In this document: in pieces, positions 1 to 64,000 of the stretch
Layout: each line of letters starts with the position of its first letter
Numbering within the stretch: position 1 is the first letter of the stretch
DNA from: Candidatus Latescibacterota bacterium
GTDB taxonomy: Bacteria > Latescibacterota > UBA2968 > UBA8231
Direction: 5' to 3'
Assembly: GCA_965223905.1 (NCBI GenBank)
Contig: CBDCXV010000011.1
Coordinates: 704,001 to 768,000 of the forward strand
Length of the DNA: 64,000 bases
The notes under the pieces: model-generated
The model's database searches: none
Told to the model about the DNA's origin: nothing
The model's input: only the letters and a program-made list of their open reading frames with translations
Made by a program: the position numbers and the translations under genes

Positions 1-1
1 C

Positions 2-682
2 CAGAGCGCGGCGACCTCGGCGGTGACCGACGTGCCCGAGCCGCCGGACCCGCCCACCGGGGTGAGTGTGAGCGCGCCGGACAACATGGGCCATGAACGG
101 CTGTCGGTGAGCTGGACGGCGCCCGACAACAGCGGGCGGCCGGCGCTCAGCGGCTACGACGTGCACTACTGCAAGACCAACGAGGTCTTCTTGTGCGACA
201 GCTACGGCATCTGGTCCTCGCAGACAGTCGGCGGCGGCGCCAACAGTACCCTGCTGATCGGGCTGTCCTCCAACACCGGGTACACGGTGCAGGTGCGGGC
301 CCGCAACGCCGATGGCACCAGCGCCTGGTCCTCGCGGGCCACCGGCCCCACCCACTCGGCCGCCGCCAAGGCCCTGGCCGAGCAGCTGGCCGTGACCGGG
401 TTGGACGGGCTTGCCGCCCTGGCCGCCCCCAACCCTTTCAACTCCAGCACCACCCTCTATTTCCAGCTGACCGAAACCCAGGGGGTCTCCCTGGTCATCT
501 ACAGCCTGGCCGGACAGGTGGTCAAAACGCTGCTGCCCGGCCGCACCCTGAAAGCCGGGATTCACGAGGTGTCCTGGGAGGGCCGCGACGACCAGGGACG
601 CCCGGTGGCCGCCGGCGTCTACTTCTACCGGCTCATCGCAGGGGACAAAGCCCTGGTGCGCAAGATGACCCTCCTGAGGTGA
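2..682 (+). CDS. C-terminal part of a secreted/surface protein: fibronectin type III domain plus FlgD-Ig-like C-terminal domain (5' end outside the window)
   Basis: FN3 motifs (LSVSWTAPDNSGRP, YTVQVRARN); C-terminal PNPFNSST...W.GRD..GR.VA.GVYFYRL; frame open to the window start. Confidence 0.85.
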   Translation, partial: QSAATSAVTDVPEPPDPPTGVSVSAPDNMGHERLSVSWTAPDNSGRPALSGYDVHYCKTNEVFLCDSYGIWSSQTVGGGANSTLLIGLSSNTGYTVQVRARNADGTSAWSSRATGPTHSAAAKALAEQLAVTGLDGLAALAAPNPFNSSTTLYFQLTETQGVSLVIYSLAGQVVKTLLPGRTLKAGIHEVSWEGRDDQGRPVAAGVYFYRLIAGDKALVRKMTLLR

Positions 683-718
683 CAGACCCGGACGGTGACG
701 GCCATACCTGTCGGAGAC

Positions 719-1045
719 CTATCGAGGCTTCGCCTCAGACCGCCGAGGCATGTCGAGCTGGCCTCCCCTGGCTGGGGTACATAGAAAAAGCTCCAGTTGC
801 GCGGCGGTGGTCCCCGGAGGGACCCCGGTCAGTGGGACCGTCTGAGCGGTCGGTTGGCCGTGAGGCCGTGCCCAACTGGAGCCTGACCATGAATATAGCC
901 TCCTCTTCTGTGGCCGACATCCTGAACAAGCAGTGACCCTCCAGGTCGAGAGCATCGACCGCATGTACCTCATTGCGAAAGGGCCAAACTCGCCGCTTGA
1001 AACTTGACTCAAATGCCACAAAACCGCGCACCCAAGCAGGCCCTA
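719..1045 (+). mobile_element. Probable internally deleted, non-autonomous IS-like remnant with a structured leader
   Basis: 10-bp stem 790-799/873-882 enclosing small hairpins; ATG at 889 gives MNIASSSVADILNK, then after a frameshift VTLQVESIDRMYL joined to CERAKLAA*, then AACTTGACTCA; CTA at both ends. Family resemblance is from memory. Confidence 0.5.
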
Positions 1046-2095
1046 GGCCAGACTGACCTCTGCCCCCGCCATCTGGCTGCGGTAGATGCCGTCGAGAATC
1101 GTCATCACCTGCAGCGACTGCTCCGCCGGCACCGGCGAGGGCGCGTCCTCGGCGACGGCCCGGGCGAACTCGACGCACTCCTGGGCATGCGCCTCGAGAC
1201 CTTCCGGCATCAGTCTCACCGCCCTGTTGTAGAACTGGCGCGTCCGGTAGTTGGTCTCCAGAATTTCGCACTTCGGCCAGTGCAGGCCTCCGGCAGTCCC
1301 GTACAGCCACATCTGCATGTCCTCGCCGCTCGTGTCGTGATGCAGCAGCCAGCTCACTTCGAGGATCAGGGTCGCCCCGCTGTCGAAGCGAACGAACGCC
1401 GCGGCGAAGTCCTCGACGTCGAATTCCGGGGGGATCGAGCGGCGCCCGCCGCCGAAGGCCCCCTCCTGGCTGGCGATCTCGGCACGGGCGACGCCGCTGA
1501 CCGCTGCCGGCTGCGGGTTTCCCATGAACCAGAGGGTGAGGTCGAGGATGTGAACCCCGATATCGATGCACGGACCGCCCCCGCTCAAGCGCCGCTGCAC
1601 AAAACCGGAACCGGTCGGAGCGAATCCGCGGCGCAGCATCCAGCTGCGGGCGTGATAGATGTCACCGAGAACCCCGAGGTCGATTTCCGCCTTCATCGCC
1701 CGCGCCGAGGGCTCGAAGCGGAAATGCTGGGCCGTCATCAGCTTCCTTCCCGACTTGTCGCGCGCAGCGATCATTTCACGCACCAGGTCCGGAGTCGGCG
1801 CCAGGGGCTTTTCGCAGATCACGTGCTTTCCCGCTTCGAGCGCGGCGACGGCGAGAGGGGCGTGGTGCATGTTGGGAACGCAAATGTCGACGATGTCGAT
1901 TTCCGGGTCGGAGAACAGCTCTTCCTGGGTCGGGTACAGCCTGGAGACGCCCTGCTCCTCTCCCCACGACCGCAACACCGCAGCGTCGATATCACATCCG
2001 GCAACCACCTCGGCATGTCCCGAAGCCCGCCAACCGGGCATGTGAGACCGCGATATGCCGCCCACCCCGATGATCCCGACCTTCAGCGCCGCCAT
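1043..2095 (-). CDS. Gfo/Idh/MocA family oxidoreductase
   Basis: GIIGVGGIS Rossmann motif, CEKP, DIGVHILD. Confidence 0.93.
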   Translation of the reverse strand: MAALKVGIIGVGGISRSHMPGWRASGHAEVVAGCDIDAAVLRSWGEEQGVSRLYPTQEELFSDPEIDIVDICVPNMHHAPLAVAALEAGKHVICEKPLAPTPDLVREMIAARDKSGRKLMTAQHFRFEPSARAMKAEIDLGVLGDIYHARSWMLRRGFAPTGSGFVQRRLSGGGPCIDIGVHILDLTLWFMGNPQPAAVSGVARAEIASQEGAFGGGRRSIPPEFDVEDFAAAFVRFDSGATLILEVSWLLHHDTSGEDMQMWLYGTAGGLHWPKCEILETNYRTRQFYNRAVRLMPEGLEAHAQECVEFARAVAEDAPSPVPAEQSLQVMTILDGIYRSQMAGAEVSLA

Positions 2096-2205
2096 ACAGA
2101 ATCCTCCTTTTGTCCGAGTTTCCCTGCCTGGCGGAAATCAAGCGAATAGCAGGCGGCCATTCCACTGCCCGCAGAGCCGATCGAGCCGGGTAACGCTGGT
2201 GGTGT

Positions 2206-4290
2206 CTAGCGCCTGCGAAGATCGCCGAGGCGAAGCAGGTTCCTCCTGGGTGAGACCTGTTGCAGGTGGACCCTGACCGGATCCCCCGGGTGGGCTGACA
2301 TCTCTGTCGCGGCTACGTACCCCTCGATGTCGAAGCCATCGAGCAGAACCGTGTACCCCAGACCGGAGCGCCGTATCACCGTCGCCTGGAGGTCGGCGCC
2401 CTGATGCGGCTGGAGCGCCGCCAGAAGCCAGTAGCGGCGGCCGTGTCTTTCGACCCTGCGGGCCGCTTCGATTCCCGCAGCGCATTCTCCGAGCAGACGT
2501 TTCAGCTCTTCTTCGCAGACCAGGGCACTCCCGCTTTTCGCGGCGATCAGCTGTCTCTGCATGACGAGGTGCTCATAGCGGCCGAGCGGTGCCGTTCCGG
2601 CGGCGCAACGGGACAGGCCGAAGGCCTCGTGTTCCGCCGGTTTCACTTTTATCGACTCGGGTGTGCCCGCTTTTCGCAGCAGGTATGAACGCAACCTGAG
2701 GGAGTCCACCGATTCCCTGCCTGCCCCCGCTTCGATCGGGGTATCCCCGGGCAGAGGCCGAGTCCTGTACAGCGCCGGGATCCGGTGTTCTTCACACCAG
2801 GCCCCCAAATGCTCGCTGGCGACGTTAACACACTCGTCGAGGACCGTCTTCTCCATGTTGTCGATGCGGGAAATCGTCACTGTGCTGTCGGCGACCCGAA
2901 TGCCGGGCTCCCTATCCGGCACCCTCTCCATCGGCAGCCTGCCCTGCCGGCGGGCGCGGAGTTCCGCGGCGATCCCCGCCAGGGCACGCAATCCGCCCGG
3001 GGCCCGTCCTCCCGCAATGGAGGCCTCGGAGGAAATCATGCGCGGGCGGATGCGGCGCAGGGCGATGCGGCAGTCGCGGATGCGCAGATCGCGTCCCAGC
3101 ACCACTTCGATCCGCAGGGACGGTGTTGCCCGCTCGCCGCGGAAGCGCAGGGCTTCCTCCAGGGCGGGGGGAACAAGCGGGATGCGGCGGTCCGGCAGTT
3201 CGATGCTGGTGGCGCGGTCAGCGGCGTCCCTGTCCAGGGCACTGCCGGCCGGAACCGCAGCTGCGACCAGGGGCAGGTACACCTGCAGCCGGAATCCCCG
3301 AATCGTGCGCCGCGCCAGAACGGCAACAGCCGCAGACGGATCGGCCGGATCCGCGAAGGCGTAGGGCCGTCGCCAGACTCGGGTCGCTGCGAACCTGCCG
3401 ACCACCGCTGGGACCCTGTCGGCTTCGCGCAGGGACTCGGGAGAGAATTCCAGCGGCACGCCGCACCTGTGCAGCTCGAGGTTCTCATCCTTGTCCCAGA
3501 ATCCCAGCTGCACGAGCACATCGAAGGCCGCTCCGGGACCGTGAAGGTGGGCCCTCTCCATCAGGACAGCCGACTGCGAGCGCCGCCGACTTCCGCTGCC
3601 GAAAACGGCGGCTTCCCGCAACAACCGAACCGCTTCCTCCGCGTTTGCCGGGCGTGGGTCGGGGGCGGCCCCGTCGGCGACCCGGCGCACCCATGCCGCC
3701 ACCTCGGCAAGCTCTTTCTCCTCCTGTCTTTTTTGCGACTCGAGCTCCCCAGTTCGAGCCAGTGCCTCGCGGGAAAGCGGGGACCACCCATTTGCGTGGC
3801 GGGCGAAGAACCGGCCCTCCCAGAGAGCGCGCAGAAGGACCGGACGATCGTCCGGTCGCGGTGAACGGAAAAGGAGCTCGGCGAGCTCATCCAGCGACCA
3901 CACGCGGCGCTCCCCCTCCTCTGCGGCAATCTCCCACAGCGGCTGAAGCTCGACAGCGAGGCTGCGGGCGTGGCGCTGCTCGTCGATGCGGCGGAGATGG
4001 GACAGAGCCTCCTGTCTCGACAGGGTGGGCACCTTGCTGGTCGACAGGTCGAGGATCTTGTCGCGCCGCAACCAGCGTTCGCGGCCGCGTACGTCGATGA
4101 CGAGCAGACGGCGGCCGGGATGCCGCAACACGGCTCCGAACCAGAGGCCGCCACCGTGTGTGAATTCGACGAGAGATCCGTTGGCGAGGTTGCTGTGAGA
4201 CGGGACGCGGCGGCCGAAAAGCTGCCGGCCGACTTGCGATCGCACCCGGGGATCGTCGTGGCTCAGAAGATCCCGGACCCATGTTGGCAT
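2206..4290 (-). CDS. RNase II/R (RNB domain)-like protein with C-terminal S1-like domain, catalytic motif apparently degenerate
   Basis: RNB-like segments (RATSIELPDRRIPLVP, H.AFGL..C...TAPLGRYEHLVMQRQL); strong RBS. Confidence 0.75.
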   Translation of the reverse strand: MPTWVRDLLSHDDPRVRSQVGRQLFGRRVPSHSNLANGSLVEFTHGGGLWFGAVLRHPGRRLLVIDVRGRERWLRRDKILDLSTSKVPTLSRQEALSHLRRIDEQRHARSLAVELQPLWEIAAEEGERRVWSLDELAELLFRSPRPDDRPVLLRALWEGRFFARHANGWSPLSREALARTGELESQKRQEEKELAEVAAWVRRVADGAAPDPRPANAEEAVRLLREAAVFGSGSRRRSQSAVLMERAHLHGPGAAFDVLVQLGFWDKDENLELHRCGVPLEFSPESLREADRVPAVVGRFAATRVWRRPYAFADPADPSAAVAVLARRTIRGFRLQVYLPLVAAAVPAGSALDRDAADRATSIELPDRRIPLVPPALEEALRFRGERATPSLRIEVVLGRDLRIRDCRIALRRIRPRMISSEASIAGGRAPGGLRALAGIAAELRARRQGRLPMERVPDREPGIRVADSTVTISRIDNMEKTVLDECVNVASEHLGAWCEEHRIPALYRTRPLPGDTPIEAGAGRESVDSLRLRSYLLRKAGTPESIKVKPAEHEAFGLSRCAAGTAPLGRYEHLVMQRQLIAAKSGSALVCEEELKRLLGECAAGIEAARRVERHGRRYWLLAALQPHQGADLQATVIRRSGLGYTVLLDGFDIEGYVAATEMSAHPGDPVRVHLQQVSPRRNLLRLGDLRRR

Positions 4291-4519
4291 GGCTACCTCC
4301 TTCAGTCAGGTGCCCGTGTACCCCCGAAATCTTCGGCACGGGCCGGCTATCATGTATTTCTTGCCTGGCCTGGAAACGGACCTGCGGACGGACATCGAAG
4401 CAATGCCCTCGCGAGCGCCCGGGAATTGCCGGGAGGATGCCCCGATCCTACCGTATCTGCCGGCCGGCACAGTGTCAATCGCAATTTCCCGTAGCGCGGG
4501 CGGAACCGGAAAAGGCGGC

Positions 4520-5656
4520 ATGGAACAGTTCGAAACCATCGCACGCGAGCGCATCCACCGCATCGAGAAGGGCGTGCTACTGGGACGGCGACCCCGGCAG
4601 TTGGGATGCAACGCCCGTATCTCCGTCCATGGAGACGCGGTCAGGGACCAGGTGGTGCGGATTCGGACCGCCGGCGGGGGGATGGGAATCGGGTGGTCGG
4701 GAATCGCCGAAAAGCAGGCCGCCGAACTGGTCGGCAGGACTGTCGGAGAGCTGTTCTCGATGCCGGACGGGGCCAATCATGCAGGGTTGCCGATCGACCT
4801 GCCGCTCTGGGACCTGTGCGCCCGCCTGGCGGGCTTGCCCCTCTACCGGCTGCTCGGTCCGCGCGGCTCGCGCGAGGTAGAGCTGTACGACGGCTCCATT
4901 TACATCGACGATCTCGAGTTGAGCGACGCCGAGGCGCGCGCCCTGTACACGCGGCAGGTGCAGTCGGGATGGGATGCCGGCTACCGCAACTTCAAGATCA
5001 AGGTCGGGAGGGGGGCTCGCTGGATGCCTGCCACCGAGGGCCTCGCCCGCGACGCCCTGGTGATCCGGACCGTTCGGGAGGCAGCGGGAGCGAATGCCAG
5101 GATCCTGATCGACGCCAACATGGGCAACACCCTCAACAGCGCCAAGCAGCTGCTGGCGGAGACCGCGGACGCCCGCATCTACTGGTTCGAGGAGCCTTTT
5201 GCCGAGGACCTGCCGCTCAATCAGGCGCTTAAGGAGTTCATCCAGAAGAACGGCTACGACACGATGGTGGCCGATGGGGAATTCCATCCGCCCCCCTACT
5301 TTTTCGACCTTGTAGAAGAGGGTTGGATCGACATCGTGCAGCAGGATTTCCACCAGTACGGGCTGACCTGGTGGCGCGCTGTTTCAGCCCGGCTGGAGGG
5401 GTGTGCAGCGCGCTGTGCTCCCCATACCTGGGGCAGCTACGTCGAGCGCTTCACTCACGCCCATTTTGCCGCCTCCATACCCAATTTCGACCTCCTGGAA
5501 GCGGAGCCGGCCGATCTGCCGGGGCTGATCGCCGACGATTGGGAGATGGTCGATGGCCGCCTCATCGTCCCCGATACCCCCGGATCCGGCTTCGACATCG
5601 AGGAGGCGGTCTGGAACAGGGCCGTCGAGGCGAGCGGCTTCAGTCTCTCGGCCTGA
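4520..5656 (+). CDS. Mandelate racemase/muconate lactonizing enzyme (enolase superfamily)
   Basis: DLPLWDL, FKIKVG, IDAN, WFEEP, ADGE motifs; start taken at MEQFET. Confidence 0.88.
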   Translation: MEQFETIARERIHRIEKGVLLGRRPRQLGCNARISVHGDAVRDQVVRIRTAGGGMGIGWSGIAEKQAAELVGRTVGELFSMPDGANHAGLPIDLPLWDLCARLAGLPLYRLLGPRGSREVELYDGSIYIDDLELSDAEARALYTRQVQSGWDAGYRNFKIKVGRGARWMPATEGLARDALVIRTVREAAGANARILIDANMGNTLNSAKQLLAETADARIYWFEEPFAEDLPLNQALKEFIQKNGYDTMVADGEFHPPPYFFDLVEEGWIDIVQQDFHQYGLTWWRAVSARLEGCAARCAPHTWGSYVERFTHAHFAASIPNFDLLEAEPADLPGLIADDWEMVDGRLIVPDTPGSGFDIEEAVWNRAVEASGFSLSA

Positions 5657-5657
5657 T

Positions 5658-6560
5658 TCACCTGGCGCCGCTGCGGTTGCCGGGCCCCGGCCGATCGAGC
5701 CATCCGGGCAGGCGCACGGCCTCCGAATCCCGCCACGCCGTGAGGTAAAGGGAGGCGGTAAACTCCGCCGCGGTCGCGGCCTGCTGCAATCCGAACCGGG
5801 CGGCAGGCCCTGACAGCGGCTCGAAATCATCTGCCAGCTCGTACACCCGGCCGACGTTGTCGTGATTCTCCGCGAACCGGCTCATGACAGCCGCCATCAG
5901 GTCGCCGAACGGCTGCGGGCGGCAATCGGCTGCAAGGGCGTCCGGGTCGGGGGCGAGCCGATCGATAACAGAGTCGACCTTTTCGTGGATACCGGCGTGA
6001 AGCTTCGATCCGCCGCCCGACGAATCCCCCTCCGCTTGTACGTAGCCGTCGTAATGAATCGTGAGATGCAGGGGCTGGAACAGATCCTGGGCGTAGTGGG
6101 CCAGAAGTCCGGCGTATACCAGGGCCTTGCTTTTTGGCGCCTCCAGCCCGGGCCAGCGGCGGTGTTCCGCCAGTGCGAGGGTCAACTGCTCCGTCCACTC
6201 GGCGACGGCATAGGGCAGGAAACCGACCTCGGAAGGGCTGACCCCGACCTCGCGGCAGAGCCTCACGAATTCGTACCGCGTCGCCGGCAGGGGCCTGCCG
6301 GCCAGAAGCTCGATGTCGAGAAAATGTTCGGGATGCTCGCGGTCGCGCAGGTTCGGCAGGGACCGGTTTTTTGCCAGGTCGGGATCGTAAACGCTGCTGG
6401 CGACCAGTTCCTCCCCTTCCTTCAGAAACGCCGGCACTTCTTCCGGAAGGGCGCGTATGGCCGCCCTCGTGATGATCTCGTGTCCATCACCCCACCACCC
6501 ACAGGCGCTTCGCCCGGAGACAGCGATCAGGAAAAGGAGGAAAAGCACCTGGAAGGGCAT
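5658..6560 (-). CDS. Secreted S1/P1 nuclease / Zn-dependent phospholipase C-like protein
   Basis: Signal peptide followed by W(W)GDGH; HF.D; HYAQDLFQPLH; IHEK. Confidence 0.85.
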   Translation of the reverse strand: MPFQVLFLLFLIAVSGRSACGWWGDGHEIITRAAIRALPEEVPAFLKEGEELVASSVYDPDLAKNRSLPNLRDREHPEHFLDIELLAGRPLPATRYEFVRLCREVGVSPSEVGFLPYAVAEWTEQLTLALAEHRRWPGLEAPKSKALVYAGLLAHYAQDLFQPLHLTIHYDGYVQAEGDSSGGGSKLHAGIHEKVDSVIDRLAPDPDALAADCRPQPFGDLMAAVMSRFAENHDNVGRVYELADDFEPLSGPAARFGLQQAATAAEFTASLYLTAWRDSEAVRLPGWLDRPGPGNRSGAR

Positions 6561-6569
6561 CGCCGAGAG

Positions 6570-7394
6570 TCAGTACTCCAGCCTGTTTACGTCGACGGTC
6601 CTGCTCCAGGCCTCGAACTCGGCATTCATCGTTTCGGTCCAGCCGCGGTCTATTTCACCCGGGCTGTAACGTCCCTCGCGAATGGACTGTTTTCCCCAGT
6701 AATCCCGCAGGCGCGTCATTTCGGACGATTCGACCACCTGCCGGGCATACTTCGCAGGGATGAAAATGACGCCGCTGGATGTTCCGAGCACGATGTCTCC
6801 GGGCAGCACCGACGCCTGTCCGACGCGAATCGGTCCGTTGATCTCCGTCAGTGTGACCTCGCCGATGCCGGTCGGGTGAAGCCCCTTGGCGAAGACGTTG
6901 ATCGGCAGCTCGCGGACCCGCTGGGTGTCGCGGATCGAGCCATCGACGACCAGTCCGGTGCCTCCGGTGTTGGCGGCGATGGCGGTGCCGAGATTGTCGC
7001 CGATAAAGGTGCCGCGGACGATCTTCCCGAAGAGCTCGACGACGAGGACGTCGCCGGACACGAGGGTGTCGATCACCCACGAGTTCTGACCGCCGACGCG
7101 GCCTTCCCTGCTGCCTGCCGCCTCCGTGACCTGGTGGAGATCGGGGCGATGAGGAACGTAGCGGCAGGTCACGGCGCGCCCGGTCAAGACGCGCTCCGGG
7201 TGGAGATTGATCCAGTCCCCTTCGAACTGGAAGTGGTACTCCTGGCCATGCAGGACGCCCCAGGCCTCCTCGGTCGTCACCTTCTTCATCCGTTCCAGGA
7301 TATCATCGGGAACCATCGGGCGCCCGTCCTCGGACCGGGCCCCTTCGTATTCGGAAGTCAGTTCGCGAATTCGTTCTGCGGACAGCAATTCCAT
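6570..7394 (-). CDS. RraA/HMG aldolase family protein
   Basis: GRAVT, IGDNLGTAI, VVDGSIRD, V.PGDIVLG. Confidence 0.85.
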   Translation of the reverse strand: MELLSAERIRELTSEYEGARSEDGRPMVPDDILERMKKVTTEEAWGVLHGQEYHFQFEGDWINLHPERVLTGRAVTCRYVPHRPDLHQVTEAAGSREGRVGGQNSWVIDTLVSGDVLVVELFGKIVRGTFIGDNLGTAIAANTGGTGLVVDGSIRDTQRVRELPINVFAKGLHPTGIGEVTLTEINGPIRVGQASVLPGDIVLGTSSGVIFIPAKYARQVVESSEMTRLRDYWGKQSIREGRYSPGEIDRGWTETMNAEFEAWSRTVDVNRLEY

Positions 7395-7632
7395 CGGCGC
7401 AATCCTGCGTTGGAGACTTCTATTTTTTTGTAGGAGCAGGTTCCGCTGAATTCGGCGGCCGTATTCAAGCGCCAAGGGAGGGTTGCCTGTTTCAGGCGGC
7501 ACCGGCAGGTACTTTTGCTCTTCGGGGCAATATGACCCCACGCCGGATCGAGGGTCAAGAAAGGGTTGGTGGCAGTTCCATCATCTACCCTTTCGAGGTC
7601 CGCGGCATCCGGGGCCTTCCTGCGGGTGCCCA

Positions 7633-8103
7633 CTAGAACGGCAGATCGTCCGCTCTGAAATCGGAGATCCCCGGAGCCGCGGGAGAAGCCGGACGGGTAA
7701 TTGCGTCGAGCTCGAGCTGGGTTTCTTCCCCGCGCCCGTATTTCATGTCGAGCTCTCCGGGGCCCCCGGCGGCGTCGATGAGCTGGAGATCGGTGACCAT
7801 GATCTCCGTGACGTAGTGCCGGCGCCGGTTGGCGTCCTCCCAGTTGCGCGTGTGCAGCCTGCCCTCGACGCGGACCTTGCTTCCCTTCTTCAGGTACTGG
7901 CCGGCGATCTCGGCGAAGCGCCTCCACATGACGAGCCGATGCCACTCGGTGCGCCGTCGCCGCTTCCCCTTGTTGTCGGTCCAGTCGTCGTCGGTCGCCA
8001 GGCGCACACTGGCAACCTGCGTCCCCCTCGGCGTGAACCTGATTTCCGGATCGGCGCCGAGATTCCCGACCAGTATGACCTTGTTGATGTTTCCTGCGGC
8101 CAT
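7633..8103 (-). CDS. ssb: Single-stranded DNA-binding protein
   Basis: INKVILVGNLGADPE, TEWHR, KGSKVRVEGRL, C-terminal DDLPF. Confidence 0.95.
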   Translation of the reverse strand: MAAGNINKVILVGNLGADPEIRFTPRGTQVASVRLATDDDWTDNKGKRRRRTEWHRLVMWRRFAEIAGQYLKKGSKVRVEGRLHTRNWEDANRRRHYVTEIMVTDLQLIDAAGGPGELDMKYGRGEETQLELDAITRPASPAAPGISDFRADDLPF

Positions 8104-8111
8104 CCCCCACC

Positions 8112-8303
8112 TCACTCTCCGCCATCTCCGGAGAGATGCCCCCTGCCCCCGCGTTTGCGACGGGACTGTGGAGTCTGGATTCCGAAGCGCCGGCAAAGCC
8201 GGCCGAAACTGCTCGGAGCTATACCCAGAGCCAGGCCGGCATCGCGATTGCTGGCGTAAATGCGCGCTGCGCGCTCGATGCGGTCGCGATCAAATCTCTC
8301 CAA
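8112..8303 (-). CDS. Small Fis-like HTH protein
   Basis: TTG start after AGGAGG; ERAARIYASNRDAGLALGIAPSSFGRLCRRFGI fits an HTH; 8 bp from ssb. Confidence 0.65.
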   Translation of the reverse strand: MERFDRDRIERAARIYASNRDAGLALGIAPSSFGRLCRRFGIQTPQSRRKRGGRGHLSGDGGE

Positions 8304-8325
8304 TTCCCGATCCTCCTGTCGGCTT

Positions 8326-8380
8326 TGCACATGATTGGACAAGTGCACATAATTTTACTAACCAAATGTGCATATGTCAA
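8326..8380 (-). promoter_or_regulatory. Sigma70 promoter with a repeated TGCACAT operator for the HTH-ssb operon
   Basis: TTGACA (8380-8375) and TAAAAT; TGCACAT at 8326 and 8344, inverted copy at 8366. Confidence 0.6.
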
Positions 8381-9966
8381 GGCCATTCCGTGCGGTAGGC
8401 CACCAGGAGATCGCCGGCGCTAATGGATCTCGACTCGAGCGAAACGCTGTGTACCGGAATGAGATATCTGGATTCAACCAGCCGGGGGTACCAGTTCGGC
8501 ATGACGACGACGAACTCCGGTCTCCTCGCCACCAGGAATTCCAGCACGCCCCCGTCGGCAGCCTGCCGCGGCCGCAGATAGGTCAGCACCTCCGGGGTGA
8601 TCAGTCCCGCGGTATCGATGATCCGCCGCCCGCTGAAGTACCCGAGGGCCCCTATATCGTGTGTCGCCACCACGGCATCTTCCGGAGCCTCCCGGGCGAT
8701 CCAGCGGGCCATCGGCACGTGCATCTGCTGAATATCGCGGACGTTCTCTCCGAACTGCCTGGCCCCGCCCGGCTGCATGAGCAGGGCGTTGAAGACCACC
8801 GCCATCCAGGCGAGGCCGCCCGGCCGGAGGACCCGGGATTCCCGCACAAAGCCGGAGGAGCTCGAACTGCACAGCCACACCAGGAAATCGCGAAGACCCA
8901 TGGTTCCGAGAACCGCCATCAATGGAATCAGGTGAGCGAAGTAGCGGCCGTGCTGAAAGGTCGCTCCCTTGTACGGGGCCAGTACCCCGCGGACCAGGGG
9001 AAGCGCCAGGATCAGAACCAGGAGGAGCCGCTCCGGGCCCGCAGGCCGGCGCCGCGCCGCGAAGGCCCCCGCGAGCGCTCCGGCAGTCAGAACCGCGTTG
9101 TTCGTCACGCTGTACTCGATTGTCTCAACTAGTTGCACCAGTGGGTAGTAGACGAGGCATTTCAACACTTGAAGGACATCGAGCCGGGCCAGTGCTCCCG
9201 GCAGACCGTACGGTCCGACCTTGGCGTAGTAGGTATTGGGAAACGGATGTCCTATGGTGGCGAAGTTGAAGGCGACGAAGGGGGCGAGCAGCAGCGCGAA
9301 GAGCAGGCAGGGCCGCGCCAGGTCACCGAGAACCCGGATCCGGGGGCCCGGAGGCATCCGCAGCCAGCTGTCGAGGAGGAGGACCGGAAACAGGAGCAGG
9401 CATTCGGGCCGCGCCAGTGAGGACGCGGCGAGCAGGACGGTGGCTCCCGGCCCGGGTGGCGCCCCCCGGGAGCGCAGACAGAGCCAGATGCCGGCAGTCG
9501 CGGCGGCGGCGTACAGGGTGATCTCCATGCCCGACAGGCTGCCCCAGATCAACCTCGGGGTGGTCGCCGCGGACAGACTGGCGAGCAACGCCCAGCCGCC
9601 GCTCAATCCCGCCTGGCGGGCGAGGAGGAAGGTGAAGGTTGCCGTTCCCCACAGCAGCAGGACGCCCACCAGCTTCGCCGCCATCACGACATCGACCGGC
9701 AGCAGGTGCAACCCCGCCAGCAGGACGGTCCACAGAGGGGCGGACGAGGCCGAGACCGGTTCTCCCGCGTTGAAGTACATGCCATGGCCGCTGCTGAGGT
9801 TGCGGGCCATCTGCATGTGGATCCAGGAATCGTCGAGGGGAAATCCCCAGGCCCGGTTCAGCTCCCACTCGGCAAGCAGCCAGGGGACGACCGCGGCGCT
9901 GACCGCGAGGCCCATGACCAGCGCCGACCACCGGCCGGACAGGGATCTGGCTGGAGGGCTCATCAC
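8377..9966 (-). CDS. Polytopic membrane glycosyltransferase (GT-C fold-like)
   Basis: DDSWIH, G...SSAPLW, SGME, ARPE, PNTYYAK, DIGALGYFS; many TM segments. Confidence 0.75.
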   Translation of the reverse strand: MMSPPARSLSGRWSALVMGLAVSAAVVPWLLAEWELNRAWGFPLDDSWIHMQMARNLSSGHGMYFNAGEPVSASSAPLWTVLLAGLHLLPVDVVMAAKLVGVLLLWGTATFTFLLARQAGLSGGWALLASLSAATTPRLIWGSLSGMEITLYAAAATAGIWLCLRSRGAPPGPGATVLLAASSLARPECLLLFPVLLLDSWLRMPPGPRIRVLGDLARPCLLFALLLAPFVAFNFATIGHPFPNTYYAKVGPYGLPGALARLDVLQVLKCLVYYPLVQLVETIEYSVTNNAVLTAGALAGAFAARRRPAGPERLLLVLILALPLVRGVLAPYKGATFQHGRYFAHLIPLMAVLGTMGLRDFLVWLCSSSSSGFVRESRVLRPGGLAWMAVVFNALLMQPGGARQFGENVRDIQQMHVPMARWIAREAPEDAVVATHDIGALGYFSGRRIIDTAGLITPEVLTYLRPRQAADGGVLEFLVARRPEFVVVMPNWYPRLVESRYLIPVHSVSLESRSISAGDLLVAYRTEWP

Positions 9967-10045
9967 CTGGCCGGGGTTGCCGGGGGGTCCCCTGCGGCAG
10001 GGGTAGCGACCGGGTTCACCGGGTTTCTCCGAAATGCAGTCGAAA

Positions 10046-12094
10046 TCATCGGGCCTCGGACAGGGTCCGCTTCGCCTCTGCGCGGGCGGCCTGCATCAGC
10101 TCGAGATCCCGCAGAGGGTCAGCGACGACGAACCCGGGAATGCCCGCCTGCCTGGTTCCGAGCACCTCCCCCGGGCCGCGGATCTCGAGGTCGAAGCGGG
10201 CTATCTCGAAACCGTCGTTCGTAGCGCAGAACGCCCGCAGCCGCTGTTCCGCCCTTGGCGAACCCTCCCCCTCAGCGGCCCCGGAGTAGTCGATGAGAAT
10301 GCAGTAGGCCTGCCCCTCTCCCCGGCCCACCCGGCCCCGAAGCTGGTGCAGCTGCGCCAGACCGAACCTCTCGGCGTGCTCGATCACCATGACCGTCGCT
10401 TCGGGAACGTCGACGCCCACCTCGATGACGGTAGTGGCGACGAGGACCTGCACCTCCCCGCGGGCGAAACGCTCCATCTGCCCGGTCTTTTCCGCGCTGC
10501 CCAGGCGCCCGTGCAGGAGTCCGACCTCGAACTCCGCCAGGGGCCCGGAACTGCTCACTTCCTCGAAACCGTCGACCGCCGACTTCAGGTCGAGCTTTTC
10601 CGATTCCTCTATGACCGGGTACACGATGTAGACGCGCTCCCCGCAACGCAGGCGGCTGGCGGCGAACTCGAGGATCCTGGCACGGCTGGCGGGGGTCCGC
10701 AGCTCGGTGCGCACCGGCTTGCGCCCCGGGGGTACTTCGTCGAGGACGGAGACTTCTAGGTCGCCGTAGAGGGTGAGGGTGAGGGACCGGGGAATCGGAG
10801 TCGCGGTCATGACGAGGATGTCCGCAGTGGGGGCCTTCTCGTACAGCCTTTGGCGCTGGGAAACGCCGAAGCGATGCTGCTCGTCGACGACCCCGAGGCC
10901 GAGGCTGCGGAACCGGACCTCGCTCTCGATCAGGGCGTGGGTGCCGACGGCGACCGCAGCCGACCCGGTCTGGATCGCCGTCAAAACCTCCTCGCGGACA
11001 GCTTTTCTCTGCCCTCCGGCCACCAGCACGGCGGCGACCCCGAAGGGGTGCAGCAGGGACTGCAGATAGTAGAAATGCTGCTCTGCGAGGATTTCGGTCG
11101 GTGCCATCAGAGCGGCCTGGTACCCGGCCTCCACCGCGGTAAGAATGGCGCAGAGGGCGACCAGGGTCTTGCCGGAGCCGACCTCCCCGTGCAGAAGTCG
11201 CCGCATCGGCCGTGGGCTAACCATGTCCGCGGTTATCTCGGACAGGGTGCGCGACTGCGCCCCGGTGAGCTCGAAGGGGAGGGAGGACAACAGCCCGGGC
11301 ACCAGCCTGGTGCTTTTGCCGAACTGGTGCCCCCGTTGATCTCCCGCCCTCTGCCGTCTCTTCAGGAGGGAGAGCTGCAGAGTGTAGAACTCTTGGAAAG
11401 CCAGGCGTCTCCTCGCCCTGTCGAGCGCGTCAAATGATTCAGGGAAGTGTATGGTGCGGAGGGAGTTGTGCAGTTCGACGAGATCGTTTCTCCGGCGCGT
11501 GTCCGGGTCGAGGGACTCCTCCGTTCCCGGCAGGTACCGATCGAGGGCGGCTCTGACGATGGCCCGGAATCCGCGACTGCGCAGGCCGCGCTCCTTCATG
11601 TCGGCGGTGGTGGCGTACAACGGGATGATACCCGCGGTGTGAATGAGCCCACGATCCCCTGCTGCGGAGAGGAACTCGTACTCCGGATGGGGCATTTGCA
11701 GGCGCCCCCGGTACTCTTCGACCCTGCCGCTGAGAGCAAGGAGATCGCCGACTTCCGCCCTGACGTACTGGCCGCCCTGGAACCAGACGCAGCGGAGGGT
11801 TCCCGAGCCGTCGCTGACGTCGACGGTGGCGGGCAGCGGACGGCCCCTGCGGCTGCGCGCGAAACCTGGGGAGGCGCAGGCCGTGACCGTGGCGATCACG
11901 GTCACCTCCCCTCCTGCAGCGAGCTCGGAAATCATCGCCACGGCGCTGCGGTCGAGGTATCGCCGCGGCACCCTCAGGAGCAGGCCCGCCACGGTTTCGA
12001 TCCCGGCCTCCCTGAGCGCCTGGCCCCGCCTGGAGCCCACGCCCGGAACTTCCTCGATTGCCGTGGCCAGCTGCGACCCGTTCAGCCGAAGCAC
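10046..12094 (-). CDS. recG: ATP-dependent DNA helicase RecG
   Basis: GEVGSGKT, DEQHRFG, MTATPIPR, QLHQLRGRVGRG. Confidence 0.96.
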   Translation of the reverse strand: MLRLNGSQLATAIEEVPGVGSRRGQALREAGIETVAGLLLRVPRRYLDRSAVAMISELAAGGEVTVIATVTACASPGFARSRRGRPLPATVDVSDGSGTLRCVWFQGGQYVRAEVGDLLALSGRVEEYRGRLQMPHPEYEFLSAAGDRGLIHTAGIIPLYATTADMKERGLRSRGFRAIVRAALDRYLPGTEESLDPDTRRRNDLVELHNSLRTIHFPESFDALDRARRRLAFQEFYTLQLSLLKRRQRAGDQRGHQFGKSTRLVPGLLSSLPFELTGAQSRTLSEITADMVSPRPMRRLLHGEVGSGKTLVALCAILTAVEAGYQAALMAPTEILAEQHFYYLQSLLHPFGVAAVLVAGGQRKAVREEVLTAIQTGSAAVAVGTHALIESEVRFRSLGLGVVDEQHRFGVSQRQRLYEKAPTADILVMTATPIPRSLTLTLYGDLEVSVLDEVPPGRKPVRTELRTPASRARILEFAASRLRCGERVYIVYPVIEESEKLDLKSAVDGFEEVSSSGPLAEFEVGLLHGRLGSAEKTGQMERFARGEVQVLVATTVIEVGVDVPEATVMVIEHAERFGLAQLHQLRGRVGRGEGQAYCILIDYSGAAEGEGSPRAEQRLRAFCATNDGFEIARFDLEIRGPGEVLGTRQAGIPGFVVADPLRDLELMQAARAEAKRTLSEAR

Positions 12095-12369
12095 CTGTTA
12101 CTCTCCGGGATCGCCCCGGCCCGAAAGTTGGTCCGCGCCCTCCCCGGTGACGAGGCCGCTTCGCAGCGACCGCAGGGCAATCCGGGGGGAGGGAACGACT
12201 CGCAGGCGGGCTTGGAGCCCACGGAAATCGATGCGGAAAGGCCTGTCCCGGGTTTCCGGGACCGCAGGCGGAGCGCTTGACAGAGGGAAACCGCTCCTGT
12301 ATATACCCCTCTTTCTCCCCGCGCAAATCGGCTCCCTCCCTCCCCGGGTATTCGAGCTCTCACGAAACC

Positions 12370-12840
12370 ATGCAGCGACCCTCTTTCGCCCAGTTCCTCA
12401 CGGGCTCCGGCTCGCCGGGCGGCCCGCTCTTCCTTTTCGCCTATTGCGGGATGTGGCTTCACCTCGTCGTCGGCATCCCCCTCTTGGTTCTGAAGCTCGA
12501 GGTGCCGCTGCCGGACGCCGTCGGTTCGATGGCCATCAGTTCGCTCAGCGCCGGAATCATCCTCTACGCAATCCTTTCCCGGGAGTACGGATTGCTCGTC
12601 ACCCTGATCCCGTACGGACTCGGGATGGCGCGGGCATTCGCCCCCGAAACCCGGGGCGTCGACTTCCTGCTGGCCGCCATCATCATCCTCTTGGGCTCGG
12701 GGCATCGGGTGTTTTCCAGTGAGTACCGACACTACAGGCGGGAGGTTTTCGACGGGGACGAAGGAATGCCGCTGTGGATCACCGCTCTCACCGGCGCGGT
12801 CCTGATGCTGCTGTTCCTCTGCGGATTTCAACTGCTGTAA
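12370..12840 (+). CDS. Hypothetical membrane protein
   Basis: Several hydrophobic segments; upstream TTGACA...TATAT promoter-like sequence. Confidence 0.6.
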   Translation: MQRPSFAQFLTGSGSPGGPLFLFAYCGMWLHLVVGIPLLVLKLEVPLPDAVGSMAISSLSAGIILYAILSREYGLLVTLIPYGLGMARAFAPETRGVDFLLAAIIILLGSGHRVFSSEYRHYRREVFDGDEGMPLWITALTGAVLMLLFLCGFQLL

Positions 12841-12894
12841 ACCGCGACATTTCCCGGGCGGAAGCCGTAGCGACTCCGGGAGGAGCCCGCGCCG

Positions 12895-13998
12895 TTAGCG
12901 GATCTTGAGGGTCGCCAGGCCGCACAGCGCGAGGATGCCGGCGACGATCCAGAAGCGGATTACGATCTTGGTGTCGGCGATGCCCCGCGCCTGAAAGTGG
13001 TGGTGGATGGGGGCGCTGAGGAAGAATCTCCGTCCCAGCCACCTGATGCCGATCTTCTCCTGAATCAGCACCGACAGGGCCTCTCCGACGAAAATCCCGC
13101 CGACGATCAGGAACAGGATCTCCTGTTTCACCAGAACCACCAGGGTCCCGATTAGCCCGCCGAGCGCCAGCGATCCGGCATCCCCCATGATCACGTTCGC
13201 GGGGTAGGAGTTGAACCACAGGAACCCGAGGCAGGCTCCGAACACGATGGTGCAGATGATGGCGACCTCTCCGGCCCCCGGAATGAACGGAAAGATCAGG
13301 AACTCGGAGATCCTGGCGTGGCTGGAGACGTACGCGAAGACGCCGTACACCGCCACGACGAAGGCTACGGGCACCACGGCGAGGCCGTCTATGCCGTCGG
13401 CGATGTTCACCGAGTTGGAGATGGCGATGATGGTGAACACGATCAGCGGCACGTACCCCCACGACAGATCGACTACGGGGTTCTTCAGGAACGGCAGGTA
13501 GAGCTGCGTCGCCAGCCCCGGGGGGAGCGGCGACAGCCAATCGGAGACGAAGACGACGGCGAAGACGATGGCGTAGAGAAACTGCAGCGCCAGCTTGGCG
13601 GTCTCCGACAGACCGCGATCGTTGTTGCCGTGGCGGACCTTGAGGTAGTCGTCGATGTATCCCAGGGCGGCAAACCAGGCGACCGCAGCCATGCACATGA
13701 GCACGAGCGGATTGTGCAGCTGGCACCAGAGCAGCACGCTCAGGGCGATTGCCGCCACCAGCAGTCCGCCCCCGTAAGTCTTGGCAGGGTGATCGGTAAC
13801 CGGAAAGTCGGTGTATATGCGCGACGTGTCGCGCTTGCCCGAGCGGTAGAAGTAGAGGATTATGCGCCAGCCGAACAGGATGGTGAACACCAGGGCGGTG
13901 ATGGCGCCGCCGATGGCGCGAAAACTGATCGAGTCGAACAGCCGCAGGTAGGAGAGGGACTGGACCGATTGCAGGTAGTCGCCGAGATAGACCAGCAC
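12895..13998 (-). CDS. mraY: Phospho-N-acetylmuramoyl-pentapeptide transferase (MraY family)
   Basis: YIDD, NSVNIADGIDGL, MGDAGSLALG, APIHHHF. Confidence 0.9.
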   Translation of the reverse strand: MLVYLGDYLQSVQSLSYLRLFDSISFRAIGGAITALVFTILFGWRIILYFYRSGKRDTSRIYTDFPVTDHPAKTYGGGLLVAAIALSVLLWCQLHNPLVLMCMAAVAWFAALGYIDDYLKVRHGNNDRGLSETAKLALQFLYAIVFAVVFVSDWLSPLPPGLATQLYLPFLKNPVVDLSWGYVPLIVFTIIAISNSVNIADGIDGLAVVPVAFVVAVYGVFAYVSSHARISEFLIFPFIPGAGEVAIICTIVFGACLGFLWFNSYPANVIMGDAGSLALGGLIGTLVVLVKQEILFLIVGGIFVGEALSVLIQEKIGIRWLGRRFFLSAPIHHHFQARGIADTKIVIRFWIVAGILALCGLATLKIR

Positions 13999-14007
13999 GG
14001 AGTTCCC

Positions 14008-16062
14008 TTATCCGCCCCCGGCCCTGAAGGCGTCGGGCGCCTCCGACGCATCGGCAGGAGAGTCAGCGAGCTCGGCGAGTTCGGAAAGACTCTCTTTCAG
14101 GGGGAACTCCGGAGTGAAGTTCGGCGACGTGGCGAGCACCTGCTCTGCCTCACCGGCCATCTCGGCAGGGCTCAGAACCCCGCGGCGAAGCAGGTTCTGC
14201 AGCGCCAGCACCACCTCGTGCCGGACCTGCCAGTCCGGGTGATGGTAGAAGTTCCGCAGCAAGCGGATCAGCCCGGGATCCCCCCCCACGGCCCCCAGGG
14301 CTCGTATCGCCCTGGCGACGACTCGCCGGGAGCGGTCCGACAGCGCATTTACGAGGGCGCTCTCGATGCGTTCGGAGGGCTTGCCGGCCTCCCCGAGCAG
14401 ATCCGCGGCCGCGGCCCGGACCTCGAAATAGGGATCGGTCTCGAGGGCAACCAGAAGCGCGGCCTCGACCTGCGGCTCTCCGGCGACCCGCAGCCACCGC
14501 AGTGCGATCTGTATGGTGTTTCGCCTCAGAATCCCGGAATGCCGGAAGTCGCCCCCCAGCAGTCTCTTTAGGGCCCCCACCTGCCGGCGGTCCTCGAGGA
14601 TCTGGAGCAACAGGTCGAGCCGGTCCCGGTGCTCGAGATAGCCGGCGAGCTTGACCCCGACGTTGCGTTTGCCGAGCGGAATTTCGTACCACTCTCTCGA
14701 CGAAAGGTAGCGGTCCGCCTGATAGCGCAGGTAGGCCAACTCGCGGTCGGGGATCCCCTGGGCTCCGCCGGCCGCTTCCACCCGCTCCCGCACCTTTCTG
14801 ACCAGGGCGTTCGGATCGCCCGGCAGCCCTTCATCTCCCGGGGCCTCGAGGTTGAGGGATGCCGGCCTTCCCCCCTCTACCATGCTCTCGAGCTCTCTGC
14901 GGATCAGCTCCAGGCTGTCGCGCCGCGGCACCCCCTGCGCCGCGGCTGACACCCGGCGCCGTTCCTCGGGGGCTTCGAGCAATCCCTCGATCGCTGCGGC
15001 GAGGCGTTTGCCGTCGACCTTGGTGGTAACGCCCCCCCCTTCCCACGCAGCCTCGGAGTAGAGGACGACCGCGGCTCCCCGTTTCTCCATCTCGCGGGCG
15101 TTGATCGCCTGGTGATCGTCCGCGGATGTCGACAGTGGAATGATGACGGCAGGCAAGCCGCAAACGCCGATTTCGGTGAGCGTTGCCGCACCCCCGCGGC
15201 AGACGACGACATCGGACGCGGCGTAGAGATCCTCGATCTGTTCCGCGTAGGGCAGCCGCCGGTACCAGTCCGAGGTGTCGCCGGCCAATCCCGACTCGCG
15301 CAACCGCTGCTCAGTGTCGGCGACTGGGTCGTACGTCGCCTCGGAGACTCCTCCGGGGGAGGTGGCCCCGGTGACGTGCAGGATGAGCAGGTCCGAACGT
15401 TGCCGCAGCCTCGGCAGCGCCTCGACCACGGCGCGGTTGATCTCGCGCGACCCCTGGGAACCGCCGACGACGAACAGCACCTGGCGCTCCGGATCGATAT
15501 CGAGCCTTTTGCGGGCGGCGGCTCGGTCGAGCTGCAGGAGCTCGCGGCGAACCGGGTAGCCGACCACCGCGACGCGCCCGATGTCGAACCAGCGCCCCGC
15601 CTGCTCGAAAGCCACACCTATGCGGTCGGCCAACCGCCCCACCGTGTGGTTGAGCAGTCCTGGATGGGCGTTGGGTTCGTAGAGGAACATCCTGGCCTTG
15701 CAGACACGCAACTTGCGCAGAATGCCGAAGGCGAGCATCACCGGAGCGCTGACGAAACCGCCGGTGGTGATGACCACGTGGGGCCGGAAGCGGAGCAGAA
15801 TCAGCAGGGCGCGGCCGACTCCGGCGGCCAGGGTCAGCCAGAACAGCATCTGGGGCAGCGCCGAGAGGGAGCGCGGGTAGGGACGCGAGCGCACGTAGCG
15901 CAGCGCGTACCCCCGGGCCGGAACGATCCTGGATTCAAGCCGGTTGCGAACTCCGACGTAGAGGAACTCCGCGTCGGCATGCAGGCGGCGCAGCTCGTCG
16001 GCAATGGCAAGTGCAGGATATACGTGGCCCCCGGTGCCGCCGCCGGTCAGGAGGTATTTCAC
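14008..16062 (-). CDS. murG: MurG glycosyltransferase fused to C-terminal HEAT-like repeats
   Basis: GGGTGGHVYP, GGSQG, RGGAAT, DHQ..NA; about 280-aa C-terminal tail with DP.FEVRAAAA..LG and DWQVR.EVV.AL repeats; GTG start inferred. Confidence 0.85.
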   Translation of the reverse strand: MKYLLTGGGTGGHVYPALAIADELRRLHADAEFLYVGVRNRLESRIVPARGYALRYVRSRPYPRSLSALPQMLFWLTLAAGVGRALLILLRFRPHVVITTGGFVSAPVMLAFGILRKLRVCKARMFLYEPNAHPGLLNHTVGRLADRIGVAFEQAGRWFDIGRVAVVGYPVRRELLQLDRAAARKRLDIDPERQVLFVVGGSQGSREINRAVVEALPRLRQRSDLLILHVTGATSPGGVSEATYDPVADTEQRLRESGLAGDTSDWYRRLPYAEQIEDLYAASDVVVCRGGAATLTEIGVCGLPAVIIPLSTSADDHQAINAREMEKRGAAVVLYSEAAWEGGGVTTKVDGKRLAAAIEGLLEAPEERRRVSAAAQGVPRRDSLELIRRELESMVEGGRPASLNLEAPGDEGLPGDPNALVRKVRERVEAAGGAQGIPDRELAYLRYQADRYLSSREWYEIPLGKRNVGVKLAGYLEHRDRLDLLLQILEDRRQVGALKRLLGGDFRHSGILRRNTIQIALRWLRVAGEPQVEAALLVALETDPYFEVRAAAADLLGEAGKPSERIESALVNALSDRSRRVVARAIRALGAVGGDPGLIRLLRNFYHHPDWQVRHEVVLALQNLLRRGVLSPAEMAGEAEQVLATSPNFTPEFPLKESLSELAELADSPADASEAPDAFRAGGG

Positions 16063-16269
16063 GTTATCGGTCCGTCGCTTGCCCCCGTACCGGAGAGGAG
16101 GGGGCGGAAATACGCCGCCGGCAGATCGACCCGATGGGGCGAATGCCTTGGGGGGCCGGCAAACGGATCCGGGAAACCGGTGGGGATGTGCAGGCTGGGT
16201 GGCGAAGGAGGCATCTTCCGCCCAATTGTAGCAAGATCGCCGAAATGCGACAAGCGGCTGCACTCCCCT

Positions 16270-17037
16270 TCAGATGTCGGTCACCGCGGCCTTCGGCATC
16301 CATCCTCCGCTGCCGTTGGGCAGCCGCACCAGGTACCATCCTTCCTCATCGCGGTCGATGCGCACCTTGGTACCCTCGTGAAGCACGAACACCGGCGTCT
16401 GGTCGCCGCCAGGTCCGCTGCGGGCGGTCGCCTCCTGGGCGGTCACGATGGCATGGTTCGCCGATTCGTGGGTGTAGATGCGCGAGGCGAGAAACAGGGC
16501 TGCAATCACCCAGGCAGCTGCGCATGCGGCCAGCAGCCGCAGTTGCACCCGTGCAGCCTGGGGCCGCAGCCAGCGCAGACAGGCGAGCACCCAGACGGAG
16601 AGCAGGGTCGCGGCGAAGGCGACCGCGAGTTCGTCGAGGGTGGGAAAGGCGTAGACCGCGGCGGCGAAGCGGGCCAGCGGATTCTCCTCCGCGGGCGGCT
16701 CCCGGTCCCTCTTCACCTGGCGGGCGAAGCGCAGGTTTGCGAGTATGTCCGGATCCCTCGGCTCGAGCCGCACGGCGCGCTCGTACCACACTATCGCTTC
16801 ACCGAGGCGCGAGACCTTGAAGCAGGCATTGCCGAGGTTGTAGAACAGGCGGGAATCGCGAATGCCTTCGCCGGCGATCCGCAAGTAGGTATCGCGGGCA
16901 GCCTCGTACTCGCCGGCGCGGTAGAGGTCGTTTCCCTCGGCGAACAGCCCCGCGGCCGCGGATTGCCCTGCCGAAGGAACCGGTGTGCAGGCGCAGGCGA
17001 CCGCCAACGAGGCCGCGAGCAGGGACCGGGTCTTCAC
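16270..17037 (-). CDS. batE: BatE-like TPR + SH3 protein
   Basis: YNLGNACFK TPR; LHEGTKV...GW SH3 segment; operon context. Confidence 0.8.
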   Translation of the reverse strand: MKTRSLLAASLAVACACTPVPSAGQSAAAGLFAEGNDLYRAGEYEAARDTYLRIAGEGIRDSRLFYNLGNACFKVSRLGEAIVWYERAVRLEPRDPDILANLRFARQVKRDREPPAEENPLARFAAAVYAFPTLDELAVAFAATLLSVWVLACLRWLRPQAARVQLRLLAACAAAWVIAALFLASRIYTHESANHAIVTAQEATARSGPGGDQTPVFVLHEGTKVRIDRDEEGWYLVRLPNGSGGWMPKAAVTDI

Positions 17038-18824
17038 GCCAGCACCCTCTGCAGCCGTTCCATCAGCTCCTCGGCGCGATCCTGGGTGCGCCTCATCTCC
17101 TCGGCCGAGGCCGCACCGGTGGCGAAGCGGGCAAATTCGCATTCCTCCAGCAGTTCTCCGAGATCCTCCATCGTCTGCTGCGGCGTCCCCCGGCCCCGCA
17201 GCTCCACAGCGCACTCTTCCTTCTCCAGCCCCGCGGCCGAGCGGTTGAGGTGGTCGGCGACGAACTCCAGCACCGCCCGGTGGATCTCCGCATGGAAATC
17301 CGGAGCCGGGGCGCCTCCGGCCAGCATCCGGCGCGCCGTTTTCAGCCTGCGTCCGGCCGCGCCCCGAGCGCCCCGGCGGCGCGCGTAGGCGATGTCCCCC
17401 TCGAGCCGGCGCCGGTGGCGCTGCCAGACGTAAAGACCTGCGTACGCCAACGGCATCAGCGACTGCACCAGCCAGAAAGTAACGCTGCGGTACAGGTACC
17501 CTTCGTCCCCCAGCTCCCCCACATCCGGTTTAATGTGGCGAATGTCGGTCCCGACGACCTCGATCTCCTTTCTGCTCAGCAGGTAGCGGGTATCTTCCCC
17601 GCTCTCCTGCAGGTCGCCGCCGACGGGAAGCTCGCGGGGATCCGTCTGCAGCGTCCGGTAAGCTCGCACCTCGGGATCGAAAAAGGCGAAACGCGCCGGG
17701 GGAATGGCGAGAGTCCCCGGGGCTTCGGGAATCAGGATGTACTCGAAGGTCTTGGTGCCGCCGTAACCGCTGCCGGTATCTCCCGACTCCTCGGACACTT
17801 TCGGGTCGTACTCCTTGAATCCCACCAGGTCCCCGAGCAACGGCTCTCCGACCGCGCCGATATTACCCTTCCCCTGAATCGAGATGGTGAGAGTAACGGG
17901 ATCCCCGGCCCGCGGCGCCGGTGGCTGCAGGGTCGACATCATCCGGTAGGTTCCCACCGCGCCGTCGAACTCCGCGGGCCGTCCCTTCGCAGGCAGGGGC
18001 AGTACTTCGACGGTGACCTCGGGGCTGCGCACCAGCAGGGTCCGGCCGCGGCCGAAGAACGGATCGTCGAACAGGGAGAAAGCGTCGAACAGGCTGTTCC
18101 TCCTCCTTCCCTCGACAACGCTGCACCGGATCACCAGAGGCTCGATTACGTGCTCCCCGGCGCTGGCCGGAAACAGGGCCACCTTGCGCAGCGGCACGAC
18201 ATTGAAGGCGACTCCGCCGATCACCTGGCGTTGCGGTTCCAGGCGCTGGGCGACGAACAGATCCTTGGTCCAGAATCCCGAGAACGCGGGCACCTCCTCG
18301 AAGCCGACGTCCCGGAGCTGGTAGCGGTAGCACAGGTCGTAGGACAGCAATACCTGTTGGCCTGCGTAAACTTTCGCCCGGTCCTGCTCCACCCGGACGA
18401 ACAGGTTGTCCTCCAGGGACTGCGGTTCGGCCTCTCCCTTTCCCTTTGCCACGATTACCTCGATCGCTTTCGTCGAGTACTTCCTACCCCCCAGCTCAAG
18501 TGTAGCCGGCCCGATGACGAAGGTCCCCTCGCGGCGCGGGTACAAGGTGTAGGTCAGCTCGCGGGCGTGGGTCACGCGGCCGTTGACGATCTCGGTGCGC
18601 ACCCCGACCGAGGGACCGTACACGTCGAATTCGTCGAGCTTCAGCTGCGGCGTCGGGACTTTCGGGAAGTTCTGCGAAGAGGAGATCGACAGCGTCATCT
18701 CGATCGGGCGGGATCTGGTTGTCCTGGTGCGATCCAGCGAGGCCGTGAACTCGACCTCCGCGGCGGCGAAGGAGGCTGCCACCACCACTCCGGCCGCCGC
18801 CGCAATCAGTCGCCCAAATTGCAA
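17034..18824 (-). CDS. batD: BatD family protein
   Basis: Signal peptide, Ig-like repeats, F.GAVG, G.GN, FFDP...Y, DIRHIK; start approximate. Confidence 0.82.
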   Translation of the reverse strand: MQFGRLIAAAAGVVVAASFAAAEVEFTASLDRTRTTRSRPIEMTLSISSSQNFPKVPTPQLKLDEFDVYGPSVGVRTEIVNGRVTHARELTYTLYPRREGTFVIGPATLELGGRKYSTKAIEVIVAKGKGEAEPQSLEDNLFVRVEQDRAKVYAGQQVLLSYDLCYRYQLRDVGFEEVPAFSGFWTKDLFVAQRLEPQRQVIGGVAFNVVPLRKVALFPASAGEHVIEPLVIRCSVVEGRRRNSLFDAFSLFDDPFFGRGRTLLVRSPEVTVEVLPLPAKGRPAEFDGAVGTYRMMSTLQPPAPRAGDPVTLTISIQGKGNIGAVGEPLLGDLVGFKEYDPKVSEESGDTGSGYGGTKTFEYILIPEAPGTLAIPPARFAFFDPEVRAYRTLQTDPRELPVGGDLQESGEDTRYLLSRKEIEVVGTDIRHIKPDVGELGDEGYLYRSVTFWLVQSLMPLAYAGLYVWQRHRRRLEGDIAYARRRGARGAAGRRLKTARRMLAGGAPAPDFHAEIHRAVLEFVADHLNRSAAGLEKEECAVELRGRGTPQQTMEDLGELLEECEFARFATGAASAEEMRRTQDRAEELMERLQRVLA

Positions 18825-18831
18825 AGCAGTC

Positions 18832-19677
18832 CTACCAATCCTTGACCTGGGCCCTGGCCTCCACCCGAAAGCGGCGGCGCTGGGCCTCCTGCTCGCTGTC
18901 GGCAAAGGCGTCGAGCAGCTGTTCGGCTTCAGAGGACTGCATCTGACCGGGAATCGGCTGTTCCCCTTCAGGCTGTCCGGAATCTTCGGGGGCTTCCCGG
19001 GGTTGCGAAGACTGCTCCGGCTCCTCGTCTTCTTCCCGGGGCCCGTCCTGCCGGGGCCCGTCCTGCCGAGGATCCTGTTCAGGGTCTCCGGAAGACTCGT
19101 CGGGTTCTCCCGAATCGGAGGGCTCGGATTCCTCCGGCTGTTCGCCCTGCTGCTGCTGTTGCTGCTCCTGCTGCTGCTGTTGTTGATGTTGCTCCTGCTG
19201 ACGTTGCATGCGCAGGGCGAGCTCGAGATTCGCCTTCCCCGCCTCCTCGTCGAATCCCCGAAGGATCGCCTCCTTGAACGCCTCCACCGCCTGGGGATAC
19301 GCCTCCTTCTGGTACAAGGTGTTGCCGAGGTTGTAGAAACTTCGGGCCGACAGGGGCGGCGAGGACGACGCCCCTTCGAAGGCGCGGCCAGCGGCCTCGA
19401 AGTCCCCTTGCTTGTACAACGCATCTCCAACGTTGAACAACAGCTCCGGGGAATCCGGGTCCTCTATCTGCGCCTGCCGGTACTGATCCGCCGCCTTTTC
19501 AAAACGGCCCTCGTTGTAGTGCTCGAGCGCCTCGGCGCTGCGCTCCGCGGCCTTGTCTCCCACAGTCGACGCGCCTGCGGGGGCCGGGATCGCCGCGGCC
19601 AGCGCCAGAACAAGGACCGCCCGGCCACCGCGGCGGGGCTCGACACGCCCCCCGGCTCGGAGATTGGGGCCCTTCAT
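18832..19677 (-). CDS. batC: BatC-like TPR protein with Q/E-rich tail
   Basis: TPRs (FNVGDALYK, YNLGNTLY), NLELA, poly-Q tract, C-terminal KDW. Confidence 0.8.
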   Translation of the reverse strand: MKGPNLRAGGRVEPRRGGRAVLVLALAAAIPAPAGASTVGDKAAERSAEALEHYNEGRFEKAADQYRQAQIEDPDSPELLFNVGDALYKQGDFEAAGRAFEGASSSPPLSARSFYNLGNTLYQKEAYPQAVEAFKEAILRGFDEEAGKANLELALRMQRQQEQHQQQQQQEQQQQQQGEQPEESEPSDSGEPDESSGDPEQDPRQDGPRQDGPREEDEEPEQSSQPREAPEDSGQPEGEQPIPGQMQSSEAEQLLDAFADSEQEAQRRRFRVEARAQVKDW

Positions 19678-20699
19678 TCGAAACGGCCCCTCCATTCCCG
19701 CCGCTGTTGCCTCCGGTCGCCCAGGAGCGACTCGAGAGCAAAGCAGGCGAGGGCGAGAGCAAGCGGGATCTGGTAGCGCTCCTCGTAGCGCGTGAACCTC
19801 CGGGACTCGAACTCCTTCTGATCCATGTTGGCGATCTCGCGGTATATCTCTTCGATCTCCGCCCCGCGCAAACTGCTGCGGTAGTACGCCCCCTCGCTGA
19901 GGGCCGCCACTTGGCGCAGCACCCCCTCGTCGAGCCGCGTCTTCACGGGATTACCTGCGCGGTCGCGGTGAAAGTCGACCCCACCCCCGTCCTGCCTGAT
20001 CGGTATCAGCTCACCGTCGGAGGTGCCCATGCCGATCGCGAATATGCGTACACCCTCTGCCGCGGCGTTGTCCGCGGCCGCTATCGGATCGGCGACGTGA
20101 TCCTCCCCGTCGGTGAACAGCACGATCGCCTTGTGCTGGCGGTCCCCTTCGTCGAAGCAGCCGCGCGCCAGCTCGATCGCCTCCCCTATCGCCGTTCCCT
20201 GGACCGGGATGCTGCCGGCGTCGACGACGGACAAGAGCAGCCCCAGGGCCCCGTAGTCGAGGGTCAGCGGACACTGGACGAACGCCTTGCCGGCAAACAC
20301 CACGAGGCCGACGCGATCCCCCTCCAGCCGGTCGAGCAGCTCCCCAATCTGGTAACGGGCCCGCTGCAGCCGGTTGGGGCCGATATCTTCGGCCAGCATG
20401 CTCCGGGAGACGTCGAGTGCGACGACGATGTCGACTCCCCTGCGCTTTGCCATTGTCAGCTCGGCTCCGAACTGCGGGCCGCCCAGGGCAAGTGAGAGAA
20501 AGGCAAAGCCGCTGACGGCGATGCAGTACTTCCAGTGCTGTCGAACCACGCTGACGCTGCGGGTCAATCTGCCGGCCACCTGCGGCGCTGCAAAGCGGGC
20601 AAGGGCGCGACGCTTGGCGGCTACGGCCCAAAACGCGAAAAGCACGAGCAGCGGCAGGGCCATCAGCAGCCAGAGATTGTCGGGGTGGGCGAAGCGCAT
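19674..20699 (-). CDS. batB: BatB-like VWA domain protein
   Basis: DVSRSM MIDAS, PLTLDY, TDGE. Confidence 0.85.
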   Translation of the reverse strand: MRFAHPDNLWLLMALPLLVLFAFWAVAAKRRALARFAAPQVAGRLTRSVSVVRQHWKYCIAVSGFAFLSLALGGPQFGAELTMAKRRGVDIVVALDVSRSMLAEDIGPNRLQRARYQIGELLDRLEGDRVGLVVFAGKAFVQCPLTLDYGALGLLLSVVDAGSIPVQGTAIGEAIELARGCFDEGDRQHKAIVLFTDGEDHVADPIAAADNAAAEGVRIFAIGMGTSDGELIPIRQDGGGVDFHRDRAGNPVKTRLDEGVLRQVAALSEGAYYRSSLRGAEIEEIYREIANMDQKEFESRRFTRYEERYQIPLALALACFALESLLGDRRQQRREWRGRFE

Positions 20700-20709
20700 C
20701 GGAGTAGGG

Positions 20710-21687
20710 TCAGGGGAGCCGGCGGAACCGGGTGTTGGCCAGGATGAACCCGAGCAGCAGCAGAGTTGATCCGGTCCAGAGGAAGCGTCCGTAGCGTTCG
20801 GAAAAGTCGAGATAGATGGCGCTCGTCACCGGGGTGGTTTCGAGCTCCCCTATCTCCTCGTACACCTGCTTCAGCTTTTCGCGGCTGGTGGCGTGGTAGT
20901 AGTGGCCCCCGGTAGACGTCGCGATCTTCTTGAGGATCTCCTCGTCGAATTCGGGCCCACGGCCCCGTCGCCCTGGCGCCTGGTTGCTCAGGCCGCCAAC
21001 GCCGATCGTGTACACGCGGATGCCGGTTGCCTCGGCGACCGCGGCCGCGGTCATGGGGTCGATCTCTCCTGCGTTGTTGACTCCGTCGGTCAGCAGGATG
21101 ACGACCTTGCTCTTGCCGTCGGCGTCGCGCAGCCGGTTGCAGGCATTGATCAGGGCGACGCCGATGGCGGTGCCGTCCCAGCTCCTCGAGGCGATCCCGA
21201 TATCTGCGAGGAACTCCAGGAGGACGTCGTAGTCGAGGGTCAGGGGACACTGGGTGAAGCTCACGCCGGCGAACACGACCATGCCGATGCGGTCGCTGTG
21301 CCTGCCGGCGATGAACTCCGACACCACATCCTTGGCGACCGCGAGCCGGTTGGCGTCACCGAGATCACGGGCTTCCATGCTTCCCGAGACATCGAGAACG
21401 AGCATGATGTCGATCCCTTCGGCGGTCACGTCGACGACTTCCTTGCCGGCCTGGGGGCGGGCCATCGCCAGGATCAGGCAGCCGAGCCCGGCCAGTCGCA
21501 GCACCACCAAGGCGTGGCGCAGGTGCACCAACATGCCGGGCTTCAGGCCCTCGAAAGACTCCAGACTGGAGAAGCGGATGCTGCCCCTGTCACCTCGCTC
21601 TTCGACCAGATAGCGGTACAGGAGCAGCGGCAGCAGCACCAGTGCCAACAGCCATACCCCGTTTTCGAAACGCAGATACTCCTCCAC
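20710..21687 (-). CDS. batA: BatA-like VWA domain protein
   Basis: DVSGSM, LARPQ, GTAIG, LLTDG.NNAG; start approximate. Confidence 0.85.
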   Translation of the reverse strand: MEEYLRFENGVWLLALVLLPLLLYRYLVEERGDRGSIRFSSLESFEGLKPGMLVHLRHALVVLRLAGLGCLILAMARPQAGKEVVDVTAEGIDIMLVLDVSGSMEARDLGDANRLAVAKDVVSEFIAGRHSDRIGMVVFAGVSFTQCPLTLDYDVLLEFLADIGIASRSWDGTAIGVALINACNRLRDADGKSKVVILLTDGVNNAGEIDPMTAAAVAEATGIRVYTIGVGGLSNQAPGRRGRGPEFDEEILKKIATSTGGHYYHATSREKLKQVYEEIGELETTPVTSAIYLDFSERYGRFLWTGSTLLLLGFILANTRFRRLP

Positions 21688-21691
21688 TCGG

Positions 21692-22762
21692 CTATCCCAC
21701 GCCCGGTTCGGAAGAGCCTCCGCTGTTTCCGATGGCACCTCCGGTCTCCGCTTCCCTCACCCCTTCCGCGGCCGCGGCCTGCGCCGTAGCGGCTCTCGCC
21801 TGTTTTCGCAGCCAGTCCTCCAGACCCTGGACGATCTCGATCCCCCTTTCCGGTCCCGCTTCCGCGTCGCCGGTTTCCGGGACGTGACGGGCGAACTTGA
21901 CGAGATCGGCATCCCTGAGAAAGAGGGCGACCCGGCGTTCGATCTCTCCGGGAAAACCGGGGATGCGGGCGAGTGCCCCTTCGATCTCCGCAGTCGTCCG
22001 TTCGAGCGCCTCCACCCCTGCCTTGTCTTCGAAAAACCTCCGCAGCGTTTCCGACAGCAAGGTGTAGTGCGTTTTGTAGGCGCGGCGCGCAACCAGCCCC
22101 ATGCCGGCGATCTTCCTGAATTCGGCGATGTAGTTGACAGTCGGAGGAGGCGGTTGAACCGCGTCACCGCGATGCCGGCGATCGAGGAAGAACACCTTCA
22201 GGGCCCAGGCCGCGCCCACCGCGGCCAAGGTGGCGAGCAGGGCGGCGACCCAGACCGGAATCCCGCCGGAGATCACCAGAGGGGGAACGATGTCCCGCAG
22301 TTCGTCATCTTCCGGGTCGCGGACCGGCACGATTTCTACAGCCAGCGGGGCGGTGCTGCGGAACAGGGTGTCCTTCCCCGCGGCGGCGAATCGGACCGGG
22401 ATAGGGGGGATCGTCAGCTCACCGAGGTCGAACGCCCGCACCTTGTAGGTGGCGACCGCTTCGGTCTCCTGTTCCGAGACGGAACGGCGCTCGACTTTGG
22501 GCGAGGCGGAATCGACCTCCAGCTCTCGCGGAAAGACCTCTTCCATCTCGGGAAACGACGGCGAGTACCCGGCCGGGTATCGCAGCCTCAGGGTCAAGGT
22601 CAGGGGCGCCCCGATGTTGGCGGCCGCCGTATCGAACTCGGCGGCGACATCGAATGCCCCGGCTGGGATCGCGGGTCGCTGGGCGAAGGCGTGGACGCCG
22701 GCTACGAGGAGGGTGGCGAACCCGCTTGCCCAGAGCCGGAGCGGACCGCGGTGCCGCAACAT
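21692..22762 (-). CDS. Bat-cluster membrane-anchored accessory protein
   Basis: Signal peptide, Ig-like region, TM segment, ALERTT.EI, DLVKFA. Confidence 0.7.
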   Translation of the reverse strand: MLRHRGPLRLWASGFATLLVAGVHAFAQRPAIPAGAFDVAAEFDTAAANIGAPLTLTLRLRYPAGYSPSFPEMEEVFPRELEVDSASPKVERRSVSEQETEAVATYKVRAFDLGELTIPPIPVRFAAAGKDTLFRSTAPLAVEIVPVRDPEDDELRDIVPPLVISGGIPVWVAALLATLAAVGAAWALKVFFLDRRHRGDAVQPPPPTVNYIAEFRKIAGMGLVARRAYKTHYTLLSETLRRFFEDKAGVEALERTTAEIEGALARIPGFPGEIERRVALFLRDADLVKFARHVPETGDAEAGPERGIEIVQGLEDWLRKQARAATAQAAAAEGVREAETGGAIGNSGGSSEPGVG

Positions 22763-22773
22763 CCTCCCGTCCT

Positions 22774-24195
22774 CTATTCGGCAGTGGTGTCGTCCGCTGC
22801 GCCCGTGGCGGGCGCTTTAGACACGTCGTCGAGGCCGAGCTTCAGGTCCTCGAGGGCATCGGTGCCGATCCGGAACACCGAGGCCACGCCCGTGCGCATG
22901 AGATAGGCGGTTCCGTCGACCTCGCCGATCCTGATTTCCACCCTCTCTTCGAGGTCGTCGGTGAGCTGAATGCGCACGGCGGGAACCTCGAGGCCGTACG
23001 GAGCGAGGTCGATAGCGGCTTCCTCCGCGGCATCGGAGGTGAAGGCCTCGACCTCGATGCCGTCAATGTCGCTCAACAGGCTGTTGAGTTTCCACGACTT
23101 GGCCTCGCGATCCTCCGGTGCCGAGATGTGCCAGCCCCCGGTCGTGTCGCGCTCGGCAGTGAACGCGGCCTCGCCCCCCTGCCAGAGCTCGATCTTCCCG
23201 ATCGCGTCGCGGTCGTCCACAGCTACCGGCTGCTTGTCCCGCAGGTCGAATGCGCTCTTGCCGGCAGCGTTGACGAGGGTGGAATCGACCAGGAAAATCG
23301 GCGCTCGACTGGGGTCGAGGGCGTAGTGCAGTCCGTCTTCCGCTTCCAATCCGATGACGAGCCGCTTCTCGGCCCGCTCCTCACCCAGCAGAAGGGAGAC
23401 CTCGAGTATCGGCTCGGCAAGGCCGCGATTCGCTTTCTCCTCCTCTCCCGGGGTTTCGCTCACGAAGGCCTCTGCCTCGGAGTTCGAAATCTCCTGCAGC
23501 AACTCCTCCACCGCGGACTCGTCCGCGGGCCGGTCGACCGGCATCAGCCGCCAGCTCCCGTCGTCCCGGACGATGGCGAGCTCTTCTTCGATCGCGAAGC
23601 CGGTCAGGCCGATCTCGCGCACATCGTCACTGTCGAAAGCCAGGACTCTCCGATCTCTCAGGTCGAAAACCCCCTTGTCGAGGTTGTCGAAGCGCCAGGC
23701 GCGCACGGTGAATATCTCGGGGTTCTCACCGCTGCGACGCGCGTACGCGTAGCGTTCGGTCGGACTGTCCTCCCCGAGGAGGACAGTGTCGAGAACCGTC
23801 TCTGCCAGCTCGATCAGAACCCGCAGCCTCGGCCTCCCAAGGCCGTACTTTGCTGCCAGCTCGGCGTTGCCTGCCGCCGCTACGCTGTCCTCGACGACAC
23901 GCTCGATCTCGGTTTCGCGCAGGTTGCGCAGATACCTCTCGATCGCCTTCTGGTCGGCGTCGGCCGCTACCGGCCCCTGCAAGCGCCAGCCGTCCGGCGT
24001 CTTGGCCACCGAGATGGCGGTATCGGCGCGCTCGATTAGGATCCGCGTCGCTTCGTGGTCGCTGAAGTCGAGAAGCTGCCTGGCCTTTTTGGCCGCTTCT
24101 TCGCGCTCCTCCCCACCCTTTATCTCGTAGAAATAGACGAATGCCAGCAGGGCCGCGAAAACGGCGCTGATGACGAGGTTGGTTTTGAACCGCAT
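22774..24195 (-). CDS. DUF4340-like periplasmic protein
   Basis: N-terminal anchor; repeated W.L..P....AD, YGL..P and DLRD modules; follows GldG. Confidence 0.75.
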   Translation of the reverse strand: MRFKTNLVISAVFAALLAFVYFYEIKGGEEREEAAKKARQLLDFSDHEATRILIERADTAISVAKTPDGWRLQGPVAADADQKAIERYLRNLRETEIERVVEDSVAAAGNAELAAKYGLGRPRLRVLIELAETVLDTVLLGEDSPTERYAYARRSGENPEIFTVRAWRFDNLDKGVFDLRDRRVLAFDSDDVREIGLTGFAIEEELAIVRDDGSWRLMPVDRPADESAVEELLQEISNSEAEAFVSETPGEEEKANRGLAEPILEVSLLLGEERAEKRLVIGLEAEDGLHYALDPSRAPIFLVDSTLVNAAGKSAFDLRDKQPVAVDDRDAIGKIELWQGGEAAFTAERDTTGGWHISAPEDREAKSWKLNSLLSDIDGIEVEAFTSDAAEEAAIDLAPYGLEVPAVRIQLTDDLEERVEIRIGEVDGTAYLMRTGVASVFRIGTDALEDLKLGLDDVSKAPATGAADDTTAE

Positions 24196-24198
24196 CTC

Positions 24199-27100
24199 CT
24201 ACTTCTCCGTCCCGGTATTCGGAGTGAAGTCGCTCTTTATCCAGACGAGGATACAGGCATTGGCAATCCACCACCCGGCGGATACCAGCTGCAGGGTCTC
24301 GTTGGGAATCGCCGCGAACCCGACGCCGACGACGATCGCGCTCAGGGTCAGGGCCGCGGGCCATGACCAGGGTTCCTTGCGGTGAAGGCCGTAACCAGTC
24401 ATCGCCAGTCCGACCAACAGGATGAAGTAGCCGAGCCCGGCGAGGATGTCCCCGTCCGCAATCGCCACAGTTGCCAAGGCGAAAAGGCCGACTGTCGCCG
24501 AGAAGTGCGAGTACATCAGCCAACGGACAAACCCGGACGAGTAGGCCTGGTAGCCGCGGCGCAGCATGATGACGAATCCGGACAGGGCAACCGCGAAAGG
24601 CAGCACGAACACGGAGACCCACAGCACCACGTCTCCCTGGTTGCCGACGAGGTTGATGGGGTTGGAACCGGGACGCTTGAGCGGGATCGTGAGACGATCC
24701 TCGCTTTCGGTCACCCATTTCAGGGCGCCTATCAACAGCTCGCCGTTGGCCTGCTGGCCGAAGTGCTGGTTGCGGGCGAAATCGGAGTCGCCGAAGACCA
24801 CGAGACGGGTCTTGTCCCCACTGGCGGCGCTGTCCGGGTCGGCCTTGACGGCGACCGCCAGCGACAGCGGCCCCTGGCGGTCGCTCTCCGGATCGAACTC
24901 GACCTGCCCTCCCTCTCCGGCCAGCGGCGACAGGTCGGTCTCCGCCCAGCTGCTGCGGTGGGTGTAGGCCAACGCCGTGATCTCGGATCCGGCGGGATCC
25001 TGCGCCGGGGAAACCGAGCGCGCAAACGGGAAGAAGCTCATCGTGCCGGAGCCGATCTTCCCGGTCACCGGGTGGTTGCCGTACTGGAGCACGACGGGAA
25101 CGGAAACATCGGCGCCGAGAAGCTGCCCGATACCGCTCAGGTCGACGACGAAGTCGTTCCCGAGGTCGATACCGTACCCCTCCAGCACCGATTCGAGCCC
25201 GGTGTCGACACCCGGGTCGGCGAGGAGGACGGCGTCCTTGCCCCTGCGGAGAAGGGCTTCGAAGGTCACCGCCTCGGTGCTCGACAACGGCTCCTTCGGG
25301 CCGAGGAGGACCAGCGTCTGCGCAGCAATCGGGGCGCCGTCCAGCCTTACGCCCTCGTCGATCTGCAGATTGAGCTCCTTCAGGCGCCCGTTGAGAATGC
25401 TGAACCCCTCGCCGTCCACTTCCGTCAGCATTCCCTCGCCATGCCCGCCGACGAATGCGATGCGGCGCTCGCGTGCCTCGAGGGCGCTCTTGATCGCGTT
25501 GCTCAGCGCCTCTTCGGTCTGTTCCTCGATGCGTTCGCCGTGCACCTTGCCGTCCCCGGACACCTCGACGAGGGAGGTTCCGCGGGTGGTTACCCCGTGC
25601 TGTTTCCACTCAAGGGAGCGCTGCTGCGGATCGACAATCTCGTAGTCGAAATTCCGCGTCTCGTATTTGTACTCATCCATCAATTCCCGGAAGCGCATCG
25701 ACTCCATCTCGGAGGTAAATGCCTTGACGGAAATGAAGCGGTCCTGCCGTTCGGCCCGCTCCAGAAGGTCCCGCGTCTTCGGCGACAGCGTGAACAGCCC
25801 GTCCGCGGTCACGTCGAGGCGGCTGTGATAGCGGTCGCCGATGACGTTCACCAGGGTGACGATACCGAGGGAGAGCGCCAGCCCGAGTCCCGCGGCCAGG
25901 AGATCGGGAACACTCCAGCGGCCCTTGCTCGAAACGACGAAGAAGCCGGCGAGCGCCACCGCCAGCGGATAGAGGATGACCCCGATCCAGAAAATCCATT
26001 CCGCCTGGCTGTCGGTCAGCGCGATCGGGTTGAAACCGGCCTCGCGCGGCCGGATGGAGATCAGACCCTCGTCCGCGGCCAGCCAGCTGATCGCGTTGAG
26101 GACGAGATCGCCGTTTCCCTGCAGATCGAAATAGCGGTTGCTGGCAAAGTCGGAATCGCCGAAGAGGACGAGCCTTCCGCCGTCCTCCCTCATGGCAGCG
26201 ACTCCGAGGGCTACGGGCCCGGTCCGGTCGACGCCCTCGTCGAGCGACACGGTGCGTTTCCCCTGCCCGGGCTGGAGGGCGCTGAGGTCCCGTTCAGCCC
26301 AACTCTGGCTGCTCGTCATGACCAGCTCCGCACCCTCGACTGCCTCGGTTTCGACGAAGCGGACCGAGCGCGCAAGTTCGAAGAATGTCATGATTCCCGA
26401 GCGGTGCTTGCGGACCAGCGGATGCTCCTGGTCGTAGCTGACGGCGACGGGAATGGTGAAATCAAGACCGAACAGGCTTCCGATTCCGCTCGTGTCGATG
26501 ACGAAGTCGTCGCCCAGCTCGGCCCCCCACGAAGAGAACAGCTCTTTCAGTCCGCTCTCGTGCGCGGGATCCAGGAGGGCGATGACCGCGCCTCCGGCGT
26601 CGAGGTAGCGGGCGATGGCGTCCGCCTCGGTGCTGAAAAAGGGAGACTGCGGCCCGGCGATGATCAGCACCGCGCAGTCGTCCGGGACCTCCCCTTCCCT
26701 GGCGAGGAAAAGGGAGTCCTCGAGCACGTAGTCGATCTCCTGCAGGCGGTCGCGAAGTCTGCTGAGTCCCTGGTCGGTCTGGGCAACCCCCTTCTCGCCA
26801 TGGCCGACGGTGAGATAGACGAAGGACTGGCGGTCGCGGGTCACCTTGAGCATCGCGTTGGTGATCTCCTTCTCGGTCAGCTCGGTTACCCTCTGCTGCT
26901 TTTCGCCCGACTCCACCACGACGGTGTTGTAGCGGCGAATGCCGTAGTCGCTCGTTCTCTGCGGATCGCGGTCGGGATCGACGAGCTCGAAATCGAAGGA
27001 GCCGCTGTACGTCGAGTACTGCTTCAGCAGGCCCTCGAGCTTCTCGTCTTCCCCCTTTTCCATGAAGGCGAGGACACGCACGTCGCGGTCGAGCCCCTGC

Positions 27101-27420
27101 AGCGACTCCACCGTGAGTGGGGAGAGGCTGTGAAGCTTGCCCGCGGTGAGATCGTACCGCTGCGGGTGGGAATTGGTGACGAAGTTGACCATGACGACGA
27201 TCAACAGGACCAGGATGCTTCCCCACAGAGCGTTGAGCCAGCTCGAGTACTGCTTGAAAAGGGCGGGGTTGATCGCGGCGCAAACCGCGATCAACAGCAC
27301 CCCGGCGCCGAGGCAGGCCAGCTGGGCGCCCGTTTCCTCCGTGTCGAGGGCCAGCGCCAGCCCCCCCATGAGGGCGAGAGCCGCTCCGGCCAGGCTGATA
27401 TGAGTGGTGTACGCTTTCAT
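24199..27420 (-). CDS. GldG-like ABC auxiliary component with two tandem modules
   Basis: Two copies each of DLT.../GHGE/DFV.D.SGIG.L.G.D..P/RLV.FGDSDFA.N. Confidence 0.8.
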   Translation of the reverse strand: MKAYTTHISLAGAALALMGGLALALDTEETGAQLACLGAGVLLIAVCAAINPALFKQYSSWLNALWGSILVLLIVVMVNFVTNSHPQRYDLTAGKLHSLSPLTVESLQGLDRDVRVLAFMEKGEDEKLEGLLKQYSTYSGSFDFELVDPDRDPQRTSDYGIRRYNTVVVESGEKQQRVTELTEKEITNAMLKVTRDRQSFVYLTVGHGEKGVAQTDQGLSRLRDRLQEIDYVLEDSLFLAREGEVPDDCAVLIIAGPQSPFFSTEADAIARYLDAGGAVIALLDPAHESGLKELFSSWGAELGDDFVIDTSGIGSLFGLDFTIPVAVSYDQEHPLVRKHRSGIMTFFELARSVRFVETEAVEGAELVMTSSQSWAERDLSALQPGQGKRTVSLDEGVDRTGPVALGVAAMREDGGRLVLFGDSDFASNRYFDLQGNGDLVLNAISWLAADEGLISIRPREAGFNPIALTDSQAEWIFWIGVILYPLAVALAGFFVVSSKGRWSVPDLLAAGLGLALSLGIVTLVNVIGDRYHSRLDVTADGLFTLSPKTRDLLERAERQDRFISVKAFTSEMESMRFRELMDEYKYETRNFDYEIVDPQQRSLEWKQHGVTTRGTSLVEVSGDGKVHGERIEEQTEEALSNAIKSALEARERRIAFVGGHGEGMLTEVDGEGFSILNGRLKELNLQIDEGVRLDGAPIAAQTLVLLGPKEPLSSTEAVTFEALLRRGKDAVLLADPGVDTGLESVLEGYGIDLGNDFVVDLSGIGQLLGADVSVPVVLQYGNHPVTGKIGSGTMSFFPFARSVSPAQDPAGSEITALAYTHRSSWAETDLSPLAGEGGQVEFDPESDRQGPLSLAVAVKADPDSAASGDKTRLVVFGDSDFARNQHFGQQANGELLIGALKWVTESEDRLTIPLKRPGSNPINLVGNQGDVVLWVSVFVLPFAVALSGFVIMLRRGYQAYSSGFVRWLMYSHFSATVGLFALATVAIADGDILAGLGYFILLVGLAMTGYGLHRKEPWSWPAALTLSAIVVGVGFAAIPNETLQLVSAGWWIANACILVWIKSDFTPNTGTEK

Positions 27421-27441
27421 CGCGCCTCGATAGCCGCCCCC

Positions 27442-28233
27442 CTACCGCCGCCAGCGCCTCGACTCGATGACGCGGCCGGTGGCGAACAGGGTGAAGAAAA
27501 CGAAGCTCAGGTAGAAGACGACGTCCTTGGTGTCGATGACACCGCGCTGGAAGTCCTGCAGGTGCTGGATGATCGACAGGTACTGCAGCACCTTGGCCAG
27601 CGTCGGACCGGCGAAGCTCGCCGACCAGTCGATCAGCCACAGCAGCAGGAGAGCGCCGAAGGCGAGCAGCACGGCGACGATCTGGTTTTCGGTGACCGCG
27701 GATGCCAGGATGCCGACGCCGATGAAGGTGGCCCCGAGCAGCAGGTATCCCAGGTAGGCCGACCAGATCGGTCCCCAGTCCGGTTCGCCGTACACCTCGA
27801 GGATGCCGCAGTACACAAGGGTCAAGGCGACGATGGAGGTGTAGAGCGTGAAGCAGGCGAAGAACTTGCCGAGCAGGATCTGCGTCGTCGAGATCGGCGA
27901 CGTCATCAGCAGCTCGATCGTTCCCGTCTTCTTCTCCTCGGCGAACAGCCGCATCGTCAACATCGGCACCACGAGCAGCCAGATAAAGTCCATGACCGCG
28001 AAGAACTGGGTCACCACCATCTCGTTGAGGTTGAGCGGCGGCATTCCGCTGGCGTCCATGTACTGCGCCCGCTGGCTGTACTGCAGGCACCACCAGTTGA
28101 ACTGCATCAGGATGTTGCGGAACAGGTAGCCGGACAGGAACAGGAACACTCCGGCGATAACGTAGGCTACCGGGGATACGAAATACGATCGCATCTCTTT
28201 GGAGTATACGGCGAGCAGGTTGCGCATCTTCAA
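27442..28233 (-). CDS. ABC permease (GldF-like)
   Basis: KEMRSYF.SP.AY, TMRLFAEEKKTGTIELL.TSP, TENQIVA. Confidence 0.88.
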   Translation of the reverse strand: MKMRNLLAVYSKEMRSYFVSPVAYVIAGVFLFLSGYLFRNILMQFNWWCLQYSQRAQYMDASGMPPLNLNEMVVTQFFAVMDFIWLLVVPMLTMRLFAEEKKTGTIELLMTSPISTTQILLGKFFACFTLYTSIVALTLVYCGILEVYGEPDWGPIWSAYLGYLLLGATFIGVGILASAVTENQIVAVLLAFGALLLLWLIDWSASFAGPTLAKVLQYLSIIQHLQDFQRGVIDTKDVVFYLSFVFFTLFATGRVIESRRWRR

Positions 28234-29177
28234 GCCTCCTCCTCGGTGGTCAAACGCAGGAAAATATCCTCGAGGGTCATCTCGAGGCCGCGCAGCTCGC
28301 GCAGTCCGTAGCCTCCGTCGACGAGCCGCCTGGCGACCTCGTCCCTGATCTCCCGTCCCGGAGTCGCGGTGACGATGAAAACGGAGTCGGTGCCGCCGGG
28401 GCTGCCGGCCGTGTCCTCGCGCACCTCGATTACGCCCTCCAGGCCCTCTATGGCCGAGCGGATCTCATCCGCGGGCCCTGCAACCTGGGCGCGCAGCATC
28501 TCCCCTTCCTTCAACTCGGCGATCAGGCTTTCCGGGGTGCCCTCGCCGACTATGCGGCCGGCGTTGATGATCACCACCTTCTCGCAGGTCATGCTGACCT
28601 CGGGCAGGATGTGGGTGCTGAGGATGATGGTGTGATCTCCCCCCAATCCCCTGATCGTCTCGCGGATCTCGATGATCTGCTTCGGGTCGAGTCCGACAGT
28701 AGGTTCGTCGAGAATGAGTACGCTCGGGTTGTGCACCAGCGCCTGGGCGAGCCCGACCCTCTGCCGGTAACCTTTGGACAGGTGGCCGATCACCTGGTGG
28801 CGGACGTGGGCGATACCCGTCCGCTCCATGGTCTCGTCCATTCGAGCGCTGATCTCGGAGCCGGGAACCCCCTTTATCCTGGCGACGAAGCCCAGGTAGG
28901 AATCGACCGTCATGTCGCTGTAGAGGGGCGGCAGCTCGGGGAGGTAGCCGATGCGTTTGCGGACCTCGAGTGATTCTTCGACCACGTCGTGGCCGTCGAC
29001 CGATGCGCTGCCGCTCGATGGCGGCAGGTAGCAGGTCAATACCCGCATCGTAGTCGTCTTTCCCGCTCCATTGGGGCCGAGAAAGCCGAGAATCTGTCCC
29101 TTGTCGGCCCTGAACGACACGCCGTCGATGGCCGGCACGTCGCCGTAGTACTTCGACAAGTCGTTGACTTCTATCAC
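28230..29177 (-). CDS. ABC ATP-binding protein (GldA-like)
   Basis: GPNGAGKTT, LSKGYRQR, LDEPTVGLDP. Confidence 0.93.
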   Translation of the reverse strand: MIEVNDLSKYYGDVPAIDGVSFRADKGQILGFLGPNGAGKTTTMRVLTCYLPPSSGSASVDGHDVVEESLEVRKRIGYLPELPPLYSDMTVDSYLGFVARIKGVPGSEISARMDETMERTGIAHVRHQVIGHLSKGYRQRVGLAQALVHNPSVLILDEPTVGLDPKQIIEIRETIRGLGGDHTIILSTHILPEVSMTCEKVVIINAGRIVGEGTPESLIAELKEGEMLRAQVAGPADEIRSAIEGLEGVIEVREDTAGSPGGTDSVFIVTATPGREIRDEVARRLVDGGYGLRELRGLEMTLEDIFLRLTTEEEA

Positions 29178-29214
29178 CCTTTTGCTCCTCCTGTTCTTGC
29201 TCGCAGCAGGTTTG

Positions 29215-30090
29215 CTAATTGCGGCTCATGCGCGCCTTGAAAAAGTGGATGAGCGGCTCGATGTAGGAAGCGGACGTATCGACGCGTACCTCGTCGACAC
29301 CGAGGCTTCGGAACAGCCGTTGTCGAGCTGCCGCGGCGCGGGCCTCGGCAGCCTGAAAAGCCTCGCGTACGCGGGGGTCGCCGCTGTCGACGAGAATCTG
29401 GTCGCCGGTTTCGGCGTCGTGCAAGGTAAGCATGCCGGCGTCGGGAAGCTCCGCCTCGCGTGGATCGACGAGGTTGATCGCTATGGTGTCGTGACTCCGG
29501 CTCAAACGCCGCAGCGCCGGCTCGTAGCCGTTGTCGCGGAAGTCGGAGATAATGAACATCACCCCGCGGCGGTGTACCACCCGGTCGAGGTATTCCAGCG
29601 CCGTGGCGAGTGAGGTCCGGCGCCCGCGAGGTTCGAAATAGAGCAGTTCGCGGATCACGCGCAGGACGTGGCGGCGCCCCTTCTTCGGCGGCACGAAGAC
29701 CTCGACCGCGTCCGTGAAGATCAGCAGCCCTACGCGGTCGTTGTTCTTTATGGCGGAAAAAGCGAGCAGCGCCGAAATCTCGACCCCGATCTCCCCCTTC
29801 ATCTTGTCGGCGCTGCCGAAGGCGCCCGACCCGCTGGCGTCGACCACCAGCAGAACCGTCAGCTCCCGCTCCTCGTCGAAAAGCTTGACGAACGGCCGGC
29901 CTGCCCGGGCAGTTACGTTCCAGTCGATGCTGCGAACGTCGTCCCCCTGATGGTACTCGCGAACCTCGGCGAACTCCATTCCACGCCCCTTGAACACCGA
30001 GTGGTATTCACCGGCGAACAAGCTGTTGACGACGCTGCGAGTGTGAATCTCGATCAGCCGGACCTTGTCGAATATTTCCTTGGGAATCAA
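29215..30090 (-). CDS. DUF58 domain protein
   Basis: GMEFAEVREY..GDD.R.IDWNVTAR, DASGS, ISDF. Confidence 0.9.
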   Translation of the reverse strand: MIPKEIFDKVRLIEIHTRSVVNSLFAGEYHSVFKGRGMEFAEVREYHQGDDVRSIDWNVTARAGRPFVKLFDEERELTVLLVVDASGSGAFGSADKMKGEIGVEISALLAFSAIKNNDRVGLLIFTDAVEVFVPPKKGRRHVLRVIRELLYFEPRGRRTSLATALEYLDRVVHRRGVMFIISDFRDNGYEPALRRLSRSHDTIAINLVDPREAELPDAGMLTLHDAETGDQILVDSGDPRVREAFQAAEARAAAARQRLFRSLGVDEVRVDTSASYIEPLIHFFKARMSRN

Positions 30091-30097
30091 GTCGACC

Positions 30098-31093
30098 TCA
30101 CGGAACCTCGACGCCGTCGAACAACCGCCTGACGATCTCCTCGGAGTCGATCTCCTCGGCCTCTGCTTCGTAGCTGACTGCGATGCGATGGCGCAGCACG
30201 TCGGCGCCGACCGCCTTGACGTCTTCCGGGGTTACGTACCCCCGCCTGCGGATGAAGGCGTGGGCCCGGGCCGCCCGCACCAAAAAAATCGTCGCCCTGG
30301 GAGAGGACCCGAATTCGATGAGAGCGGCGAGCTCGGACATTCCCGCACCAGCGGGGTTGCGAGTCGCGTGCACGAGGTCGACAGCGTAGTCCTTGATCTT
30401 GTCGTCGACATACACCAGGCGCACCGAGTTGCGGAGCGTGCGTATGTCGTCGAGTGAAACCACCGGCTCGACCTCGATGTCGCCGTCCTCGGCCATGCGA
30501 TCGAGAATGGAACGCTCTTCCTCGCGCGACGGATATCCGACCTTGACCTTGAGCATGAAACGGTCGATCTGCGCCTCGGGGAGCGGGTAGGTGCCCTCCT
30601 GCTCAATCGGGTTTTGCGTCGCCATCACCAGAAACGGGTCGTCCAGGGGATAAGTTTCGTCGCCGATCGTCACCTGGCGTTCCTGCATCGACTCGAGAAG
30701 AGCGCTCTGCACCTTCGCAGGGGCCCGGTTTACCTCGTCTGCGAGCACGAGGTTTGCGAATATCGGGCCCTTCTTCGGCCGGAAGGAACCCGAGATCTGA
30801 TCGAAGATGAGCGTGCCCGTCAGATCCGCGGGGAGCAAGTCGGGGGTGAACTGGAGCCGCTTGAACTCTCCGCCGATGATCCTGGAAAGGGTGCTCACCG
30901 TCAGTGTCTTGGCCAGTCCAGGAACTCCCTCAAGCAGGACATGGCCGTTGCACAGAAGCCCGATGACGAGACGCTCCACCATGTGGCGCTGGCCGACGAC
31001 CACACGGTCCATCTGTTGCAGGATGCGATCGACCGCCTGGGAATCCCTATGGACGCGTTCCGTTATCGCGTTTATGTCGGTATCGATCGTCAC
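30098..31093 (-). CDS. moxR: MoxR family AAA+ ATPase
   Basis: GVPGLAKT, QFTPDLLPAD, DEVNRAPAKVQSALLE, TQNPIEQEGTYPLPEAQ. Confidence 0.93.
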   Translation of the reverse strand: MTIDTDINAITERVHRDSQAVDRILQQMDRVVVGQRHMVERLVIGLLCNGHVLLEGVPGLAKTLTVSTLSRIIGGEFKRLQFTPDLLPADLTGTLIFDQISGSFRPKKGPIFANLVLADEVNRAPAKVQSALLESMQERQVTIGDETYPLDDPFLVMATQNPIEQEGTYPLPEAQIDRFMLKVKVGYPSREEERSILDRMAEDGDIEVEPVVSLDDIRTLRNSVRLVYVDDKIKDYAVDLVHATRNPAGAGMSELAALIEFGSSPRATIFLVRAARAHAFIRRRGYVTPEDVKAVGADVLRHRIAVSYEAEAEEIDSEEIVRRLFDGVEVP

Positions 31094-31266
31094 GAAAACC
31101 TGCCTGCGCCCGGCGACTGCCGTCGGGACGTGACGCGACGCCTGGTTTCTTTTTTCAGCCCTGCTGGTTGCCCGATACGGGCGTTGGTGGGAGGATCTCC
31201 GGTCCGGTGGGTGAGAGGAACTGCCTCGGTCATCAGTTATTTTTTTGGTGAAAACGGGAGTCGGCT

Positions 31267-31797
31267 TTACGGCGAGCTTGCCCCTTCCTGGAACTTGACC
31301 CATTCCTCGGGAGACTTGCCGACGTTGGGCAACAGCCGCCGGGCGCTGGCGGCCAGTTCCGAATCGGGATAACGGTCGATCACCAAACGATAGGACTCAC
31401 GGGCGCGCGCGTATTCTTCGAGGTACTCCTCGGAGATGAACCCGATCATGAACTGGGCGTCGTCGGCGTACTCGCTGCTGGCGTACTCCTCGAGCAGCCG
31501 TTCGTAATGCCCGATCGCGCCTCGCATATCCCCCTCCTGCTGAGTGATCATTGCCAGCATTCGGAGTGCTTTCGGAGCGGACTCGTGCCGCGGATAGCGT
31601 TCGAGGAAATCGCCGAACCGTGCGACCGCCACGTCCAGCGAGGTGCTGTCGGTCCCAGCGGCCCGCGCCGCGGCTTCGGCGGCCGCCATCGCCTGTTCCG
31701 GGGTGTCCTGCGAACAGGCGGTCCAGATCAAACAGGTCGCGGCGGCAACCGCCATGGTCGCACGGCCGATCTGCCGGGATTCCCTGGGCGATCCCAT
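31267..31797 (-). CDS. TPR lipoprotein (BamD/YbgF-like)
   Basis: Lipobox WTAC; YP.S..A TPR motifs. Confidence 0.7.
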   Translation of the reverse strand: MGSPRESRQIGRATMAVAAATCLIWTACSQDTPEQAMAAAEAAARAAGTDSTSLDVAVARFGDFLERYPRHESAPKALRMLAMITQQEGDMRGAIGHYERLLEEYASSEYADDAQFMIGFISEEYLEEYARARESYRLVIDRYPDSELAASARRLLPNVGKSPEEWVKFQEGASSP

Positions 31798-31865
31798 ATT
31801 CGACCCACGGACCGACCTGCGGTTCCAGAACTGCGAGCTGCTGGCGTTGTTTTCGGCTGGGTTGT

Positions 31866-32192
31866 TCAATCTTCCCTGGAGGCCTTTTTTTTCCCGCCCC
31901 TGCTGTCGGCGTTTCCGGAACTGCTCGCCTTGCCGTCGGATTTGTCCGGCTTGTCCGAAGACGGACTCGACTCCTTCGCCGCTTTCTCCGCCTGCTTGTA
32001 CCCGTCGCTTCTGTAGTCGGTGATGTAGAACCCCGAACCCTTGAAAAGAAGTCCGCCCCCGCCCCCGATCAGGCGCTTGACCTTGCCCCGACAGCTCTTC
32101 TGTCGGCATTCGGTCAGAGGGTCGGCCGTGATGCTTTGAAACTCTTCAAAGGTCCTGCCGCATTTCTGACATTCGTACTCGTATGTCGGCAT
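31866..32192 (-). CDS. FmdB family zinc-ribbon protein
   Basis: MPTYEYEC..CG, FKGSGFYITDY. Confidence 0.9.
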   Translation of the reverse strand: MPTYEYECQKCGRTFEEFQSITADPLTECRQKSCRGKVKRLIGGGGGLLFKGSGFYITDYRSDGYKQAEKAAKESSPSSDKPDKSDGKASSSGNADSRGGKKKASRED

Positions 32193-32379
32193 GGCGTTTT
32201 GGCGGAGTAGGGCGGTCCGTAGGGCAATTCGGCCCGAGGCGGTTTTGGTGCGGGTGATTTTCTAAAAAGACTCAAATATAGCCTCACCCCGGAAGTGCGC
32301 AAGATCAGACTGGATAAGCCGTTAGGTGCCGGTGAGGAAAGCCGGCAGGCAGGTTAATCCGCTCTGCGGTGGGATGCTG

Positions 32380-34536
32380 TCAGGGAGCAAGCCCCGGAAG
32401 GTCGCCGTTGCTGAATGCCCTCACCCGCCCGCGGGAGTCGATCCTGAGCAGGGTCAGCTCCGTATTTGCTCGCCGGTCATCCGGGAAACTGACACGGCCA
32501 ACTGCCCCCTCGTACCCCCGCACTCGCGCCAACCATTCCCTCAGGGCCGCCCGCGTCTGGTGTCCTTCTTCCCATCCCTTGATCACCATTCCGGCGGCGT
32601 CGTACCCATAGGCCGCAAGCCCGGGATCGCGGCCGAAGCGGGTGCGGAATTCATCCGTAAACGCCCGGGACGAAGCGGCGCGGTATCGACCGGAAACAAG
32701 CACCCCCCCTTCGACGTACTTTTTTTCGATCCGGCTCATCTGACCGATCTCCTCCGGGCGATACCAGATATCGTTGCCCAACACCTTCCCCTCCAATCGA
32801 AAGAATCGCAACTGCGCAGCGATGGTGCGGGCGTCGTCAAAGCTCTCCACGACCACCGCGATGCCGTCGATCGTATCGATGAAGATCTCTGTCGAATCCG
32901 AAGGTTCCTCGGTCATTTCAAGGCCGGCCTCCAGGAGCTGGTAGAACGTCTCCTCCCCGGCTAGTGTCGTATCGAGAACGGCAAGGGACAGCGAGTCGAG
33001 CACGGCGAGGGAATCGACCGTGTCCGAGGACGGCATCTGGCGGAACCCAGCCTGCCTGAGGGCCTCGAACTGGTTCTTGAAATCGGTCGTCTCTTCCGGA
33101 ACGTACCAGTCGCTGTGTACGACCTCGCCGCCGTTGCTCTCGGCCAGTTCGACAAAGGCGCGGTGGAAATTCCACCCGTAGTCAGTCAGCGGGGCGAGAA
33201 CGGCGAGGGTACCGAGCCCGAGGACGAGGGTGGCGTACTCGGCCAGGGCGCGTCCCTGGATCTCCGGCACCACGTTCAGCTGAAAAATGTGCCCCCCGAG
33301 CGTGTCGAGACCGCTCTGCTGCGCCAGCGGCGCGATCAAGGGGATGCCTGCCGCTTCCGCCACTACGGAAGCCGCGACACATGCGGGACTGAACACCGGG
33401 CCGATTATGGCGACCACATCCTGGTCCCGGGCCAATGACTGCACGGCCGAAACCGTCCGCAGCAGGCTGCCGCCAGCCCCTTGCGAAATGGAAACCGAAG
33501 ACCCTTGCGCTCCCACGAGCCGGCGCTCCCCGGTGTCTACGACCTTGAGCTCGAAGGGCTTCCCCATCCGGTCGTTCGCCATGTGAATGCCAGCGAGGAG
33601 CTCTTCACCCACGTAGCTCCGGGACCCGCTCAAGGGCATCGGGATGCCGATCGCAGGCCTCCCATCCGGGTCCGCCGACTCCGACGCGGTGATCACCCCT
33701 GATTCGGCGGGCAGTCCGCCGGCCCTCCATTCTCCTTCCGCCGCGTTCCCCGGAGTGCCGCCGGAAAGCGTCCTGCGGGCGAGGGCGGCGAAAACACCGT
33801 TCTCCACGCTGTCGAGATAGGCGGTGAGGACGGCGCGGCTGCGGCCGTGCCACCCCAGGCGGGCATACCACCGGGCTTCGCCGAACAGCACGGCGTCCCG
33901 AAAACGCTCGGCGCCAACCAGCCGGCCGATTCGCTCCCGTTCCTCGGTAGTGATCACCCGATTTCTGACGATAGCCGCCAGCCTTTCGGCGGCGCTCGCC
34001 TGCAGCGACAACGGCCCCGGAGTCGCCAGCAGGCGGGCGTACTCGGCTGCTGCTTCGCGGTAACGTTTCAATTGGTACAAACAATCCCCGGCCACAAGGC
34101 GGGCATCCGCGGTGTAGCGACTACCCCGATAGTCGATTTCGATTCGGCGGGCCGCCTCCAGGGCTTCCCGGTACCGTTCCAGGCGCATCAGGGCTCTGCT
34201 CACCAGCAGCAGCGCCGCGGATGAGCGCTGATTCGAGTGCATGGCGCTGACTTCTTCAAGAGCGCTCAGCGCTTCTCCATAGTCCCCTTCGGCGTAGGCC
34301 GCCAAGCCGTTGGCGAACTTGCGCTCGGCCTCAGGGGAGTATGTCTGTCTCGGAAGCGGTTGTGCCGAGGTGGGGCTGGAAAGGGAAGCGACGGCCACGA
34401 GGCTGAACGAGAGAGCCGTCGCAAACAGGGCCTCGCCTGGAGTCGGCGCGCCCGGAAGGGGTCTGGTCCTGCTGAATAAGAAACGCCACATCTGTATGTG
34501 GGAGCGTAATTTATGCGCGAGCAAATCGACTGTCAA
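32380..34536 (-). CDS. TPR + periplasmic binding domain protein (LpoA/LppC-like)
   Basis: N-terminal TPRs; P.PLSG, IIGPV, AAYGYDA; start uncertain. Confidence 0.7.
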   Translation of the reverse strand: MTVDLLAHKLRSHIQMWRFLFSRTRPLPGAPTPGEALFATALSFSLVAVASLSSPTSAQPLPRQTYSPEAERKFANGLAAYAEGDYGEALSALEEVSAMHSNQRSSAALLLVSRALMRLERYREALEAARRIEIDYRGSRYTADARLVAGDCLYQLKRYREAAAEYARLLATPGPLSLQASAAERLAAIVRNRVITTEERERIGRLVGAERFRDAVLFGEARWYARLGWHGRSRAVLTAYLDSVENGVFAALARRTLSGGTPGNAAEGEWRAGGLPAESGVITASESADPDGRPAIGIPMPLSGSRSYVGEELLAGIHMANDRMGKPFELKVVDTGERRLVGAQGSSVSISQGAGGSLLRTVSAVQSLARDQDVVAIIGPVFSPACVAASVVAEAAGIPLIAPLAQQSGLDTLGGHIFQLNVVPEIQGRALAEYATLVLGLGTLAVLAPLTDYGWNFHRAFVELAESNGGEVVHSDWYVPEETTDFKNQFEALRQAGFRQMPSSDTVDSLAVLDSLSLAVLDTTLAGEETFYQLLEAGLEMTEEPSDSTEIFIDTIDGIAVVVESFDDARTIAAQLRFFRLEGKVLGNDIWYRPEEIGQMSRIEKKYVEGGVLVSGRYRAASSRAFTDEFRTRFGRDPGLAAYGYDAAGMVIKGWEEGHQTRAALREWLARVRGYEGAVGRVSFPDDRRANTELTLLRIDSRGRVRAFSNGDLPGLAP

Positions 34537-34605
34537 TCGTTGTCGCCCGCGGCGGGCTCCGGTATATTCGGTGCTCGCCGACCAGTCAATTGCGGGGGGT
34601 TTGTC

Positions 34606-36135
34606 ATGAATGTGCGAATGGAAAAGCCAGGGATGGACCCGGAAAAACTACGGGAGTTTCTGTCGCAGCAATACGAGAAAACAGCTGAGCCCTCTCCTCA
34701 TTCGGAACCCGCCGGCAGCGGGGATGGCGAACTGTCTTCTCCACCCGGCGAAAAACTGAACTTCAGCCTCAAGCCGGAGGAACTTATAGCCTATCTCGAT
34801 GAATACGTCGTCAGGCAGGAGAAAGCCAAGGCGATCCTCGCCACCAAGATCTGCACCCACTTCAACCGTCTCAATCTCCCGATCGATGACGAAGAGGTTC
34901 TCGTGGGATCGATAAAGAACAACGTGCTGATGATTGGCCCGACCGGTGTCGGCAAGACCTTCCTTGTCAAGCTGATCGCCCGCCGGCTGGGAGTACCGTT
35001 CGTAAAGGCGGATGCCACGAAGTTTTCCGAAACAGGGTACGTAGGAGGCGACGTCGAAGACCTGGTGCGAGAGCTGGTATCCGAAGCCGACGGCGACATC
35101 GAGCTCGCCGAGCACGGGATCATCTACATCGACGAAATCGACAAGATTGCCTCGACGAGAACGACGGCAGGCCCCGATGTCTCCGGCTCAGGGGTACAGC
35201 GCAACCTTCTGAAGCTGATGGAGGAAACAGAGGTCGATCTGAAAGCCCCGCACGACATCTCGTCGCAGATGGAATCGGTGATTCAGATCCAGAGAACCGG
35301 TAGGGCGGAGCGCAAGAAAATAAATACCCGGAACATCCTTTTCGTCGTCAGTGGGGCTTTCGGTGAACTCCAGGAGATCATCGCGCGACGCCTGAATCGC
35401 GGAGCCATGGGCTTTCGACTCCGTGACACGCGCGCCCCGGCGGAGGACGCCGTGGCCGACGGCGAACTGTTTAACGAGGTCCGGGCAGAAGACCTGATCG
35501 ATTTTGGATTCGAATCGGAGTTCATCGGACGCCTTCCCGTCGTTGCCGTGCTCCATAGCCTGGACTGCAATGACCTTCTCGAAATCCTCAGGGGGGAGAA
35601 CAGCAGCGTCATACTGTCGAAAAGGCGGGATTTCAAAGCCTACGGAATCGATCTCGATTTCACCGACGAGGCCTTTCAGAAACTGGCGGAAATGGCTTTC
35701 GAAGAGCAGATCGGGGCACGCGGGCTGGTCAGCGTGGTCGAGAAAGTCCTGCTTCGCTTCGAAACCCGGCTGCCTTCTACGGACCTCGAGTCATTCACCG
35801 TGACCGAACGCACCGTCTTCGATCCCGAGGGTGAATTGAAATCCATGCTTGTAGATACCAGCCTGCAAAGCTTTTCTGCGAAGTTCTCGTGCGACTACGG
35901 TATTCGCCTGAGTTTTTCCGGGGAGGCCGTCGAAGCGGTAAAGAAAATCGCCAGAGAACAGGGCCGGTTGCCTGGCGAGGTTTGCGCCGAGCTCCTTTCG
36001 GACTACGGCCACGGCCTGCAGCTGCTGGAATTGAAGCAATTCGAAATCACCCCGAAGGTGCTCTCCCGGCCGCAGGAGGTTCTGAACCAGCTTATCAAGG
36101 ACCTGTACAGTCCGGCTGCAACCGGGGATCCCTGA
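34606..36135 (+). CDS. ClpX-like AAA+ ATPase without the N-terminal Zn domain, with a C-terminal extension
   Basis: GPTGVGKT, DATKFSETGYVG.DVE, IDEIDK, GVQ..LLK, EFIGRLP. Confidence 0.85.
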   Translation: MNVRMEKPGMDPEKLREFLSQQYEKTAEPSPHSEPAGSGDGELSSPPGEKLNFSLKPEELIAYLDEYVVRQEKAKAILATKICTHFNRLNLPIDDEEVLVGSIKNNVLMIGPTGVGKTFLVKLIARRLGVPFVKADATKFSETGYVGGDVEDLVRELVSEADGDIELAEHGIIYIDEIDKIASTRTTAGPDVSGSGVQRNLLKLMEETEVDLKAPHDISSQMESVIQIQRTGRAERKKINTRNILFVVSGAFGELQEIIARRLNRGAMGFRLRDTRAPAEDAVADGELFNEVRAEDLIDFGFESEFIGRLPVVAVLHSLDCNDLLEILRGENSSVILSKRRDFKAYGIDLDFTDEAFQKLAEMAFEEQIGARGLVSVVEKVLLRFETRLPSTDLESFTVTERTVFDPEGELKSMLVDTSLQSFSAKFSCDYGIRLSFSGEAVEAVKKIAREQGRLPGEVCAELLSDYGHGLQLLELKQFEITPKVLSRPQEVLNQLIKDLYSPAATGDP

Positions 36136-36158
36136 AACGGAGATGGTCGGTCTTCCGG

Positions 36159-37646
36159 CTACGACCGCTTCCGGGTGAGAAGCCGGGCGGACTTGCCGGC
36201 AGGCGGCCCCGGGCCCTCGCTCCCGGTTCGGTGGCGTGATTTACCACGGCCCTTCAGTCCGTATTCTTTCTCTTTTCTGTACAGCGTGCTGAGGCCGATC
36301 CCGAGCACCGCGGCGGCTTGGCGCCGGTCGTAGCCGACTGCTTCCAGGGTGTCGGCAATCGCCTGCTTTTCGATCTCCTTCATCGTCATCCCGGCCTTTA
36401 CGAAAACAGCCGGCCTTCCCCCGGGGTTCCTTATGTGGTCGGGAACGTCCTCAATGTCGAGCCTGCGGTCGGAGGTTCGCATGACGAGCATCCCCTCTAT
36501 GCAGTTCTTCAGCTCCCTTACGTTGCCGGGCCAGTCGTATTGCCCCAGACAGTCGACTGCCGCCGGAGTCATGCCGACCGCCCTTTGCCGGTTCTCCTCG
36601 GCGAATTCGCGAATGAACTCGTCGATCAGGATGGGGATGTCCTCGCGGCTTTGCCGAATTGGCGGAACCTCGATGCTGATCACGTTCAGCCGGTAGAACA
36701 GATCTGCCCGATACTCCCCATCGGAGACCATCGTTTCCAGGTCGCGATTGGTGGCGGCCACCAGGCGGACATCGACTTTGCGCGTCTCCACGCCACCTAC
36801 CCGTTCGAATTCCGAATCCTGTACGACGCGGAGCAGCTTGACCTGCGTCGGCATCGTCAAGTCCCCGACTTCGTCGAGAAAGAGGGTGCCTCCGTCGGCA
36901 AGCTCGAAGCGACCCTTGCGGGAGGCCGAGGCGCCGGTGAACGCCCCCTTCTCGTGGCCGAACAACTCGCTCTCGACGATCGCTTCGGGAAGGGCGCCGC
37001 AATTGGTCTCGACGAAGGGGCGATCGCGGCGATTGCTGTGCTGGTGGATGGCTTTAGCCAGTTCGCCCTTGCCGGTTCCTGTTTCTCCCAGCAGAAGGAC
37101 CGTGGCTTTCGAGGGAGCGACCTGCTCGATCTGGCTGTATATCCGCTGCCACATAGAGGAGCGGCGCACCACCCCCCCGAAGCGGTAGCGCCTGTCGAGA
37201 CGGCGATGGAGATCGTAGACCTCGTCGACGAGGCGCTGGTGCGAGAGACCCCTTCTCAGGACGGCGTTGATCTTGGCGAGAATGAGCGGGCGGACCTGGA
37301 AATCGTACGCCCCTTGCCGCATCGCCTCGGTGCCGAGTTCGATCCCCTCGGGGGTCGTGTTGGCGACCGCTATCGAACAGATCTCGGCATTGCGCTGCAG
37401 GGAGAGTTGAACGAGCCGTAACCCATCTACCCGCTCGGCCTGGAGATCGCAGATCAGTCCATCGACGCCCTCCGTATCGAGGATGTCGTAAGCCGACTGA
37501 CTCTCGCGGGCCCACAGCACCTCGTACCCTTCCTCCTTCAGAAAGGCGACCAAGTGCCTGGTCTCGTCGGTTTCCCCCAGGACGACGAGGACGCGCGCCT
37601 GCACGGCAGAACCGAGCGCATGCGGAATGGTGTGATCTGTTGCCAT
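36159..37646 (-). CDS. Sigma54-dependent response regulator (NtrC family)
   Basis: Receiver domain, GETGTGK, GAFTGA, WPGNVREL, Fis-type HTH. Confidence 0.92.
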   Translation of the reverse strand: MATDHTIPHALGSAVQARVLVVLGETDETRHLVAFLKEEGYEVLWARESQSAYDILDTEGVDGLICDLQAERVDGLRLVQLSLQRNAEICSIAVANTTPEGIELGTEAMRQGAYDFQVRPLILAKINAVLRRGLSHQRLVDEVYDLHRRLDRRYRFGGVVRRSSMWQRIYSQIEQVAPSKATVLLLGETGTGKGELAKAIHQHSNRRDRPFVETNCGALPEAIVESELFGHEKGAFTGASASRKGRFELADGGTLFLDEVGDLTMPTQVKLLRVVQDSEFERVGGVETRKVDVRLVAATNRDLETMVSDGEYRADLFYRLNVISIEVPPIRQSREDIPILIDEFIREFAEENRQRAVGMTPAAVDCLGQYDWPGNVRELKNCIEGMLVMRTSDRRLDIEDVPDHIRNPGGRPAVFVKAGMTMKEIEKQAIADTLEAVGYDRRQAAAVLGIGLSTLYRKEKEYGLKGRGKSRHRTGSEGPGPPAGKSARLLTRKRS

Positions 37647-37762
37647 CTCAAGGGGACGAGGTATCGAAGTTTCCTCGCACCTTTCCGAATGTCTTATTCC
37701 GTCGCCTCGAACGCCATCACCTGTCAGCTGAGCAACGTCGTCTGGCAGCCCGGTTCCCGGGC

Positions 37763-38596
37763 TCATGCCGGCGTCAGGTGAGCGATCGTTTCGCAATGGG
37801 GTGTCTGGGGAAAGAGGTCGATCGGCTGAAGGGACGGTACTCGAAACCCGCCTTCGCAGAGAACCCTCGCGTCAGCGGCCAGGGACGTTGGGTTGCAGGA
37901 GACGTAACCGAGGGACGGGGGTCTCATTCCGATCAGGGCCCGCAGCACCGACTTGTAGATTCCCGCGCGTGGGGGGTCCGCGATCACGAGATCGAATCTC
38001 CTGTTTTCCGCCATCAGGACGGCGATCACCTTCTCAACACGGCCCGCCCTGAAGGTGCAGTTTCCCCCCGTTCCGTTCTTTTCGGCGTTTCTGCGGGCGT
38101 CGGCAACCGCCTCCTCGACCTGCTCGATTCAAATCACCCTGTCGGCCCGTTTTGCCAGGTGAAGGCTGATGCCTCCTGTCCCGCAGTAGAGGTCGAGGAC
38201 AGTGGCGCCGGTCAGATCACCCGCCAGCGCCAACGATCTGCTCGTACAGAACCGCTGCCTGACCGGTGTTGGTCTGGAAGAAGGCCGCTGAAATCTCGAA
38301 CCCGATCCCTCCGCAGACTTCCGAGATCCTGCCGCTTCCCTTGAGAACGAACTCCCGTTCTCCGATGGCGGCCTGGGCCTTTCCCCGGTGCAGGGTCACG
38401 ACAAAAGTCGTTATCTCCGGAACCCTTTCCAGGACACAGCGAACCAGGTCTCCGACTCCCTTGTCCGGGTACTCTGAGACAACCAGGTTCACCATCACCT
38501 CGCCGGGATTCCTGCCTTCCCGGACCACGCACGGTATCGAGAAGATCCGGTTCGACAGCTGCGACTGGAGACGGCAGTCGAGCACGTCGAAAATCC
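37763..38596 (-). pseudogene. rlmD: 3' part of 23S rRNA m5U methyltransferase (RlmD/RumA family), frameshifted with an in-frame stop
   Basis: FFQTN, DLYCGTG, DPPRAG, YVSCNP and FPQTPH motifs across a frameshift; TGA after RVI. Confidence 0.88.
38589..38596. repeat. Left 8-bp target site duplication GAAAATCC
   Basis: Identical to 46545-46552; each copy abuts a TIR. Confidence 0.92.
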
Positions 38597-38630
38597 GGTA
38601 GTACGTCAGTTTGAAATCGAGTTATCCACA
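38597..38630 (+). repeat. Left TIR GGTAGTACGTCAGTTTGAAATCGAGTTATCCACA, ending in a DnaA box
   Basis: 29/34 identical to the reverse complement of 46511-46544. Confidence 0.92.
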
Positions 38631-38671
38631 CCCCAGGAAGTGTAGTATTTACAGTAACATACCTTCCTTAA

Positions 38672-38754
38672 GGGGGCGCGGAGTCCTTGGGAGGATGGAT
38701 TGGTCTTGACTCCGTCCATCCTGTGTGCCAAGGGTCAAGATACTCCGCGCCCCC
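38672..38754 (+). ncRNA. Putative structured RNA motif, copy 1
   Basis: Perfect 13-, 6- and 8-bp nested stems plus 7-nt loop/junction complementarity. Confidence 0.5.
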
Positions 38755-38775
38755 AGCATTTCGGGGGACAAGGGA

Positions 38776-38845
38776 GCAGGGCCGGTTGTGTGGGAGCGAG
38801 CAGTCCGATGCAGCTCGCTCCGATAAACCATCGGATTGGCCCTGC
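38776..38845 (+). ncRNA. Putative structured RNA motif, copy 2 (same topology)
   Basis: 8-, 4- and 9-bp nested stems plus TCCGATG/CATCGGA pairing. Confidence 0.5.
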
Positions 38846-38893
38846 CCCCCACTTGACATTGCCAGCTTGCGCCTCCAACCACAGGAGGCAGAT

Positions 38894-39160
38894 ATGGAAA
38901 GCGGAAAGCTCAAACCAGGATGGCAGGAGGGCATCAAGAAGCTGATCGCAGAAGCAGACCGGCAGGAGGAACTAACTCCGGGTGACGGGGAGGATTTGAG
39001 AGGTGCCCCCCCCGCCTCCACGGGATTCGAGAGCGGCGATCCGGGAAACAGCGGATTCAAGGTCATTTCGGAGAGAACGGAGCGTCTTTTCAAACAACTG
39101 GAGCTGGGCTTCGAGCGCATCAATGCTCTCCGCAAGGCCAGGGGGCTCCCACCCGTCTAA
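38894..39160 (+). CDS. Hypothetical 88-aa protein
   Basis: AGGAGG RBS and upstream TTGACA (38853); overlaps an antisense ORF. Confidence 0.5.
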   Translation: MESGKLKPGWQEGIKKLIAEADRQEELTPGDGEDLRGAPPASTGFESGDPGNSGFKVISERTERLFKQLELGFERINALRKARGLPPV

Positions 39161-39286
39161 GCGCATCAGTTTCTCCAGCTTTTGGGTTGCCTCTTCCACC
39201 TTAAGTGAGTTAGTGACAGGGGTGTTCAGATACTTTTGAAGCCTCTGTATTTCCTTGTCGAACTGCGCCATCGTGATTTTCTCCAA
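38972..39286 (-). CDS. Hypothetical coiled-coil protein
   Basis: Heptad pattern LAESIDALEAQLQLFEKTLRSLRNDLESAVSRIAALE; directly follows the upstream ORF. Confidence 0.5.
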   Translation of the reverse strand: MEKITMAQFDKEIQRLQKYLNTPVTNSLKVEEATQKLEKLMRLDGWEPPGLAESIDALEAQLQLFEKTLRSLRNDLESAVSRIAALESRGGGGGTSQILPVTRS

Positions 39287-39290
39287 AGGG

Positions 39291-39587
39291 TTAGGCGGTG
39301 GCGATTTGCGGCCCCTGGCTGTTACGAGCAGCCGGGGCCGTGTCTATGTTCAGCATTTTTTTCAATTTCATATCTGTCTGTTTGTAATCTTGCACGGCAG
39401 ATCCATCTGCAATTGAGCCCGGCAGAGCTATTGGTATAGGGCTCCACTTGCCGCCACTGGTCCGATAGTCCCACATGGTTCCATCATCGCAAATCACGAT
39501 GTAGGAGCCATCAAAATGTCCACGCACCATTGCTACAGGCTTTCTGGGTTCCGGAACTGGGACTTCTTGTTGACTATCGTCACACAC
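39291..39587 (-). CDS. Hypothetical protein, translationally coupled to the transposase
   Basis: Overlaps the transposase stop; ICDDGTMW...W.P.P motif. Confidence 0.55.
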   Translation of the reverse strand: MCDDSQQEVPVPEPRKPVAMVRGHFDGSYIVICDDGTMWDYRTSGGKWSPIPIALPGSIADGSAVQDYKQTDMKLKKMLNIDTAPAARNSQGPQIATA

Positions 39588-40470
39588 TTTCCTTCTCCAT
39601 TTTCCGGTAGGTTTTGGGACGATCTGGCTTGGGAGCCCTGTAGTCGATCAGGTCCAAGATCCAGCCTATGTCGTAGGGCCATTCGAAGATACCGGCTTTC
39701 ATGGCCGGGGTTTTTCCGTCCAAGCTCATGTGAGGGCGGATGAAGTTGTAGTACAGGAAGTAGAGGCTGCACATGTGAACGTGGTTCTGGAACTTCTTGC
39801 TGAATCCGTTGGTGCTTCGAGTGAACCGCCTCATTCCCATTCGCATGGTGAGGTTCTGACGTTCGACATGTGAGGTAGTGATGTGCTTGGGATCAGGATC
39901 ACCCTTTATCACCGATTTTTCGCTAGTGACTTCGATGGGGAGGGTAAATTTCCCATCTGGAGTATTCGTCGGATACTTGAAAGATTTCACAAGCTGGCTG
40001 TAGTCTACGAAGTTGCCGAAAGCCTTATCTACGGACTCTTGATAGGACCCCAAACCGTCAGTGGTCAGTTGCACTCGATAGGCAAGTCGACTCTGGAGGT
40101 CCTTCATGAACTTCTCGCCGGTTTCAATGGTGCGATCCCCGATCTGGTAAGAGACGATCAACTTACTTTTGGGATCTATGGCAGTCCAGGTCCAGATGTC
40201 CCCGGCAAAGGGAGGGGGATTCTTGGCCGTTTCGACGTTCTTCTTCTTGGCGTAGCAGAAAGCCCATATCTCATCGCACTGAATGCGCTTCGCCCTGACC
40301 ATGCGGACATTCCGGTCATGGAACTCGGCAGCGGCTTCTCCAGCGTCAACGAGCAGCTTCTTGACGGTGTTGAAGGAGCATCGGACAAGGCGGGCAGTGG
40401 CCTGCATCGAGTTGCCTTCTACTAGAAGATTCAGGACTTGCTCACGGTCTGACCTTGGGAGGGTTTTCAT
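39580..40470 (-). CDS. IS1-family DDE transposase (single ORF, HTH + DDE)
   Basis: LLVEGNSM.ATARL HTH; QCDEIW, TTDG and VERQN triad; RRFTR.TNGFSKK; YNF.RPH; TPAM.AG. Confidence 0.92.
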   Translation of the reverse strand: MKTLPRSDREQVLNLLVEGNSMQATARLVRCSFNTVKKLLVDAGEAAAEFHDRNVRMVRAKRIQCDEIWAFCYAKKKNVETAKNPPPFAGDIWTWTAIDPKSKLIVSYQIGDRTIETGEKFMKDLQSRLAYRVQLTTDGLGSYQESVDKAFGNFVDYSQLVKSFKYPTNTPDGKFTLPIEVTSEKSVIKGDPDPKHITTSHVERQNLTMRMGMRRFTRSTNGFSKKFQNHVHMCSLYFLYYNFIRPHMSLDGKTPAMKAGIFEWPYDIGWILDLIDYRAPKPDRPKTYRKMEKESV

Positions 40471-40510
40471 GCTTGCACAGTTCCTTCTTTGGGAGGGATT
40501 TCATACAAAT

Positions 40511-40539
40511 ATAGTACGAAAAAAACCGTGCAAAATCAA
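40511..40539 (-). promoter_or_regulatory. Putative sigma70 promoter of the transposase
   Basis: TTGATT-17 bp-TACTAT. Confidence 0.55.
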
Positions 40540-40569
40540 CGTAATCCAGTTAAAAAACAACTATTTATG

Positions 40570-40605
40570 GCTTCAATGAGGCCGGGGTCCGAAGACCCCG
40601 GAAAG
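40570..40605 (-). CRISPR. Solo 36-bp CRISPR-like repeat resembling type I-G (I-U): CTTTCCGGGGTCTTCGGACCCCGGCCTCATTGAAGC
   Basis: 8-bp hairpin and 3' GGCCTCATTGAAGC end; no second copy and no cas genes seen; TATAAT at 40630-40625. Confidence 0.7.
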
Positions 40606-40758
40606 GCAATGGCAAGGAAAGGATATTATATACAATCTTACCCACGGAGACTGGTAAAGCCTACCGCTTCCGTCCTGATTCCTCCAGGTAGCATGTCATC
40701 TCCCTTCGCGAGCCCGATCCCTCACTCGCCTTCATCTAGGATCAGACCAAGCATTTGT

Positions 40759-40995
40759 CTACTCGCATCGAGCTTTGCAGGTATCGGCAGCTTTACCGGA
40801 CCGGGCAATACAGGCTCTCTTGTCACTGTCCCAAAACCGGGAAAAGCATACCGGTATACTGTCCTCGTAATCCTGCTGGCAATAACTGATACACCGCGCC
40901 TTAGCCTCTTCTGCGGAACAGGAGCTGGCAGGATTGGAACGGCTGCATCCATAGACCAACACAGCGGCCGCGATCAACAGCAGTGCGGGTGTCAT
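40759..40995 (-). CDS. Small Cys-rich lipoprotein
   Basis: AGGAGG RBS; lipobox VYG-C; CxxxC motifs. Confidence 0.65.
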   Translation of the reverse strand: MTPALLLIAAAVLVYGCSRSNPASSCSAEEAKARCISYCQQDYEDSIPVCFSRFWDSDKRACIARSGKAADTCKARCE

Positions 40996-41037
40996 GCGAC
41001 CTCCTTGGTCAGCTGTCGGAAGCGTCTACGGCGGGGG

Positions 41038-41370
41038 TCAGTCACCGTACAAAATCGAAGGGTGGCCCCACTTTAGATCCCATCCTTTCGCGCCGACGAT
41101 ATAGCGGTGGAAAGAAACGCCCGGATCGGTTTTCGTAGCTGCTTGTAGATCATCAGCTTGGTTCTGCTCGTTGGGTGAATCCATAGTATCGACTTCAACG
41201 ATCCATATTTTGCCGTCCTTGTAGGCGACTATATCGGGAATTCTACCGTTGATAGATTTCGGAGTTGGATGCGTATCTATGTGGTCAGCTTCAACATCAC
41301 AACCTGCTTGCTCAAAAACCTCGACGATTTTGTCCACAGCCAAGTTGTGGACTGTCTGTTCCCATGCCAT
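41038..41370 (-). CDS. Small PD-(D/E)xK-fold nuclease-like protein
   Basis: IPDIVAYKDGKIWIVEVDT; AAGGAG RBS; TACAAT at 41470-41465. Confidence 0.6.
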   Translation of the reverse strand: MAWEQTVHNLAVDKIVEVFEQAGCDVEADHIDTHPTPKSINGRIPDIVAYKDGKIWIVEVDTMDSPNEQNQADDLQAATKTDPGVSFHRYIVGAKGWDLKWGHPSILYGD

Positions 41371-41487
41371 TCTGAAATCTCCTTTTCGGTCTGCATCAGA
41401 GTAAGGCACACCTGATGCCAGCTCATCGCAAGGCCGTAACTCCCTGTTTCCAGGGAGACCAAGCATTGTATCAGCAGCTTTCTATTG

Positions 41488-41679
41488 TCACTGTTCCATT
41501 TCTATGCGACTACTGTAAGGACTCCCCCACAGGCATACCGAGAGTAGAACCCAGATATACCAGTGACCGCTTGTGTGCTTCGGAGGATATTGCCGGCTGT
41601 AGGTGCGGTAGAGGTTCCACCACCCAACCGCTAAGGGGATCGTCAAGGCCAAGAGAAATGCACCTACATCCTTTCCCAT
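41488..41679 (-). CDS. Small 2-TM protein
   Basis: Two hydrophobic segments. Confidence 0.5.
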   Translation of the reverse strand: MGKDVGAFLLALTIPLAVGWWNLYRTYSRQYPPKHTSGHWYIWVLLSVCLWGSPYSSRIEMEQ

Positions 41680-41698
41680 TTAACTACCGTTGGTTTTG

Positions 41699-41923
41699 TT
41701 ATGATTTTCCGTTTTGTTCATCATTGCGGTCGAGTTCTGATCCTACTTTGTTTCCCGCCAGTAACCCCAGTGCTCCCACTATCGCCCCTAGGGGAATCGT
41801 CGCCGGCGCAGCCCAGCCACCTGTAGCGATACCTATACCAGCCCCGATCTTGGCTCCAATAGCAGCGCCAGCGGCTGCTCCGCCTGCTGTTCCAACCAAT
41901 TCCTTTTTCCTTTTCTTCTTCAT
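41699..41923 (-). CDS. Glycine-zipper small membrane protein
   Basis: Basic N-terminus followed by GxxxG repeats; AGGAG RBS. Confidence 0.65.
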   Translation of the reverse strand: MKKKRKKELVGTAGGAAAGAAIGAKIGAGIGIATGGWAAPATIPLGAIVGALGLLAGNKVGSELDRNDEQNGKS

Positions 41924-42037
41924 GTCCTGTCTCCTTTTTCTGTCTCTGCCAAAAAAAAGACCGCGCCGGGGTCTAACCTATCGCACCGAACTCCCCCGAA
42001 GCGGTTGGCGGCGAATCTCGCCGCACGAAAAATTCCG

Positions 42038-42217
42038 TTACTTCTTTTTCCGACCCGAGCCGGATTTGCGGCCAGACTTCGGCTGATCCTCTTTAGCAGA
42101 GGTCCCGGTCACCGGGACCCTTACGTCTTCCTCTTCCCCGGTGGCGATGCGGCACACCTGCACCGCCAGTGCAATGGGGCTGGACGGTCGAACTTCGCCG
42201 TTAGGTCCTATGGGCAT
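42038..42217 (-). CDS. Small basic protein of the MPxGPxGExRP...RIATGE type, recalled as accompanying this IS1 clade
   Basis: MPIGPNGEVRP..IALAVQVCRIATGEEE with K/G-rich tail; RBS and TTGACA upstream. Confidence 0.65.
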   Translation of the reverse strand: MPIGPNGEVRPSSPIALAVQVCRIATGEEEDVRVPVTGTSAKEDQPKSGRKSGSGRKKK

Positions 42218-42303
42218 GATGCCATCCTTTCCGTTAAGGTGTAACGAACGATGCGGCATCGGATTGGGAATGTCAAGCTAATACTTCGATAATCATAGAG
42301 GGA

Positions 42304-42588
42304 TCACGGCGGAAAATCCGCGAGGGCTGCCCGGCGATTGGATAGGCTTTCTTCTCGGACGTCCTCAGCCCTCAGCGGTGCGTTCATGCGTTCCCGCAAG
42401 GCGGCTCCCAAGGCGGAAAGGGTGCGTTCCCGGTCGCCTTTGCGCAGAAGAGCGTGCAAAACCTCTTCGTTTGGCTTCGGGGATCGCAGTTCATCGGAAA
42501 TGGCCTTCGGCAGGGCTTCCTTCGCTCGGCCTTGTTGCCTTTGGGGTTCCATCCAGTTTGACGGTTTTGGCACGGGGTGTTCAGTCAT
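42304..42588 (-). CDS. Hypothetical protein
   Basis: AGGAG RBS; ATGA overlap with the upstream ORF. Confidence 0.5.
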   Translation of the reverse strand: MTEHPVPKPSNWMEPQRQQGRAKEALPKAISDELRSPKPNEEVLHALLRKGDRERTLSALGAALRERMNAPLRAEDVREESLSNRRAALADFPP

Positions 42589-42839
42589 TTCTCCTGGTCA
42601 AAGGCAGTGTGGTATCTTTTTGTCAGCAGAACCACGTCCTTGAATGTGGGGAATATGAACCGTTTCGCCCGGCTATCTCCAGTAGCTGTCCAGCGGTTGA
42701 TTTCGAACCTGTTGCTCTCCCGGGATTTCAGGTGGTCGCCGTCCGGGTCCTGTGCGTGCGCTTGGAGTTGCAGGCCGACTTGGATGAGGTCGTGAGCCAT
42801 TTCGAGTAGTTCAGCCCGTAGGTCTTCCGCGTCAGACAT
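42585..42839 (-). CDS. Hypothetical protein
   Basis: ORF in the co-oriented run of micro-genes. Confidence 0.45.
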   Translation of the reverse strand: MSDAEDLRAELLEMAHDLIQVGLQLQAHAQDPDGDHLKSRESNRFEINRWTATGDSRAKRFIFPTFKDVVLLTKRYHTAFDQEK

Positions 42840-42897
42840 TGGATTCTGTTCCCCTGTTCAGGTTTATTGGCCGTGCCGGGGGTCTGAGACAATACCG

Positions 42898-43149
42898 TTA
42901 CTTCGGATGGTTCTCCAAATGCTCGACGTGGTATTGCCGTAACTCCGTCAACTGGCCTTTGATTTCCGTAAGAGTTTGATCCGTGTTATTCTGACTGGCC
43001 TTGATCCGCTTGCCAATGGCCTTATGGGCTTTGTTGTTAGTTTTGTTGGTCGTCTTCAGCTCGCTTTTCAGGTTGTTGCGCAGTGCTGCATACAGGGCCA
43101 CAACAGCCAAGACAATGGTCCCAACGGCAATCCAGATTTCGGAAGTCAT
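42898..43149 (-). CDS. Small N-terminal TM + coiled-coil protein
   Basis: Hydrophobic N-terminus, heptads, C-terminal HLENHPK. Confidence 0.65.
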   Translation of the reverse strand: MTSEIWIAVGTIVLAVVALYAALRNNLKSELKTTNKTNNKAHKAIGKRIKASQNNTDQTLTEIKGQLTELRQYHVEHLENHPK

Positions 43150-43184
43150 GGGAGGGTCCTTCGTTGGGTTGGTTCAAAATTTCT

Positions 43185-43532
43185 TCACGTACCGGAGGTT
43201 CGGTCCCTGATTCGGTTCTTTGTCCTTCTATTGGCCCAAATGGACAATCCTGACAGCCCGCCACAGGCCAAGCCGAATAATCCCAAAAGAATCGCGCCCC
43301 CCCTAGATCCATGAGGAGTTACAAGAAGCGTCACCGAGGCGCCAAATGAAGCCGTGGCAATACCGATGCAGAACGTTCCCATCCACCCTATGGTTTCGAG
43401 ACCTTCGACCTCTTCTTCGGTCAGGGAATACATTCTAAGCGTTCTCGTTTCTTGGATGACATTGACGTTGTTAGCGGAGGATGGTGAAATCTCACCTCCG
43501 CCGCCCTTTTCAGACACTGAGTTCTTGCTCAT
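43185..43532 (-). CDS. Small 2-TM protein
   Basis: Two TM segments and a basic tail; overlaps the Zn-ribbon ORF. Confidence 0.55.
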   Translation of the reverse strand: MSKNSVSEKGGGGEISPSSANNVNVIQETRTLRMYSLTEEEVEGLETIGWMGTFCIGIATASFGASVTLLVTPHGSRGGAILLGLFGLACGGLSGLSIWANRRTKNRIRDRTSGT

Positions 43533-43824
43533 GCTTTGAGTCGGAAATGGGTTTTCCCAGATTTTTAATCCCCATCACGACGGCACTGAAAATCCTGGTA
43601 AATCCACACTTCCCGCAATGGAGCAAGATGGCGGGGAAGCACACCCTTCCATGGGGGGACTGTGTTGTCCCGAGCGACGTAAGGCTCATTAAATGTGTAT
43701 TAATGAACCACCTGTTACTACGACATTGGGAACAATTGGGACTTATCCCATTGTCTTCCATCCATTCGTGTATTCTATCTATATCTTCTTCCGTTAGCTT
43801 ACCATCAGCCTCGGGCATTCTCAA
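43510..43824 (-). CDS. Zn-ribbon protein
   Basis: CSQC...CGKCGF; AAGGAGG RBS. Confidence 0.65.
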   Translation of the reverse strand: MRMPEADGKLTEEDIDRIHEWMEDNGISPNCSQCRSNRWFINTHLMSLTSLGTTQSPHGRVCFPAILLHCGKCGFTRIFSAVVMGIKNLGKPISDSKHEQELSV

Positions 43825-43879
43825 GCCTCCTTAGATGACCTTACGATGATCTTACAATGATCTCATTTCGCCGTTCTCC

Positions 43880-44017
43880 TCACTCCACTCCTGTTCTGCC
43901 ATCCAGGTGGCGGTCGAGGCGGTCGTTGTGACGGTCGATTCGGCTTCCAATGTCTCGCCAAAAGGCACCCAGAGCTGCCAGTACCACGAGCATGGGAATG
44001 ATTTCCGTCCAAGTCAC
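43880..44017 (-). CDS. 45-aa TM + coil microprotein (MTWTEIIPMLVVLAALGAFWRDIGSRIDRHNDRLDRHLDGRTGVE), not in the ORF track
   Basis: GTG start after GAAGGAGG; hand translation. Confidence 0.6.
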   Translation of the reverse strand: MTWTEIIPMLVVLAALGAFWRDIGSRIDRHNDRLDRHLDGRTGVE

Positions 44018-44039
44018 CTTGGGCCTCCTTCAGGAGGGA

Positions 44040-44309
44040 TCAGCTGCCGTTGACGGGTCCGGGAGTGGGGCATGGATCGAGCCGGCCTTCCACTCTATAC
44101 AACCCCTTTTCCACATAGTCAAGGCGCACATCGATGCGGGCCAGAGCCTTGCCCTGAGCAGACAGTTCCTACTGCATGGCGTTCATCCGGGTGTCCATCA
44201 GGTCCATTCTGGAACTCAGGCTGGAGCTGAATCCCCACTGGCTGCCGATGATGGCAACCAGAAGTCCCAAGAGCACCAGAACGTCCTTCCAGTTCAGTCT
44301 GCCGTTCAT
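44040..44309 (-). pseudogene. TM + coiled-coil microprotein with an internal TAG (44171-44169)
   Basis: MNGRLNWKDVLVLLGLLVAII...RMNAMQ*ELSAQGKALARIDVRLDYVE; heptads continue past the stop. Confidence 0.55.
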
Positions 44310-44573
44310 CTTGGGCCTCCTTCAGGATAGGTGGTCTCCCACCGCTACCCTGAATTTCTCGCCATGAATAGGGAATGTCAAGCCAAAAACCGCTTGTGGA
44401 CGCCCGTGGGGTACTGTAAGGTATGAGCCGTCCGCTTCTCTACACGCAGGATCCGACTGAGGTCGGGTCTCCTGCTGAATGCAATAGCCAGTAGTAGAAC
44501 CCGGCCAAGGGGTCGCACCCCGAGGCAAGGCGAATAGGCAGGACTTTCCCGCGCGTTCCTGCGTGTCAGGGAG

Positions 44574-45335
44574 GTGGACAAGGCCCGGCACCCTTTTTTT
44601 CGGGGTGTCGTGGTGGCCGAAAAGTCCACCTCGAAACGCGGGAAATCGGTCGTGCAACACCCCTCCCAGAAGCATCTCAGTAGCTACAGATCCACCTGTT
44701 CGTCACTGTCTCAAGGGACGGTCCCGGTGTGCCATACCTGGACGGCTGTCCACCGGAAGGGGTTTGTCCACTCCTTCTTGCGGGAATGCCGTAGGCCGGG
44801 ACCGCTCTGCTTTTTTCTGTCGTGTCTGGTGCTGATCGGTTGCGCCAGAGACAGCAGCACCACTCCTGAATCTGCCCCCCCTGCGGAGTCAGTCTCCAGA
44901 CCAGATCCAGACGATCTGGACCTTTGGAGCTACGGTTACAACAGCAGCCAAAGGGTGCACATCTTGAGACACACCGCCACCTCAGAAGGGGTGGACTGCA
45001 CGATGTGGATTGAATGCAGGGGGACTCCCAGCTTCCCGGACTTGTATTTCTGGATTCCCAGAGGAGACTTCAATGGTTGGGGAGGCACACCTGGATACGA
45101 TGGGGATTGGCCAGATCAACCGGTCATAAACCTGACATGGGGAGAAGAAAATCCAGAACCTACCAAGATGAATTTGAGCAAGAACACCTTCACTTTTCAG
45201 GACCGGAAATGGAAGGACAAGATGATGTCGAACGACATCCTGTTGATGGAATTGCCGTGGGAACAATACGGCTCACTGTATTTCTATTTCGATCTCAGAG
45301 AAGGAAGACAACTCCTCAGCTACCACTGCTTATGA
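44574..45335 (+). CDS. Hypothetical lipoprotein (true start probably near 44780)
   Basis: Hydrophobic stretch with lipobox LIG-C, P/S-rich linker and a globular domain. Confidence 0.55.
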   Translation: MDKARHPFFRGVVVAEKSTSKRGKSVVQHPSQKHLSSYRSTCSSLSQGTVPVCHTWTAVHRKGFVHSFLRECRRPGPLCFFLSCLVLIGCARDSSTTPESAPPAESVSRPDPDDLDLWSYGYNSSQRVHILRHTATSEGVDCTMWIECRGTPSFPDLYFWIPRGDFNGWGGTPGYDGDWPDQPVINLTWGEENPEPTKMNLSKNTFTFQDRKWKDKMMSNDILLMELPWEQYGSLYFYFDLREGRQLLSYHCL

Positions 45336-45368
45336 ACCACATCCATACCCCTCCCAAGGAGCAACTCG

Positions 45369-45524
45369 ATGACGCTTGCCAGTGAGCTGGTGAAGAAGCT
45401 GGAAGAAGAGCTGTCAGAGACTCAGAAAAAGCTCAAAGCAGAAGAGCAGAAGTCAGACAAATGGAAGAAGAAGGCAGGCGATAGATGGCAAGAGATTGAA
45501 CGTATGAAACGCAACTCGGGTTGA
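45369..45524 (+). CDS. 51-aa charged coiled-coil microprotein (MTLASELVKKLEEELSETQKKLK...), not in the ORF track
   Basis: AAGGAG RBS; hand translation. Confidence 0.5.
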   Translation: MTLASELVKKLEEELSETQKKLKAEEQKSDKWKKKAGDRWQEIERMKRNSG

Positions 45525-45525
45525 C

Positions 45526-45783
45526 TCAATCTATCAGCAGACCGCAGCATTGAATTACAAAACCGAGGACCAAAACAGATACTCCGACCTTTGCTCTTCG
45601 AGAATCCTTGAGCAGTTGCTGGACCATTGGGAGCTTCATGTGGTCTTCCCTTGTCTCTCCTACCCATCGTGAAACTCCAAGCTCGATGGCCTTATCCCTG
45701 GACATGATAATGCCTGAACCCAAAATCACAGCTCCAACAATGTCCATCAGGAGACCAGCTACCTGAATTGATTCAGTAGACAT
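45526..45783 (-). CDS. Small 2-TM protein
   Basis: GLLMDIVGAVIL ... GVSVLVLGFVIQ. Confidence 0.6.
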   Translation of the reverse strand: MSTESIQVAGLLMDIVGAVILGSGIIMSRDKAIELGVSRWVGETREDHMKLPMVQQLLKDSRRAKVGVSVLVLGFVIQCCGLLID

Positions 45784-45784
45784 G

Positions 45785-45979
45785 TCAACCGGTCTTCTGT
45801 TTGGGGTCGAAGTGGATTTCCTGCTTGTCCGTGGAGAGGAAGAGCTGGTCGAGGTACCGCAGTCTGGTGTTCACGGTAGGCGAGGGAGGCACCTGCACCT
45901 TGCCGGCATGAGACAGATCGGTCCGGGAGGTGTGAGCTTCCCGGTCGGTCAGGGCGACGATGTATTTCAGTCGGGCCAT
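45785..45979 (-). CDS. Hypothetical microprotein
   Basis: Co-oriented and abutting its neighbours. Confidence 0.35.
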   Translation of the reverse strand: MARLKYIVALTDREAHTSRTDLSHAGKVQVPPSPTVNTRLRYLDQLFLSTDKQEIHFDPKQKTG

Positions 45980-46476
45980 AGCAAGTGCTCCGGGAGTAGG
46001 ATGTAGACCGGTTCCTGATTCCAGAAATCGCCTAAGCCTGCAGCCATGTGGGCTTCCATAAGGGTACGAATACCTGTGGCAAGTTCGATATCCAGTGTGG
46101 GGTTGGCCAGAGATTCTCGACGCATATGGGCCATATGGCGCTCATGAGCTGAACGTCCCAAGAGAGGGGGGCAGGTCGACTTTTCGGCGTCGGATGTCTT
46201 CTTTCTTTGCTCGTCGTTTCAAGTCTGAGTAATTCCGTCCAGATTGGTGTTGATTTTTTTTCTCAGAATGGTATTTTTCAAGTGCCATTAGGCACTCCTT
46301 TCTTGAGAGGGAAGGAAACGAAAGCAAGGGACTGGAGATAGCCTATGCCAAGGCTTTCGGTCCCTTCTTTCATTTTGGGGTCAAAACGTCATCATGCTGG
46401 GCAATATACGTACTTTGTTCCCAAATCTCCAGGTTCAGCCACGGAATGTCCAGGACGAATCAGATATCCCTAAAAA

Positions 46477-46489
46477 AATCAACCATTTA
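46477..46489 (+). promoter_or_regulatory. IHF-consensus site AATCAACCATTTA near the right end
   Basis: Matches WATCAANNNNTTR exactly, with an upstream A-tract. Confidence 0.5.
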
Positions 46490-46510
46490 CCTACTGTTTG
46501 TGGATAGAAT

Positions 46511-46544
46511 TGTGGATAACCCAGGTTCAGACTGACGTACTACC
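46511..46544 (-). repeat. Right TIR, containing a DnaA box
   Basis: Reverse complement GGTAGTACGTCAGTCTGAACCTGGGTTATCCACA. Confidence 0.92.
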
Positions 46545-47006
46545 GAAAATCCGGTTGTAGCGACCGCGGTGGTGCAACCCCAGCAACGTGCCGCCTCCGC
46601 AATCCCTGCCGAAGAACTCCATCTTGTTGCGGTAGAAAAACGGGGCGCGACTCGCAATAATCGGCCTTTGCTCGTCGCAACGGAGACCCTGTTGCTCCAG
46701 TGCATTTTGCAACCATCCGTTCCTTCAATCGCAACTGGTCGCCGTAACGGAGGTCCTACCAGCGGCACCCGCCGCACCCCGAAGTTAGGGCATTCGGAGG
46801 CTACCCGGGGGATCGGGGTGCTCGTTATGCGGTCCGCAGTCGCCTCCCAGATTCTCCCTTTCCTCCTGCGCACGGTTCGCTTCCACACGATCCCCGGGCA
46901 GCGTCCGGCGAACGATGAACTCCGAGTCGTCGATCCTGGCCCAGCCGTCACCCTGGGCCGTTAACTCGCGGATATCTAGCTCAATCCTGTCTCCGCGTCT
47001 TGGCAC
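46545..47006 (-). pseudogene. rlmD: 5' part of rlmD (TRAM domain and Fe-S motif), frameshifted; 46545-46552 is the right TSD
   Basis: LPGDRV; CPNFG then CGGCRW* in another frame; YRNKMEF. Confidence 0.88.
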
Positions 47007-47053
47007 TGGCCGAAACCGTTACGGTGCTGAATGATGGTGAACCGAGGTACATG

Positions 47054-47111
47054 AAAAAGCGAGGCGCACGAGATGATGCCATTTTCACCATCAAAAGCGC
47101 GCCTCGCCTTT
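47054..47111 (-). terminator. Possible intrinsic terminator after rplQ
   Basis: GCGAGGCGC/GCGCCTCGC stem followed by a T-run; large loop. Confidence 0.45.
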
Positions 47112-47161
47112 CGGTTGAGGGAGTGGACGCTCCCGGCCGGGTGGTTCACCCAGGGTCGTCC

Positions 47162-47581
47162 CTATTCTTCTTTCTTTTCCGTTTCCTGACTCGCGGTTGG
47201 ACCTGACGCCGGAGCACGGCTACCTGGCCTGTCGACCAACTCGATTATGCACATCTCGGCACCATCGCCACGCCTCGGCTCACCCTTGACAATCCGTGTG
47301 TACCCGCCGCTGCGGTTGGAGTAGCGCGGACCGATCTCGTCGAAAAGCTTTGCCACTATGCGCTTGTTGGCTATTGTGCGCAGCACCTGGCGACGCGCAT
47401 GCAGATCGCCCCTTTTGGCAAAGGTGATCAGACTCTCGGCGGTTCGCCTCAGTTCCTTCGCTCTCGCCGTTGTTGTATGGATAGCCTCGTGTTCGATCAA
47501 AGAGGTGACCATGTTGCCGAGCATCGCCTTGAGATGACTGCGATCGCGGCTCAGCCTGGCCTTTTTGTTCCTGTGTACCAT
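47162..47581 (-). CDS. rplQ: 50S ribosomal protein L17
   Basis: GGYTRI, RRGDGA motifs. Confidence 0.96.
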
Positions 47582-47648
47582 TGCTTTTTCGTGGGATCCG
47601 TGGTCACGCCTCGTCCGACCACGACGAACCGGTTCGGGATGAGTTGCG

Positions 47649-48662
47649 TCATTCCTCCGCCAAGGCGCTTTCGGGCTCCTCGTCCAGCTCGACGTCCTCG
47701 AAGCGCGAGATGTCCATGCCCCACGCCAAATTCATTTCGTCGAGGATTTCGCCCAACTCGTTGAGCGACTTGCGCCCGAAGTTGCGAAACTTGAGCATCT
47801 CCGCTTCACTGCGCGAAACGAGTTCGCGAAGATTCGTAATCCCCGCGGCCCGGAGACAGTTTGCCGATCGCACCGACAGTTCGAGGTCGTCAACCGGCAT
47901 GGCGAGCAGCTTGGCAATGTGCTTTACCTGGTCATCGACTTCCCTCTCCGGATCGGGCACCGGTTCAGTCTGGAAATTTGCGATGAGATCCAAATGCTCG
48001 ATCAGAATCCTCGCGGCCTGCGCCATGGCGTCTTCCGGCCGCAGGGAACCGTCCGTCCACACCTGCAGATTGAGCCGGTCAAAGTCGGTGCGACGGCCGA
48101 CGCGAGCGTGCTCGATGTCGTAATTGACCTTTAGAACGGGGGAGAAGTTTGCGTCCATCGGAATGGTTCCGATCGGCTGTTCCGGAAGCTTGTTCTCCTC
48201 GGCGAACACGTAGCCACGCCCCCTGCCGACCGCTACCTCCATCTTCAGGTGTACCTCTTTGCCGAGGGTTGCGATGTGGAGATCCGGATTCAACACCTCG
48301 ACCGCGGAATCGACCGTAAGGTCCCCGGCGACCAACTCCCTCGGCCCCTTGGCCTCGATTTGCAAAACACGGTCCTCTTCTCCGTGGTAGCGGATGGCGA
48401 CCTCCTTGAGATTCAGCACGATCTCCGGCAGGTCTTCGCGAACTCCCTTGACCATGGAGAACTCATGCTGCACGCCCTCGACGCTTACCGACTTGATGGC
48501 GGCCCCCTGAATTGAGGATACGAGGACGCGTCTGATCGCGTGTCCCACGGTCACGCCGAATCCGCGCTCCAACGGCTGCATCGTAAACGAGCCGTAGGTG
48601 TCGGTAAGCGTGTCCTTGTCGACTTCAACGAGACGCGGCATCTGAAGACCATCTAATGCCAT
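47649..48662 (-). CDS. rpoA: RNA polymerase alpha subunit
   Basis: PLERGFG.T.G, LELSVRS.NCL, NFGRKSL. Confidence 0.97.
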
Positions 48663-48754
48663 ATGGCTACTGACCCCCGGTTTGGTTTGGTTGTGAAAAG
48701 ATGGACGCTGTTTCGGCCACGAACTTGGTTCGCCCCGAAATCCGCTTCCGTCAA

Positions 48755-49381
48755 TTACACGCGTGAGTAGAATTCGATAACCAGCTGCTCTTCAGCCAGT
48801 GTGGGGATATCCTCTCTCGCGGGACGTTCCAACACTGACCCGCTCAGGTTCGCCTTGTCCACCGACAGCCAAGGAACCGTCTCGCGAGCGCGCCGCAGCG
48901 ACTCGTGAATAACCTCCAACTGGCGGCTTTTCTCCGAGACATCGATCACGTCACCCGGCCTCGTCAGGTAGGAAGGGATGTTGACGCGCCGGCCATTGAC
49001 CGTAAAGTGGTTGTGCTTGACCAACTGCCTTGCCGCCTTCCGCGACGGGGCGAACCCGAAGCGAAAGACCACGCTGTCGATGCGGCTCTCAAGCAGCCTC
49101 AAGAGGTTTTCTCCACTTACTCCCGGCACCCGGGTAGCCTCTCTGTAGTAGCCGCGGAACTGTCCCTCGCGGACGCCGTACATGCGCGCCAGCTTCTGCT
49201 TGGCGCGCAGCTGAACGCTGTACTCGGACTGCTTCCGCCGCATGCCCTGCCCGTGCTGCCCCGGTGCGTAGCTGCGTCGTTCGAAGGCGCACTTTTCGAG
49301 GCTGCAGCGCTCTCCCTTGAGAAACAGCTTGGTGCCTTCTCGGCGACAGAATCTGCAATTGGGCCCTGTGTATCTGCTCAC
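48755..49381 (-). CDS. rpsD: 30S ribosomal protein S4
   Basis: CRREG.KLFLKG, ARQLV.H. Confidence 0.97.
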   Translation of the reverse strand: MSRYTGPNCRFCRREGTKLFLKGERCSLEKCAFERRSYAPGQHGQGMRRKQSEYSVQLRAKQKLARMYGVREGQFRGYYREATRVPGVSGENLLRLLESRIDSVVFRFGFAPSRKAARQLVKHNHFTVNGRRVNIPSYLTRPGDVIDVSEKSRQLEVIHESLRRARETVPWLSVDKANLSGSVLERPAREDIPTLAEEQLVIEFYSRV

Positions 49382-49413
49382 GTGAGTTCAGCCTTTCGCT
49401 CGTTTCGGTTACC

Positions 49414-49806
49414 TCACACGCGCCGCCGCTTTGGCGGCCGGCAACCATTGTGGGGAATCGGAGTGACGTCCCGAATCGCGGAGACCTCCAATCCCGCGTT
49501 CTGTAAAGCCCGAATCGCCGAATCGCGGCCCACTCCCGGACCCTTTACCCAGGCCTCAACCCGACGCAGCCCCATGTTGATAGCCTCTTGGGCCGCTCGC
49601 TCGGCCGCCAGCTGACCGGCGAACGGGGTCGACTTCCTGCTGCCTCGGATGCCGACCTTCCCGGGGGTCGCCCAGGAAATGACGTTGCCCTCAACGTCGG
49701 TCAGAGTGACGATGGTGTTGTTGAAGGTTGAGAATATGTGGGCTATTCCCAGCGCCTCGACCTTTTTCGACTTCTTGCGCCGCCGTCTCGCTTTTTCAGG
49801 TGGCAT
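49414..49806 (-). CDS. rpsK: 30S ribosomal protein S11
   Basis: [18 protein letters not shown]. Confidence 0.97.
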
Positions 49807-49877
49807 TCGGTATCCCTTTGAAGGCAGTCAACTTCGGTTCGAAGGAGCCCTCGGTGTGATTTCGCCCCGCGAGGGAC

Positions 49878-50258
49878 CTACTTCCTGGGCGCCTTCTTCT
49901 TGCCCGCAATCGACCGCCCTGGCCCCTTGCGAGTGCGGGCGTTTGTGCGTGTGCGCTGGCCGTTTGCAGGCAATCCCCGCCGGTGTCGCAGTCCGCGGTA
50001 GCACCCGATGTCCATCAGGCGCTTGATGTTCATGTTGACCTCTCCGCGCAGGCTCCCCTCGACCTTGAACTTGCTCTCGATAATGTTCCGCAGCCGCGTC
50101 AGCTCTTCGTCGCTGAGCGCGTTGATCCGGGTGTTCGGATCGACGTTCGACTCGAAAAGGATCTTGTCGGACGATGTTCTCCCGATCCCGTAGATGTATG
50201 TCAATCCCACCTGTACTCGTTTGTCTCGAGGCAGGTCGACACCGGCTATACGTGCCAT
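49878..50258 (-). CDS. rpsM: 30S ribosomal protein S13
   Basis: [23 protein letters not shown]. Confidence 0.97.
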
Positions 50259-50292
50259 GATCTCTCTCTCTCTCCTTGCAAGCTCTCCCAGC

Positions 50293-50409
50293 TTAACCCT
50301 GGCGCTGCTTGTGCCGCGGATTGCGCTTGCAAATCACTCTGACGGTCCCGTTGCGACGGATGATTCTGCATTCGGAGCAGCGCTTTCCTACTGATGCCCT
50401 GACTTTCAT
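50293..50409 (-). CDS. rpmJ: 50S ribosomal protein L36, not in the ORF track
   Basis: Hand translation [38 protein letters not shown]. Confidence 0.95.
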
Positions 50410-50440
50410 TTCTCTACCTCTACCTCCGGCGGTTCTCGCC

Positions 50441-51790
50441 TCATTGGCGCCTTCCGCGAATCTTGCCGCCGCCCTTCATGAACCCCTCGTAGTGGCGGGT
50501 CATCAGCTGCGATTCCAACTGCTGCAGCGTATCGAGAGCGACCCCGACGATGATGAGCAGCCCCGTGCCGCCGAAGAACTGGGAGAAGGACTGGGTCACC
50601 TGAAACTGGCGCGTCACGAAAAAGGGGAAGATCGCCACCGCTGCGAGGGCGATGGCGCCCGGAAGCGTGATGCGCGTCATGATGCGATCGATGTACATCG
50701 CCGTGCGTTTACCAGGACGCACCCCCGGTATGAAGCCTCCGTGCCGCTTCATGTTGTCTGCGAGTTGATTCGGATCCATCACGATCGCGGTGTAGAAATA
50801 GCAGAAGAACACGATCATGGTAGCGTAGACCCCCCAGTAGAACAGGGAGTCCATGGTGAAGAAGGCCCCGAGCCACTGCATCATTTCGTTTTCCGGAAAG
50901 AACTGGGTCACCGTTCCGGGCAGAAACATGATCGACTGCGCGAAGATGATCGGGATGACACCGGCCGAATTGATGCGCAGCGGAATGTGAGTCGTCTGTC
51001 CGCCGTAAACCCGCCGTCCGACAACGCGCTTGGCGTACTGAACCGGTATCTTGCGCTGCCCCTGTGTCAGCAACACTACGAAGGCGACGATGACGACCAT
51101 CAGAGCGACGAGGAATATCTCCTCGATCAGGCTTTTGCTGAAGCCGCGGTTGAGCAGGTAGTTCTGCCACTCGCTCTTCACCGCGAAGGGCAATTCTGCC
51201 ACTATACCGACGAAAATGATCAATGAAATCCCGTTGCCGATGCCGCGCTCGGTTATCTGTTCGCCGAGCCACATGATGAAAATCGTTCCTGCCGTTATCG
51301 TCAGCATCGTCATCAGCCGGAAACCAATGCCCGGATCGATAACGGCATCGAGGCCCGAACCCGGGCCGCGTATGCTCTCAAGGAAGTAACTGACCCCCAA
51401 AGACTGGGCCGCGGCGAGAAACACGGTACCGTAGCGGGTGTACTGATTGATCTTGCGGCGTCCCTCTTCCCCTTCCCGTTGCAGTTTCTGGAAAAAGGGA
51501 ACCACCGCGCCCATCAGCTGCAGAATGATCGAGGCGCTGATGTAGGGCATGATACCGAGGGCGAAAACCGTCGCTCTGGTGAAGGCACCGCCGACGAACA
51601 TGTCGTACAGTCCGAACAGGGTGTTGCCCCCACCCGAGAAGAACTCCTGCAGCACCGCGGAGTTTACTCCCGGCACCGTAATCTGGCCGCCGATCCTGTA
51701 TATGATGAGGATCCCGCATGTAAACAGAATCTTCCGCCTCAAATCGGGAATCTTGAAGCAGTTTTGAAAGCTTTCGAGAAGAACCGGCAT
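50441..51790 (-). CDS. secY: Preprotein translocase SecY
   Basis: [31 protein letters not shown]. Confidence 0.97.
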
Positions 51791-51792
51791 GT

Positions 51793-52263
51793 TTATGCGT
51801 CAGGTGGCCTATTTTCCAGCCTTTCGGCGCTGCCCCCGGCTGCGTCGATTTTCTCCCTTGCCGAACTGGAAAACGCATGCGCCCTGACCTTCAATGGGCG
51901 ACTCAACGCGCCAGTTCCCAGAATCTTGACGGGAAGAGTCGCCTTGCGAATAAGCCCGGCGGCTTTCAACTCGGGAGGACCCACCTCCCCTTCGAGGCCA
52001 CGGGACTCGATCTCAGCGAGGTTGACAACCTGGTATACACGTTGAAAACGCTGGTTGGAAAACCCGATCTTGGGAAGCCTGCGGTACAGCGGCATCTGTC
52101 CGCCCTCGAACCCCACGCGGCTTCCGCGCCGTGCACCCGAACGGGACCGCTGTCCTTTGTGACCGCGGCCGGCGGTCTTGCCGGTGCCACTACCGACACC
52201 CTTGCCGCGGCGCTTGGTCGCTCGACGAGCCCCTTTCGGCAGCTTGAGATTACCCAAATCCAT
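51793..52263 (-). CDS. rplO: 50S ribosomal protein L15
   Basis: GKTAGRGHKGQ, FEGGQMPLYRRLPK. Confidence 0.97.
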   Translation of the reverse strand: MDLGNLKLPKGARRATKRRGKGVGSGTGKTAGRGHKGQRSRSGARRGSRVGFEGGQMPLYRRLPKIGFSNQRFQRVYQVVNLAEIESRGLEGEVGPPELKAAGLIRKATLPVKILGTGALSRPLKVRAHAFSSSAREKIDAAGGSAERLENRPPDA

Positions 52264-52296
52264 AATGTGAGAAACCGTGCTGTTTCCTTCGACCGA

Positions 52297-52482
52297 TTAC
52301 CCGTTGACGATCTCCTCGACTTCCAGGAGATGGGAGATCGACCTGATCATGCCCCTGATCTGCGGAGTGTCCTTGTGGAGCACCTCCTGATGCATTCGTC
52401 GGATGCCGAGGGCGTGCAGCGTCCGCTGCTGCTTCCTCGCCCTCCCGATAGCGCTCTTCCTTTGCCTGATCGCGAGTTTCAT
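52297..52482 (-). CDS. rpmD: 50S ribosomal protein L30
   Basis: [14 protein letters not shown]. Confidence 0.93.
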
Positions 52483-53024
52483 CGCAGGCCTTTGACCGCA
52501 ACGCCGCGCATTCTCGCCACCGCATCGACATCTCGGAGCTCGCGAAGACCTTCCATCGTCGCCTTGATCGTATTCTGCGAATTCGAAGAGCCGAGCGACT
52601 TGGTAAGGATGTTGTGAACTCCAGCGAGGTCGAGCACGATACGGATGCCGCCACTGGCGATTACTCCGGTTCCCGGAGACGCCGGTTTCAAAAGCACTTT
52701 GGCGGCGCTGAACTTGCCGACGATCTCATGGGGAATTGTTCCGTCGACTACGGGCACCTCGACGACGTTCTTCCTGGCGTTTTCGGTCCCCTTGCGTATC
52801 GCCTCGGCGACCTCGCCAGCCTTCCCCGAGCCCACACCGACATGTCCGTTGCGGTCACCGACCACAACCATGGCGGTAAAGCTGAAATTGCGCCCGCCCT
52901 TCCTCACGTGTGATACACGCCTGACGCTGTTCTGTACCACCACCTCTGCCAGTTCCAGATTGCCTGCGTCGATTCGCGCCAACTCCGGACCCCCAGTCGC
53001 TTTCTTTTTTCCGCCTGCGGTCAT
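52479..53024 (-). CDS. rpsE: 30S ribosomal protein S5
   Basis: [17 protein letters not shown]. Confidence 0.96.
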
Positions 53025-53393
53025 TCAGAAATTCAACCCGCCTTCGCGGGCCCCATCGGCGACGGCCTTGACAATGCCGTGATACAGAAACCCTGCGCGG
53101 TCGAAAACCACGCGGTTGATCCCCTGCTCTTTAGCCTTTTCGGCGATCATCTTGCCAAGTTCGCGACCCTGCTCCACCCGCTTGGCACCGTTCTTTTCGA
53201 AATCTCGAGAAAGCGTCGAAATTCCTACGAGCGAATGTCCCGAGTGATCGTCGATGATCTGGGCTTCTATGTTGCGCAGGCTCCGGTGCACCACCAGGCG
53301 GGGGCGCTCCGGACTTCCGACGACCGTCTTACGTCCCCGGCTGCGCCGGCGCGCTCGTGCGGCTCTCTTCTTGGCAATCTTTCCCGGGTCCAT
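53025..53393 (-). CDS. rplR: 50S ribosomal protein L18
   Basis: RPRLVV.RS, FDRAGFLYHG. Confidence 0.96.
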   Translation of the reverse strand: MDPGKIAKKRAARARRRSRGRKTVVGSPERPRLVVHRSLRNIEAQIIDDHSGHSLVGISTLSRDFEKNGAKRVEQGRELGKMIAEKAKEQGINRVVFDRAGFLYHGIVKAVADGAREGGLNF

Positions 53394-53411
53394 CTACGGA
53401 AGTCCTCCGAC

Positions 53412-53969
53412 CTATGCGACCGCGGCTTTGCCGGCCTTCCAGTGGATGATTTCGCCTTCGTAGCGAATGCCTTTGCCCTTGTAGGGGTCGGGCTTGCGCT
53501 TTTGACGAATCTCGGAGGCCACCTGGCCGACCTTCTGTTTGTCTATTCCCGAGACGGCGATTCTCGCCTGAGCGCCGCCAACCGGATCGACAGCGGTGAC
53601 CTCGACGCCTTCCGGGGCCTCGTATTCCACGGTGTGGGAGTAGCCGATATGCAGAGTCAGCTTCCTACCCTGCTGCTCGGCGCGAAAACCGACGCCGTGT
53701 ACGTCGAGAAACTTCTGGTATCCGGTGATGACGCCGACAACGGCGTTGGCGATCAGCGAACGCGTAAGTCCGTGCAATGCCTTCGACTCCTTCTCATCGG
53801 AGTCCCTGGTGACAACGACAGTGGACTCGCCGGCCTCGACCGTAATTCTCTCGGCCCGATAGCCGACTTTGAGCTCGCCCTTTGGACCTTTTACTAAGAC
53901 CTCCGGCGGCGTCACGGCGACTTCGACTCCCTGTGGGAGTTCGATTGGTTGTTTGCCTACACGGGACAT
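53412..53969 (-). CDS. rplF: 50S ribosomal protein L6
   Basis: MSRVGK.P, PDPYKGKGIRY. Confidence 0.97.
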   Translation of the reverse strand: MSRVGKQPIELPQGVEVAVTPPEVLVKGPKGELKVGYRAERITVEAGESTVVVTRDSDEKESKALHGLTRSLIANAVVGVITGYQKFLDVHGVGFRAEQQGRKLTLHIGYSHTVEYEAPEGVEVTAVDPVGGAQARIAVSGIDKQKVGQVASEIRQKRKPDPYKGKGIRYEGEIIHWKAGKAAVA

Positions 53970-54011
53970 CTTCCTGCTCTCCAGATTTCGACTTGCCCTG
54001 CCTTCCCGGCG

Positions 54012-54410
54012 CTACCAGACACTGCAGAGAATCTCACCGCCGACCCCGGCCTTGCGCGCATCCCTGTCGGTCATTACGCCGCGCGACGTCGAGAGAATCG
54101 AAATGCCCAAACCGCTGCGCACGCGTGGAATTTTTCCTTTCGTCGCGTACTGTCTCAGTCCCGGCTTGCTGACTCTCCGCAATCCCTGAATTATGCTGAC
54201 CGAGTCTTCGCCGTAGCGCAGGTAAAGGCGCAACTGGCCCTGTTTCCCGTCTTCGTAGAAAGCGAAGTTGTCGATAAACCTCTCTTCCGCCAGAACGCGG
54301 GCAATTTCCCTCTTGAACTTCGAGGCGGGGATGTCGACACGCGGGTGTTTTGCGTGGCATGCGTTTCGAATACGCGTCAGGAGATCGGCAATCGGATCGC
54401 TCATACTCAT
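54012..54410 (-). CDS. rpsH: 30S ribosomal protein S8
   Basis: DPIADLLTRIRNA, RVSKPG. Confidence 0.97.
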   Translation of the reverse strand: MSMSDPIADLLTRIRNACHAKHPRVDIPASKFKREIARVLAEERFIDNFAFYEDGKQGQLRLYLRYGEDSVSIIQGLRRVSKPGLRQYATKGKIPRVRSGLGISILSTSRGVMTDRDARKAGVGGEILCSVW

Positions 54411-54419
54411 CGCAATAAC

Positions 54420-54605
54420 CTACCAGCTCGCCTTGGTCACACCGGGGATCTCGCCCTGCAAGGCGAGCTCGCGGAAACAGATCCGGCACAATCCGAACTT
54501 GCGATAAACGGCCCGCGGTCGGCCACAGCGCTGGCAGCGAGTGTACTTTCTCACCTTGAACTTCGGTTCGCGGGCGGCCTTGATCAGGAGGCATTTCTTC
54601 GGCAT
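54420..54605 (-). CDS. rpsN: 30S ribosomal protein S14 (Zn-binding type)
   Basis: [16 protein letters not shown]. Confidence 0.96.
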
Positions 54606-54631
54606 TCGCTATCCGTTTCTTCGCGTTCTGG

Positions 54632-55180
54632 TCAGTTGGTGAACGGTGCCCCGAACTGCCGCAACAGCTCCAGGGCCTCTTCGTCGGTTGCGGCCGAGGT
54701 GACGATAGTTATATCCATGCCGCGAATGCGATCGATCGCGTCGTAATCGATCTCGGGAAAAATGATCTGCTCTCTGATCCCGAGCGTGTAGTTTCCGCAA
54801 CCGTCGAAGCTGCGGTTCGACAAACCGCGAAAGTCCCTGACCTGAGGCAGCGCGAAATTGACCAGCCGATCGAGAAATTCGAACATGATTTCGCGACGCA
54901 AGGTGACCATCGCCCCTACGGGCATTCCCTTCCGCAGTTTGAAGTTGGAGATGGCTTTCCTCGCCCTGCGAATCGTCGCCCGCTGGCCAGTGATGGCCGT
55001 GAGTTCGGCAACGACATTGTCGAGCAGCTTCGATTCCTGGGCTGCCTCGCCGACACCGGCGTTAACCACGATTTTCTCCAGCTTCGGCACTTGGTTGACA
55101 TTGTTGTATTCGAACTTTTCGCGCATAGCCGGAACAATGCGCCTTCGGTAATCCTCTTTCAGCCTAGACATCCGCGTCAT
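54632..55180 (-). CDS. rplE: 50S ribosomal protein L5
   Basis: [19 protein letters not shown]. Confidence 0.97.
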
Positions 55181-55494
55181 CCCGAGTCGATCATTTCGCC
55201 GCTACGCACCGATACCCGCATGCTGTGACCGTCTTCAAGACGCCGCTTCCTTATGCGCGTCGGCCGGTTCGTCTGAGGACAGACGATCATGACGCTCGAA
55301 GCATGGATTGACGCTTCGCGCTCCACGATTCCCCCTTGCGGATCCCGCTGCGTCGGTTTGGTGTGTTTCTTCATCATGCGTATGCCTTCGACGATCAGAC
55401 GATCTGTCTCCCGGAAGACCTTAAGCACCCTGCCCCTCTTTCCCTTCTCGTTGCCACTGATGACTTCTACCGTATCTCCCTGTCGGAAGTGCAT
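55177..55494 (-). CDS. rplX: 50S ribosomal protein L24
   Basis: GD.V.VISG..KGK.G KOW motif. Confidence 0.96.
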
Positions 55495-55653
55495 GTCAAC
55501 GCCCTCGCTAGTTTCAGGTCGCGGAGATATCCGGTGGCATCCCAGGTCCGGAGCGCAATGTCCGGATAGGGAACGGCGGAAGAGAAAACTGCCGAGATGC
55601 GAAGGAATCGACCGCGATACGCTGGTAATTTCCGAGACCCGGCACTGGGCTAT

Positions 55654-56022
55654 CTACACCACTTCAGGAGCCAGGGAGACGATGCGCATGAATTGGCGGT
55701 CTCTCAGCTCACGGGCCACAGGACCAAAAATGCGAGTTCCACGCGGCTCGTTGTTTGTGTCGAGAAGGACAGCGGCATTGTCGTCGAAGCGGATGTAAGA
55801 GCCGTCTGGCCGACGAAACTCCTTCTTCGTGCGCACGATTACGGCCCGACAGACCTCCCCTTCCTTAAGAGGGCCGTTCGGAGTCACGTCGTGTACTGCC
55901 ACGACAACCATGTCACCAACTCCAGCGTAACGCTTCCTCGAACCGCCGAGGACGCGGATGCATTTGCCTCGTCGCGCCCCGGCGTTGTCGGCCATCTTGA
56001 GGACAGAATATTCCCTTACCAT
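55654..56022 (-). CDS. rplN: 50S ribosomal protein L14
   Basis: [19 protein letters not shown]. Confidence 0.97.
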
Positions 56023-56047
56023 TAGATGGTCGACCTCTTCAGTCCTC

Positions 56048-56320
56048 TCATTTCCCGCCCTGTGCTTTTTTTACAATCCCGATCAGTCTCCATCGCTTCG
56101 TGCGACTCAAAGGTCGGGTTTCACGAATGCGCACCACGTCGCCGACTTCGGATTGGTTCTTTTCGTCGTGGGCCACGAATTTGGCAATCCGCTTTATTCG
56201 GCGTCCATACAGTCTGTTTGCCAAACGTTGATCGATTTCAACGACGCGTGTCTTGTCATTTCGAGCCCGCACGATGGTGCCTTCGAAGATCCGACCGCCT
56301 CTGTCAGCTGCTTCTCTCAT
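56048..56320 (-). CDS. rpsQ: 30S ribosomal protein S17
   Basis: AHDE.N...GD.V.I.ETRPLS..KRW. Confidence 0.96.
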
Positions 56321-56365
56321 TCGTCTCTCACAGAGCGGCTAGCGCCGCTACGTTGCAATGATCTA

Positions 56366-56599
56366 TCAACTGCCCGCTTTTTCGTCCGAACCCGAGGGAA
56401 GCACGCGGATGCCGAGGTGATGCTCGCGCAGTACGGTGCGCACCATTGCGAGTTCACGCCGCACCTCCCGCAGCCTGATCGGACTGCTCAACTGACCCAA
56501 GGCGTGCTGGAACCGCAGGTTGAAACGCTCCTCGGTCAGCTCATCGAGGCGCCGGGTCAATTCCCTGACACTCTGTTCTCTCAGTTCACTCGATTTCAA
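56366..56599 (-). CDS. rpmC: 50S ribosomal protein L29
   Basis: ELR, FNLRFQ..GQL. Confidence 0.94.
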
Positions 56600-57012
56600 A
56601 CGCCGCCCGTCCGCTCGACGAATTTTGTCCTGATCGGCAGCTTGTTTCCGGCTTTCCGCAAAGCTTCCTTGGCCATCTCCAAGGGAACACCTGACAGTTC
56701 AAACATGATGCGCCCAGGTTTTACAACCGCGACCCAACCCTCGGGAGCCCCCTTTCCTTTTCCCATTCTCGTTTCAGCCGGTTTCTTGGAGATCGGCTTA
56801 TCGGGGAAGACGCGAATCCACATCTTTCCGGTTCGACTCATGGCGCGGCTAATCGCGATCCGGGCAGCCTCGATCTGCCGGTTGCTGATCCATCCCGGCT
56901 CCAGCGCCTTGAGTCCAAACTCACCGAACGAGACCATGGCGCCCCCCTTGCTCTGCCCTCTCATGCGGCCACGACTCTGCTTGCGCCATTCGGTTTTTTT
57001 CGGCATCAACAT
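56596..57012 (-). CDS. rplP: 50S ribosomal protein L16
   Basis: MLMPK, RMGKGKG. Confidence 0.97.
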
Positions 57013-57022
57013 GGGTTGTGCA

Positions 57023-57694
57023 CTATCCCTGTCTTTGTCCGGTGACGTCGGTTGTCATTTCGTCCTCTTCGACGACCTCTCCATGGCAAATCCAGACCTT
57101 CACCCCTACCGTCCCAGATATCGTGAAAGCAGTCGCAGTGGCGTAGTCGATGTCAGCTCGGAGCGTGTGCAGAGGAACCCTCCCCGCGGGCTCAGAACGT
57201 TCGCGCCTGGACATCTCGGCTCCGCCGATGCGACCTGAGCAGACAATGCGGATTCCTTCGGCACCCATGCGCATCGACGATGCAACCGACTTCTTGATGG
57301 CGCGACGAAAGGCGACTCTCTGCTCCAGCTGACGTGCGAGGTTGTCCGCGACCAGTTGGGCGTCCAGTTCCGGTTTCTTCACTTCCTGAATATTCAGCGA
57401 CACGTCCTTGGCGGTCAGCTGCTTCAACTCGTCCCTCAGCTTGTCGACTTCGGCACCCCGCCGACCGATGGCGATTCCCGGACGCGCGGTGAATACTTCG
57501 ATTGTCACTCTCTTGGGACGGCGTTCGATGTTGATACGGGAGACACCGGCCCTTTGCAGGCGCTGGTGGATGTACCGACGCAGCATCAGATCCTCCTTGA
57601 GGAGTTCCGGGTATTCCTTGTCGGTAAACCAGTTGGAGCGCCATCCCTTGATGATGCCCAGCCTGAATCCGTATGGATGTGTTTTCTGACCCAC
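57023..57694 (-). CDS. rpsC: 30S ribosomal protein S3
   Basis: [22 protein letters not shown]; GTG start inferred. Confidence 0.96.
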
Positions 57695-58083
57695 TACTCC
57701 TGCCCTTGTTTTTTCACGTTCGCATGATTTGCCGCGGGACCAGTCTCGTCGGTTACGATGACGGTAATATGGCTGTGGCGTTTGCGGATCCGATGAGCGG
57801 CGCCGCGGGCGCGCGGTCTGATCCGCTTCAGGTCTCGTCCTTCGTCGGCGAAAACCGACCCGACGACCAAGTCGTCGGCGTCGACCGGGTTCTCTTCGTC
57901 CTGATTGATGGCATTGGAGATGGCAGAGCGTAGAGTCTTTTCGACGGTTTTGGCCACCGCTCTGTTCGAAAACCGAAGAATGGTTAGCGCCTCTTCCACA
58001 GGCCTGTTGCGGATCAGATCGATGACCTGACGCACCTTGGTGGCCGGAACGCCGACCTGTCTGGCAACTGCTCTCGCTTGCAT
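57694..58083 (-). CDS. rplV: 50S ribosomal protein L22
   Basis: RPRARG.A..I.KR.SHIT. Confidence 0.96.
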   Translation of the reverse strand: MQARAVARQVGVPATKVRQVIDLIRNRPVEEALTILRFSNRAVAKTVEKTLRSAISNAINQDEENPVDADDLVVGSVFADEGRDLKRIRPRARGAAHRIRKRHSHITVIVTDETGPAANHANVKKQGQE

Positions 58084-58091
58084 CGGAATTC

Positions 58092-58379
58092 TCAGCGGAT
58101 TCCCGTGGTGCGCTCCGTTGCCCGGCCACCGTGACCACGAAAGGTCCTGGTCGGTGCGAATTCCCCGAGCTTGTGTCCGACCATATTCTCGGTGATGTAG
58201 ACCGGGATGAACTTGTTGCCGTTGTGAACGGCGAGCGTATGCCCGAGAAAATCAGGTGTTATGGTAGATCGTCTGGACCAAGTCTGCAGCACTTTTTTTT
58301 CGCCCGTTCTGTTCAGGTCTTCGATTCTAGCAGCCAGCTTGTCGTCGACAAACGGACCCTTTTTCACTGATCTGGCCAT
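58092..58379 (-). CDS. rpsS: 30S ribosomal protein S19
   Basis: [18 protein letters not shown]. Confidence 0.97.
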
Positions 58380-58400
58380 ATGCGTTCTCTGCCTGGCTGC

Positions 58401-59231
58401 CTACTTGACTCGGCGCCGGCGGACTATCAAGGCGTCCGACTTCTTGCCCCTGCGGCGAGTCTTGCGCCCCTTGGTAGGCTTACCCCATGGGGTCACGGGA
58501 TGCCTTCCTCCCGATGACTTTCCCTCGCCCCCGCCATGCGGATGATCGACCGGATTCATCACCACCCCTCGGACCTTCGGTCGCCTGCCAAGCCAGCGCG
58601 ACCTACCTGCCTTGCCGAGAACCACGTTGCGGTGATCCGCATTGCCTACTTGACCCAACGTAGCACGGCACTGCACCGGAACTTCCCGGATCTCGCCAGA
58701 AGGCATTCTCAACTGCGCCCGGCGTTCGTCTCTGGTCATGAGTTGAACCCCGACCCCGGCACTGCGGGCAAGACGGGCGCCCTGCCCGGGGTTCAGTTCG
58801 ATATTGTGAACCCTCGATCCAACGGGGATCCTCGATAAAGGCAATGCGTTCCCAACGGCGATCGGAGCCTCCGGGCCCGAGCTCACGAAGCTGCCAACGC
58901 TCAGTCCCTGCGGAGCGAGAATGTAGCGCTTTTCCCCGTCCCGGTAGAAGATCAATGCAATGAATGCCGAGCGGTTCGGATCGTATTCAATGGTCGCCAC
59001 CTTCCCTTCAACCCCGTCTTTGTCACGCTTGAAGTCGACAATCCGGTAGCGGCGTTTGTGACCGCCTCCGCGGCGGCGCATTGTGATGCGGCCCCGATTG
59101 TTGCGCCCACCGCTTTTTGACAACGCTGCAGTCAGGCTCTTTTCGGGAGATGAAGCGGTTACTTCATCAAAGGAATTGACCGTTTTGTAGCGCTGCGTCG
59201 GCGTGATCGGCCTGAATCTCTTGACAGCCAC
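58401..59231 (-). CDS. rplB: 50S ribosomal protein L2
   Basis: [21 protein letters not shown]. Confidence 0.97.
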
Positions 59232-59518
59232 TATACGGCCTCGAGGATTTCGATGGCGTCACCGGCGCGCAAGGTGATGTATGCTTTTTTCCACGCACTC
59301 GTGGAACCTGGGAACATCCCTTGCCTCTTGGGCTTGCGACGCACGTTCACGACCCTGACGGATTGGACCCTGACATCGAAGATCGATTCGACCGCGTTTC
59401 GGATCTGGATCTTGTTGGCCCGGCGATCCACCTTGAAAGTGTAGGTGTTCCGATCGCGTAGATTCGTCGCCTTTTCGGTGACGACGGGGGCGTGCAATAC
59501 GGTGCGTGGATTGTTCAT
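59231..59518 (-). CDS. rplW: 50S ribosomal protein L23
   Basis: [14 protein letters not shown]. Confidence 0.95.
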
Positions 59519-60150
59519 TTACCAGAGTGAATCCCGGCAAGTGCGGCTACCGCCCTCTCTGTCAGCAACACTGTGTCGGCCAAAACCACGTCGTAGGTCG
59601 AGACACTGTTGACAGGCCGTATTTCCACACCTGGAATATTTCGGCAGGACTTGACCATTGTCGTCTGGCTGTGAGGTGTCACAAAAAGCACTTTCTCTCC
59701 TTCGAGTCCGATCGCCCCCAGCACGCCGAAAAAAGATTTGGTGCTCGGCTCGGGAAACTCGAAATCTTGGATGACTTTAACCCGCCCACTCCGGCATTTC
59801 AGCGACAAGGCGGAAGAAAGCGCTTTCTTCTTCAGCTGTTTGGTGAGTTTCGACGAGTAGGTTCGTGGCTTGGGTCCGAACGCAACACCGCCGCCGCGGA
59901 GCAAATTGGTGGCGGCAGTCCCGCGCCGAGCCTGACCGGTGCCTTTCTGGCGGTGGTGTTTGCGGCCGGTTCGCCTGACTTCCGAGCGGGTTTTCGTGGA
60001 GGCAGTACCCTGTCGTTGGTGGGTTTCGTAAGCCACAACCGCGCTGTAGACGGCGTACTCGTTGACCTCGGCATCAAAAAGGTGTTCCGGGAGTTCGGCG
60101 ACGCCGACTGTTCCTCCCTCGATATTCACCACTTCAGCACTATTGCCCAC
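59515..60150 (-). CDS. rplD: 50S ribosomal protein L4
   Basis: RQGTASTKTRSEV, QKGTG.AR.G, GGG..FGPKP. Confidence 0.96.
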   Translation of the reverse strand: MGNSAEVVNIEGGTVGVAELPEHLFDAEVNEYAVYSAVVAYETHQRQGTASTKTRSEVRRTGRKHHRQKGTGQARRGTAATNLLRGGGVAFGPKPRTYSSKLTKQLKKKALSSALSLKCRSGRVKVIQDFEFPEPSTKSFFGVLGAIGLEGEKVLFVTPHSQTTMVKSCRNIPGVEIRPVNSVSTYDVVLADTVLLTERAVAALAGIHSGK

Positions 60151-60163
60151 GGCGAGCCTGCTC

Positions 60164-60472
60164 TCAGACCTTAATTTCGATGCCGATTCCGGCAGGAAGA
60201 TCGAGCTTCATCAGGGAATCGACGGTTTGCGGCGTGGAATCGTAGATGTCGATGAGGCGTTTGTGAATACGGGTCTCGAACTGCTCGCGCGATTTCTTGT
60301 CGACGTGCGGCCCGCGCAGCACGGTGTAAACGGTCCTGTCGGTAGGTAACGGTACCGGGCCAGCGATTCGCGCCCCGCTTCGCCGGACGGTCTGAACGAT
60401 TTCGTCGACAGACCTGTCCAAGGCGGCATGGTCGTATGCCTTCAATCGGATGCGTATTCGATCTACAGCCAC
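60164..60472 (-). CDS. rpsJ: 30S ribosomal protein S10
   Basis: [23 protein letters not shown]. Confidence 0.97.
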
Positions 60473-60499
60473 CGCGAACCCCCGCTTATCCCGGCTTCC

Positions 60500-61693
60500 C
60501 TATTCCGCGATGCTGACCACGACGCCGGACCCGATCGTGCGGCCTCCTTCGCGGATCGCAAAGCGCAACTGCTCTTCGACCGCGATCGGAACGGGAGTCA
60601 AGTCGACATCCATCGTGACGTTGTCGCCGGGCATGACCATCTCCGTTCCTTCCGGGAGAGTGATCGCTCCCGTAACATCAGTCGTGCGGAAATAAAACTG
60701 CGGCCGGTACCCCGTGAAGAACGGCTTCTCCCGACCGCCTTCCTTACTCGTCAGCACGTACACCTCGGCTTTGAACTTGGTGTGCGGAGTTATGCTACCG
60801 GGCTGGCAGAGCACCATACCGCGCAACAGTTCTTCCTTTTCGACGCCGCGCAGAAGCAACCCGACGTTGTCGCCCGCTTCTCCTTCATCGAGGATTTTTC
60901 GGAACATCTCGACGCCGGTGCAGACCGTCTTTCGGGTCTCCTTGATGCCCACGATTTCGACATCCTCTCCCGTCTTGACGCGACCGCGCTCGATGCGGCC
61001 GGTGCCGACAGTCCCACGGCCGGTGATGCTGAATACATCCTCGATCGGCATCAGGAAGGGCTGGTCGACAGGTCTTTCCGGCATCGGGATGTACTCGTCG
61101 ACATGTTGCATCAACTCCTCGATCGACCCGACCCCCATCTCGCCGTTCTCCCCTTCGACCGCTTTCAGGGCCGATCCACGAACGATGGGAATGTCATCAC
61201 CTGGAAAATCGTACTCGGACAGCAGTTCGCGCGTCTCCAGTTCGACGAGATCCAGAAGCTCGGGATCGTCCACCATGTCCACCTTGTTCATATAAACGAC
61301 GATCCGCGGAACATTGACCTGGCGGGCAAGCAGGATGTGCTCCCGGGTCTGAATCATGGGTCCATCGGCGGCGCTGACCACGAGAATCGCGCCATCCATC
61401 TGGGCGGCGCCGGTGATCATGTTCTTGATGTAGTCGGCGTGGCCAGGACAGTCTACGTGGGCGTAATGACGGGATTCCGTTTCATACTCCTGATGGGAAA
61501 CATTGATGGTAACGCCTCGCGCCTTCTCTTCCGGTGCGTTGTCGATGTCGTCGACCGACTTTGCCTCGGCGAAGCCCTTGCTGGCCAAGTTCAGGGTAAT
61601 CGCCGCGGTCAAGGTGGTTTTTCCGTGATCGACATGCCCGATAGTGCCGATGTTCACGTGGGGTTTCGTTCGTTCGAATTGTTGCTTCGCCAT
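60500..61693 (-). CDS. tuf: Elongation factor Tu
   Basis: [28 protein letters not shown]. Confidence 0.98.
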
Positions 61694-61751
61694 GTTGTCC
61701 TTAAGTCTCCTTGTCTGTCTATTGCTAATCAGTTTACGAAGCGTAGCCGGA

Positions 61752-63830
61752 TCATCGACCCGCAGACTCTACGATTTCCTCGCTGATCTGGGCCGGAACC
61801 CGCTCGTATTTTGCGAACTGCATGCTGAAAACCGCTCGCCCCTGCGTAAGTGATCTCAGGCGCGTCGCGTAACCGAAAGTCTCCGACAGGGGGATTCGCG
61901 AAACGACGACCTGGGCGTCGGACCGCGTGTTGACACCCTGAATTTCGCCGCGATGGGAAGTAAGGTCGCCAATCACTTCGCCGAGATACTGCTCCGGGAC
62001 GACGACCTCAAGGTCCATGACAGGTTCCATCAAAAATGGCTTCGCCCTCTTCGCCCCGTCCCTGAAGGCCATCGAGCCGGCCACCTTGAAGGCCATTTCG
62101 GAAGAGTCGACCTCGTGGTAGGAGCCATCGAGCAAGATGACCTTGGCGTCTTCAACGGGATAACTCGCAATCGGGCCGCTCGTCATGGCCTCCTGAATTC
62201 CCTGCTGAACCGAGGAGATGTATTCGCGCGGAATGGCGCCGCCTGTGATCTGCGATTCGAAAACCATGCCACTTCCCGGCTCCCCCGGCTCTATTTCGAT
62301 TTCCACATGGCCGTACTGGCCGCGACCACCCGTTTGGCGCACGAATCGACCGGTAGCTCGCACCCCCTGTCCCAGACCTTCTTTGTATGCAACCTGCGGC
62401 TTGCCGACTTTCGCCGCTACTCTGAACTCCCTGAAAAGGCGATCCAGCAGGATCTCGAGGTGCAATTCGCCCATCCCTGAAATGATGGTCTGCCCGGTCT
62501 CTTCATCAATGCGCACGACGAAGGTCGGGTCTTCGTCGCTGAGCTTGGTGAGGGCAGCGAACAACTGCTCCTGATCGGCGCGGGTTTTCGGTTCGACCGC
62601 TACGTGCAGGACCGGCTTCGCGAATTCGATTTTCTCGAGCAGGAGGGGATGACTTTCATCGCAAAGCGTATCGCCGGTGGTGGTGTCCTTCAAGCCTACA
62701 ACGGCGACTATGTCGCCGGCGTGCACAGCCTTGCGCTCGGTGCGGTCGTTGGCGTGCATCTCGAGAAGGCGCGAGACGCGCTCGCGTTTGCCCGTCCCCG
62801 GATTGTATACGTACGACCCAGCTTCCAGGGTTCCGGAATAAACCCGGATGAAGGATAGTCTGCCGACAAAGGGGTCGGTCATTATTTTGAATGCAAGGCC
62901 GGCGAAAGGTTCACAATCGGCGGCGACGCGCTGCACGACCTCTTCCCCGTGCGGCACTGTACCGGAAACCGGCGGCACGTCGACCGGGGACGGCAGCAGA
63001 TCCACCACCGCATCGATCAGTTTCTGCACTCCCTTGTAGCGGAAGGCACTTCCACAAACCACCGGCACCACCTTCAGCGAAATCGTCGCCTTTCTCAGCG
63101 CCGAGACGAGTTCGCTGCGCGTGATCTCCTGCCCTTCGAGAAATTTCTCGAGCAGGTGATCGTCGAACTCGGCCACTGACTCGAGCATTTTCTCGCGATA
63201 CTCGAGCGCCTGAGGCAGCAAGTCGTCAGGGATCTCCCCTTCGTGAAACTTCGCACCCAGCGACATCTCTTCGTAGGTCGTCGCCTTCATATCGATCAGG
63301 TCGATCAATCCGGTATAAGTTTCGCCGGAACCGATCGGGAGCTGAATCGGGACGAAGTTGCTGCCTAGCCGGTCGTGTAGCATCTCGAGGACACGCAAAA
63401 AATCGGCCCCGTTTCGATCCATTTTATTGACAAATGCGATGCGGGGCACCTGGTAGCGGTCGGCCTGTCGCCAGACCGTTTCGGACTGCGGCTCGACTCC
63501 ACCGACGGCGCAAAAAACTCCGATTGAACCATCGAGCACCCGAAGCGAACGCTCGACTTCGGCAGTAAAATCGACGTGTCCGGGGGTGTCAATGATGTTG
63601 ATCTGATGGCCCTTCCACTCGCAGGCCGTAGCAGCCGAGGTAATCGTTATGCCGCGTTCGCGCTCCTGATCCATCCAGTCCATGGCCGTGGTTCCGTCAT
63701 GGACTTCCCCCATACGATGCAGGCGCCCGGCGTAGTACAAGATCCGCTCGGTCGTAGTCGTCTTGCCCGCATCGATATGGGCGGCGATGCCGATGTTCCT
63801 AGTAGCTTCTATGGTGAAAATGCGTGCCAT
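61752..63830 (-). CDS. fusA: Elongation factor G
   Basis: [30 protein letters not shown]. Confidence 0.98.
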
Positions 63831-63851
63831 GAAATCGCTTTGGGATTCGAC

Positions 63852-64000
<149 letters not shown>

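Follow-up and report, generated by a model that had tools for sequence, protein, structure and literature searches.

An unusually loaded IS1-family element carrying small genes, a structured RNA motif and a solitary CRISPR repeat

The 7,948-bp (7.9 kb) unit at 38597-46544 of the window, by which we mean the whole 64-kb stretch of Candidatus Latescibacterota DNA that was analysed, belongs to a group of cargo-bearing insertion sequences that is widespread but has been little described, and for that group its load is unusually large. It is very probably a transporter IS (tIS) of the IS1 family, recently inserted as one piece, whose cargo was gained by multiple events. Insertion sequences are commonly regarded as little more than a transposase gene, and this element shows the extent that their cargo can reach, with 6 kb of small genes and no second mobility gene. 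Newly recognised in it are a solitary type I-G repeat and a structured RNA motif of ~170 nt. Its G+C content is 53%, against 58-66% in the surroundings.

The 34-bp terminal inverted repeats (TIRs) lie at 38597-38630 (plus strand, the left end, nearest the transposase stop) and 46511-46544 (minus strand, the right end, far upstream of the transposase). Read directly, the left TIR and the reverse complement of the right one are identical at 29 of 34 positions, and an inverted-repeat search returned arms at 38596-38630 and 46511-46545 (35 nt, 86% complementary). Both TIRs start with GGTAGTACGTCAG and have TTATCCACA as their inner end, and TGTGGATA occurs twice in the right one. They are flanked by an 8-bp target site duplication (TSD), GAAAATCC, at 38589-38596 and 46545-46552, which is present as a single copy in empty-site contigs. 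Thus the TIR alignment and the presence of GAAAATCC on both sides confirmed the original prediction of an IS1-family element with 34-bp TIRs (29/34) and an 8-bp TSD. With up to three mismatches allowed, a 19-nt end pattern had two occurrences in the 64-kb window and no others (0 expected from 100 shuffles), and a nested or fused IS was rejected, no internal end remnants being present at the same tolerance.

The empty site was found in contigs of X3, X4 and X10, from three other studies, where 38587 runs straight into 46544 and 7,956 bp, that is, 7,948 + 8, are missing (depths 52, 8.65 and 3.5, respectively; flanks with 0-1 mismatches). Since this empty site lies in near-identical DNA, the whole unit was inserted in one piece and recently. 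Combined together, the TIRs, TSD and empty site establish that the 7,948-bp unit moves together with its passenger genes, in agreement with its earlier description as a unit transposon. That two unrelated contigs were fused at repeats, giving the chimeric assembly against which the prediction had been hedged, is hardly conceivable, since independent contigs of run X1 (the likely source study) cross both junctions with 0 mismatches and three other studies show the empty site with base-level precision. We found no point in favour of such an artefact. The target of insertion is a decaying RumA/RlmD-like methyltransferase pseudogene; the empty-site join was also considered as an intact gene and rejected, the RumA/RlmD-like frame having at least three frame changes and two stops. 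The stop TAG at 46758-46756 reads CAG in X3 and X10 and TAG in X4, and since X4 itself has the empty site, the decay of the pseudogene is older than the insertion. The empty-site strains offer a natural with/without pair for cargo effects.

The IS1-family DDE transposase (39580-40470, minus strand) is a single ORF of 296 aa with an N-terminal HTH region. Lying 984 bp inside the left end, with 6,074 bp between it and the right end, it matches the ~1 kb and 6 kb given beforehand for a single intact 296-aa transposase. In a 12-sequence alignment the invariant D66/E67, D138 and E203 are retained and the catalytic columns are intact. It scored 38.6 bits (1.7e-9; cut-off 24.1) against Pfam DDE_Tnp_IS1 and 68.6 bits against the NCBIfam IS1 model (transpos_IS1), the latter being below the 100-bit cut-off, and it is therefore a distant IS1-family member. 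At least 7,999 relatives were found at E<=1e-20, and where these are named (NCBI, JGI) they are called 'IS1 family transposase'. A candidate transposase promoter, TTGATT-N17-TACTAT (40511-40539, minus strand), was read by eye and is absent from the listing of a consensus scan. Similar to canonical IS1, the element has a transposase matching DDE_Tnp_IS1, ends beginning with GG and an 8-bp target duplication, within the 8-9 bp typical of the family. On the other hand, canonical IS1 is under 1 kb and has two ORFs (insA and insB') with a -1 frameshift, whereas the element is 7.9 kb long and has one 296-aa ORF with an accessory gene of ~75 aa upstream of it. ISfinder gives IS1 ends as GGnnnTG and includes single-ORF and long subgroups in the family, and the single-ORF kind of IS1 relatives is the only IS1 kind fitting a lone transposase ORF. 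The TIR starts with GGTAGTA in the element and with GGTAGTG in most relatives. The transposase would bind both ends and move everything between them by IS1 DDE chemistry.

Of 80 loci from species genomes, 55 have related ends (GGTAGTG..CAGTTTGAAA) together with a perfect 8-bp duplication, as do 6 of 7 loci from relatives. These 61 related elements, all with 8-bp duplications, measure 2,115-7,613 bp and none is of ~1 kb, so that large size (2.1-7.6 kb in the others) is general in the group, a point overlooked earlier. The core order of the clade is end, structured RNA (in some members), ~75-aa accessory protein, transposase, end; of 62 elements, 58 have the accessory gene upstream of the transposase, and in 57 of these 58 it is on the transposase strand. 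Other large members owe their size to nested IS, while the 7,948-bp element has ~18 small ORFs instead. Between elements with 72-88% identical transposase DNA, shared DNA is limited to that ~0.9 kb, and the relatives thus differ in cargo inside conserved ends, as had been anticipated. These comparisons show a widespread clade of IS1 relatives, across several phyla, in which an extra conserved gene and changing cargo are routine. The 7,948-bp element itself has one copy in the genome and no further copy in the collections searched; because only this copy is known, cargo exchange and present mobility are judged from the relatives. Literature on 'IS1 family' together with 'passenger genes' gave no work treating this clade, and 'ISMhu11' was without match anywhere.

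In the present element the accessory gene of this family (42038-42259, minus strand) encodes 73 aa with the core MPxGPxGExRP...IATGE and is without the usual C-terminal GGKARA...RW motif. The protein is basic and predicted, with moderate model confidence, to form three helices. Foldseek gave no match in the PDB at E<=0.001, its profile matched nothing among PDB sequences and Pfam, and its nearest atlas clusters are automatically named 'RNA-binding protein'. It would serve transposition or the control of transposition.

The nearest relative, E2, is of 2,146 bp and consists of end, RNA, accessory gene, transposase and end. Relative to E2, additional DNA is present in the element in each of the four gaps that separate these core parts; the cargo was therefore not captured once, and at least four events and one local gene duplication are required. 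The duplication concerns two ORFs with a TM stretch on the minus strand, one of 45 aa (43880-44017) with a relative in element E5 and one of 46 aa (44169-44309) with 80%-identical DNA in a same-genus genome, G002, which are, to judge from the 22-nt block preceding both (repeat family D4), copies of one gene. It is quite unlikely that the cargo is instead one stretch of former host or prophage DNA with incidental ORFs, taken up in a single event such as read-through to a surrogate end. Its fairly even G+C (51-59% per kb) would suit such an origin, as would the recurrence of its ORFs, bar the accessory gene and one 45-aa ORF, in 0 of 61 other elements and the atlas lead of the lipoprotein ORF described below, a cluster that is 62% viral. 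However, the RNA motif, accessory gene and transposase alternate with cargo and keep the order seen in E2, and the far end is not a surrogate, its 29/34 match to the near end including the inner TTATCCACA. Nor was any DNA match found in 50,697 phage (blastn) and 72,556 plasmid records, and PHROGs identified as prophage hallmarks nothing of known function, giving the transposase and weak matches of unknown function; the colinear prophage fragment considered in the original prediction thus finds no support.

Like integron gene cassettes, the element has numerous small genes, most of them unknown, that share an orientation and sit on a mobile platform, but it has no integrase, attI or attC and its cargo lies between transposon ends. 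The proposed lack of integrase and attC was borne out in a scan of 23 ORFs, which showed no second transposase either; the idea of a 'cassette platform' was not, there being no repeated capture site and no modular cassettes shared between copies. A direct-repeat search of the element gave no sign of site-specific capture, and an Rfam scan of 38000-47500 returned nothing beyond the CRISPR repeat and a single weak match to a leader. Cargo on one side of the transposase could be explained by uptake of adjacent DNA of the ISEcp1 or ISCR type; in the element, by contrast, both ends are true family ends and cargo is present on both sides and between the core genes. Described tIS usually carry one or few genes, e.g. 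regulators, transporters or resistance genes, whereas the cargo here, spread over four positions, includes an RNA motif and a CRISPR repeat besides ~18 small ORFs. As portrayed in PMC9330008, tIS are IS derivatives whose passenger genes lie in a single pair of IS ends, are gained or lost only outside transposition and move as a unit with them; similarly, the element has passenger genes in one end pair and no second transposase or recombinase, and moves whole.

The cargo consists of tightly packed ORFs of 45-142 aa, mostly on the transposase strand, which agrees with the original description of the remainder as small ORFs. The element has ~18 small ORFs, nearly all without relatives; two ORFs of the earlier list, at 44322-44675 and 44378-44629, overlie the structured RNA and are probably spurious. 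On the minus strand, downstream of the transposase, there are a coiled-coil-like ORF of 104 aa (38972-39286; sub-threshold Pfam matches only) and an ORF of 98 aa without family (39291-39587), whose start overlaps the transposase stop by 8 nt. Upstream, on the same strand, there follow a Cys-rich 78-aa ORF with a lipoprotein-like signal (40759-40995), a 142-aa ORF (41038-41466; probably 110 aa from Met33), a 63-aa ORF with two hydrophobic stretches (41488-41679), and a glycine-zipper-like 74-aa ORF (41699-41923) with a paralogue in the same genome (G000 C11:1189622-1189753). Beyond the accessory gene lie ORFs of 94 aa (42304-42588), 84 aa (42585-42839; stop overlapping the next start, ATGA), 83 aa (42898-43149; N-terminal TM and coiled coil, weak PHROG matches of unknown function), 115 aa (43185-43532; two TM stretches) and 104 aa (43510-43824; CxxC...CxxC, zinc-ribbon-like). 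The plus strand carries a likely ~190-aa lipoprotein from near 44766 with lipobox LIGC (ORF 44574-45335) and a coiled-coil-like 51-aa ORF (45369-45524). Towards the right end, again on the minus strand, are ORFs of 85 aa (45526-45783; two TM stretches), 64 aa (45785-45979), 64 aa (45967-46161; overlapping both neighbours) and 61 aa (46142-46327; basic).

Pfam, PHROG and PADLOC scans gave no match naming a function for any cargo ORF, and the suggestion of defence or anti-defence cargo drew no PADLOC match of note. The nuclease-like ORF fared better: the 142-aa ORF is related to the PD-(D/E)xK / AHJR-like nuclease fold; 43 representatives of it were found, AHJR-like proteins are among its relatives, and its small relatives match Pfam AHJR-like/Hjc. 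Giant proteins (fn3, SprB repeats) were rejected as its relatives, as they look composition-driven. Two cargo ORFs were searched in 5.8 billion proteins and yielded one relative and none, respectively, so several ORFs could be non-coding. RNA library X10 covers the element by three short contigs only, its uncovered parts being uninformative; one of these, of 245 nt, is identical to 43315-43559, which overlaps the 115-aa ORF. The cargo would mostly be small membrane, secreted and nucleic-acid-binding proteins, in one long operon on the transposase strand.

ORFs of at least 45 aa cover 78% of the transposase strand against 46 +/- 8% (maximum 69%) in 200 shuffles. The opposite strand is also 75% covered, which would fit a dead, decaying copy with many chance frames among the listed ORFs, as would the 5 of 34 differing end positions, the two listed ORFs overlying the RNA motif and the lost C-terminal motif of the accessory gene. 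Such decay is nevertheless unlikely, given the full-length transposase with all invariant columns, the recent insertion with flanks identical to those of empty-site strains, the operon-like start-to-stop overlaps and GC1 above GC2 in 15 of 19 ORFs. Moreover, 6 of 10 listed differences between the 78-aa ORF and its 93%-identical stretch in an X3 contig are at third codon positions.

Overlooked earlier was a solitary repeat unit (SRU) of 36 nt, type I-G-like, at 40570-40605 (minus strand), ~100 bp upstream of the transposase. It matches Rfam CRISPR-DR16 (30.2 bits, E 7e-4) and is 34/36 identical to the 14 repeats of a host orphan array (G000 C10:90.9-92.9 kb). With the repeat of the cas-linked I-G array it shares the 5' TTTCC, an 8-bp hairpin with compensatory stem changes and the 14-nt 3' end GGCCUCAUUGAAGC. 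Relative to the array repeat, a G-U pair became G-C and the loop UUCG (-17.0 vs -15.6 kcal/mol). A TATAAT at 40630-40625, 19 nt upstream, was seen by eye, with no acceptable -35, and the promoter scan lists no minus-strand promoter ahead of the SRU. No second repeat adjoins the SRU, local alignment being no better than shuffles; it is the only match outside arrays on contig C11, the element ORFs include no cas gene, and seven related elements checked had no SRU. Comparison of 131 spacers from five arrays with the element gave best matches of 14-18 nt, at chance, and hence no sign of the host targeting it. One I-G spacer against the transposase of eight related elements was rejected, its 15-16 nt match being at chance level without extension (23/38, background).

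It is possible, if clearly short of an even chance, that the SRU is transcribed into an RNA that serves as a decoy, making it a candidate RNA anti-CRISPR; its transcript would tie up host Cas5-6/Cas7 like a Racr RNA and protect the element, or whatever carries it, against the two I-G systems of the host. As treated in PMC10651486, Racr and solitary repeat units are carried by viruses and plasmids, the search sets being prophages, plasmids and viral contigs. Similar to these, the SRU is a lone, intergenic repeat in a mobile element, mimics the host repeat in sequence and hairpin, has no adjacent cas genes and has a -10-like box just upstream; it differs in that its carrier is an insertion sequence, outside those sets, and in being I-G-like, type I-G being absent from the main text of PMC10651486. 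Not far short of even is the probability that the SRU is a relic or a regulator, i.e. a crRNA-like RNA in the style of CreTA or crlRNAs (crRNA-like RNAs guiding Cascade to repress a promoter), the repressed promoter being possibly that of the transposase. That it has the cargo operon on one side and the candidate transposase promoter on the other fits this, as do scraps of repeat scattered in the group: a partial, inverted repeat beside an RNA-motif copy inside the gap of the host orphan array, and solitary full repeats of the SRU type in relatives G042 and G052. A relic, however, would be expected to drift, yet the hairpin is preserved or strengthened by each of the two differences from the array repeat, and, with regard to a guide, the 40 nt that follow the SRU have no match of at least 14 nt elsewhere in the genome (best, 13 nt and A/T-rich). 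The RNA library X10 has no contig over 40570-40630 and is without the insertion. If the SRU is an RNA anti-CRISPR, insertion sequences would join phages and plasmids as decoy carriers, and it would be the first candidate inhibitor RNA for type I-G.

The structured RNA motif (44437-44607, minus strand, ~170 nt) has no Rfam match. With 13 copies in the genome, occurrence in 63 of 151 sampled genomes of the phylum and further copies in IS1-like elements of other phyla, it may represent a new RNA family with a link to mobile DNA. A bolder proposal, which we consider improbable, is that the clade consists of RNA-equipped vehicles in which the ~75-aa protein works with the structured RNA present in several members, this member adding an I-G RNA anti-CRISPR and small membrane and nuclease-like proteins for defence evasion or exclusion; if true, an insertion sequence, not a phage or plasmid, would carry RNA-based anti-CRISPR, and a new RNA family would be tied to IS1 biology. 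The motif was also considered as the leader of one gene family and rejected, the downstream genes being heterogeneous (28 ORFs scanned). To describe it, a structure drawn up by hand and a covariance model were required, since with plain MAFFT alignments RNAalifold returned almost nothing, the variable helices being misaligned.

Direct reading of the element ends at 38597-38630 and 46511-46544 revealed identity at 29 of 34 positions, both 34-bp ends starting with GGTAGTACGTCAG and finishing with TTATCCACA; a repeat search of the window delimited the inverted-repeat arms as 38596-38630 and 46511-46545 (35 nt, 86% complementary). Each end is flanked outwardly by GAAAATCC (38589-38596 and 46545-46552), an 8-bp duplication, and a 19-nt end pattern was found at just these two sites of the window with up to three mismatches and in none of 100 shuffles. 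The transposase is encoded on the minus strand (39580-40470) as a single 296-aa ORF, which scored 38.6 bits against Pfam DDE_Tnp_IS1 (cut-off 24.1) and 68.6 bits against the NCBIfam IS1 model, below the cut-off of 100. The G+C content is 53% in the element as against 58-66% in its surroundings. Thus the ends, the 8-bp target site duplication (TSD), the intact 296-aa transposase and the small ORFs listed in the original prediction were all present on re-reading. At 40455-40504 we also noticed a second copy, 34 nt upstream, of the 16 nt carrying the transposase ribosome-binding site and start; it creates an upstream ORF of 20 codons, which overlaps the start of the transposase in a different frame.

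Ten public sequencing runs share words with 38300-46850, and the contigs of four of them (X1, X3, X4 and X10) were compared with the window. Run X1, which is probably the source sample, holds 98% of these words, and its contigs tile the element and cross both junctions with no mismatch (38324-40275 and 45812-46643), so that a chimeric assembly, which the original prediction had named as its refutation, is contradicted. In X3, X4 and X10, which come from three other studies, contigs run straight from 38587 to 46544 and skip 7,956 bp, equal to the 7,948-bp element together with a single copy of the 8-bp duplication; their flanks show 0-1 differences from the window. This join is the empty site that had been proposed as a check, base-exact and in nearly identical DNA. 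The element is a real insertion which moved as a single unit, and the insertion is young. The roughly 50-nt stretch at 40235-40287, coding for the transposase motif QCDEIWAF, is matched at 90% or more by many unrelated metagenome contigs, whose recruitment produces a false depth peak there in the runs. The target is a RumA/RlmD-like rRNA methyltransferase pseudogene on the minus strand (37763-38596 and 46553-47006), whose joined frame contains at least three frame changes and two stops. Among the empty-site samples the stop TAG at 46758-46756 is CAG in X3 and X10 and TAG in X4; the target gene was already in decay when the element inserted.

No second copy of the element was found in its own genome, where the other transposase relatives amount to one copy of 44-46% identity and fragments. 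That copy belongs to a second IS1-like element of the clade at C10:298724-302268 (L007:8725-12269; 3,545 bp, TSD GATCCGCT), with the RNA motif described below downstream of its transposase; a search at E≤1e-3 did not find in it the accessory gene of the clade. Transposase relatives were present in 14 of 61 related genomes, in 401 stretches of a species-genome collection (hosts include Alpha- and Betaproteobacteria, Dehalococcoidia, Acidobacteriota and Latescibacterota) and, at E≤1e-20, in at least 7,999 protein clusters, named 'IS1 family transposase' where the source gives a name, the best non-self match among the clusters being 59-61% identical. A search for the ends and transposase in this and related genomes, as had been suggested, recovered ends of the same kind, GGTAGTG..CAGTTTGAAA, with a perfect 8-bp duplication at 55 of the best 80 of the 401 loci and at 6 of 7 loci from relatives; the seventh (G002), which has the ends and lacks the duplication, was excluded. 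The delimited related elements measure 2,115-7,613 bp, none near 1 kb, and in most of them the transposase stop lies about 25 bp from one end with the extra DNA upstream of the transposase. Long IS1 relatives with passenger genes are among the entries of ISfinder. The element is a transporter IS of the IS1 family, which is an established type; in our searches of the IS1-family and passenger-gene literature the clade itself had no match. As oversize is normal in the clade, the 7.9-kb size is less surprising. Its remaining unusual features are how much cargo it carries, and of what kind, with no IS nested inside, the distribution of this cargo over four positions, the type I-G repeat that stands alone, and the unclassified RNA.

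The original prediction had pictured the transposon as a microprotein cassette platform and proposed that cargo be compared between copies. Run on relatives, this comparison gave conserved ends and differing cargo: element pairs with 72-88% identical transposase DNA had that ~0.9 kb alone in common, and cargo DNA was common to no listed pair of elements, three identical copies excepted. The nearest relative, E2 of the related genome G001, is 2,146 bp long, with a transposase 61-62% identical to that of the window, and is arranged as end, RNA motif, accessory gene, transposase, end. The window element preserves this arrangement, and every gap in it holds additional DNA: about 1.9 kb ahead of the RNA motif, 2.2 kb from there to the accessory gene, 1.5 kb from accessory gene to transposase and 1 kb beyond the transposase. 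Capture of the cargo as a single fragment does not account for extra DNA in all four gaps relative to E2, which requires at least four events. One local event is visible in the 45- and 46-aa ORFs, which have a 22-nt upstream block in common (repeat family D4). No repeated site that would mark a capture mechanism was found in the element, so that a platform in the integron sense is unsupported; the cargo variation between relatives stands, and the evidence supports the description 'transporter IS with fast cargo turnover'.

The extra 6 kb contains about 18 ORFs of 45-142 aa on the transposase strand, many overlapping start-to-stop, and two on the opposite strand. ORFs cover 78% of the transposase strand (46 ± 8% in shuffles) and 75% of the shadow strand. 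No second transposase was found among these ORFs; other long members of the clade owe their length to other IS nested within them, as with the IS66 genes of a 7,613-bp element, the IS1595-type transposase and Fic gene of a 6,694-bp element and the DDE_Tnp_1 gene of a 5,357-bp element. A gene of HTH_XRE-Peptidase_M78 (ImmA/IrrE-like) type occurs in 12 of 62 elements. Pfam, PHROGs, PADLOC and NCBIfam returned nothing of note for the cargo ORFs. For the 142-aa ORF one relative (92%) was found among 5.8 billion proteins and 43 among cluster representatives; eight of the nine small relatives scanned match Pfam AHJR-like or Hjc, two of them above the cut-off, and its product is predicted to be a PD-(D/E)xK nuclease-fold protein, in agreement with the nuclease-like ORF proposed earlier. 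The plus-strand lipoprotein ORF had no relative among the 5.8 billion proteins. Phage and plasmid collections contained no match to the cargo DNA; a search of 60 related genomes yielded only the RNA motif, the 46-aa ORF at 80% in a genome of the same genus and two shorter matches. An RNA-library contig identical to 43315-43559 and an X3 contig 93% identical to the 78-aa ORF indicate that parts of the cargo exist elsewhere. Elsewhere in the genome, an island headed by the RNA motif at C2:414.8-417.5 kb (L125) carries small genes in the style of the cargo, one encoding an 84-aa TM and coiled-coil protein resembling window ORF 42898-43149.

Clustering of ORFs over 62 elements (55 + 7, three being identical copies in one genome) identified an accessory gene of about 75 aa in 58 of the 62, on the transposase strand in 57 of these 58, with the protein consensus MPxGPxGEKRPADVIGxAVxVARIATGE...GGKARAxxLTPERRxEIAxKAAxxRW. 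In the window copy (42038-42259) the N-terminal part is retained and the C-terminal motif is missing. No match to the protein was found in Pfam, NCBIfam or PDB sequences, and its AlphaFold model from 32 sequences (three helices, pLDDT 77.5, pTM 0.38) had no Foldseek match; the nearest ESM Atlas clusters bear an automatically assigned, unchecked label, 'RNA-binding protein family protein' (score 0.94). Paralogues outside any recognizable IS were noticed at C2:510719-511027 and C10:472549-472731, the latter 120-160 nt downstream of an RNA-motif copy.

The structured motif itself, of RNA or single-strand DNA, spans about 170 nt on the minus strand (44437-44607) and had no Rfam 15 match at E≤10. 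It makes ORFs 44322-44675 and 44378-44629, counted as cargo in the original prediction, probably not genes. The region has many matches at 70-77% in its own genome, with common blocks GCCGGGC, GUCCCGCCUAUUCGCCAAG, GAGCUACCCC, GGCUGUUGUAUUCAGC and GACCCGAC, between which lie hairpins that vary in sequence and keep their pairing. A covariance model of the 3' 101 positions, with 19 pairs drawn by hand, found 13 copies in the genome (C10:73957-74058, C9:438953-439054, C9:859681-859782, C10:472847-472948, C11:1191038-1191138, the window copy and 7 more) and, among 151 sampled genomes of the phylum, matches in 63. In 56 matches, whose alignment was fitted to the model and so favours it, 80.7% of cells pair, against 70.7% when shuffled and at most 51.8% with partners slid; 12 of the 19 pairs show changes on both sides, and the covariation score is 0.292, a value that none of 500 shuffles reached (0.134 when shuffled), with a maximum of 0.103 when slid. 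The motif occurs inside IS1-like elements of the clade in one alphaproteobacterial, one Dehalococcoidia and one Latescibacterota genome and in the related elements E1 and E2, but motif-bearing elements are always a minority; most copies lie outside IS1-like elements, with many kinds of genes downstream. A 17.6-kb island at C10:74058-91557 (L005), with AlpA-like, primase-like, AAA_25, RadC and DksA/TraR-zinc-finger genes, lies between two direct copies, of which only one is full and the other partial, as though the motif served as a site of integration. Overall, the original finding holds up and stands on firmer ground than a reading of the sequence alone could provide.

When the element was compared with its own genome by BLAST, it matched 14 repeats of a CRISPR array at C10:90.9-92.9 kb. 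The matching repeat (40605-40570, minus strand) is 36 nt long, lies about 100 bp upstream of the transposase start and scored 30.2 bits (E 7e-4) against Rfam CRISPR-DR16, whose gathering threshold is 35. Two of its 36 positions differ from those of the array repeat, one change turning a G-U pair into G-C and the other the loop into UUCG, and it keeps the hairpin of 8-bp stem and 4-nt loop (-17.0 vs -15.6 kcal/mol for the array). The array (C10:90933-92860; L005, L148) has 13 repeats and one lone repeat past a 1,006-bp gap, with no cas genes within 10 kb. The second motif copy of the 17.6-kb island lies in this gap, as does an inverted partial repeat (C10:91524-91537), 20 nt before the motif copy, whose 3' handle can base-pair with the AAUGAGG that comes next. 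Two type I-G CRISPR-Cas loci with Cas3g, Cas8g, Cas7g, Cas5-6g and Cas4-Cas1 genes and 36-37-nt repeats lie at C11:1232-1246 kb and C10:1255-1266 kb (L120-L123). The 36-nt repeat of an array beside one of them shares with the element's repeat the 5' TTTCC, the 14-nt 3' end GGCCUCAUUGAAGC and, through compensatory changes, the hairpin geometry. PADLOC PDC-M31A/B candidates adjoin the C10 locus, and the C11 array contains two adjacent spacers of identical sequence.

No second repeat was found beside that of the element, which is a solitary repeat unit in the sense of the literature. By eye, a TATAAT lies 19 nt upstream of it and a plausible transposase promoter downstream, neither of which appeared in the promoter scan. 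Phage and plasmid solitary repeat units, often placed directly after a promoter, are described as RNA anti-CRISPRs that bind Cas6 and Cas7 (PMC10651486); the search sets given there are prophages, plasmids and viral contigs, not IS, and the main text does not mention type I-G. Unlike those, the present unit is carried by an IS. By analogy it might act as a decoy, a tentative reading to which we give distinctly less than an even chance. That it is a relic or a regulator comes somewhat closer to an even chance. Against a role, no host spacers against the element were found, the unit was not found in seven related elements checked, and the sequence after the repeat had no target in our searches. 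The 14-nt handle recurs in arrays of five related genomes and in solitary full-length repeats of two more, at L184:1465-1514 (G042) and L186:1470-1514 (G052); the G042 repeat is immediately followed by an ORF that has a strong ribosome-binding site, and a fragment of an IS200-like TnpA lies near this repeat.

Follow-up and report, generated by a model that had tools for sequence, protein, structure and literature searches.

Stable structured RNAs are known from transposons, examples being RNA-OUT of IS10 and the fold-back inhibition of read-through. Regulators of the IS10 type are either antisense to the 5' end of the transposase mRNA or part of it. Type III antitoxins (ToxI, CptI and TenpI) are near-identical repeats of about 34-45 nt, which are pseudoknotted and processed by an adjacent endoribonuclease toxin; the toxin is about 170 aa or longer. 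REP/BIME sequences and MITEs are present in many copies per genome. Insertion sequences of the IS3 family have apical loop-internal loop (ALIL) pseudoknots (Mazauric et al. 2008, as cited in PMC5009743 and PMC4993456). In IS3411, according to PMC5009743, the apical loop of one stem-loop pairs with the internal loop of a second stem-loop located 44-104 nt downstream. The same source describes the loop-to-internal-loop pairing of the IS3 family as stimulating frameshifting, and such pseudoknots are an established RNA device in insertion sequences.

Two adjacent hairpins, each with an apical loop complementary to its own 3' bulge, were identified in a 64,000-nt stretch of DNA from Candidatus Latescibacterota bacterium (the window, to which all positions refer). 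The sequence-only reading of the window had described two tandem folds of the same topology, and all of its helix and loop/complement coordinates were confirmed in the sequence of both copies (Table 1). Each copy consists of the helices P1, P2 and P3 together with a loop-complementary 3' bulge at the equivalent place.

Table 1. Positions of the hairpins, the neighbouring genes and the ends of the host transposon in the window.
Feature	Position	Strand	Description
Left target-site duplication GAAAATCC	38589..38596		direct repeat; 8 bp, 9 bp including the preceding C
Left terminal inverted repeat	38597..38630	+	transposon end downstream of the transposase gene
Hairpin 1	38672..38754	+	P1 13 bp, P2 6 bp, P3 8 bp
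Hairpin 1, P1	38672-84/38742-54		13 bp, 100% complementary; also recovered by inverted-repeat search
Hairpin 1, P2	38685-90/38728-33
Hairpin 1, P3	38692-99/38715-22
Hairpin 1, loop TCTTGAC	38704-10		complement GTCAAGA at 38734-40 (3' bulge)
Hairpin 2	38776..38845	+	P1 8 bp, P2 4 bp, P3 9 bp
Hairpin 2, P1	38776-83/38838-45		8 bp; extendable to 38772-38849
Hairpin 2, P2	38784-87/38826-29
Hairpin 2, P3	38793-801/38813-21
Hairpin 2, loop TCCGATG	38804-10		complement CATCGGA at 38829-35 (3' bulge)
Small hairpin GCCTCC/GGAGGC	38872..38890	+	6 bp, 7-nt loop; would sequester the AGGAGG ribosome-binding site of orf88
orf88	38894..39160	+	small conserved gene, directly downstream of the hairpins
orf104	38972..39274	-	conserved; convergent with orf88, about 190 nt antisense overlap
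orf98	39291..39587	-	between orf104 and the transposase gene; 8-nt overlap with the end of the transposase gene
IS1-family DDE transposase	39580..40470	-	single ORF, 296 aa; Pfam DDE_Tnp_IS1, E 1.7e-9
Right terminal inverted repeat	46511..46544	-	matches the left end at 85%
Right target-site duplication	46545..46552		direct repeat of 8-9 bp

Hairpin 1 is 83 nt and hairpin 2 is 70 nt long, with a spacing of 21 nt between them. The P2/P3 junction of hairpin 1 is an internal loop of 1 x 5 nt, its apical loop comprises 15 nt and the bulge between P2' and P1' comprises 8 nt. Hairpin 2 has an apical loop of 11 nt and an 8-nt bulge placed equivalently to that of hairpin 1. In both hairpins, seven loop bases are the exact complement of the bulge bases immediately 3' of P2', and in hairpin 2 the first base of the bulge sequence CATCGGA is shared with P2' (an overlap of 1 nt). 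The loop/bulge helix can be extended on the plus strand by one pair in hairpin 1 (G38703.U38741) and by two pairs in hairpin 2 (G38803.U38836 and A38802-U38837). Loop/bulge duplex energies were -7.5 kcal/mol for hairpin 1 and -9.1 kcal/mol for hairpin 2.

The twin hairpin architecture is real, non-random and unannotated. The plus strand of 38660-38860 (201 nt) folded with -105.9 kcal/mol, compared to -78.9 +/- 4.8 kcal/mol for shuffled sequences (z -5.68), and the minus strand with -99.9 kcal/mol (z -5.24). None of the 200 shuffles was as good on either strand. The sequence-only reading had named comparable pairing in shuffled controls as evidence against the folds, and the result obtained favours them. 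In a sliding 100-nt scan of 38300-46900, the hairpin region was the most extreme structure of the whole transposon in which it lies. The complementarity between loop and bulge was evaluated by shuffling the letters 40,000 times with the composition kept, which is a conservative null. At least seven contiguous complementary bases were obtained with a probability of 0.000625 for hairpin 1 and 0.0019 for hairpin 2, corresponding to a joint probability of about 1e-6 for both hairpins.

A descriptor of the architecture was also used, with minimum lengths of 8 bp for P1, 4 bp for P2 and 7 bp for P3 and with the requirement of a loop k-mer that has its reverse complement in the 3' bulge; two mock pairing rules (reverse and complement) served as controls. 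With k=6, exactly the two hairpins were found on the plus strand of the 64-kb window, and none on the minus strand or with the mock rules. With k=7, five sites were found on both strands of the whole 7.9-Mb genome, compared to one and zero with the mock rules. The scan with k=7 does not recover hairpin 2, owing to the 1 nt that its bulge sequence shares with P2'. The other four genome sites are at the minimum thresholds and their minimum free energy (MFE) folds are without the architecture. On 905 kb of IS1-related loci, the descriptor gave one site, compared to two and one with the mock rules. Taken together, the shuffling and descriptor results indicate that two high-quality instances 21 nt apart are not due to chance, and the architecture has essentially no counterpart elsewhere in the window or the genome.

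The host element is an IS1-family transposon with a DDE transposase, terminal inverted repeats, a target duplication and an empty site. It is 7,948 bp long (38597-46544) and single-copy in the genome. The 35-nt inverted repeats (38596-38630/46511-46545) are 86% complementary, and the inverted-repeat 19-mer is found in the window only at 38597-38615 (plus strand) and 46526-46544 (minus strand), compared to zero occurrences expected by chance. Hairpin 1 starts 42 nt inward of the left inverted repeat, in agreement with the earlier placement of the folds just inside this end. The element interrupts an rlmD/TrmA-like methyltransferase gene on the minus strand, the C-terminal part of which is located at about 37763-38600 (PF05958), with a weak TRAM match at 46878-46997. 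An empty insertion site was seen in contigs of three other sequencing runs, which cover 38456-38603; past the 38603 region, the loose end of the contig from run X10 continues with the letters of 46560-46583. The stretch was present only in runs X1 and X2, the probable source sample. Runs X3, X4, X5 and X10 had zero cover of 38622-38917; X5 and X10 are RNA libraries, and this result is uninformative on expression. The element has a GC content of about 0.50-0.55, lower than the value of about 0.62 in its flanks, which makes a foreign origin of the element probable.

The transposase matched the NCBIfam model transpos_IS1 with E 6.7e-19, a score under the cut-off of the model, and 401 relatives with identities of about 50-57% were found. 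Related elements share the inverted-repeat sequence. In IS1 relatives, the inverted repeat is located within about 8-20 nt past the end of the transposase gene (six of 80 loci with a recognisable repeat), whereas 949 nt separate the two in the present element and hold orf98, the orf88/orf104 pair and the hairpins. This difference assigns the hairpins to the cargo rather than to the transposition machinery. The other cargo ORFs gave zero family matches in Pfam, NCBIfam, PHROG and PADLOC, and orf98 likewise had no family match in these collections. None of the host CRISPR spacers matches the element, and no tRNA or tmRNA was found in 36000-48000. An Rfam scan of 38500-46600 gave a match to a CRISPR repeat model at 40570-40607, the only notable match in the element. 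No paper naming both ISMhu11 and the IS1 family was found in the literature searched.

Homologs of the two conserved genes next to the hairpins were found outside the element. For orf88 these were P0002 (E 3e-12) and proteins encoded at the loci L094, L101-L103 and L105, and for orf104 they were P0003 (E 2e-17), P0004 (E 2e-15) and proteins at L094 and L101-L104. Both genes occur together in L094 (identical in sequence to L101), L102 and L103; L104 has orf104 alone, and orf88 is frameshifted in L105. In the N-terminal codons of orf88, which are outside orf104, the homologs differ mainly at third positions by synonymous changes. On account of these changes and of the homologs, orf88 is regarded as a real gene. 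Protein coding through the hairpins was rejected: an in-frame ORF starting with TTG spans 38687-39160, but all homologs begin at the orf88 ATG. ESM Atlas gave no usable lead for the orf88 or orf104 family, and a protein-guided metagenome scan found no relatives of the orf104 family. The AGGAGG site of orf88 is paired in the MFE fold and its hairpin is located 3 nt before the ATG; the spacing between hairpin 2 and the AGGAGG-site hairpin is given as 44 nt.

The hairpins were absent from all six homologous orf88 loci. In L094/L101, a promoter-like TTGACG-17-TACATT lies upstream of the gene and two direct repeats of 21 nt come after it, and a 24-nt block is common to L094, L102 and L103. L105 has one different hairpin upstream, without loop/bulge complementarity. 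The hairpins have thus been added in this element specifically, and orf88 does not need them.

The reading we tentatively prefer, possible although short of probable, is that the hairpins are a lineage-specific, structure-only RNA leader on the plus strand, or an insulator, of the cargo gene orf88. The hairpins would be transcribed on the plus strand as the 5' leader of orf88. Each would form a P1-P2-P3 stack, in which the apical loop could pair with its own 8-nt 3' bulge by seven Watson-Crick pairs, or by eight to nine pairs when the plus-strand wobbles are included. P3 would have to fold back at the P2/P3 internal loop for this pairing, and a pseudoknot would then lock the hairpin in a compact form. 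The two copies have the shape in common and almost no sequence, which makes the fold itself the property most likely to have been selected. Such locked hairpins could shield the 5' end of the transcript from decay. Alternatively, they may act as a roadblock, insulating orf88 and its Shine-Dalgarno hairpin from transcription or translation that reads in past the transposon end. For this model we infer that the molecule is RNA, that the plus strand is used, that the pseudoknot forms and that the hairpins have a function.

By analogy, the nearest described device would be the ALIL pseudoknot of IS3-family elements. Both are carried by a bacterial insertion sequence and have an apical loop whose pairing partner is an internal loop or bulge 3' of it in a stem, and in both the sequence would be free as long as pairing is kept. 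ALIL pairing in IS3411 connects two stem-loops, whereas loop and bulge belong to one hairpin here. In the IS3 elements, ALIL also follows a frameshift site that lies between orfA and orfB, whereas the hairpins have no upstream ORF and, on reading, no shift site. The host element is of the IS1 family, its transposase is encoded by a single ORF on the opposite strand, at a distance of about 0.7 kb, and no ALIL match was obtained in the Rfam search. The position that marks an IS3 frameshift pseudoknot is thereby lacking: reading the sequence before each hairpin showed no heptamer of the form needed for a shift, and with the inverted repeat and the target flank on the left, no ORF comes in from that side. 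RNA-OUT of IS10 resembles the hairpins in being a very stable fold beside a transposon end, with stability or masking dependent on the fold. Unlike RNA-OUT, the putative RNA of the hairpins would come from the far end of the element relative to the start of the transposase, where a cargo gene follows.

The sequence-only reading had called the two folds unrelated in sequence, which is nearly right, but the P1 arms have 7 of 13 letters in common and a covariance model of hairpin 1 (R1) recovered hairpin 2 at full length, on the plus strand only, with 24.8 bits and E 7.6e-5 (301 nt). In the R1 alignment, hairpin 2 is matched chiefly at paired positions. The reverse test, with a model of hairpin 2 (R2) on hairpin 1, gave a weak match of 9.4 bits and E 0.044. 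These cross-matches reflect the same handedness and the similar P1 arms, and common descent of the copies is not proven by them. MAFFT misaligns the two hairpins, and the model-guided alignment shifts P2 and the bulge of hairpin 2.

Handedness is identical in the two hairpins, the bulge being on the 3' side of the plus strand in both. All 62 core pairs (27 and 21 nested, 14 between loop and bulge) are Watson-Crick with zero G.U, so both strands fold nearly equally well. The energies were -51.6 kcal/mol (plus strand) and -48.8 kcal/mol (minus strand) for hairpin 1, and -48.2 and -47.8 kcal/mol, respectively, for hairpin 2. The earlier remark on G-U pairs of the plus strand is only partly right: such pairs were found in the loop/bulge extensions and at 38700.38714 and 38790.38824 of the MFE fold, but the minus strand has two as well, at 38846.38775 and 38850.38771. 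The sole consistent asymmetry between the strands is that the loop/bulge helix gains a G.U at the same relative position in both copies on the plus strand only. As the energies are nearly tied and this is the only such asymmetry, the strand assignment leans weakly towards the plus strand and would not be settled by it. An absence of G.U in the core would be unusual for an old RNA; it is equally compatible with a young or DNA-level origin and with selection for maximal stability.

The nearly equal folding of both strands, with Watson-Crick pairs throughout the core, is also what a site acting in DNA would show, either a single-stranded hairpin or cruciform used for recombination, nicking or priming, or two MITE- or REP-like inserts brought from a previous host. 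The probably foreign origin of the element, the likeness of the P1 arms, as in the ends of related small palindromic elements, and the orf88 loci without hairpins, as predicted by an insertion, agree with this. The hairpins further resemble REP and MITE sequences as GC-rich, imperfect and non-coding palindromes of 70-90 bp that fold on both strands. They differ in being single-copy, in having no target duplication flanking either hairpin and in the additional loop/bulge complementarity. The several copies per genome that characterise a MITE/REP-like repeat were not found: each hairpin is single-copy in its own genome by blastn-short, R1 and R2, and neither the 150 other genomes of the phylum nor pattern scans across whole genomes yielded a second copy. 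Protein family searches recognised no HUH/Y1, tyrosine or serine recombinase, relaxase or Rep gene in the element. To our knowledge, IS1-type DDE transposition requires no hairpin, and we know of no DNA site that accounts for the loop/bulge complementarity; both points count against an action in DNA, which we regard as unlikely. An integron attC site was rejected, no integrase being recognised and what we take to be the core sites not being seen at the hairpin feet.

Homologs of the hairpins were searched for in several collections. A DNA search of 38598-38900 against 60 related genomes and the own genome gave matches to the inverted repeat only, and blastn-short of each hairpin against the 7.9-Mb own genome returned the hairpin itself. 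In 151 genomes of the phylum (the own genome and 150 others), R1 gave the window copy and one match with E 0.65, which folds no better than shuffled sequences (z -1.56, 12 of 200 shuffles as good) and is noise. R2 gave the window copy and a partial match with E 0.94 in the same genomes, also noise. On 82 loci (80 with IS1 transposase relatives, L094 and L095; 905,385 bases), R1 had zero matches at E <=10. Blastn searches of plasmid and phage collections and exact-pattern scans of metagenome, genome and viral contigs gave no hairpin homolog. There is consequently no covariation to count in any collection searched, a result that had been named beforehand as speaking against the finding and that does count against it. 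Covarying pairs are seen solely between the tandem hairpins themselves, whose homology is uncertain. As judged from these searches, the hairpins appear to be a singleton.

A singleton is also what palindromes without function would leave, if template switching in replication or some comparable mechanism had produced them and the non-coding spacer of a recently acquired element tolerated them. The element itself is single-copy, perfect Watson-Crick pairing suggests a young origin, and orf88 does without hairpins in other genomes. Against this stands the occurrence, twice side by side in unrelated sequence, of the three-helix layout with a loop-complementary 8-nt bulge, at the joint probability given above, and the mock rules gave just 0-1 matches in the descriptor scans of the window and the genome. 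We know of no mutational process that places a loop complement at that position twice. An absence of function is therefore considered rather improbable.

No named family had been recognised for the folds, and this was borne out by Rfam 15, with zero matches in the window at gathering thresholds. At E <=10 there were seven matches, all to eukaryotic miRNA, snoRNA or lncRNA models and far under the thresholds; the best on the hairpins was a eukaryotic miRNA model with 19.5 bits compared to a threshold of 66. The Rfam scan of 38500-46600 gave nothing on the hairpins. A kink-turn at the P2/P3 junction was rejected, none being apparent on reading by the criteria we take to define it.

A new self-cleaving ribozyme or a tandem riboswitch would be in keeping with a compact, pseudoknot-capable fold that is present in tandem upstream of a gene and followed by a hairpin sequestering the ribosome-binding site. 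The junctions, loop flanks and bulge tails all differ between the copies, no unpaired nucleotides are conserved, no homologs are known from the searches and Rfam ribozyme and riboswitch models gave zero matches even at E <=10. A shared core for catalysis or ligand binding would require conserved unpaired nucleotides, and a tandem of this kind is judged highly improbable. Of the repeated pseudoknot or switch suggested by the sequence-only reading, a repeated, pseudoknot-capable architecture that is not due to chance stands, and the riboswitch part is unsupported. Its further suggestions of an ncRNA, a ribozyme or an RNA antitoxin found no support; no toxin family was recognised next to the hairpins.

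With respect to antitoxins, tandem pseudoknot-capable units followed by a hairpin and a small ORF are a likeness to the type III systems, the layout of which they recall. The units differ from type III antitoxins in length and in their unrelated sequence, and no such toxin was recognised. Two defining features of a type III antitoxin are missing: MAFFT alignment and a repeat search showed no direct sequence repeat between the units, and no ToxN/AbiE-type toxin was found among orf88, orf104, orf98 and the other cargo in Pfam, NCBIfam, PHROG and PADLOC. An antitoxin-like RNA binding the product of orf88 or orf104 is one form of a stand-alone or trans-acting ncRNA; the other form is an antisense regulator of the transposase mRNA. 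Such a regulator would have one seed in the hairpin 1 loop and the other in the hairpin 2 bulge, both masked by their intramolecular partners. The transposase mRNA (minus strand) holds a 9-mer of the hairpin 2 loop (40387-40379) and a 7-mer of the hairpin 1 bulge (40365-40359), which are 13 nt apart and correctly ordered for antiparallel pairing with a plus-strand RNA. Under a first-order Markov null, the probability of both 7-mers occurring within 30 nt anywhere in the other 7.7 kb of the element is 0.009. This coincidence was, however, found post hoc, and the target lies 85-111 nt into the coding region, where the protein sequence constrains the letters. The seeds are just 7-8 bp and would already be engaged within the hairpins, sequence repetition between the two units is lacking, orf88, orf104 and their neighbours matched neither a ToxN/AbiE-type nor another toxin family, and no promoter or terminator bounds a small RNA. 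A stand-alone or trans-acting RNA in either form is accordingly thought improbable. More doubtful still is a self-masked riboregulator of the transposon, in which the plus-strand RNA would pair with the two transposase-mRNA sites and the loop/bulge pseudoknots would hold the seeds in reserve; if this were true, transposase output would be set by the folding state of the RNA.

The hairpins could instead belong to the minus strand, as the 3' end of a transcript of the transposase gene, orf98 and orf104, where they would act as a terminator without a U-tract, as a block to 3' exonucleases, or as both. The three minus-strand genes are tightly packed (read from 40470 to 38972), no other terminator-like site is found between orf104 and the inverted repeat, and the minus-strand fold is nearly as good as that of the plus strand (z -5.24). 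Canonical terminator-like sites were not enriched in 44000-63900 (15 compared to 19.6 +/- 4.4 expected), which suggests that hairpins without a U-tract may be the local norm. On the other hand, neither hairpin is followed by a T-run on the minus strand, the hairpins begin 127 nt past the orf104 stop codon, and the G.U extensions of the loop/bulge helix are confined to the plus strand. A terminator or 3' stabiliser also needs no loop/bulge complementarity. The minus-strand 3' end is held to be rather unlikely. The T-run that directly follows the hairpin of an intrinsic terminator is missing, and zero terminator-like sites were found in 38300-39400 on either strand.

The leader or insulator of orf88 is favoured by the strongest fold of the element, the loop/bulge complementarity at equivalent places, the plus-strand handedness with its G.U extensions, the proximity to the ribosome-binding-site hairpin of orf88, the standing of orf88 as a real gene, the near-uniqueness of the architecture, the position among the cargo and the precedent of ALIL in insertion sequences. 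Evidence against it is the absence of a sigma-70-like promoter in 38300-39400, the absence of homologs, the orf88 relatives without hairpins, the nearly equal energies of the strands and the lack of core G.U, which fits a DNA-level or recent origin.

At present the value of the twin hairpins is that of a lead and not of a result, which merits a bench test and no strong claim. If functional, they would represent a hairpin defined by shape, locked by its own loop/bulge pseudoknot and used twice in tandem, and the module could serve as a portable part for RNA stability or insulation. As cargo of an IS1-family transposon in an uncultured lineage, it would add a structure-only RNA device to the ways in which mobile elements shield or tune genes.

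The IS1-family transposon was delimited by inverted repeats of 35 nt and flanked by a target duplication of 8-9 bp, and its insertion had split an rlmD/TrmA-like methyltransferase gene. The uninterrupted insertion site was present in contigs of three other sequencing runs. The parts of the methyltransferase gene occupy different reading frames and an in-frame TGA lies within its family match; the gene looks decayed beyond the insertion itself. Family matches were absent for most of the approximately 15 cargo ORFs in the transposon. A cargo ORF of 142 aa (41038-41466, - strand) gave, by eye, the impression of a PD-(D/E)XK nuclease-like sequence pattern, a likeness that was not accompanied by any library match.

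Features of the transposon and its insertion site
Feature	Window position	Strand	Remark
IS1-family transposon	38597-46544		7,948 bp, single-copy
Interrupted methyltransferase gene	37763-38631 and 46527-47006	-	
orf88/orf104 pair	38894-39274	+ (orf88), - (orf104)	convergent, antisense overlap
Seed-like sites in transposase mRNA	40359-40387		transposase codons about 29-37
Third, degenerate inverted-repeat motif copy	40512-40548	+	inside the transposon
Solitary CRISPR repeat	40570-40607	-	Rfam CRISPR-DR16

The internal copy of the inverted-repeat motif kept both conserved blocks, with a spacing 7 nt wider, and has the orientation of the left inverted repeat. The inverted-repeat pattern, which was designed after the repeats had been seen, gave no chance matches in 100 shuffles. 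The internal copy may be the relic of a second element end.

The transposase mRNA was found to contain a 9-mer matching the loop of hairpin 2 and a 7-mer matching the bulge of hairpin 1, the two tandem folds inside the left inverted repeat. The two sites are separated by 13 nt, and their order is compatible with antiparallel pairing to a + strand hairpin RNA. Under a Markov null the coincidence of both sites had a P of 0.009, for an observation made post hoc.

The CRISPR repeat is on the strand of the transposase gene, about 100 nt before the start of that gene, and it matched its Rfam family with 30.2 bits (E 6e-4), which is under the threshold of 35. No second CRISPR repeat followed it. The host has a single CRISPR array, with 14 repeats (G000:C10:90931-92852); the repeat in the transposon differed from these at two positions, and one of the two changes puts a G-C pair in place of an A.C mismatch in the repeat stem. 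Host CRISPR spacers did not match the transposon. PMC10651486 describes RNA anti-CRISPRs that consist of solitary repeat units, and the repeat in the transposon resembles these. At the host CRISPR locus (G000:C10:90511-93548) a lone repeat was seen about 1 kb upstream of the 13-repeat array, and the locus is flanked by a segment of about 150 nt, present in three copies, that looks like the end of a gene.

Both genes, orf88 and orf104, have conserved counterparts in other members of the phylum (loci L094 and L101-L105), and DNA identity to L094 was about 80% in the overlapped stretch (window 39122-39306). Upstream of the orf88 homolog, in L094 (5352-5440) and the identical L101, a promoter-like TTGACG-17-TACATT precedes two direct repeats of 21 nt, both of which contain the palindrome GGGATCCC. 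A 24-nt block upstream of the orf88 homologs was common to L094, L102 and L103. These upstream features may represent an operator and an element end; the window contained neither the upstream elements of L094/L101 nor the 24-nt block. In L102 the gene pair is located directly after an IS1595-type transposase gene, so insertion sequences may recurrently carry orf88/orf104 as a passenger.

Follow-up and report, generated by a model that had tools for sequence, protein, structure and literature searches.

The DNA analysed here, termed the window, is a stretch of 64 kb (C11:704001-768000) from a genome of 7.9 Mb with 64% G+C, assembled in 11 contigs. Its minus strand encodes an IS1-family transposase, relatives of which on plasmids carry the annotation "IS1 family transposase". 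Upstream of this gene, in intergenic surroundings of 34-50% G+C, lies a 36-mer, CTTTCCGGGGTCTTCGGACCCCGGCCTCATTGAAGC (minus strand, 40605-40570), that is present with all 36 nt intact (Table 1). The initial annotation had described a TATAAT box at 40630-40625 followed, after 19 nt, by this 36-mer with an 8-bp stem and a UUCG loop, and each of these elements was confirmed. The 36-mer occurs only once in the window when up to 3 mismatches are allowed, and none of 100 shuffles gave a match. Its fold has a predicted energy of -17 kcal/mol, a value equalled by 3 of 200 shuffles, and the stem is followed by a 12-nt 3' tail consisting of CCUC and AUUGAAGC. No second repeat, full or partial, was found downstream, where the best ungapped match covers 16/36 positions and is reached by 958 of 2000 shuffles. 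None of the genome-wide matches to cas1, csb2 or cas7g falls inside the window, and the earlier statement that it contains neither a second repeat nor a cas gene stands.

The TATAAT is the sole copy on both strands of the window (128 kb of sequence), and the chance of encountering one within 60 nt of the local base composition is approximately 0.026; it has no good -35 box and was not called by the promoter scan. Downstream of the repeat a further promoter-like arrangement can be read by eye, comprising TTGATT (40539-40534), a 17-nt spacer and TACTAT (40516-40511), after which comes the transposase ATG at 40470. This arrangement agrees with the consensus at 8 of 12 positions and lies under the threshold of the promoter scan. 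The 99 nt downstream of the repeat are 34% G+C and AT-rich up to the transposase ATG, which is 100 nt from the repeat. The terminator scan returned 0 intrinsic terminator sites between 40300 and 41100, and the first U run starts 24 nt past the stem. On inspection by eye, the flanks of the repeat bear no likeness to the leaders of arrays A, B and C of the host (see below) or to that of genome G150.

The open reading frames around the repeat (142 aa, 78 aa, the transposase, 98 aa and 104 aa) are all located on one strand. The cargo proteins have no informative Pfam or PHROGs family, and neither an anti-CRISPR nor an Aca-like HTH protein was recognised among them. For the 142-aa protein, metagenome_contigs yielded no relatives, and the atlas gave no more than a lead to AHJR-like nuclease-fold clusters (score 0.94). 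The small protein with the RIATGE motif recurs, as judged by eye, in the cargo of related IS1-family elements (L026:718-933 and, within 1108-1569, L025).

Table 1. Features of the transposon and of the repeat within it, in coordinates of the window
Feature	Position	Strand	Basis
8-bp target-site duplication GAAAATCC, left copy	38589..38596	.	overlap of flanks in G001, G002
Terminal inverted repeat, transposase end (GGTAGTACGTCAGTTTGAA...)	38597..38626	+	family end-sequence search
Whole IS1-family cargo transposon, 7,948 bp	38597..46544	-	ends, duplication, empty sites, G+C
IS1-family DDE transposase, 296 aa	39580..40470	-	Pfam DDE_Tnp_IS1, 38.6 bits (cut-off 24.1)
TTGATT-17 nt-TACTAT, promoter-like, for transposase, downstream of repeat	40511..40539	-	read by eye
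Solitary 36-nt type I-G-family CRISPR repeat (SRU)	40570..40605	-	unique in window, array identity, Rfam score
Predicted 8-nt 5' handle AUUGAAGC	40570..40577	-	predicted from the Csb2 rule published in PMC9638904
Hairpin CCGGGGUC-UUCG-GACCCCGG, 8 bp	40582..40601	-	fold, -17 kcal/mol
TATAAT, -10-like box, 19 nt upstream of repeat	40625..40630	-	sole TATAAT in window
78-aa Cys-rich lipoprotein-like ORF, upstream of repeat	40759..40995	-	ORF list; no Pfam/PHROGs family
142-aa ORF	41038..41466	-	no Pfam/PHROGs family
73-aa small protein, motif RIATGE	42038..42259	-	by-eye comparison; no Pfam family
Terminal inverted repeat, far end (GGTAGTACGTCAGTCTGAA...)	46515..46544	-	25/30 identical to other end
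8-bp target-site duplication GAAAATCC, right copy	46545..46552	.	flank comparison

The IS1-family cargo transposon

Relatives of the transposase are present in 401 of 450 candidate stretches in genome_contigs, and the best 80 of these 401 (46-57% identity) were compared. As the transposase is single-copy in the host, the ends of the element were learnt from multi-copy relatives. Identical intragenomic copies (L026-L029 and L049-L051) delimit elements 2.8-3.2 kb long that have the ends GGTAGTGTCTCA(G/C)TTTGA and are bordered by 8-bp duplications, and the family consensus is GGTAGTGTCTCAGTTTGAA. Ends of this kind and duplications of 8-9 bp are typical of the IS1 family (ISfinder). We take ISMhu11 to be the name of the single-ORF subgroup in ISfinder.

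A search of the window with the family end sequence gave one match, at 38597 on the plus strand, where approximately 0.02 would be expected by chance. This end has only one partner in the window, at 46544 on the minus strand, to which it is identical at 25 of 30 positions, including the first 14 nt. The span between the two ends coincides with a trough in G+C content (50-56%, compared with 64% for the genome). The site is empty in two congeners, where the two flanks adjoin each other with an overlap of exactly 8 bp; identity to the left and the right flank is 91% and 89% in G002, and 84% and 82% in G001. In G002 the empty site falls inside an intact ORF of 452 aa encoding a uracil-5 methyltransferase, and the window keeps a recognisable C-terminal remnant of the gene that was interrupted. 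One contig from the same sample joins 38587 to 46544, as in the empty-site form, giving weak support with a shorter side of 34 letters. No further copy of the transposon was found in the host genome, where it is single-copy.

Since the inverted repeats, the 8-bp duplication and the empty sites in congeners all enclose 38597-46544, the repeat is cargo of a transposon and not the neighbour of an insertion sequence. The earlier description of a repeat upstream of an IS1 transposase holds with respect to the transposase, which is supported by Pfam, and is amended with respect to the setting, as the repeat is not merely beside the insertion sequence but inside the transposon. Carriage on a mobile element, also proposed earlier, is corroborated by the same inverted repeats, duplication and empty sites. 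An end-like 12-mer with one mismatch is located at 42896 and hints at a nested or extended element; the repeat lies inside the transposon in either case. We found no cas remnant within the transposon (best E 0.03). Its DNA has no match among phages, and among plasmids it matches 5 records, in the transposase part only.

The element resembles IS1-family elements with passenger genes in its DDE_Tnp_IS1 transposase, GGTAGT ends, 8-bp duplication and cargo. Among the best 80 relatives, the left-end motif is found 0.9-2.4 kb upstream of the transposase in 44, from which it appears that this IS1 family regularly carries upstream genes; in the other 36 no such motif was seen on that side in the 2.5 kb flanking the transposase. 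At 7.9 kb, the present element is larger than any of the best 80 relatives for which both ends were seen, and it differs from them in that its cargo includes a CRISPR repeat. A comparable repeat was not found in any of these 80 loci, at the corresponding position or elsewhere; together they gave 5 matches to the tail (15 nt, 2 mismatches), with no hairpin-forming sequence before any of these in the stretch shown with the match. The suggestion that related IS1 elements might carry a repeat at this place is thus not borne out among the best 80.

The repeat and the type I-G systems of its host

The host genome contains three arrays that share one repeat design, with repeats of 35-36 nt. Array A (C10:90933-92854, minus strand) comprises 14 repeats, with a gap of 970 nt ahead of the last one, and its repeats are identical to the solitary repeat at 34 of 36 positions (2 differences). 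Array B (C11, from approximately 1244675 to 1246043) has the repeat GTTTCCGCGATCTTTTGGTCGCGGCCTCATTGAAGC, which is identical to the solitary repeat at 28 of 36 positions and has in common with it the flanks TTTCCG...CGGCCTCATTGAAGC. Array C (C10:1255137-1256929) comprises 24 repeats of the sequence GTCGCCGGGGTAAGCACCCCGGCCTTCGTTGAGCG. The repeats of arrays A and B adopt the same fold as the solitary repeat, and the 7-bp stem core CCGGGGU/ACCCCGG is identical in the solitary repeat and array C, whereas array A has AUCCCGG.

Two of the arrays adjoin cas genes. Next to array B are genes encoding Cas3g (511 bits), a Cas3-extension protein and Cas4g/Cas1g (739 bits), all of which score above the NCBIfam cut-offs; in the expected place of the effector genes, AAA-ATPase/PD-(D/E)XK genes together with an ISL3 transposase are found instead. 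Array C adjoins genes for a Cas1 fusion, a Cas3-extension protein, Cas3g, Csb2 (a full-length match, 193 bits) and Csb1, and its csb2 and csb1 genes are the only ones above the cut-off in genome-wide searches. These searches placed no cas1, csb1 or csb2 near array A, which we consequently regard as an orphan. We could identify Cas8g at neither of the two I-G loci; the model TIGR04113 gave no match, and its control was likewise matchless. The host also has two arrays with 29-nt repeats and a Cas1 of their own. The host thus has two I-G loci and three I-G-type arrays, and the I-G system to be looked for in this organism is represented by Cas3g, Cas4g/Cas1g, csb1 and csb2.

Against the Rfam family CRISPR-DR16 the solitary repeat scores 30.2 bits (E 0.00066), which is below the gathering score of 35 and within the range of the host's true array repeats (27.5-31.6 bits). 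From the comparison with the arrays and their cas neighbours we conclude that the 36-mer truly belongs to the type I-G repeat family of the host. The original assignment to type I-G is upheld by the 34/36 identity with array A and the 28/36 identity with array B, located beside Cas4g/Cas1g and Cas3g, and the proposal that a GGCCTCATTGAAGC ending is typical of I-G repeats is borne out within this phylum. According to a study of the structure of a type I-G effector (PMC9638904), the repeat is 36 nt long, type I-G Csb2 binds the hairpin at 43-55 nM and is retained after binding, and the cut made by Csb2, 4 nt beyond the 3' side of the hairpin, produces a handle of 8 nt. The geometry of the solitary repeat (36 nt, 8-bp stem and 12-nt tail) is the one given there for Csb2 substrates, and the cut is predicted to fall between 40578 and 40577.

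Contigs from the same sample contain units of two repeats separated by 37 nt, at depths of 4 and 2.4, whose repeats fit the solitary repeat at 95% or more and whose spacer is absent from the host genome. A co-resident organism of the sample community is therefore likely to carry an array whose repeat is nearly the same. Such an array fits equally well with a host-matched decoy and with a recent capture. We had considered that the two differences from array A might be changes that improve the stem; this idea was dropped, given that the same sample has an array that fits the solitary repeat at 95% or more, and the two differences more likely reflect another source array.

Solitary repeats, targets and spacers

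A 30-nt degenerate pattern of the repeat gave 0 matches in viral_contigs, genome_contigs and metagenome_contigs, and 0 of 60 among relatives. Since the unit is known from a single copy, conservation is unusable as evidence of function. Within the phylum the pattern TTTCCG-N14-CGGCCTCATTGAAGC (up to 2 mismatches) is found in 34 of 168 genomes, mostly in arrays, and solitary matches are present in 8 genomes (G042, G023, G010, G135, G142, G151, G158 and G052). The solitary-repeat loci of G135, G142 and G151 are syntenic; that of G151 adjoins a cas3g fragment, and G135 has a unit consisting of a repeat, 38 nt and a degenerate repeat. In G023 the solitary repeat is approximately 400 nt from csb1-csb2, and a decayed array of four repeats adjoins cas3g in G167. 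Others are found near genes of mobile elements: in G010, approximately 180 nt separate the solitary repeat from a downstream rve_3 transposase gene, a group II intron reverse transcriptase is adjacent, and one leader-like flank of the repeat is duplicated elsewhere in that genome; in G042 an rve integrase is 2 kb away. None of the solitary-repeat loci examined in the phylum has an IS1 transposase or homologues of the cargo.

It is evident from these sequences that lone repeats of this family arise often and that some of them are plain relics. Their frequency lowers the prior probability of function for any single one, and the relics in relatives indicate that a lone repeat can persist without a known role. 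The repeat in the transposon is like the relic or orphan repeats of decayed loci (G135, G142, G151 and G167) in being a single repeat of the same family. It is unlike them in having no cas fragment, leader or degenerate neighbour, and in being located between inverted repeats at a site that is empty in two congeners.

The 50 nt downstream of the repeat were compared with the host genome, where the best match is 13 nt long (E 3.5). In the cas loci and around array A, the best match to a PAM-proximal seed is 7 contiguous bases, against a criterion of at least 9. PAM-flanked targets of the downstream sequence, which the initial annotation had thought worth searching for, were accordingly not found in the host genome or its cas loci. 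None of 175 spacers (from the 5 arrays of the host itself and from G150) matches the transposon, and there is thus no sign that CRISPR targets it; no self-targeting I-G spacers were found in the host.

A candidate RNA anti-CRISPR and alternative explanations

Solitary repeat units and RNA anti-CRISPRs (Racrs) are already known, and have been reported from viruses, prophages and plasmids. Camara-Wilpert et al. (2023, PMC10651486) described Racrs from phages and plasmids as solitary repeat units; their candidates had to resemble the repeats of the host in both sequence and fold, to lie between genes with no partial repeat close by, to have a promoter no more than 250 bp away and to come with a host of the corresponding subtype. 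The unit in the transposon has the same general appearance, namely one unpaired repeat in an intergenic position on a mobile element, with host-like sequence and fold, an upstream promoter-like box and a matching host subtype. As judged from sequence, the suggestion of an IS-borne I-G Racr put forward in the initial annotation fits all the points that can be checked in this way, the promoter being represented only by a lone -10 box. The unit is distinguished from the described Racrs by its carrier, a chromosomal IS1-family cargo transposon, where the paper covered prophages, plasmids and viral contigs only; it also has no predicted acr gene nearby, and it would rank as a candidate with regard to activity.

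Our preferred reading, offered tentatively and with somewhat less than an even chance of being correct, is that the solitary repeat is a transposon-borne, Racr-like RNA anti-CRISPR that would serve as a decoy for Csb2. We place it no higher because no second copy is known, no spacer targets the element, no acr gene is nearby and relics are frequent in related organisms. Other points that weigh against it are the want of a convincing -35 box next to the -10 box, the lack of a terminator after the repeat, cargo proteins that match no known family, the absence of a comparable repeat from the best 80 related loci and the failure to identify Cas8g in the two I-G loci. The starting points are directly seen, namely the identity of the repeat, its solitary state, its setting in a mobile element and the I-G systems of the host; the putative mechanism, which would comprise transcription, binding and cutting by Csb2, and inhibition, is based on analogy to RacrIF1, an RNA that forms an aberrant subcomplex with Cas6f and Cas7f (PMC10651486). 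Its RNA would arise either from a start at the unit's own -10-like box or from transcripts that run on from the cargo genes, which have the same orientation. The Cas6-like domain of the host Csb2 would then bind the hairpin and, without leaving it, cleave the RNA 4 nt beyond the stem on the 3' side, and the freed AUUGAAGC handle, together with non-guide RNA, may seed unproductive Cas7g filaments. Csb2 and Cas7g would in this way be diverted from real crRNAs, and I-G interference against the transposon and its carrier replicon would be weakened.

The wider proposition is that an IS-type transposon carries an I-G repeat decoy, which would protect any plasmid, phage or chromosome that it enters and would represent the first transposon-borne Racr, aimed at Csb2 (a Cas5-Cas6 fusion); we give this a chance below even, a little smaller than that of the preferred reading. 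What is new here is a candidate type I-G Racr as the cargo of an IS1-family transposon. Our literature search found no paper that places a Racr or a solitary repeat unit in a transposon, and the terms I-G and I-U are absent from the main text of PMC10651486, although its supplementary tables may list I-G units. If a transposon can carry a Racr, anti-CRISPR activity could pass from one replicon to another with no need of a phage or plasmid as vehicle, and surveys that mask insertion sequences would miss transposon-borne Racrs. A natural Csb2 decoy, if it is one, would be of use both as a probe and as a compact means of inhibiting genome-editing tools based on I-G. Type I-G is, to our knowledge, the least studied type I system.

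The main rival, which we judge only a little less probable than the decoy, is that the repeat is an inert passenger, a fragment of an array (the repeat and neighbouring sequence) that was captured by recombination or through an alternative end and has not yet decayed. Mobile elements do occur in and beside CRISPR loci, as illustrated by the ISL3 transposase inside the C11 I-G locus and by the solitary repeat of G010 with its neighbouring transposase and reverse transcriptase genes; moreover, solitary relics abound (of the 34 carriers among 168 genomes, 8 have a solitary match), the cargo of this IS family is mosaic and differs between elements, and the collections searched gave no conservation in support of a function. 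What argues against such a capture is the condition of the repeat, which has all 36 nt and a perfect hairpin within an intergenic stretch of 34-50% G+C, and also its surroundings, as neither flank is like a leader or a spacer plus repeat, the transposon has no cas remnant, and the only TATAAT of the window is 19 nt upstream. A CRISPR locus that decayed in place was rejected, as the transposon has no cas remnant and the flanks are unlike array leaders. If the repeat is inert, the case still shows transposons picking up pieces of CRISPR arrays.

The remaining explanations would give the hairpin a role in cis or as a guide. A Csb2 site controlling the transposase, as envisaged in the initial annotation, would act through a cut or through the hairpin itself, either of which would part read-through transcripts from the transposase message and tie transposase output to the I-G activity of the host. 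The neighbouring ORFs are all co-oriented, the repeat is 100 nt upstream of the transposase ATG, and Csb2 is reported to cleave such repeats in any transcript (PMC9638904); however, the promoter-like TTGATT-17-TACTAT is downstream of the repeat and ahead of the ATG, and the transposase's own transcript would thus exclude the repeat, which only read-through transcripts would carry. As the best 80 related elements have no repeat at this place and the repeat is unlike a terminator, we consider this role improbable. An intrinsic terminator, or a hairpin stabilising the 3' end of a message from the upstream cargo genes, would account for a strong GC hairpin 155 nt past the stop codon of the 78-aa ORF, and action as a simple terminator had been named in the initial annotation as a ground for abandoning its proposal. 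The terminator scan found 0 sites in 40300-41100, the first U run comes 24 nt after the stem, and a hairpin that arose by chance would not agree with the host repeat at as many as 34 of 36 positions, 16 unpaired flanking bases included; this explanation is therefore very improbable.

Least credible, and largely refuted by the sequence comparisons, is a one-guide crRNA-like regulator of the CreR, CreA or Cracr type, or a mini-array, that would borrow the host Cascade against a target. RNAs of this type are known on phages and plasmids (bioRxiv 10.1101/2024.10.29.618823); they have two (pseudo)repeats around a short pseudo-spacer and a target in a cas or toxin promoter matched at no fewer than 9 PAM-proximal positions, the number that the same preprint required for viral crRNA-like RNAs. 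The likeness to CreR/CreA and the viral Cracrs is that of a repeat-derived small RNA gene, here a candidate one with a promoter-like box, located outside a normal array. In contrast to these RNAs, there is here one repeat, with no second or degenerate copy, and no target, the best genome match to the downstream 50 nt being 13 nt (E 3.5) and the best seed in the cas loci 7 contiguous bases instead of at least 9; Csb2 is reported to bind the 3' hairpin of the crRNA (PMC9638904), which this RNA would be without. One relative, G135, has a unit in which the repeat is followed after 38 nt by a degenerate repeat.

A structured-RNA candidate and a small protein in the transposon

The cargo of the IS1-family transposon includes a conserved element of approximately 140 nt. 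Many of the phylum's genomes have copies with 68-92% identity, and the Latescibacterota genome under study (G000) has two further copies. We found no conserved open reading frame when one was sought across the copies, and an Rfam search with E-values up to 1 returned no match. RNAalifold analysis of 21 aligned copies predicted 27 base pairs, 11 of which show compensatory changes. The element lies directly upstream of an open reading frame encoding a lipoprotein-like protein of 253 residues, and a terminator-like hairpin and AGGAGG-ATG come after several of the copies. We regard the element as a riboswitch or leader candidate.

The transposon also encodes a small protein that contains the motif (A)RIATGE and for which a Pfam search identified no family. 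This protein recurs in related IS1-family elements (L025 and the multi-copy relative L026), close to their left end. A 41-nt stretch of its gene has a 90% match at C10:472616-472656.

Features in the window, in related elements and elsewhere in the genome
Feature	Location	Strand	Other locations or context
Uracil-5 methyltransferase gene, split by the transposon	window 37763-38596 and 46545-46951	-	
Small protein, motif (A)RIATGE	window 42038-42259	-	L026:718-933; L025 within 1108-1569
Conserved element, ~140 nt, structured-RNA-like	window 44462-44605	+	transposon cargo
Orphan array A (L009)	G000 C10:90933-93192		
Type I-G locus beside array B (L011)	G000 C11:1232168-1246043		

Insertion site and possible variants of the transposon

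The pieces of the methyltransferase gene that remain in the window are in different reading frames, and the gene may therefore have undergone additional decay after the transposon was inserted. Contigs of the same sample (runs X1-X3), compared over window positions 38000-47200, include the joint of an empty site (38587 to 46544). Two further joints, from 39858 to 40186 and from 45433 to 45801, are internal, and loose ends lie at positions 41457, 40206 and 39280. These joints and loose ends suggest that the community holds mosaic variants of the transposon.

CRISPR loci in the genome and its relatives

Next to array B, the type I-G locus retains Cas3g, a Cas3-extension and Cas4g/Cas1g, and the position expected for the effector genes contains AAA-ATPase/PD-(D/E)XK_9 genes (two or three) together with an ISL3 transposase. 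The assignment of one open reading frame in this locus as cas2 was dropped, as it falls within variant repeats of the array. In orphan array A, repeats 13 and 14 are separated by a gap of 970 nt, whose open reading frames matched no family in a Pfam search. A 120-nt segment within this gap recurs on either side of the array (92-96% identity), and related copies are found on contig C9 (85-93% identity).

Repeats of the same family, either solitary or decayed, are found in nine loci (L148-L156) from genomes of the phylum (G042, G023, G010, G135, G142, G151, G158, G167 and G052). For example, the repeat in G023 is located approximately 400 nt from csb1-csb2, and the unit in G135 consists of a repeat, 38 nt and a degenerate repeat. 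In G010, a long perfect hairpin comes after the repeat, and an rve_3 transposase gene is located approximately 180 nt downstream of this repeat.
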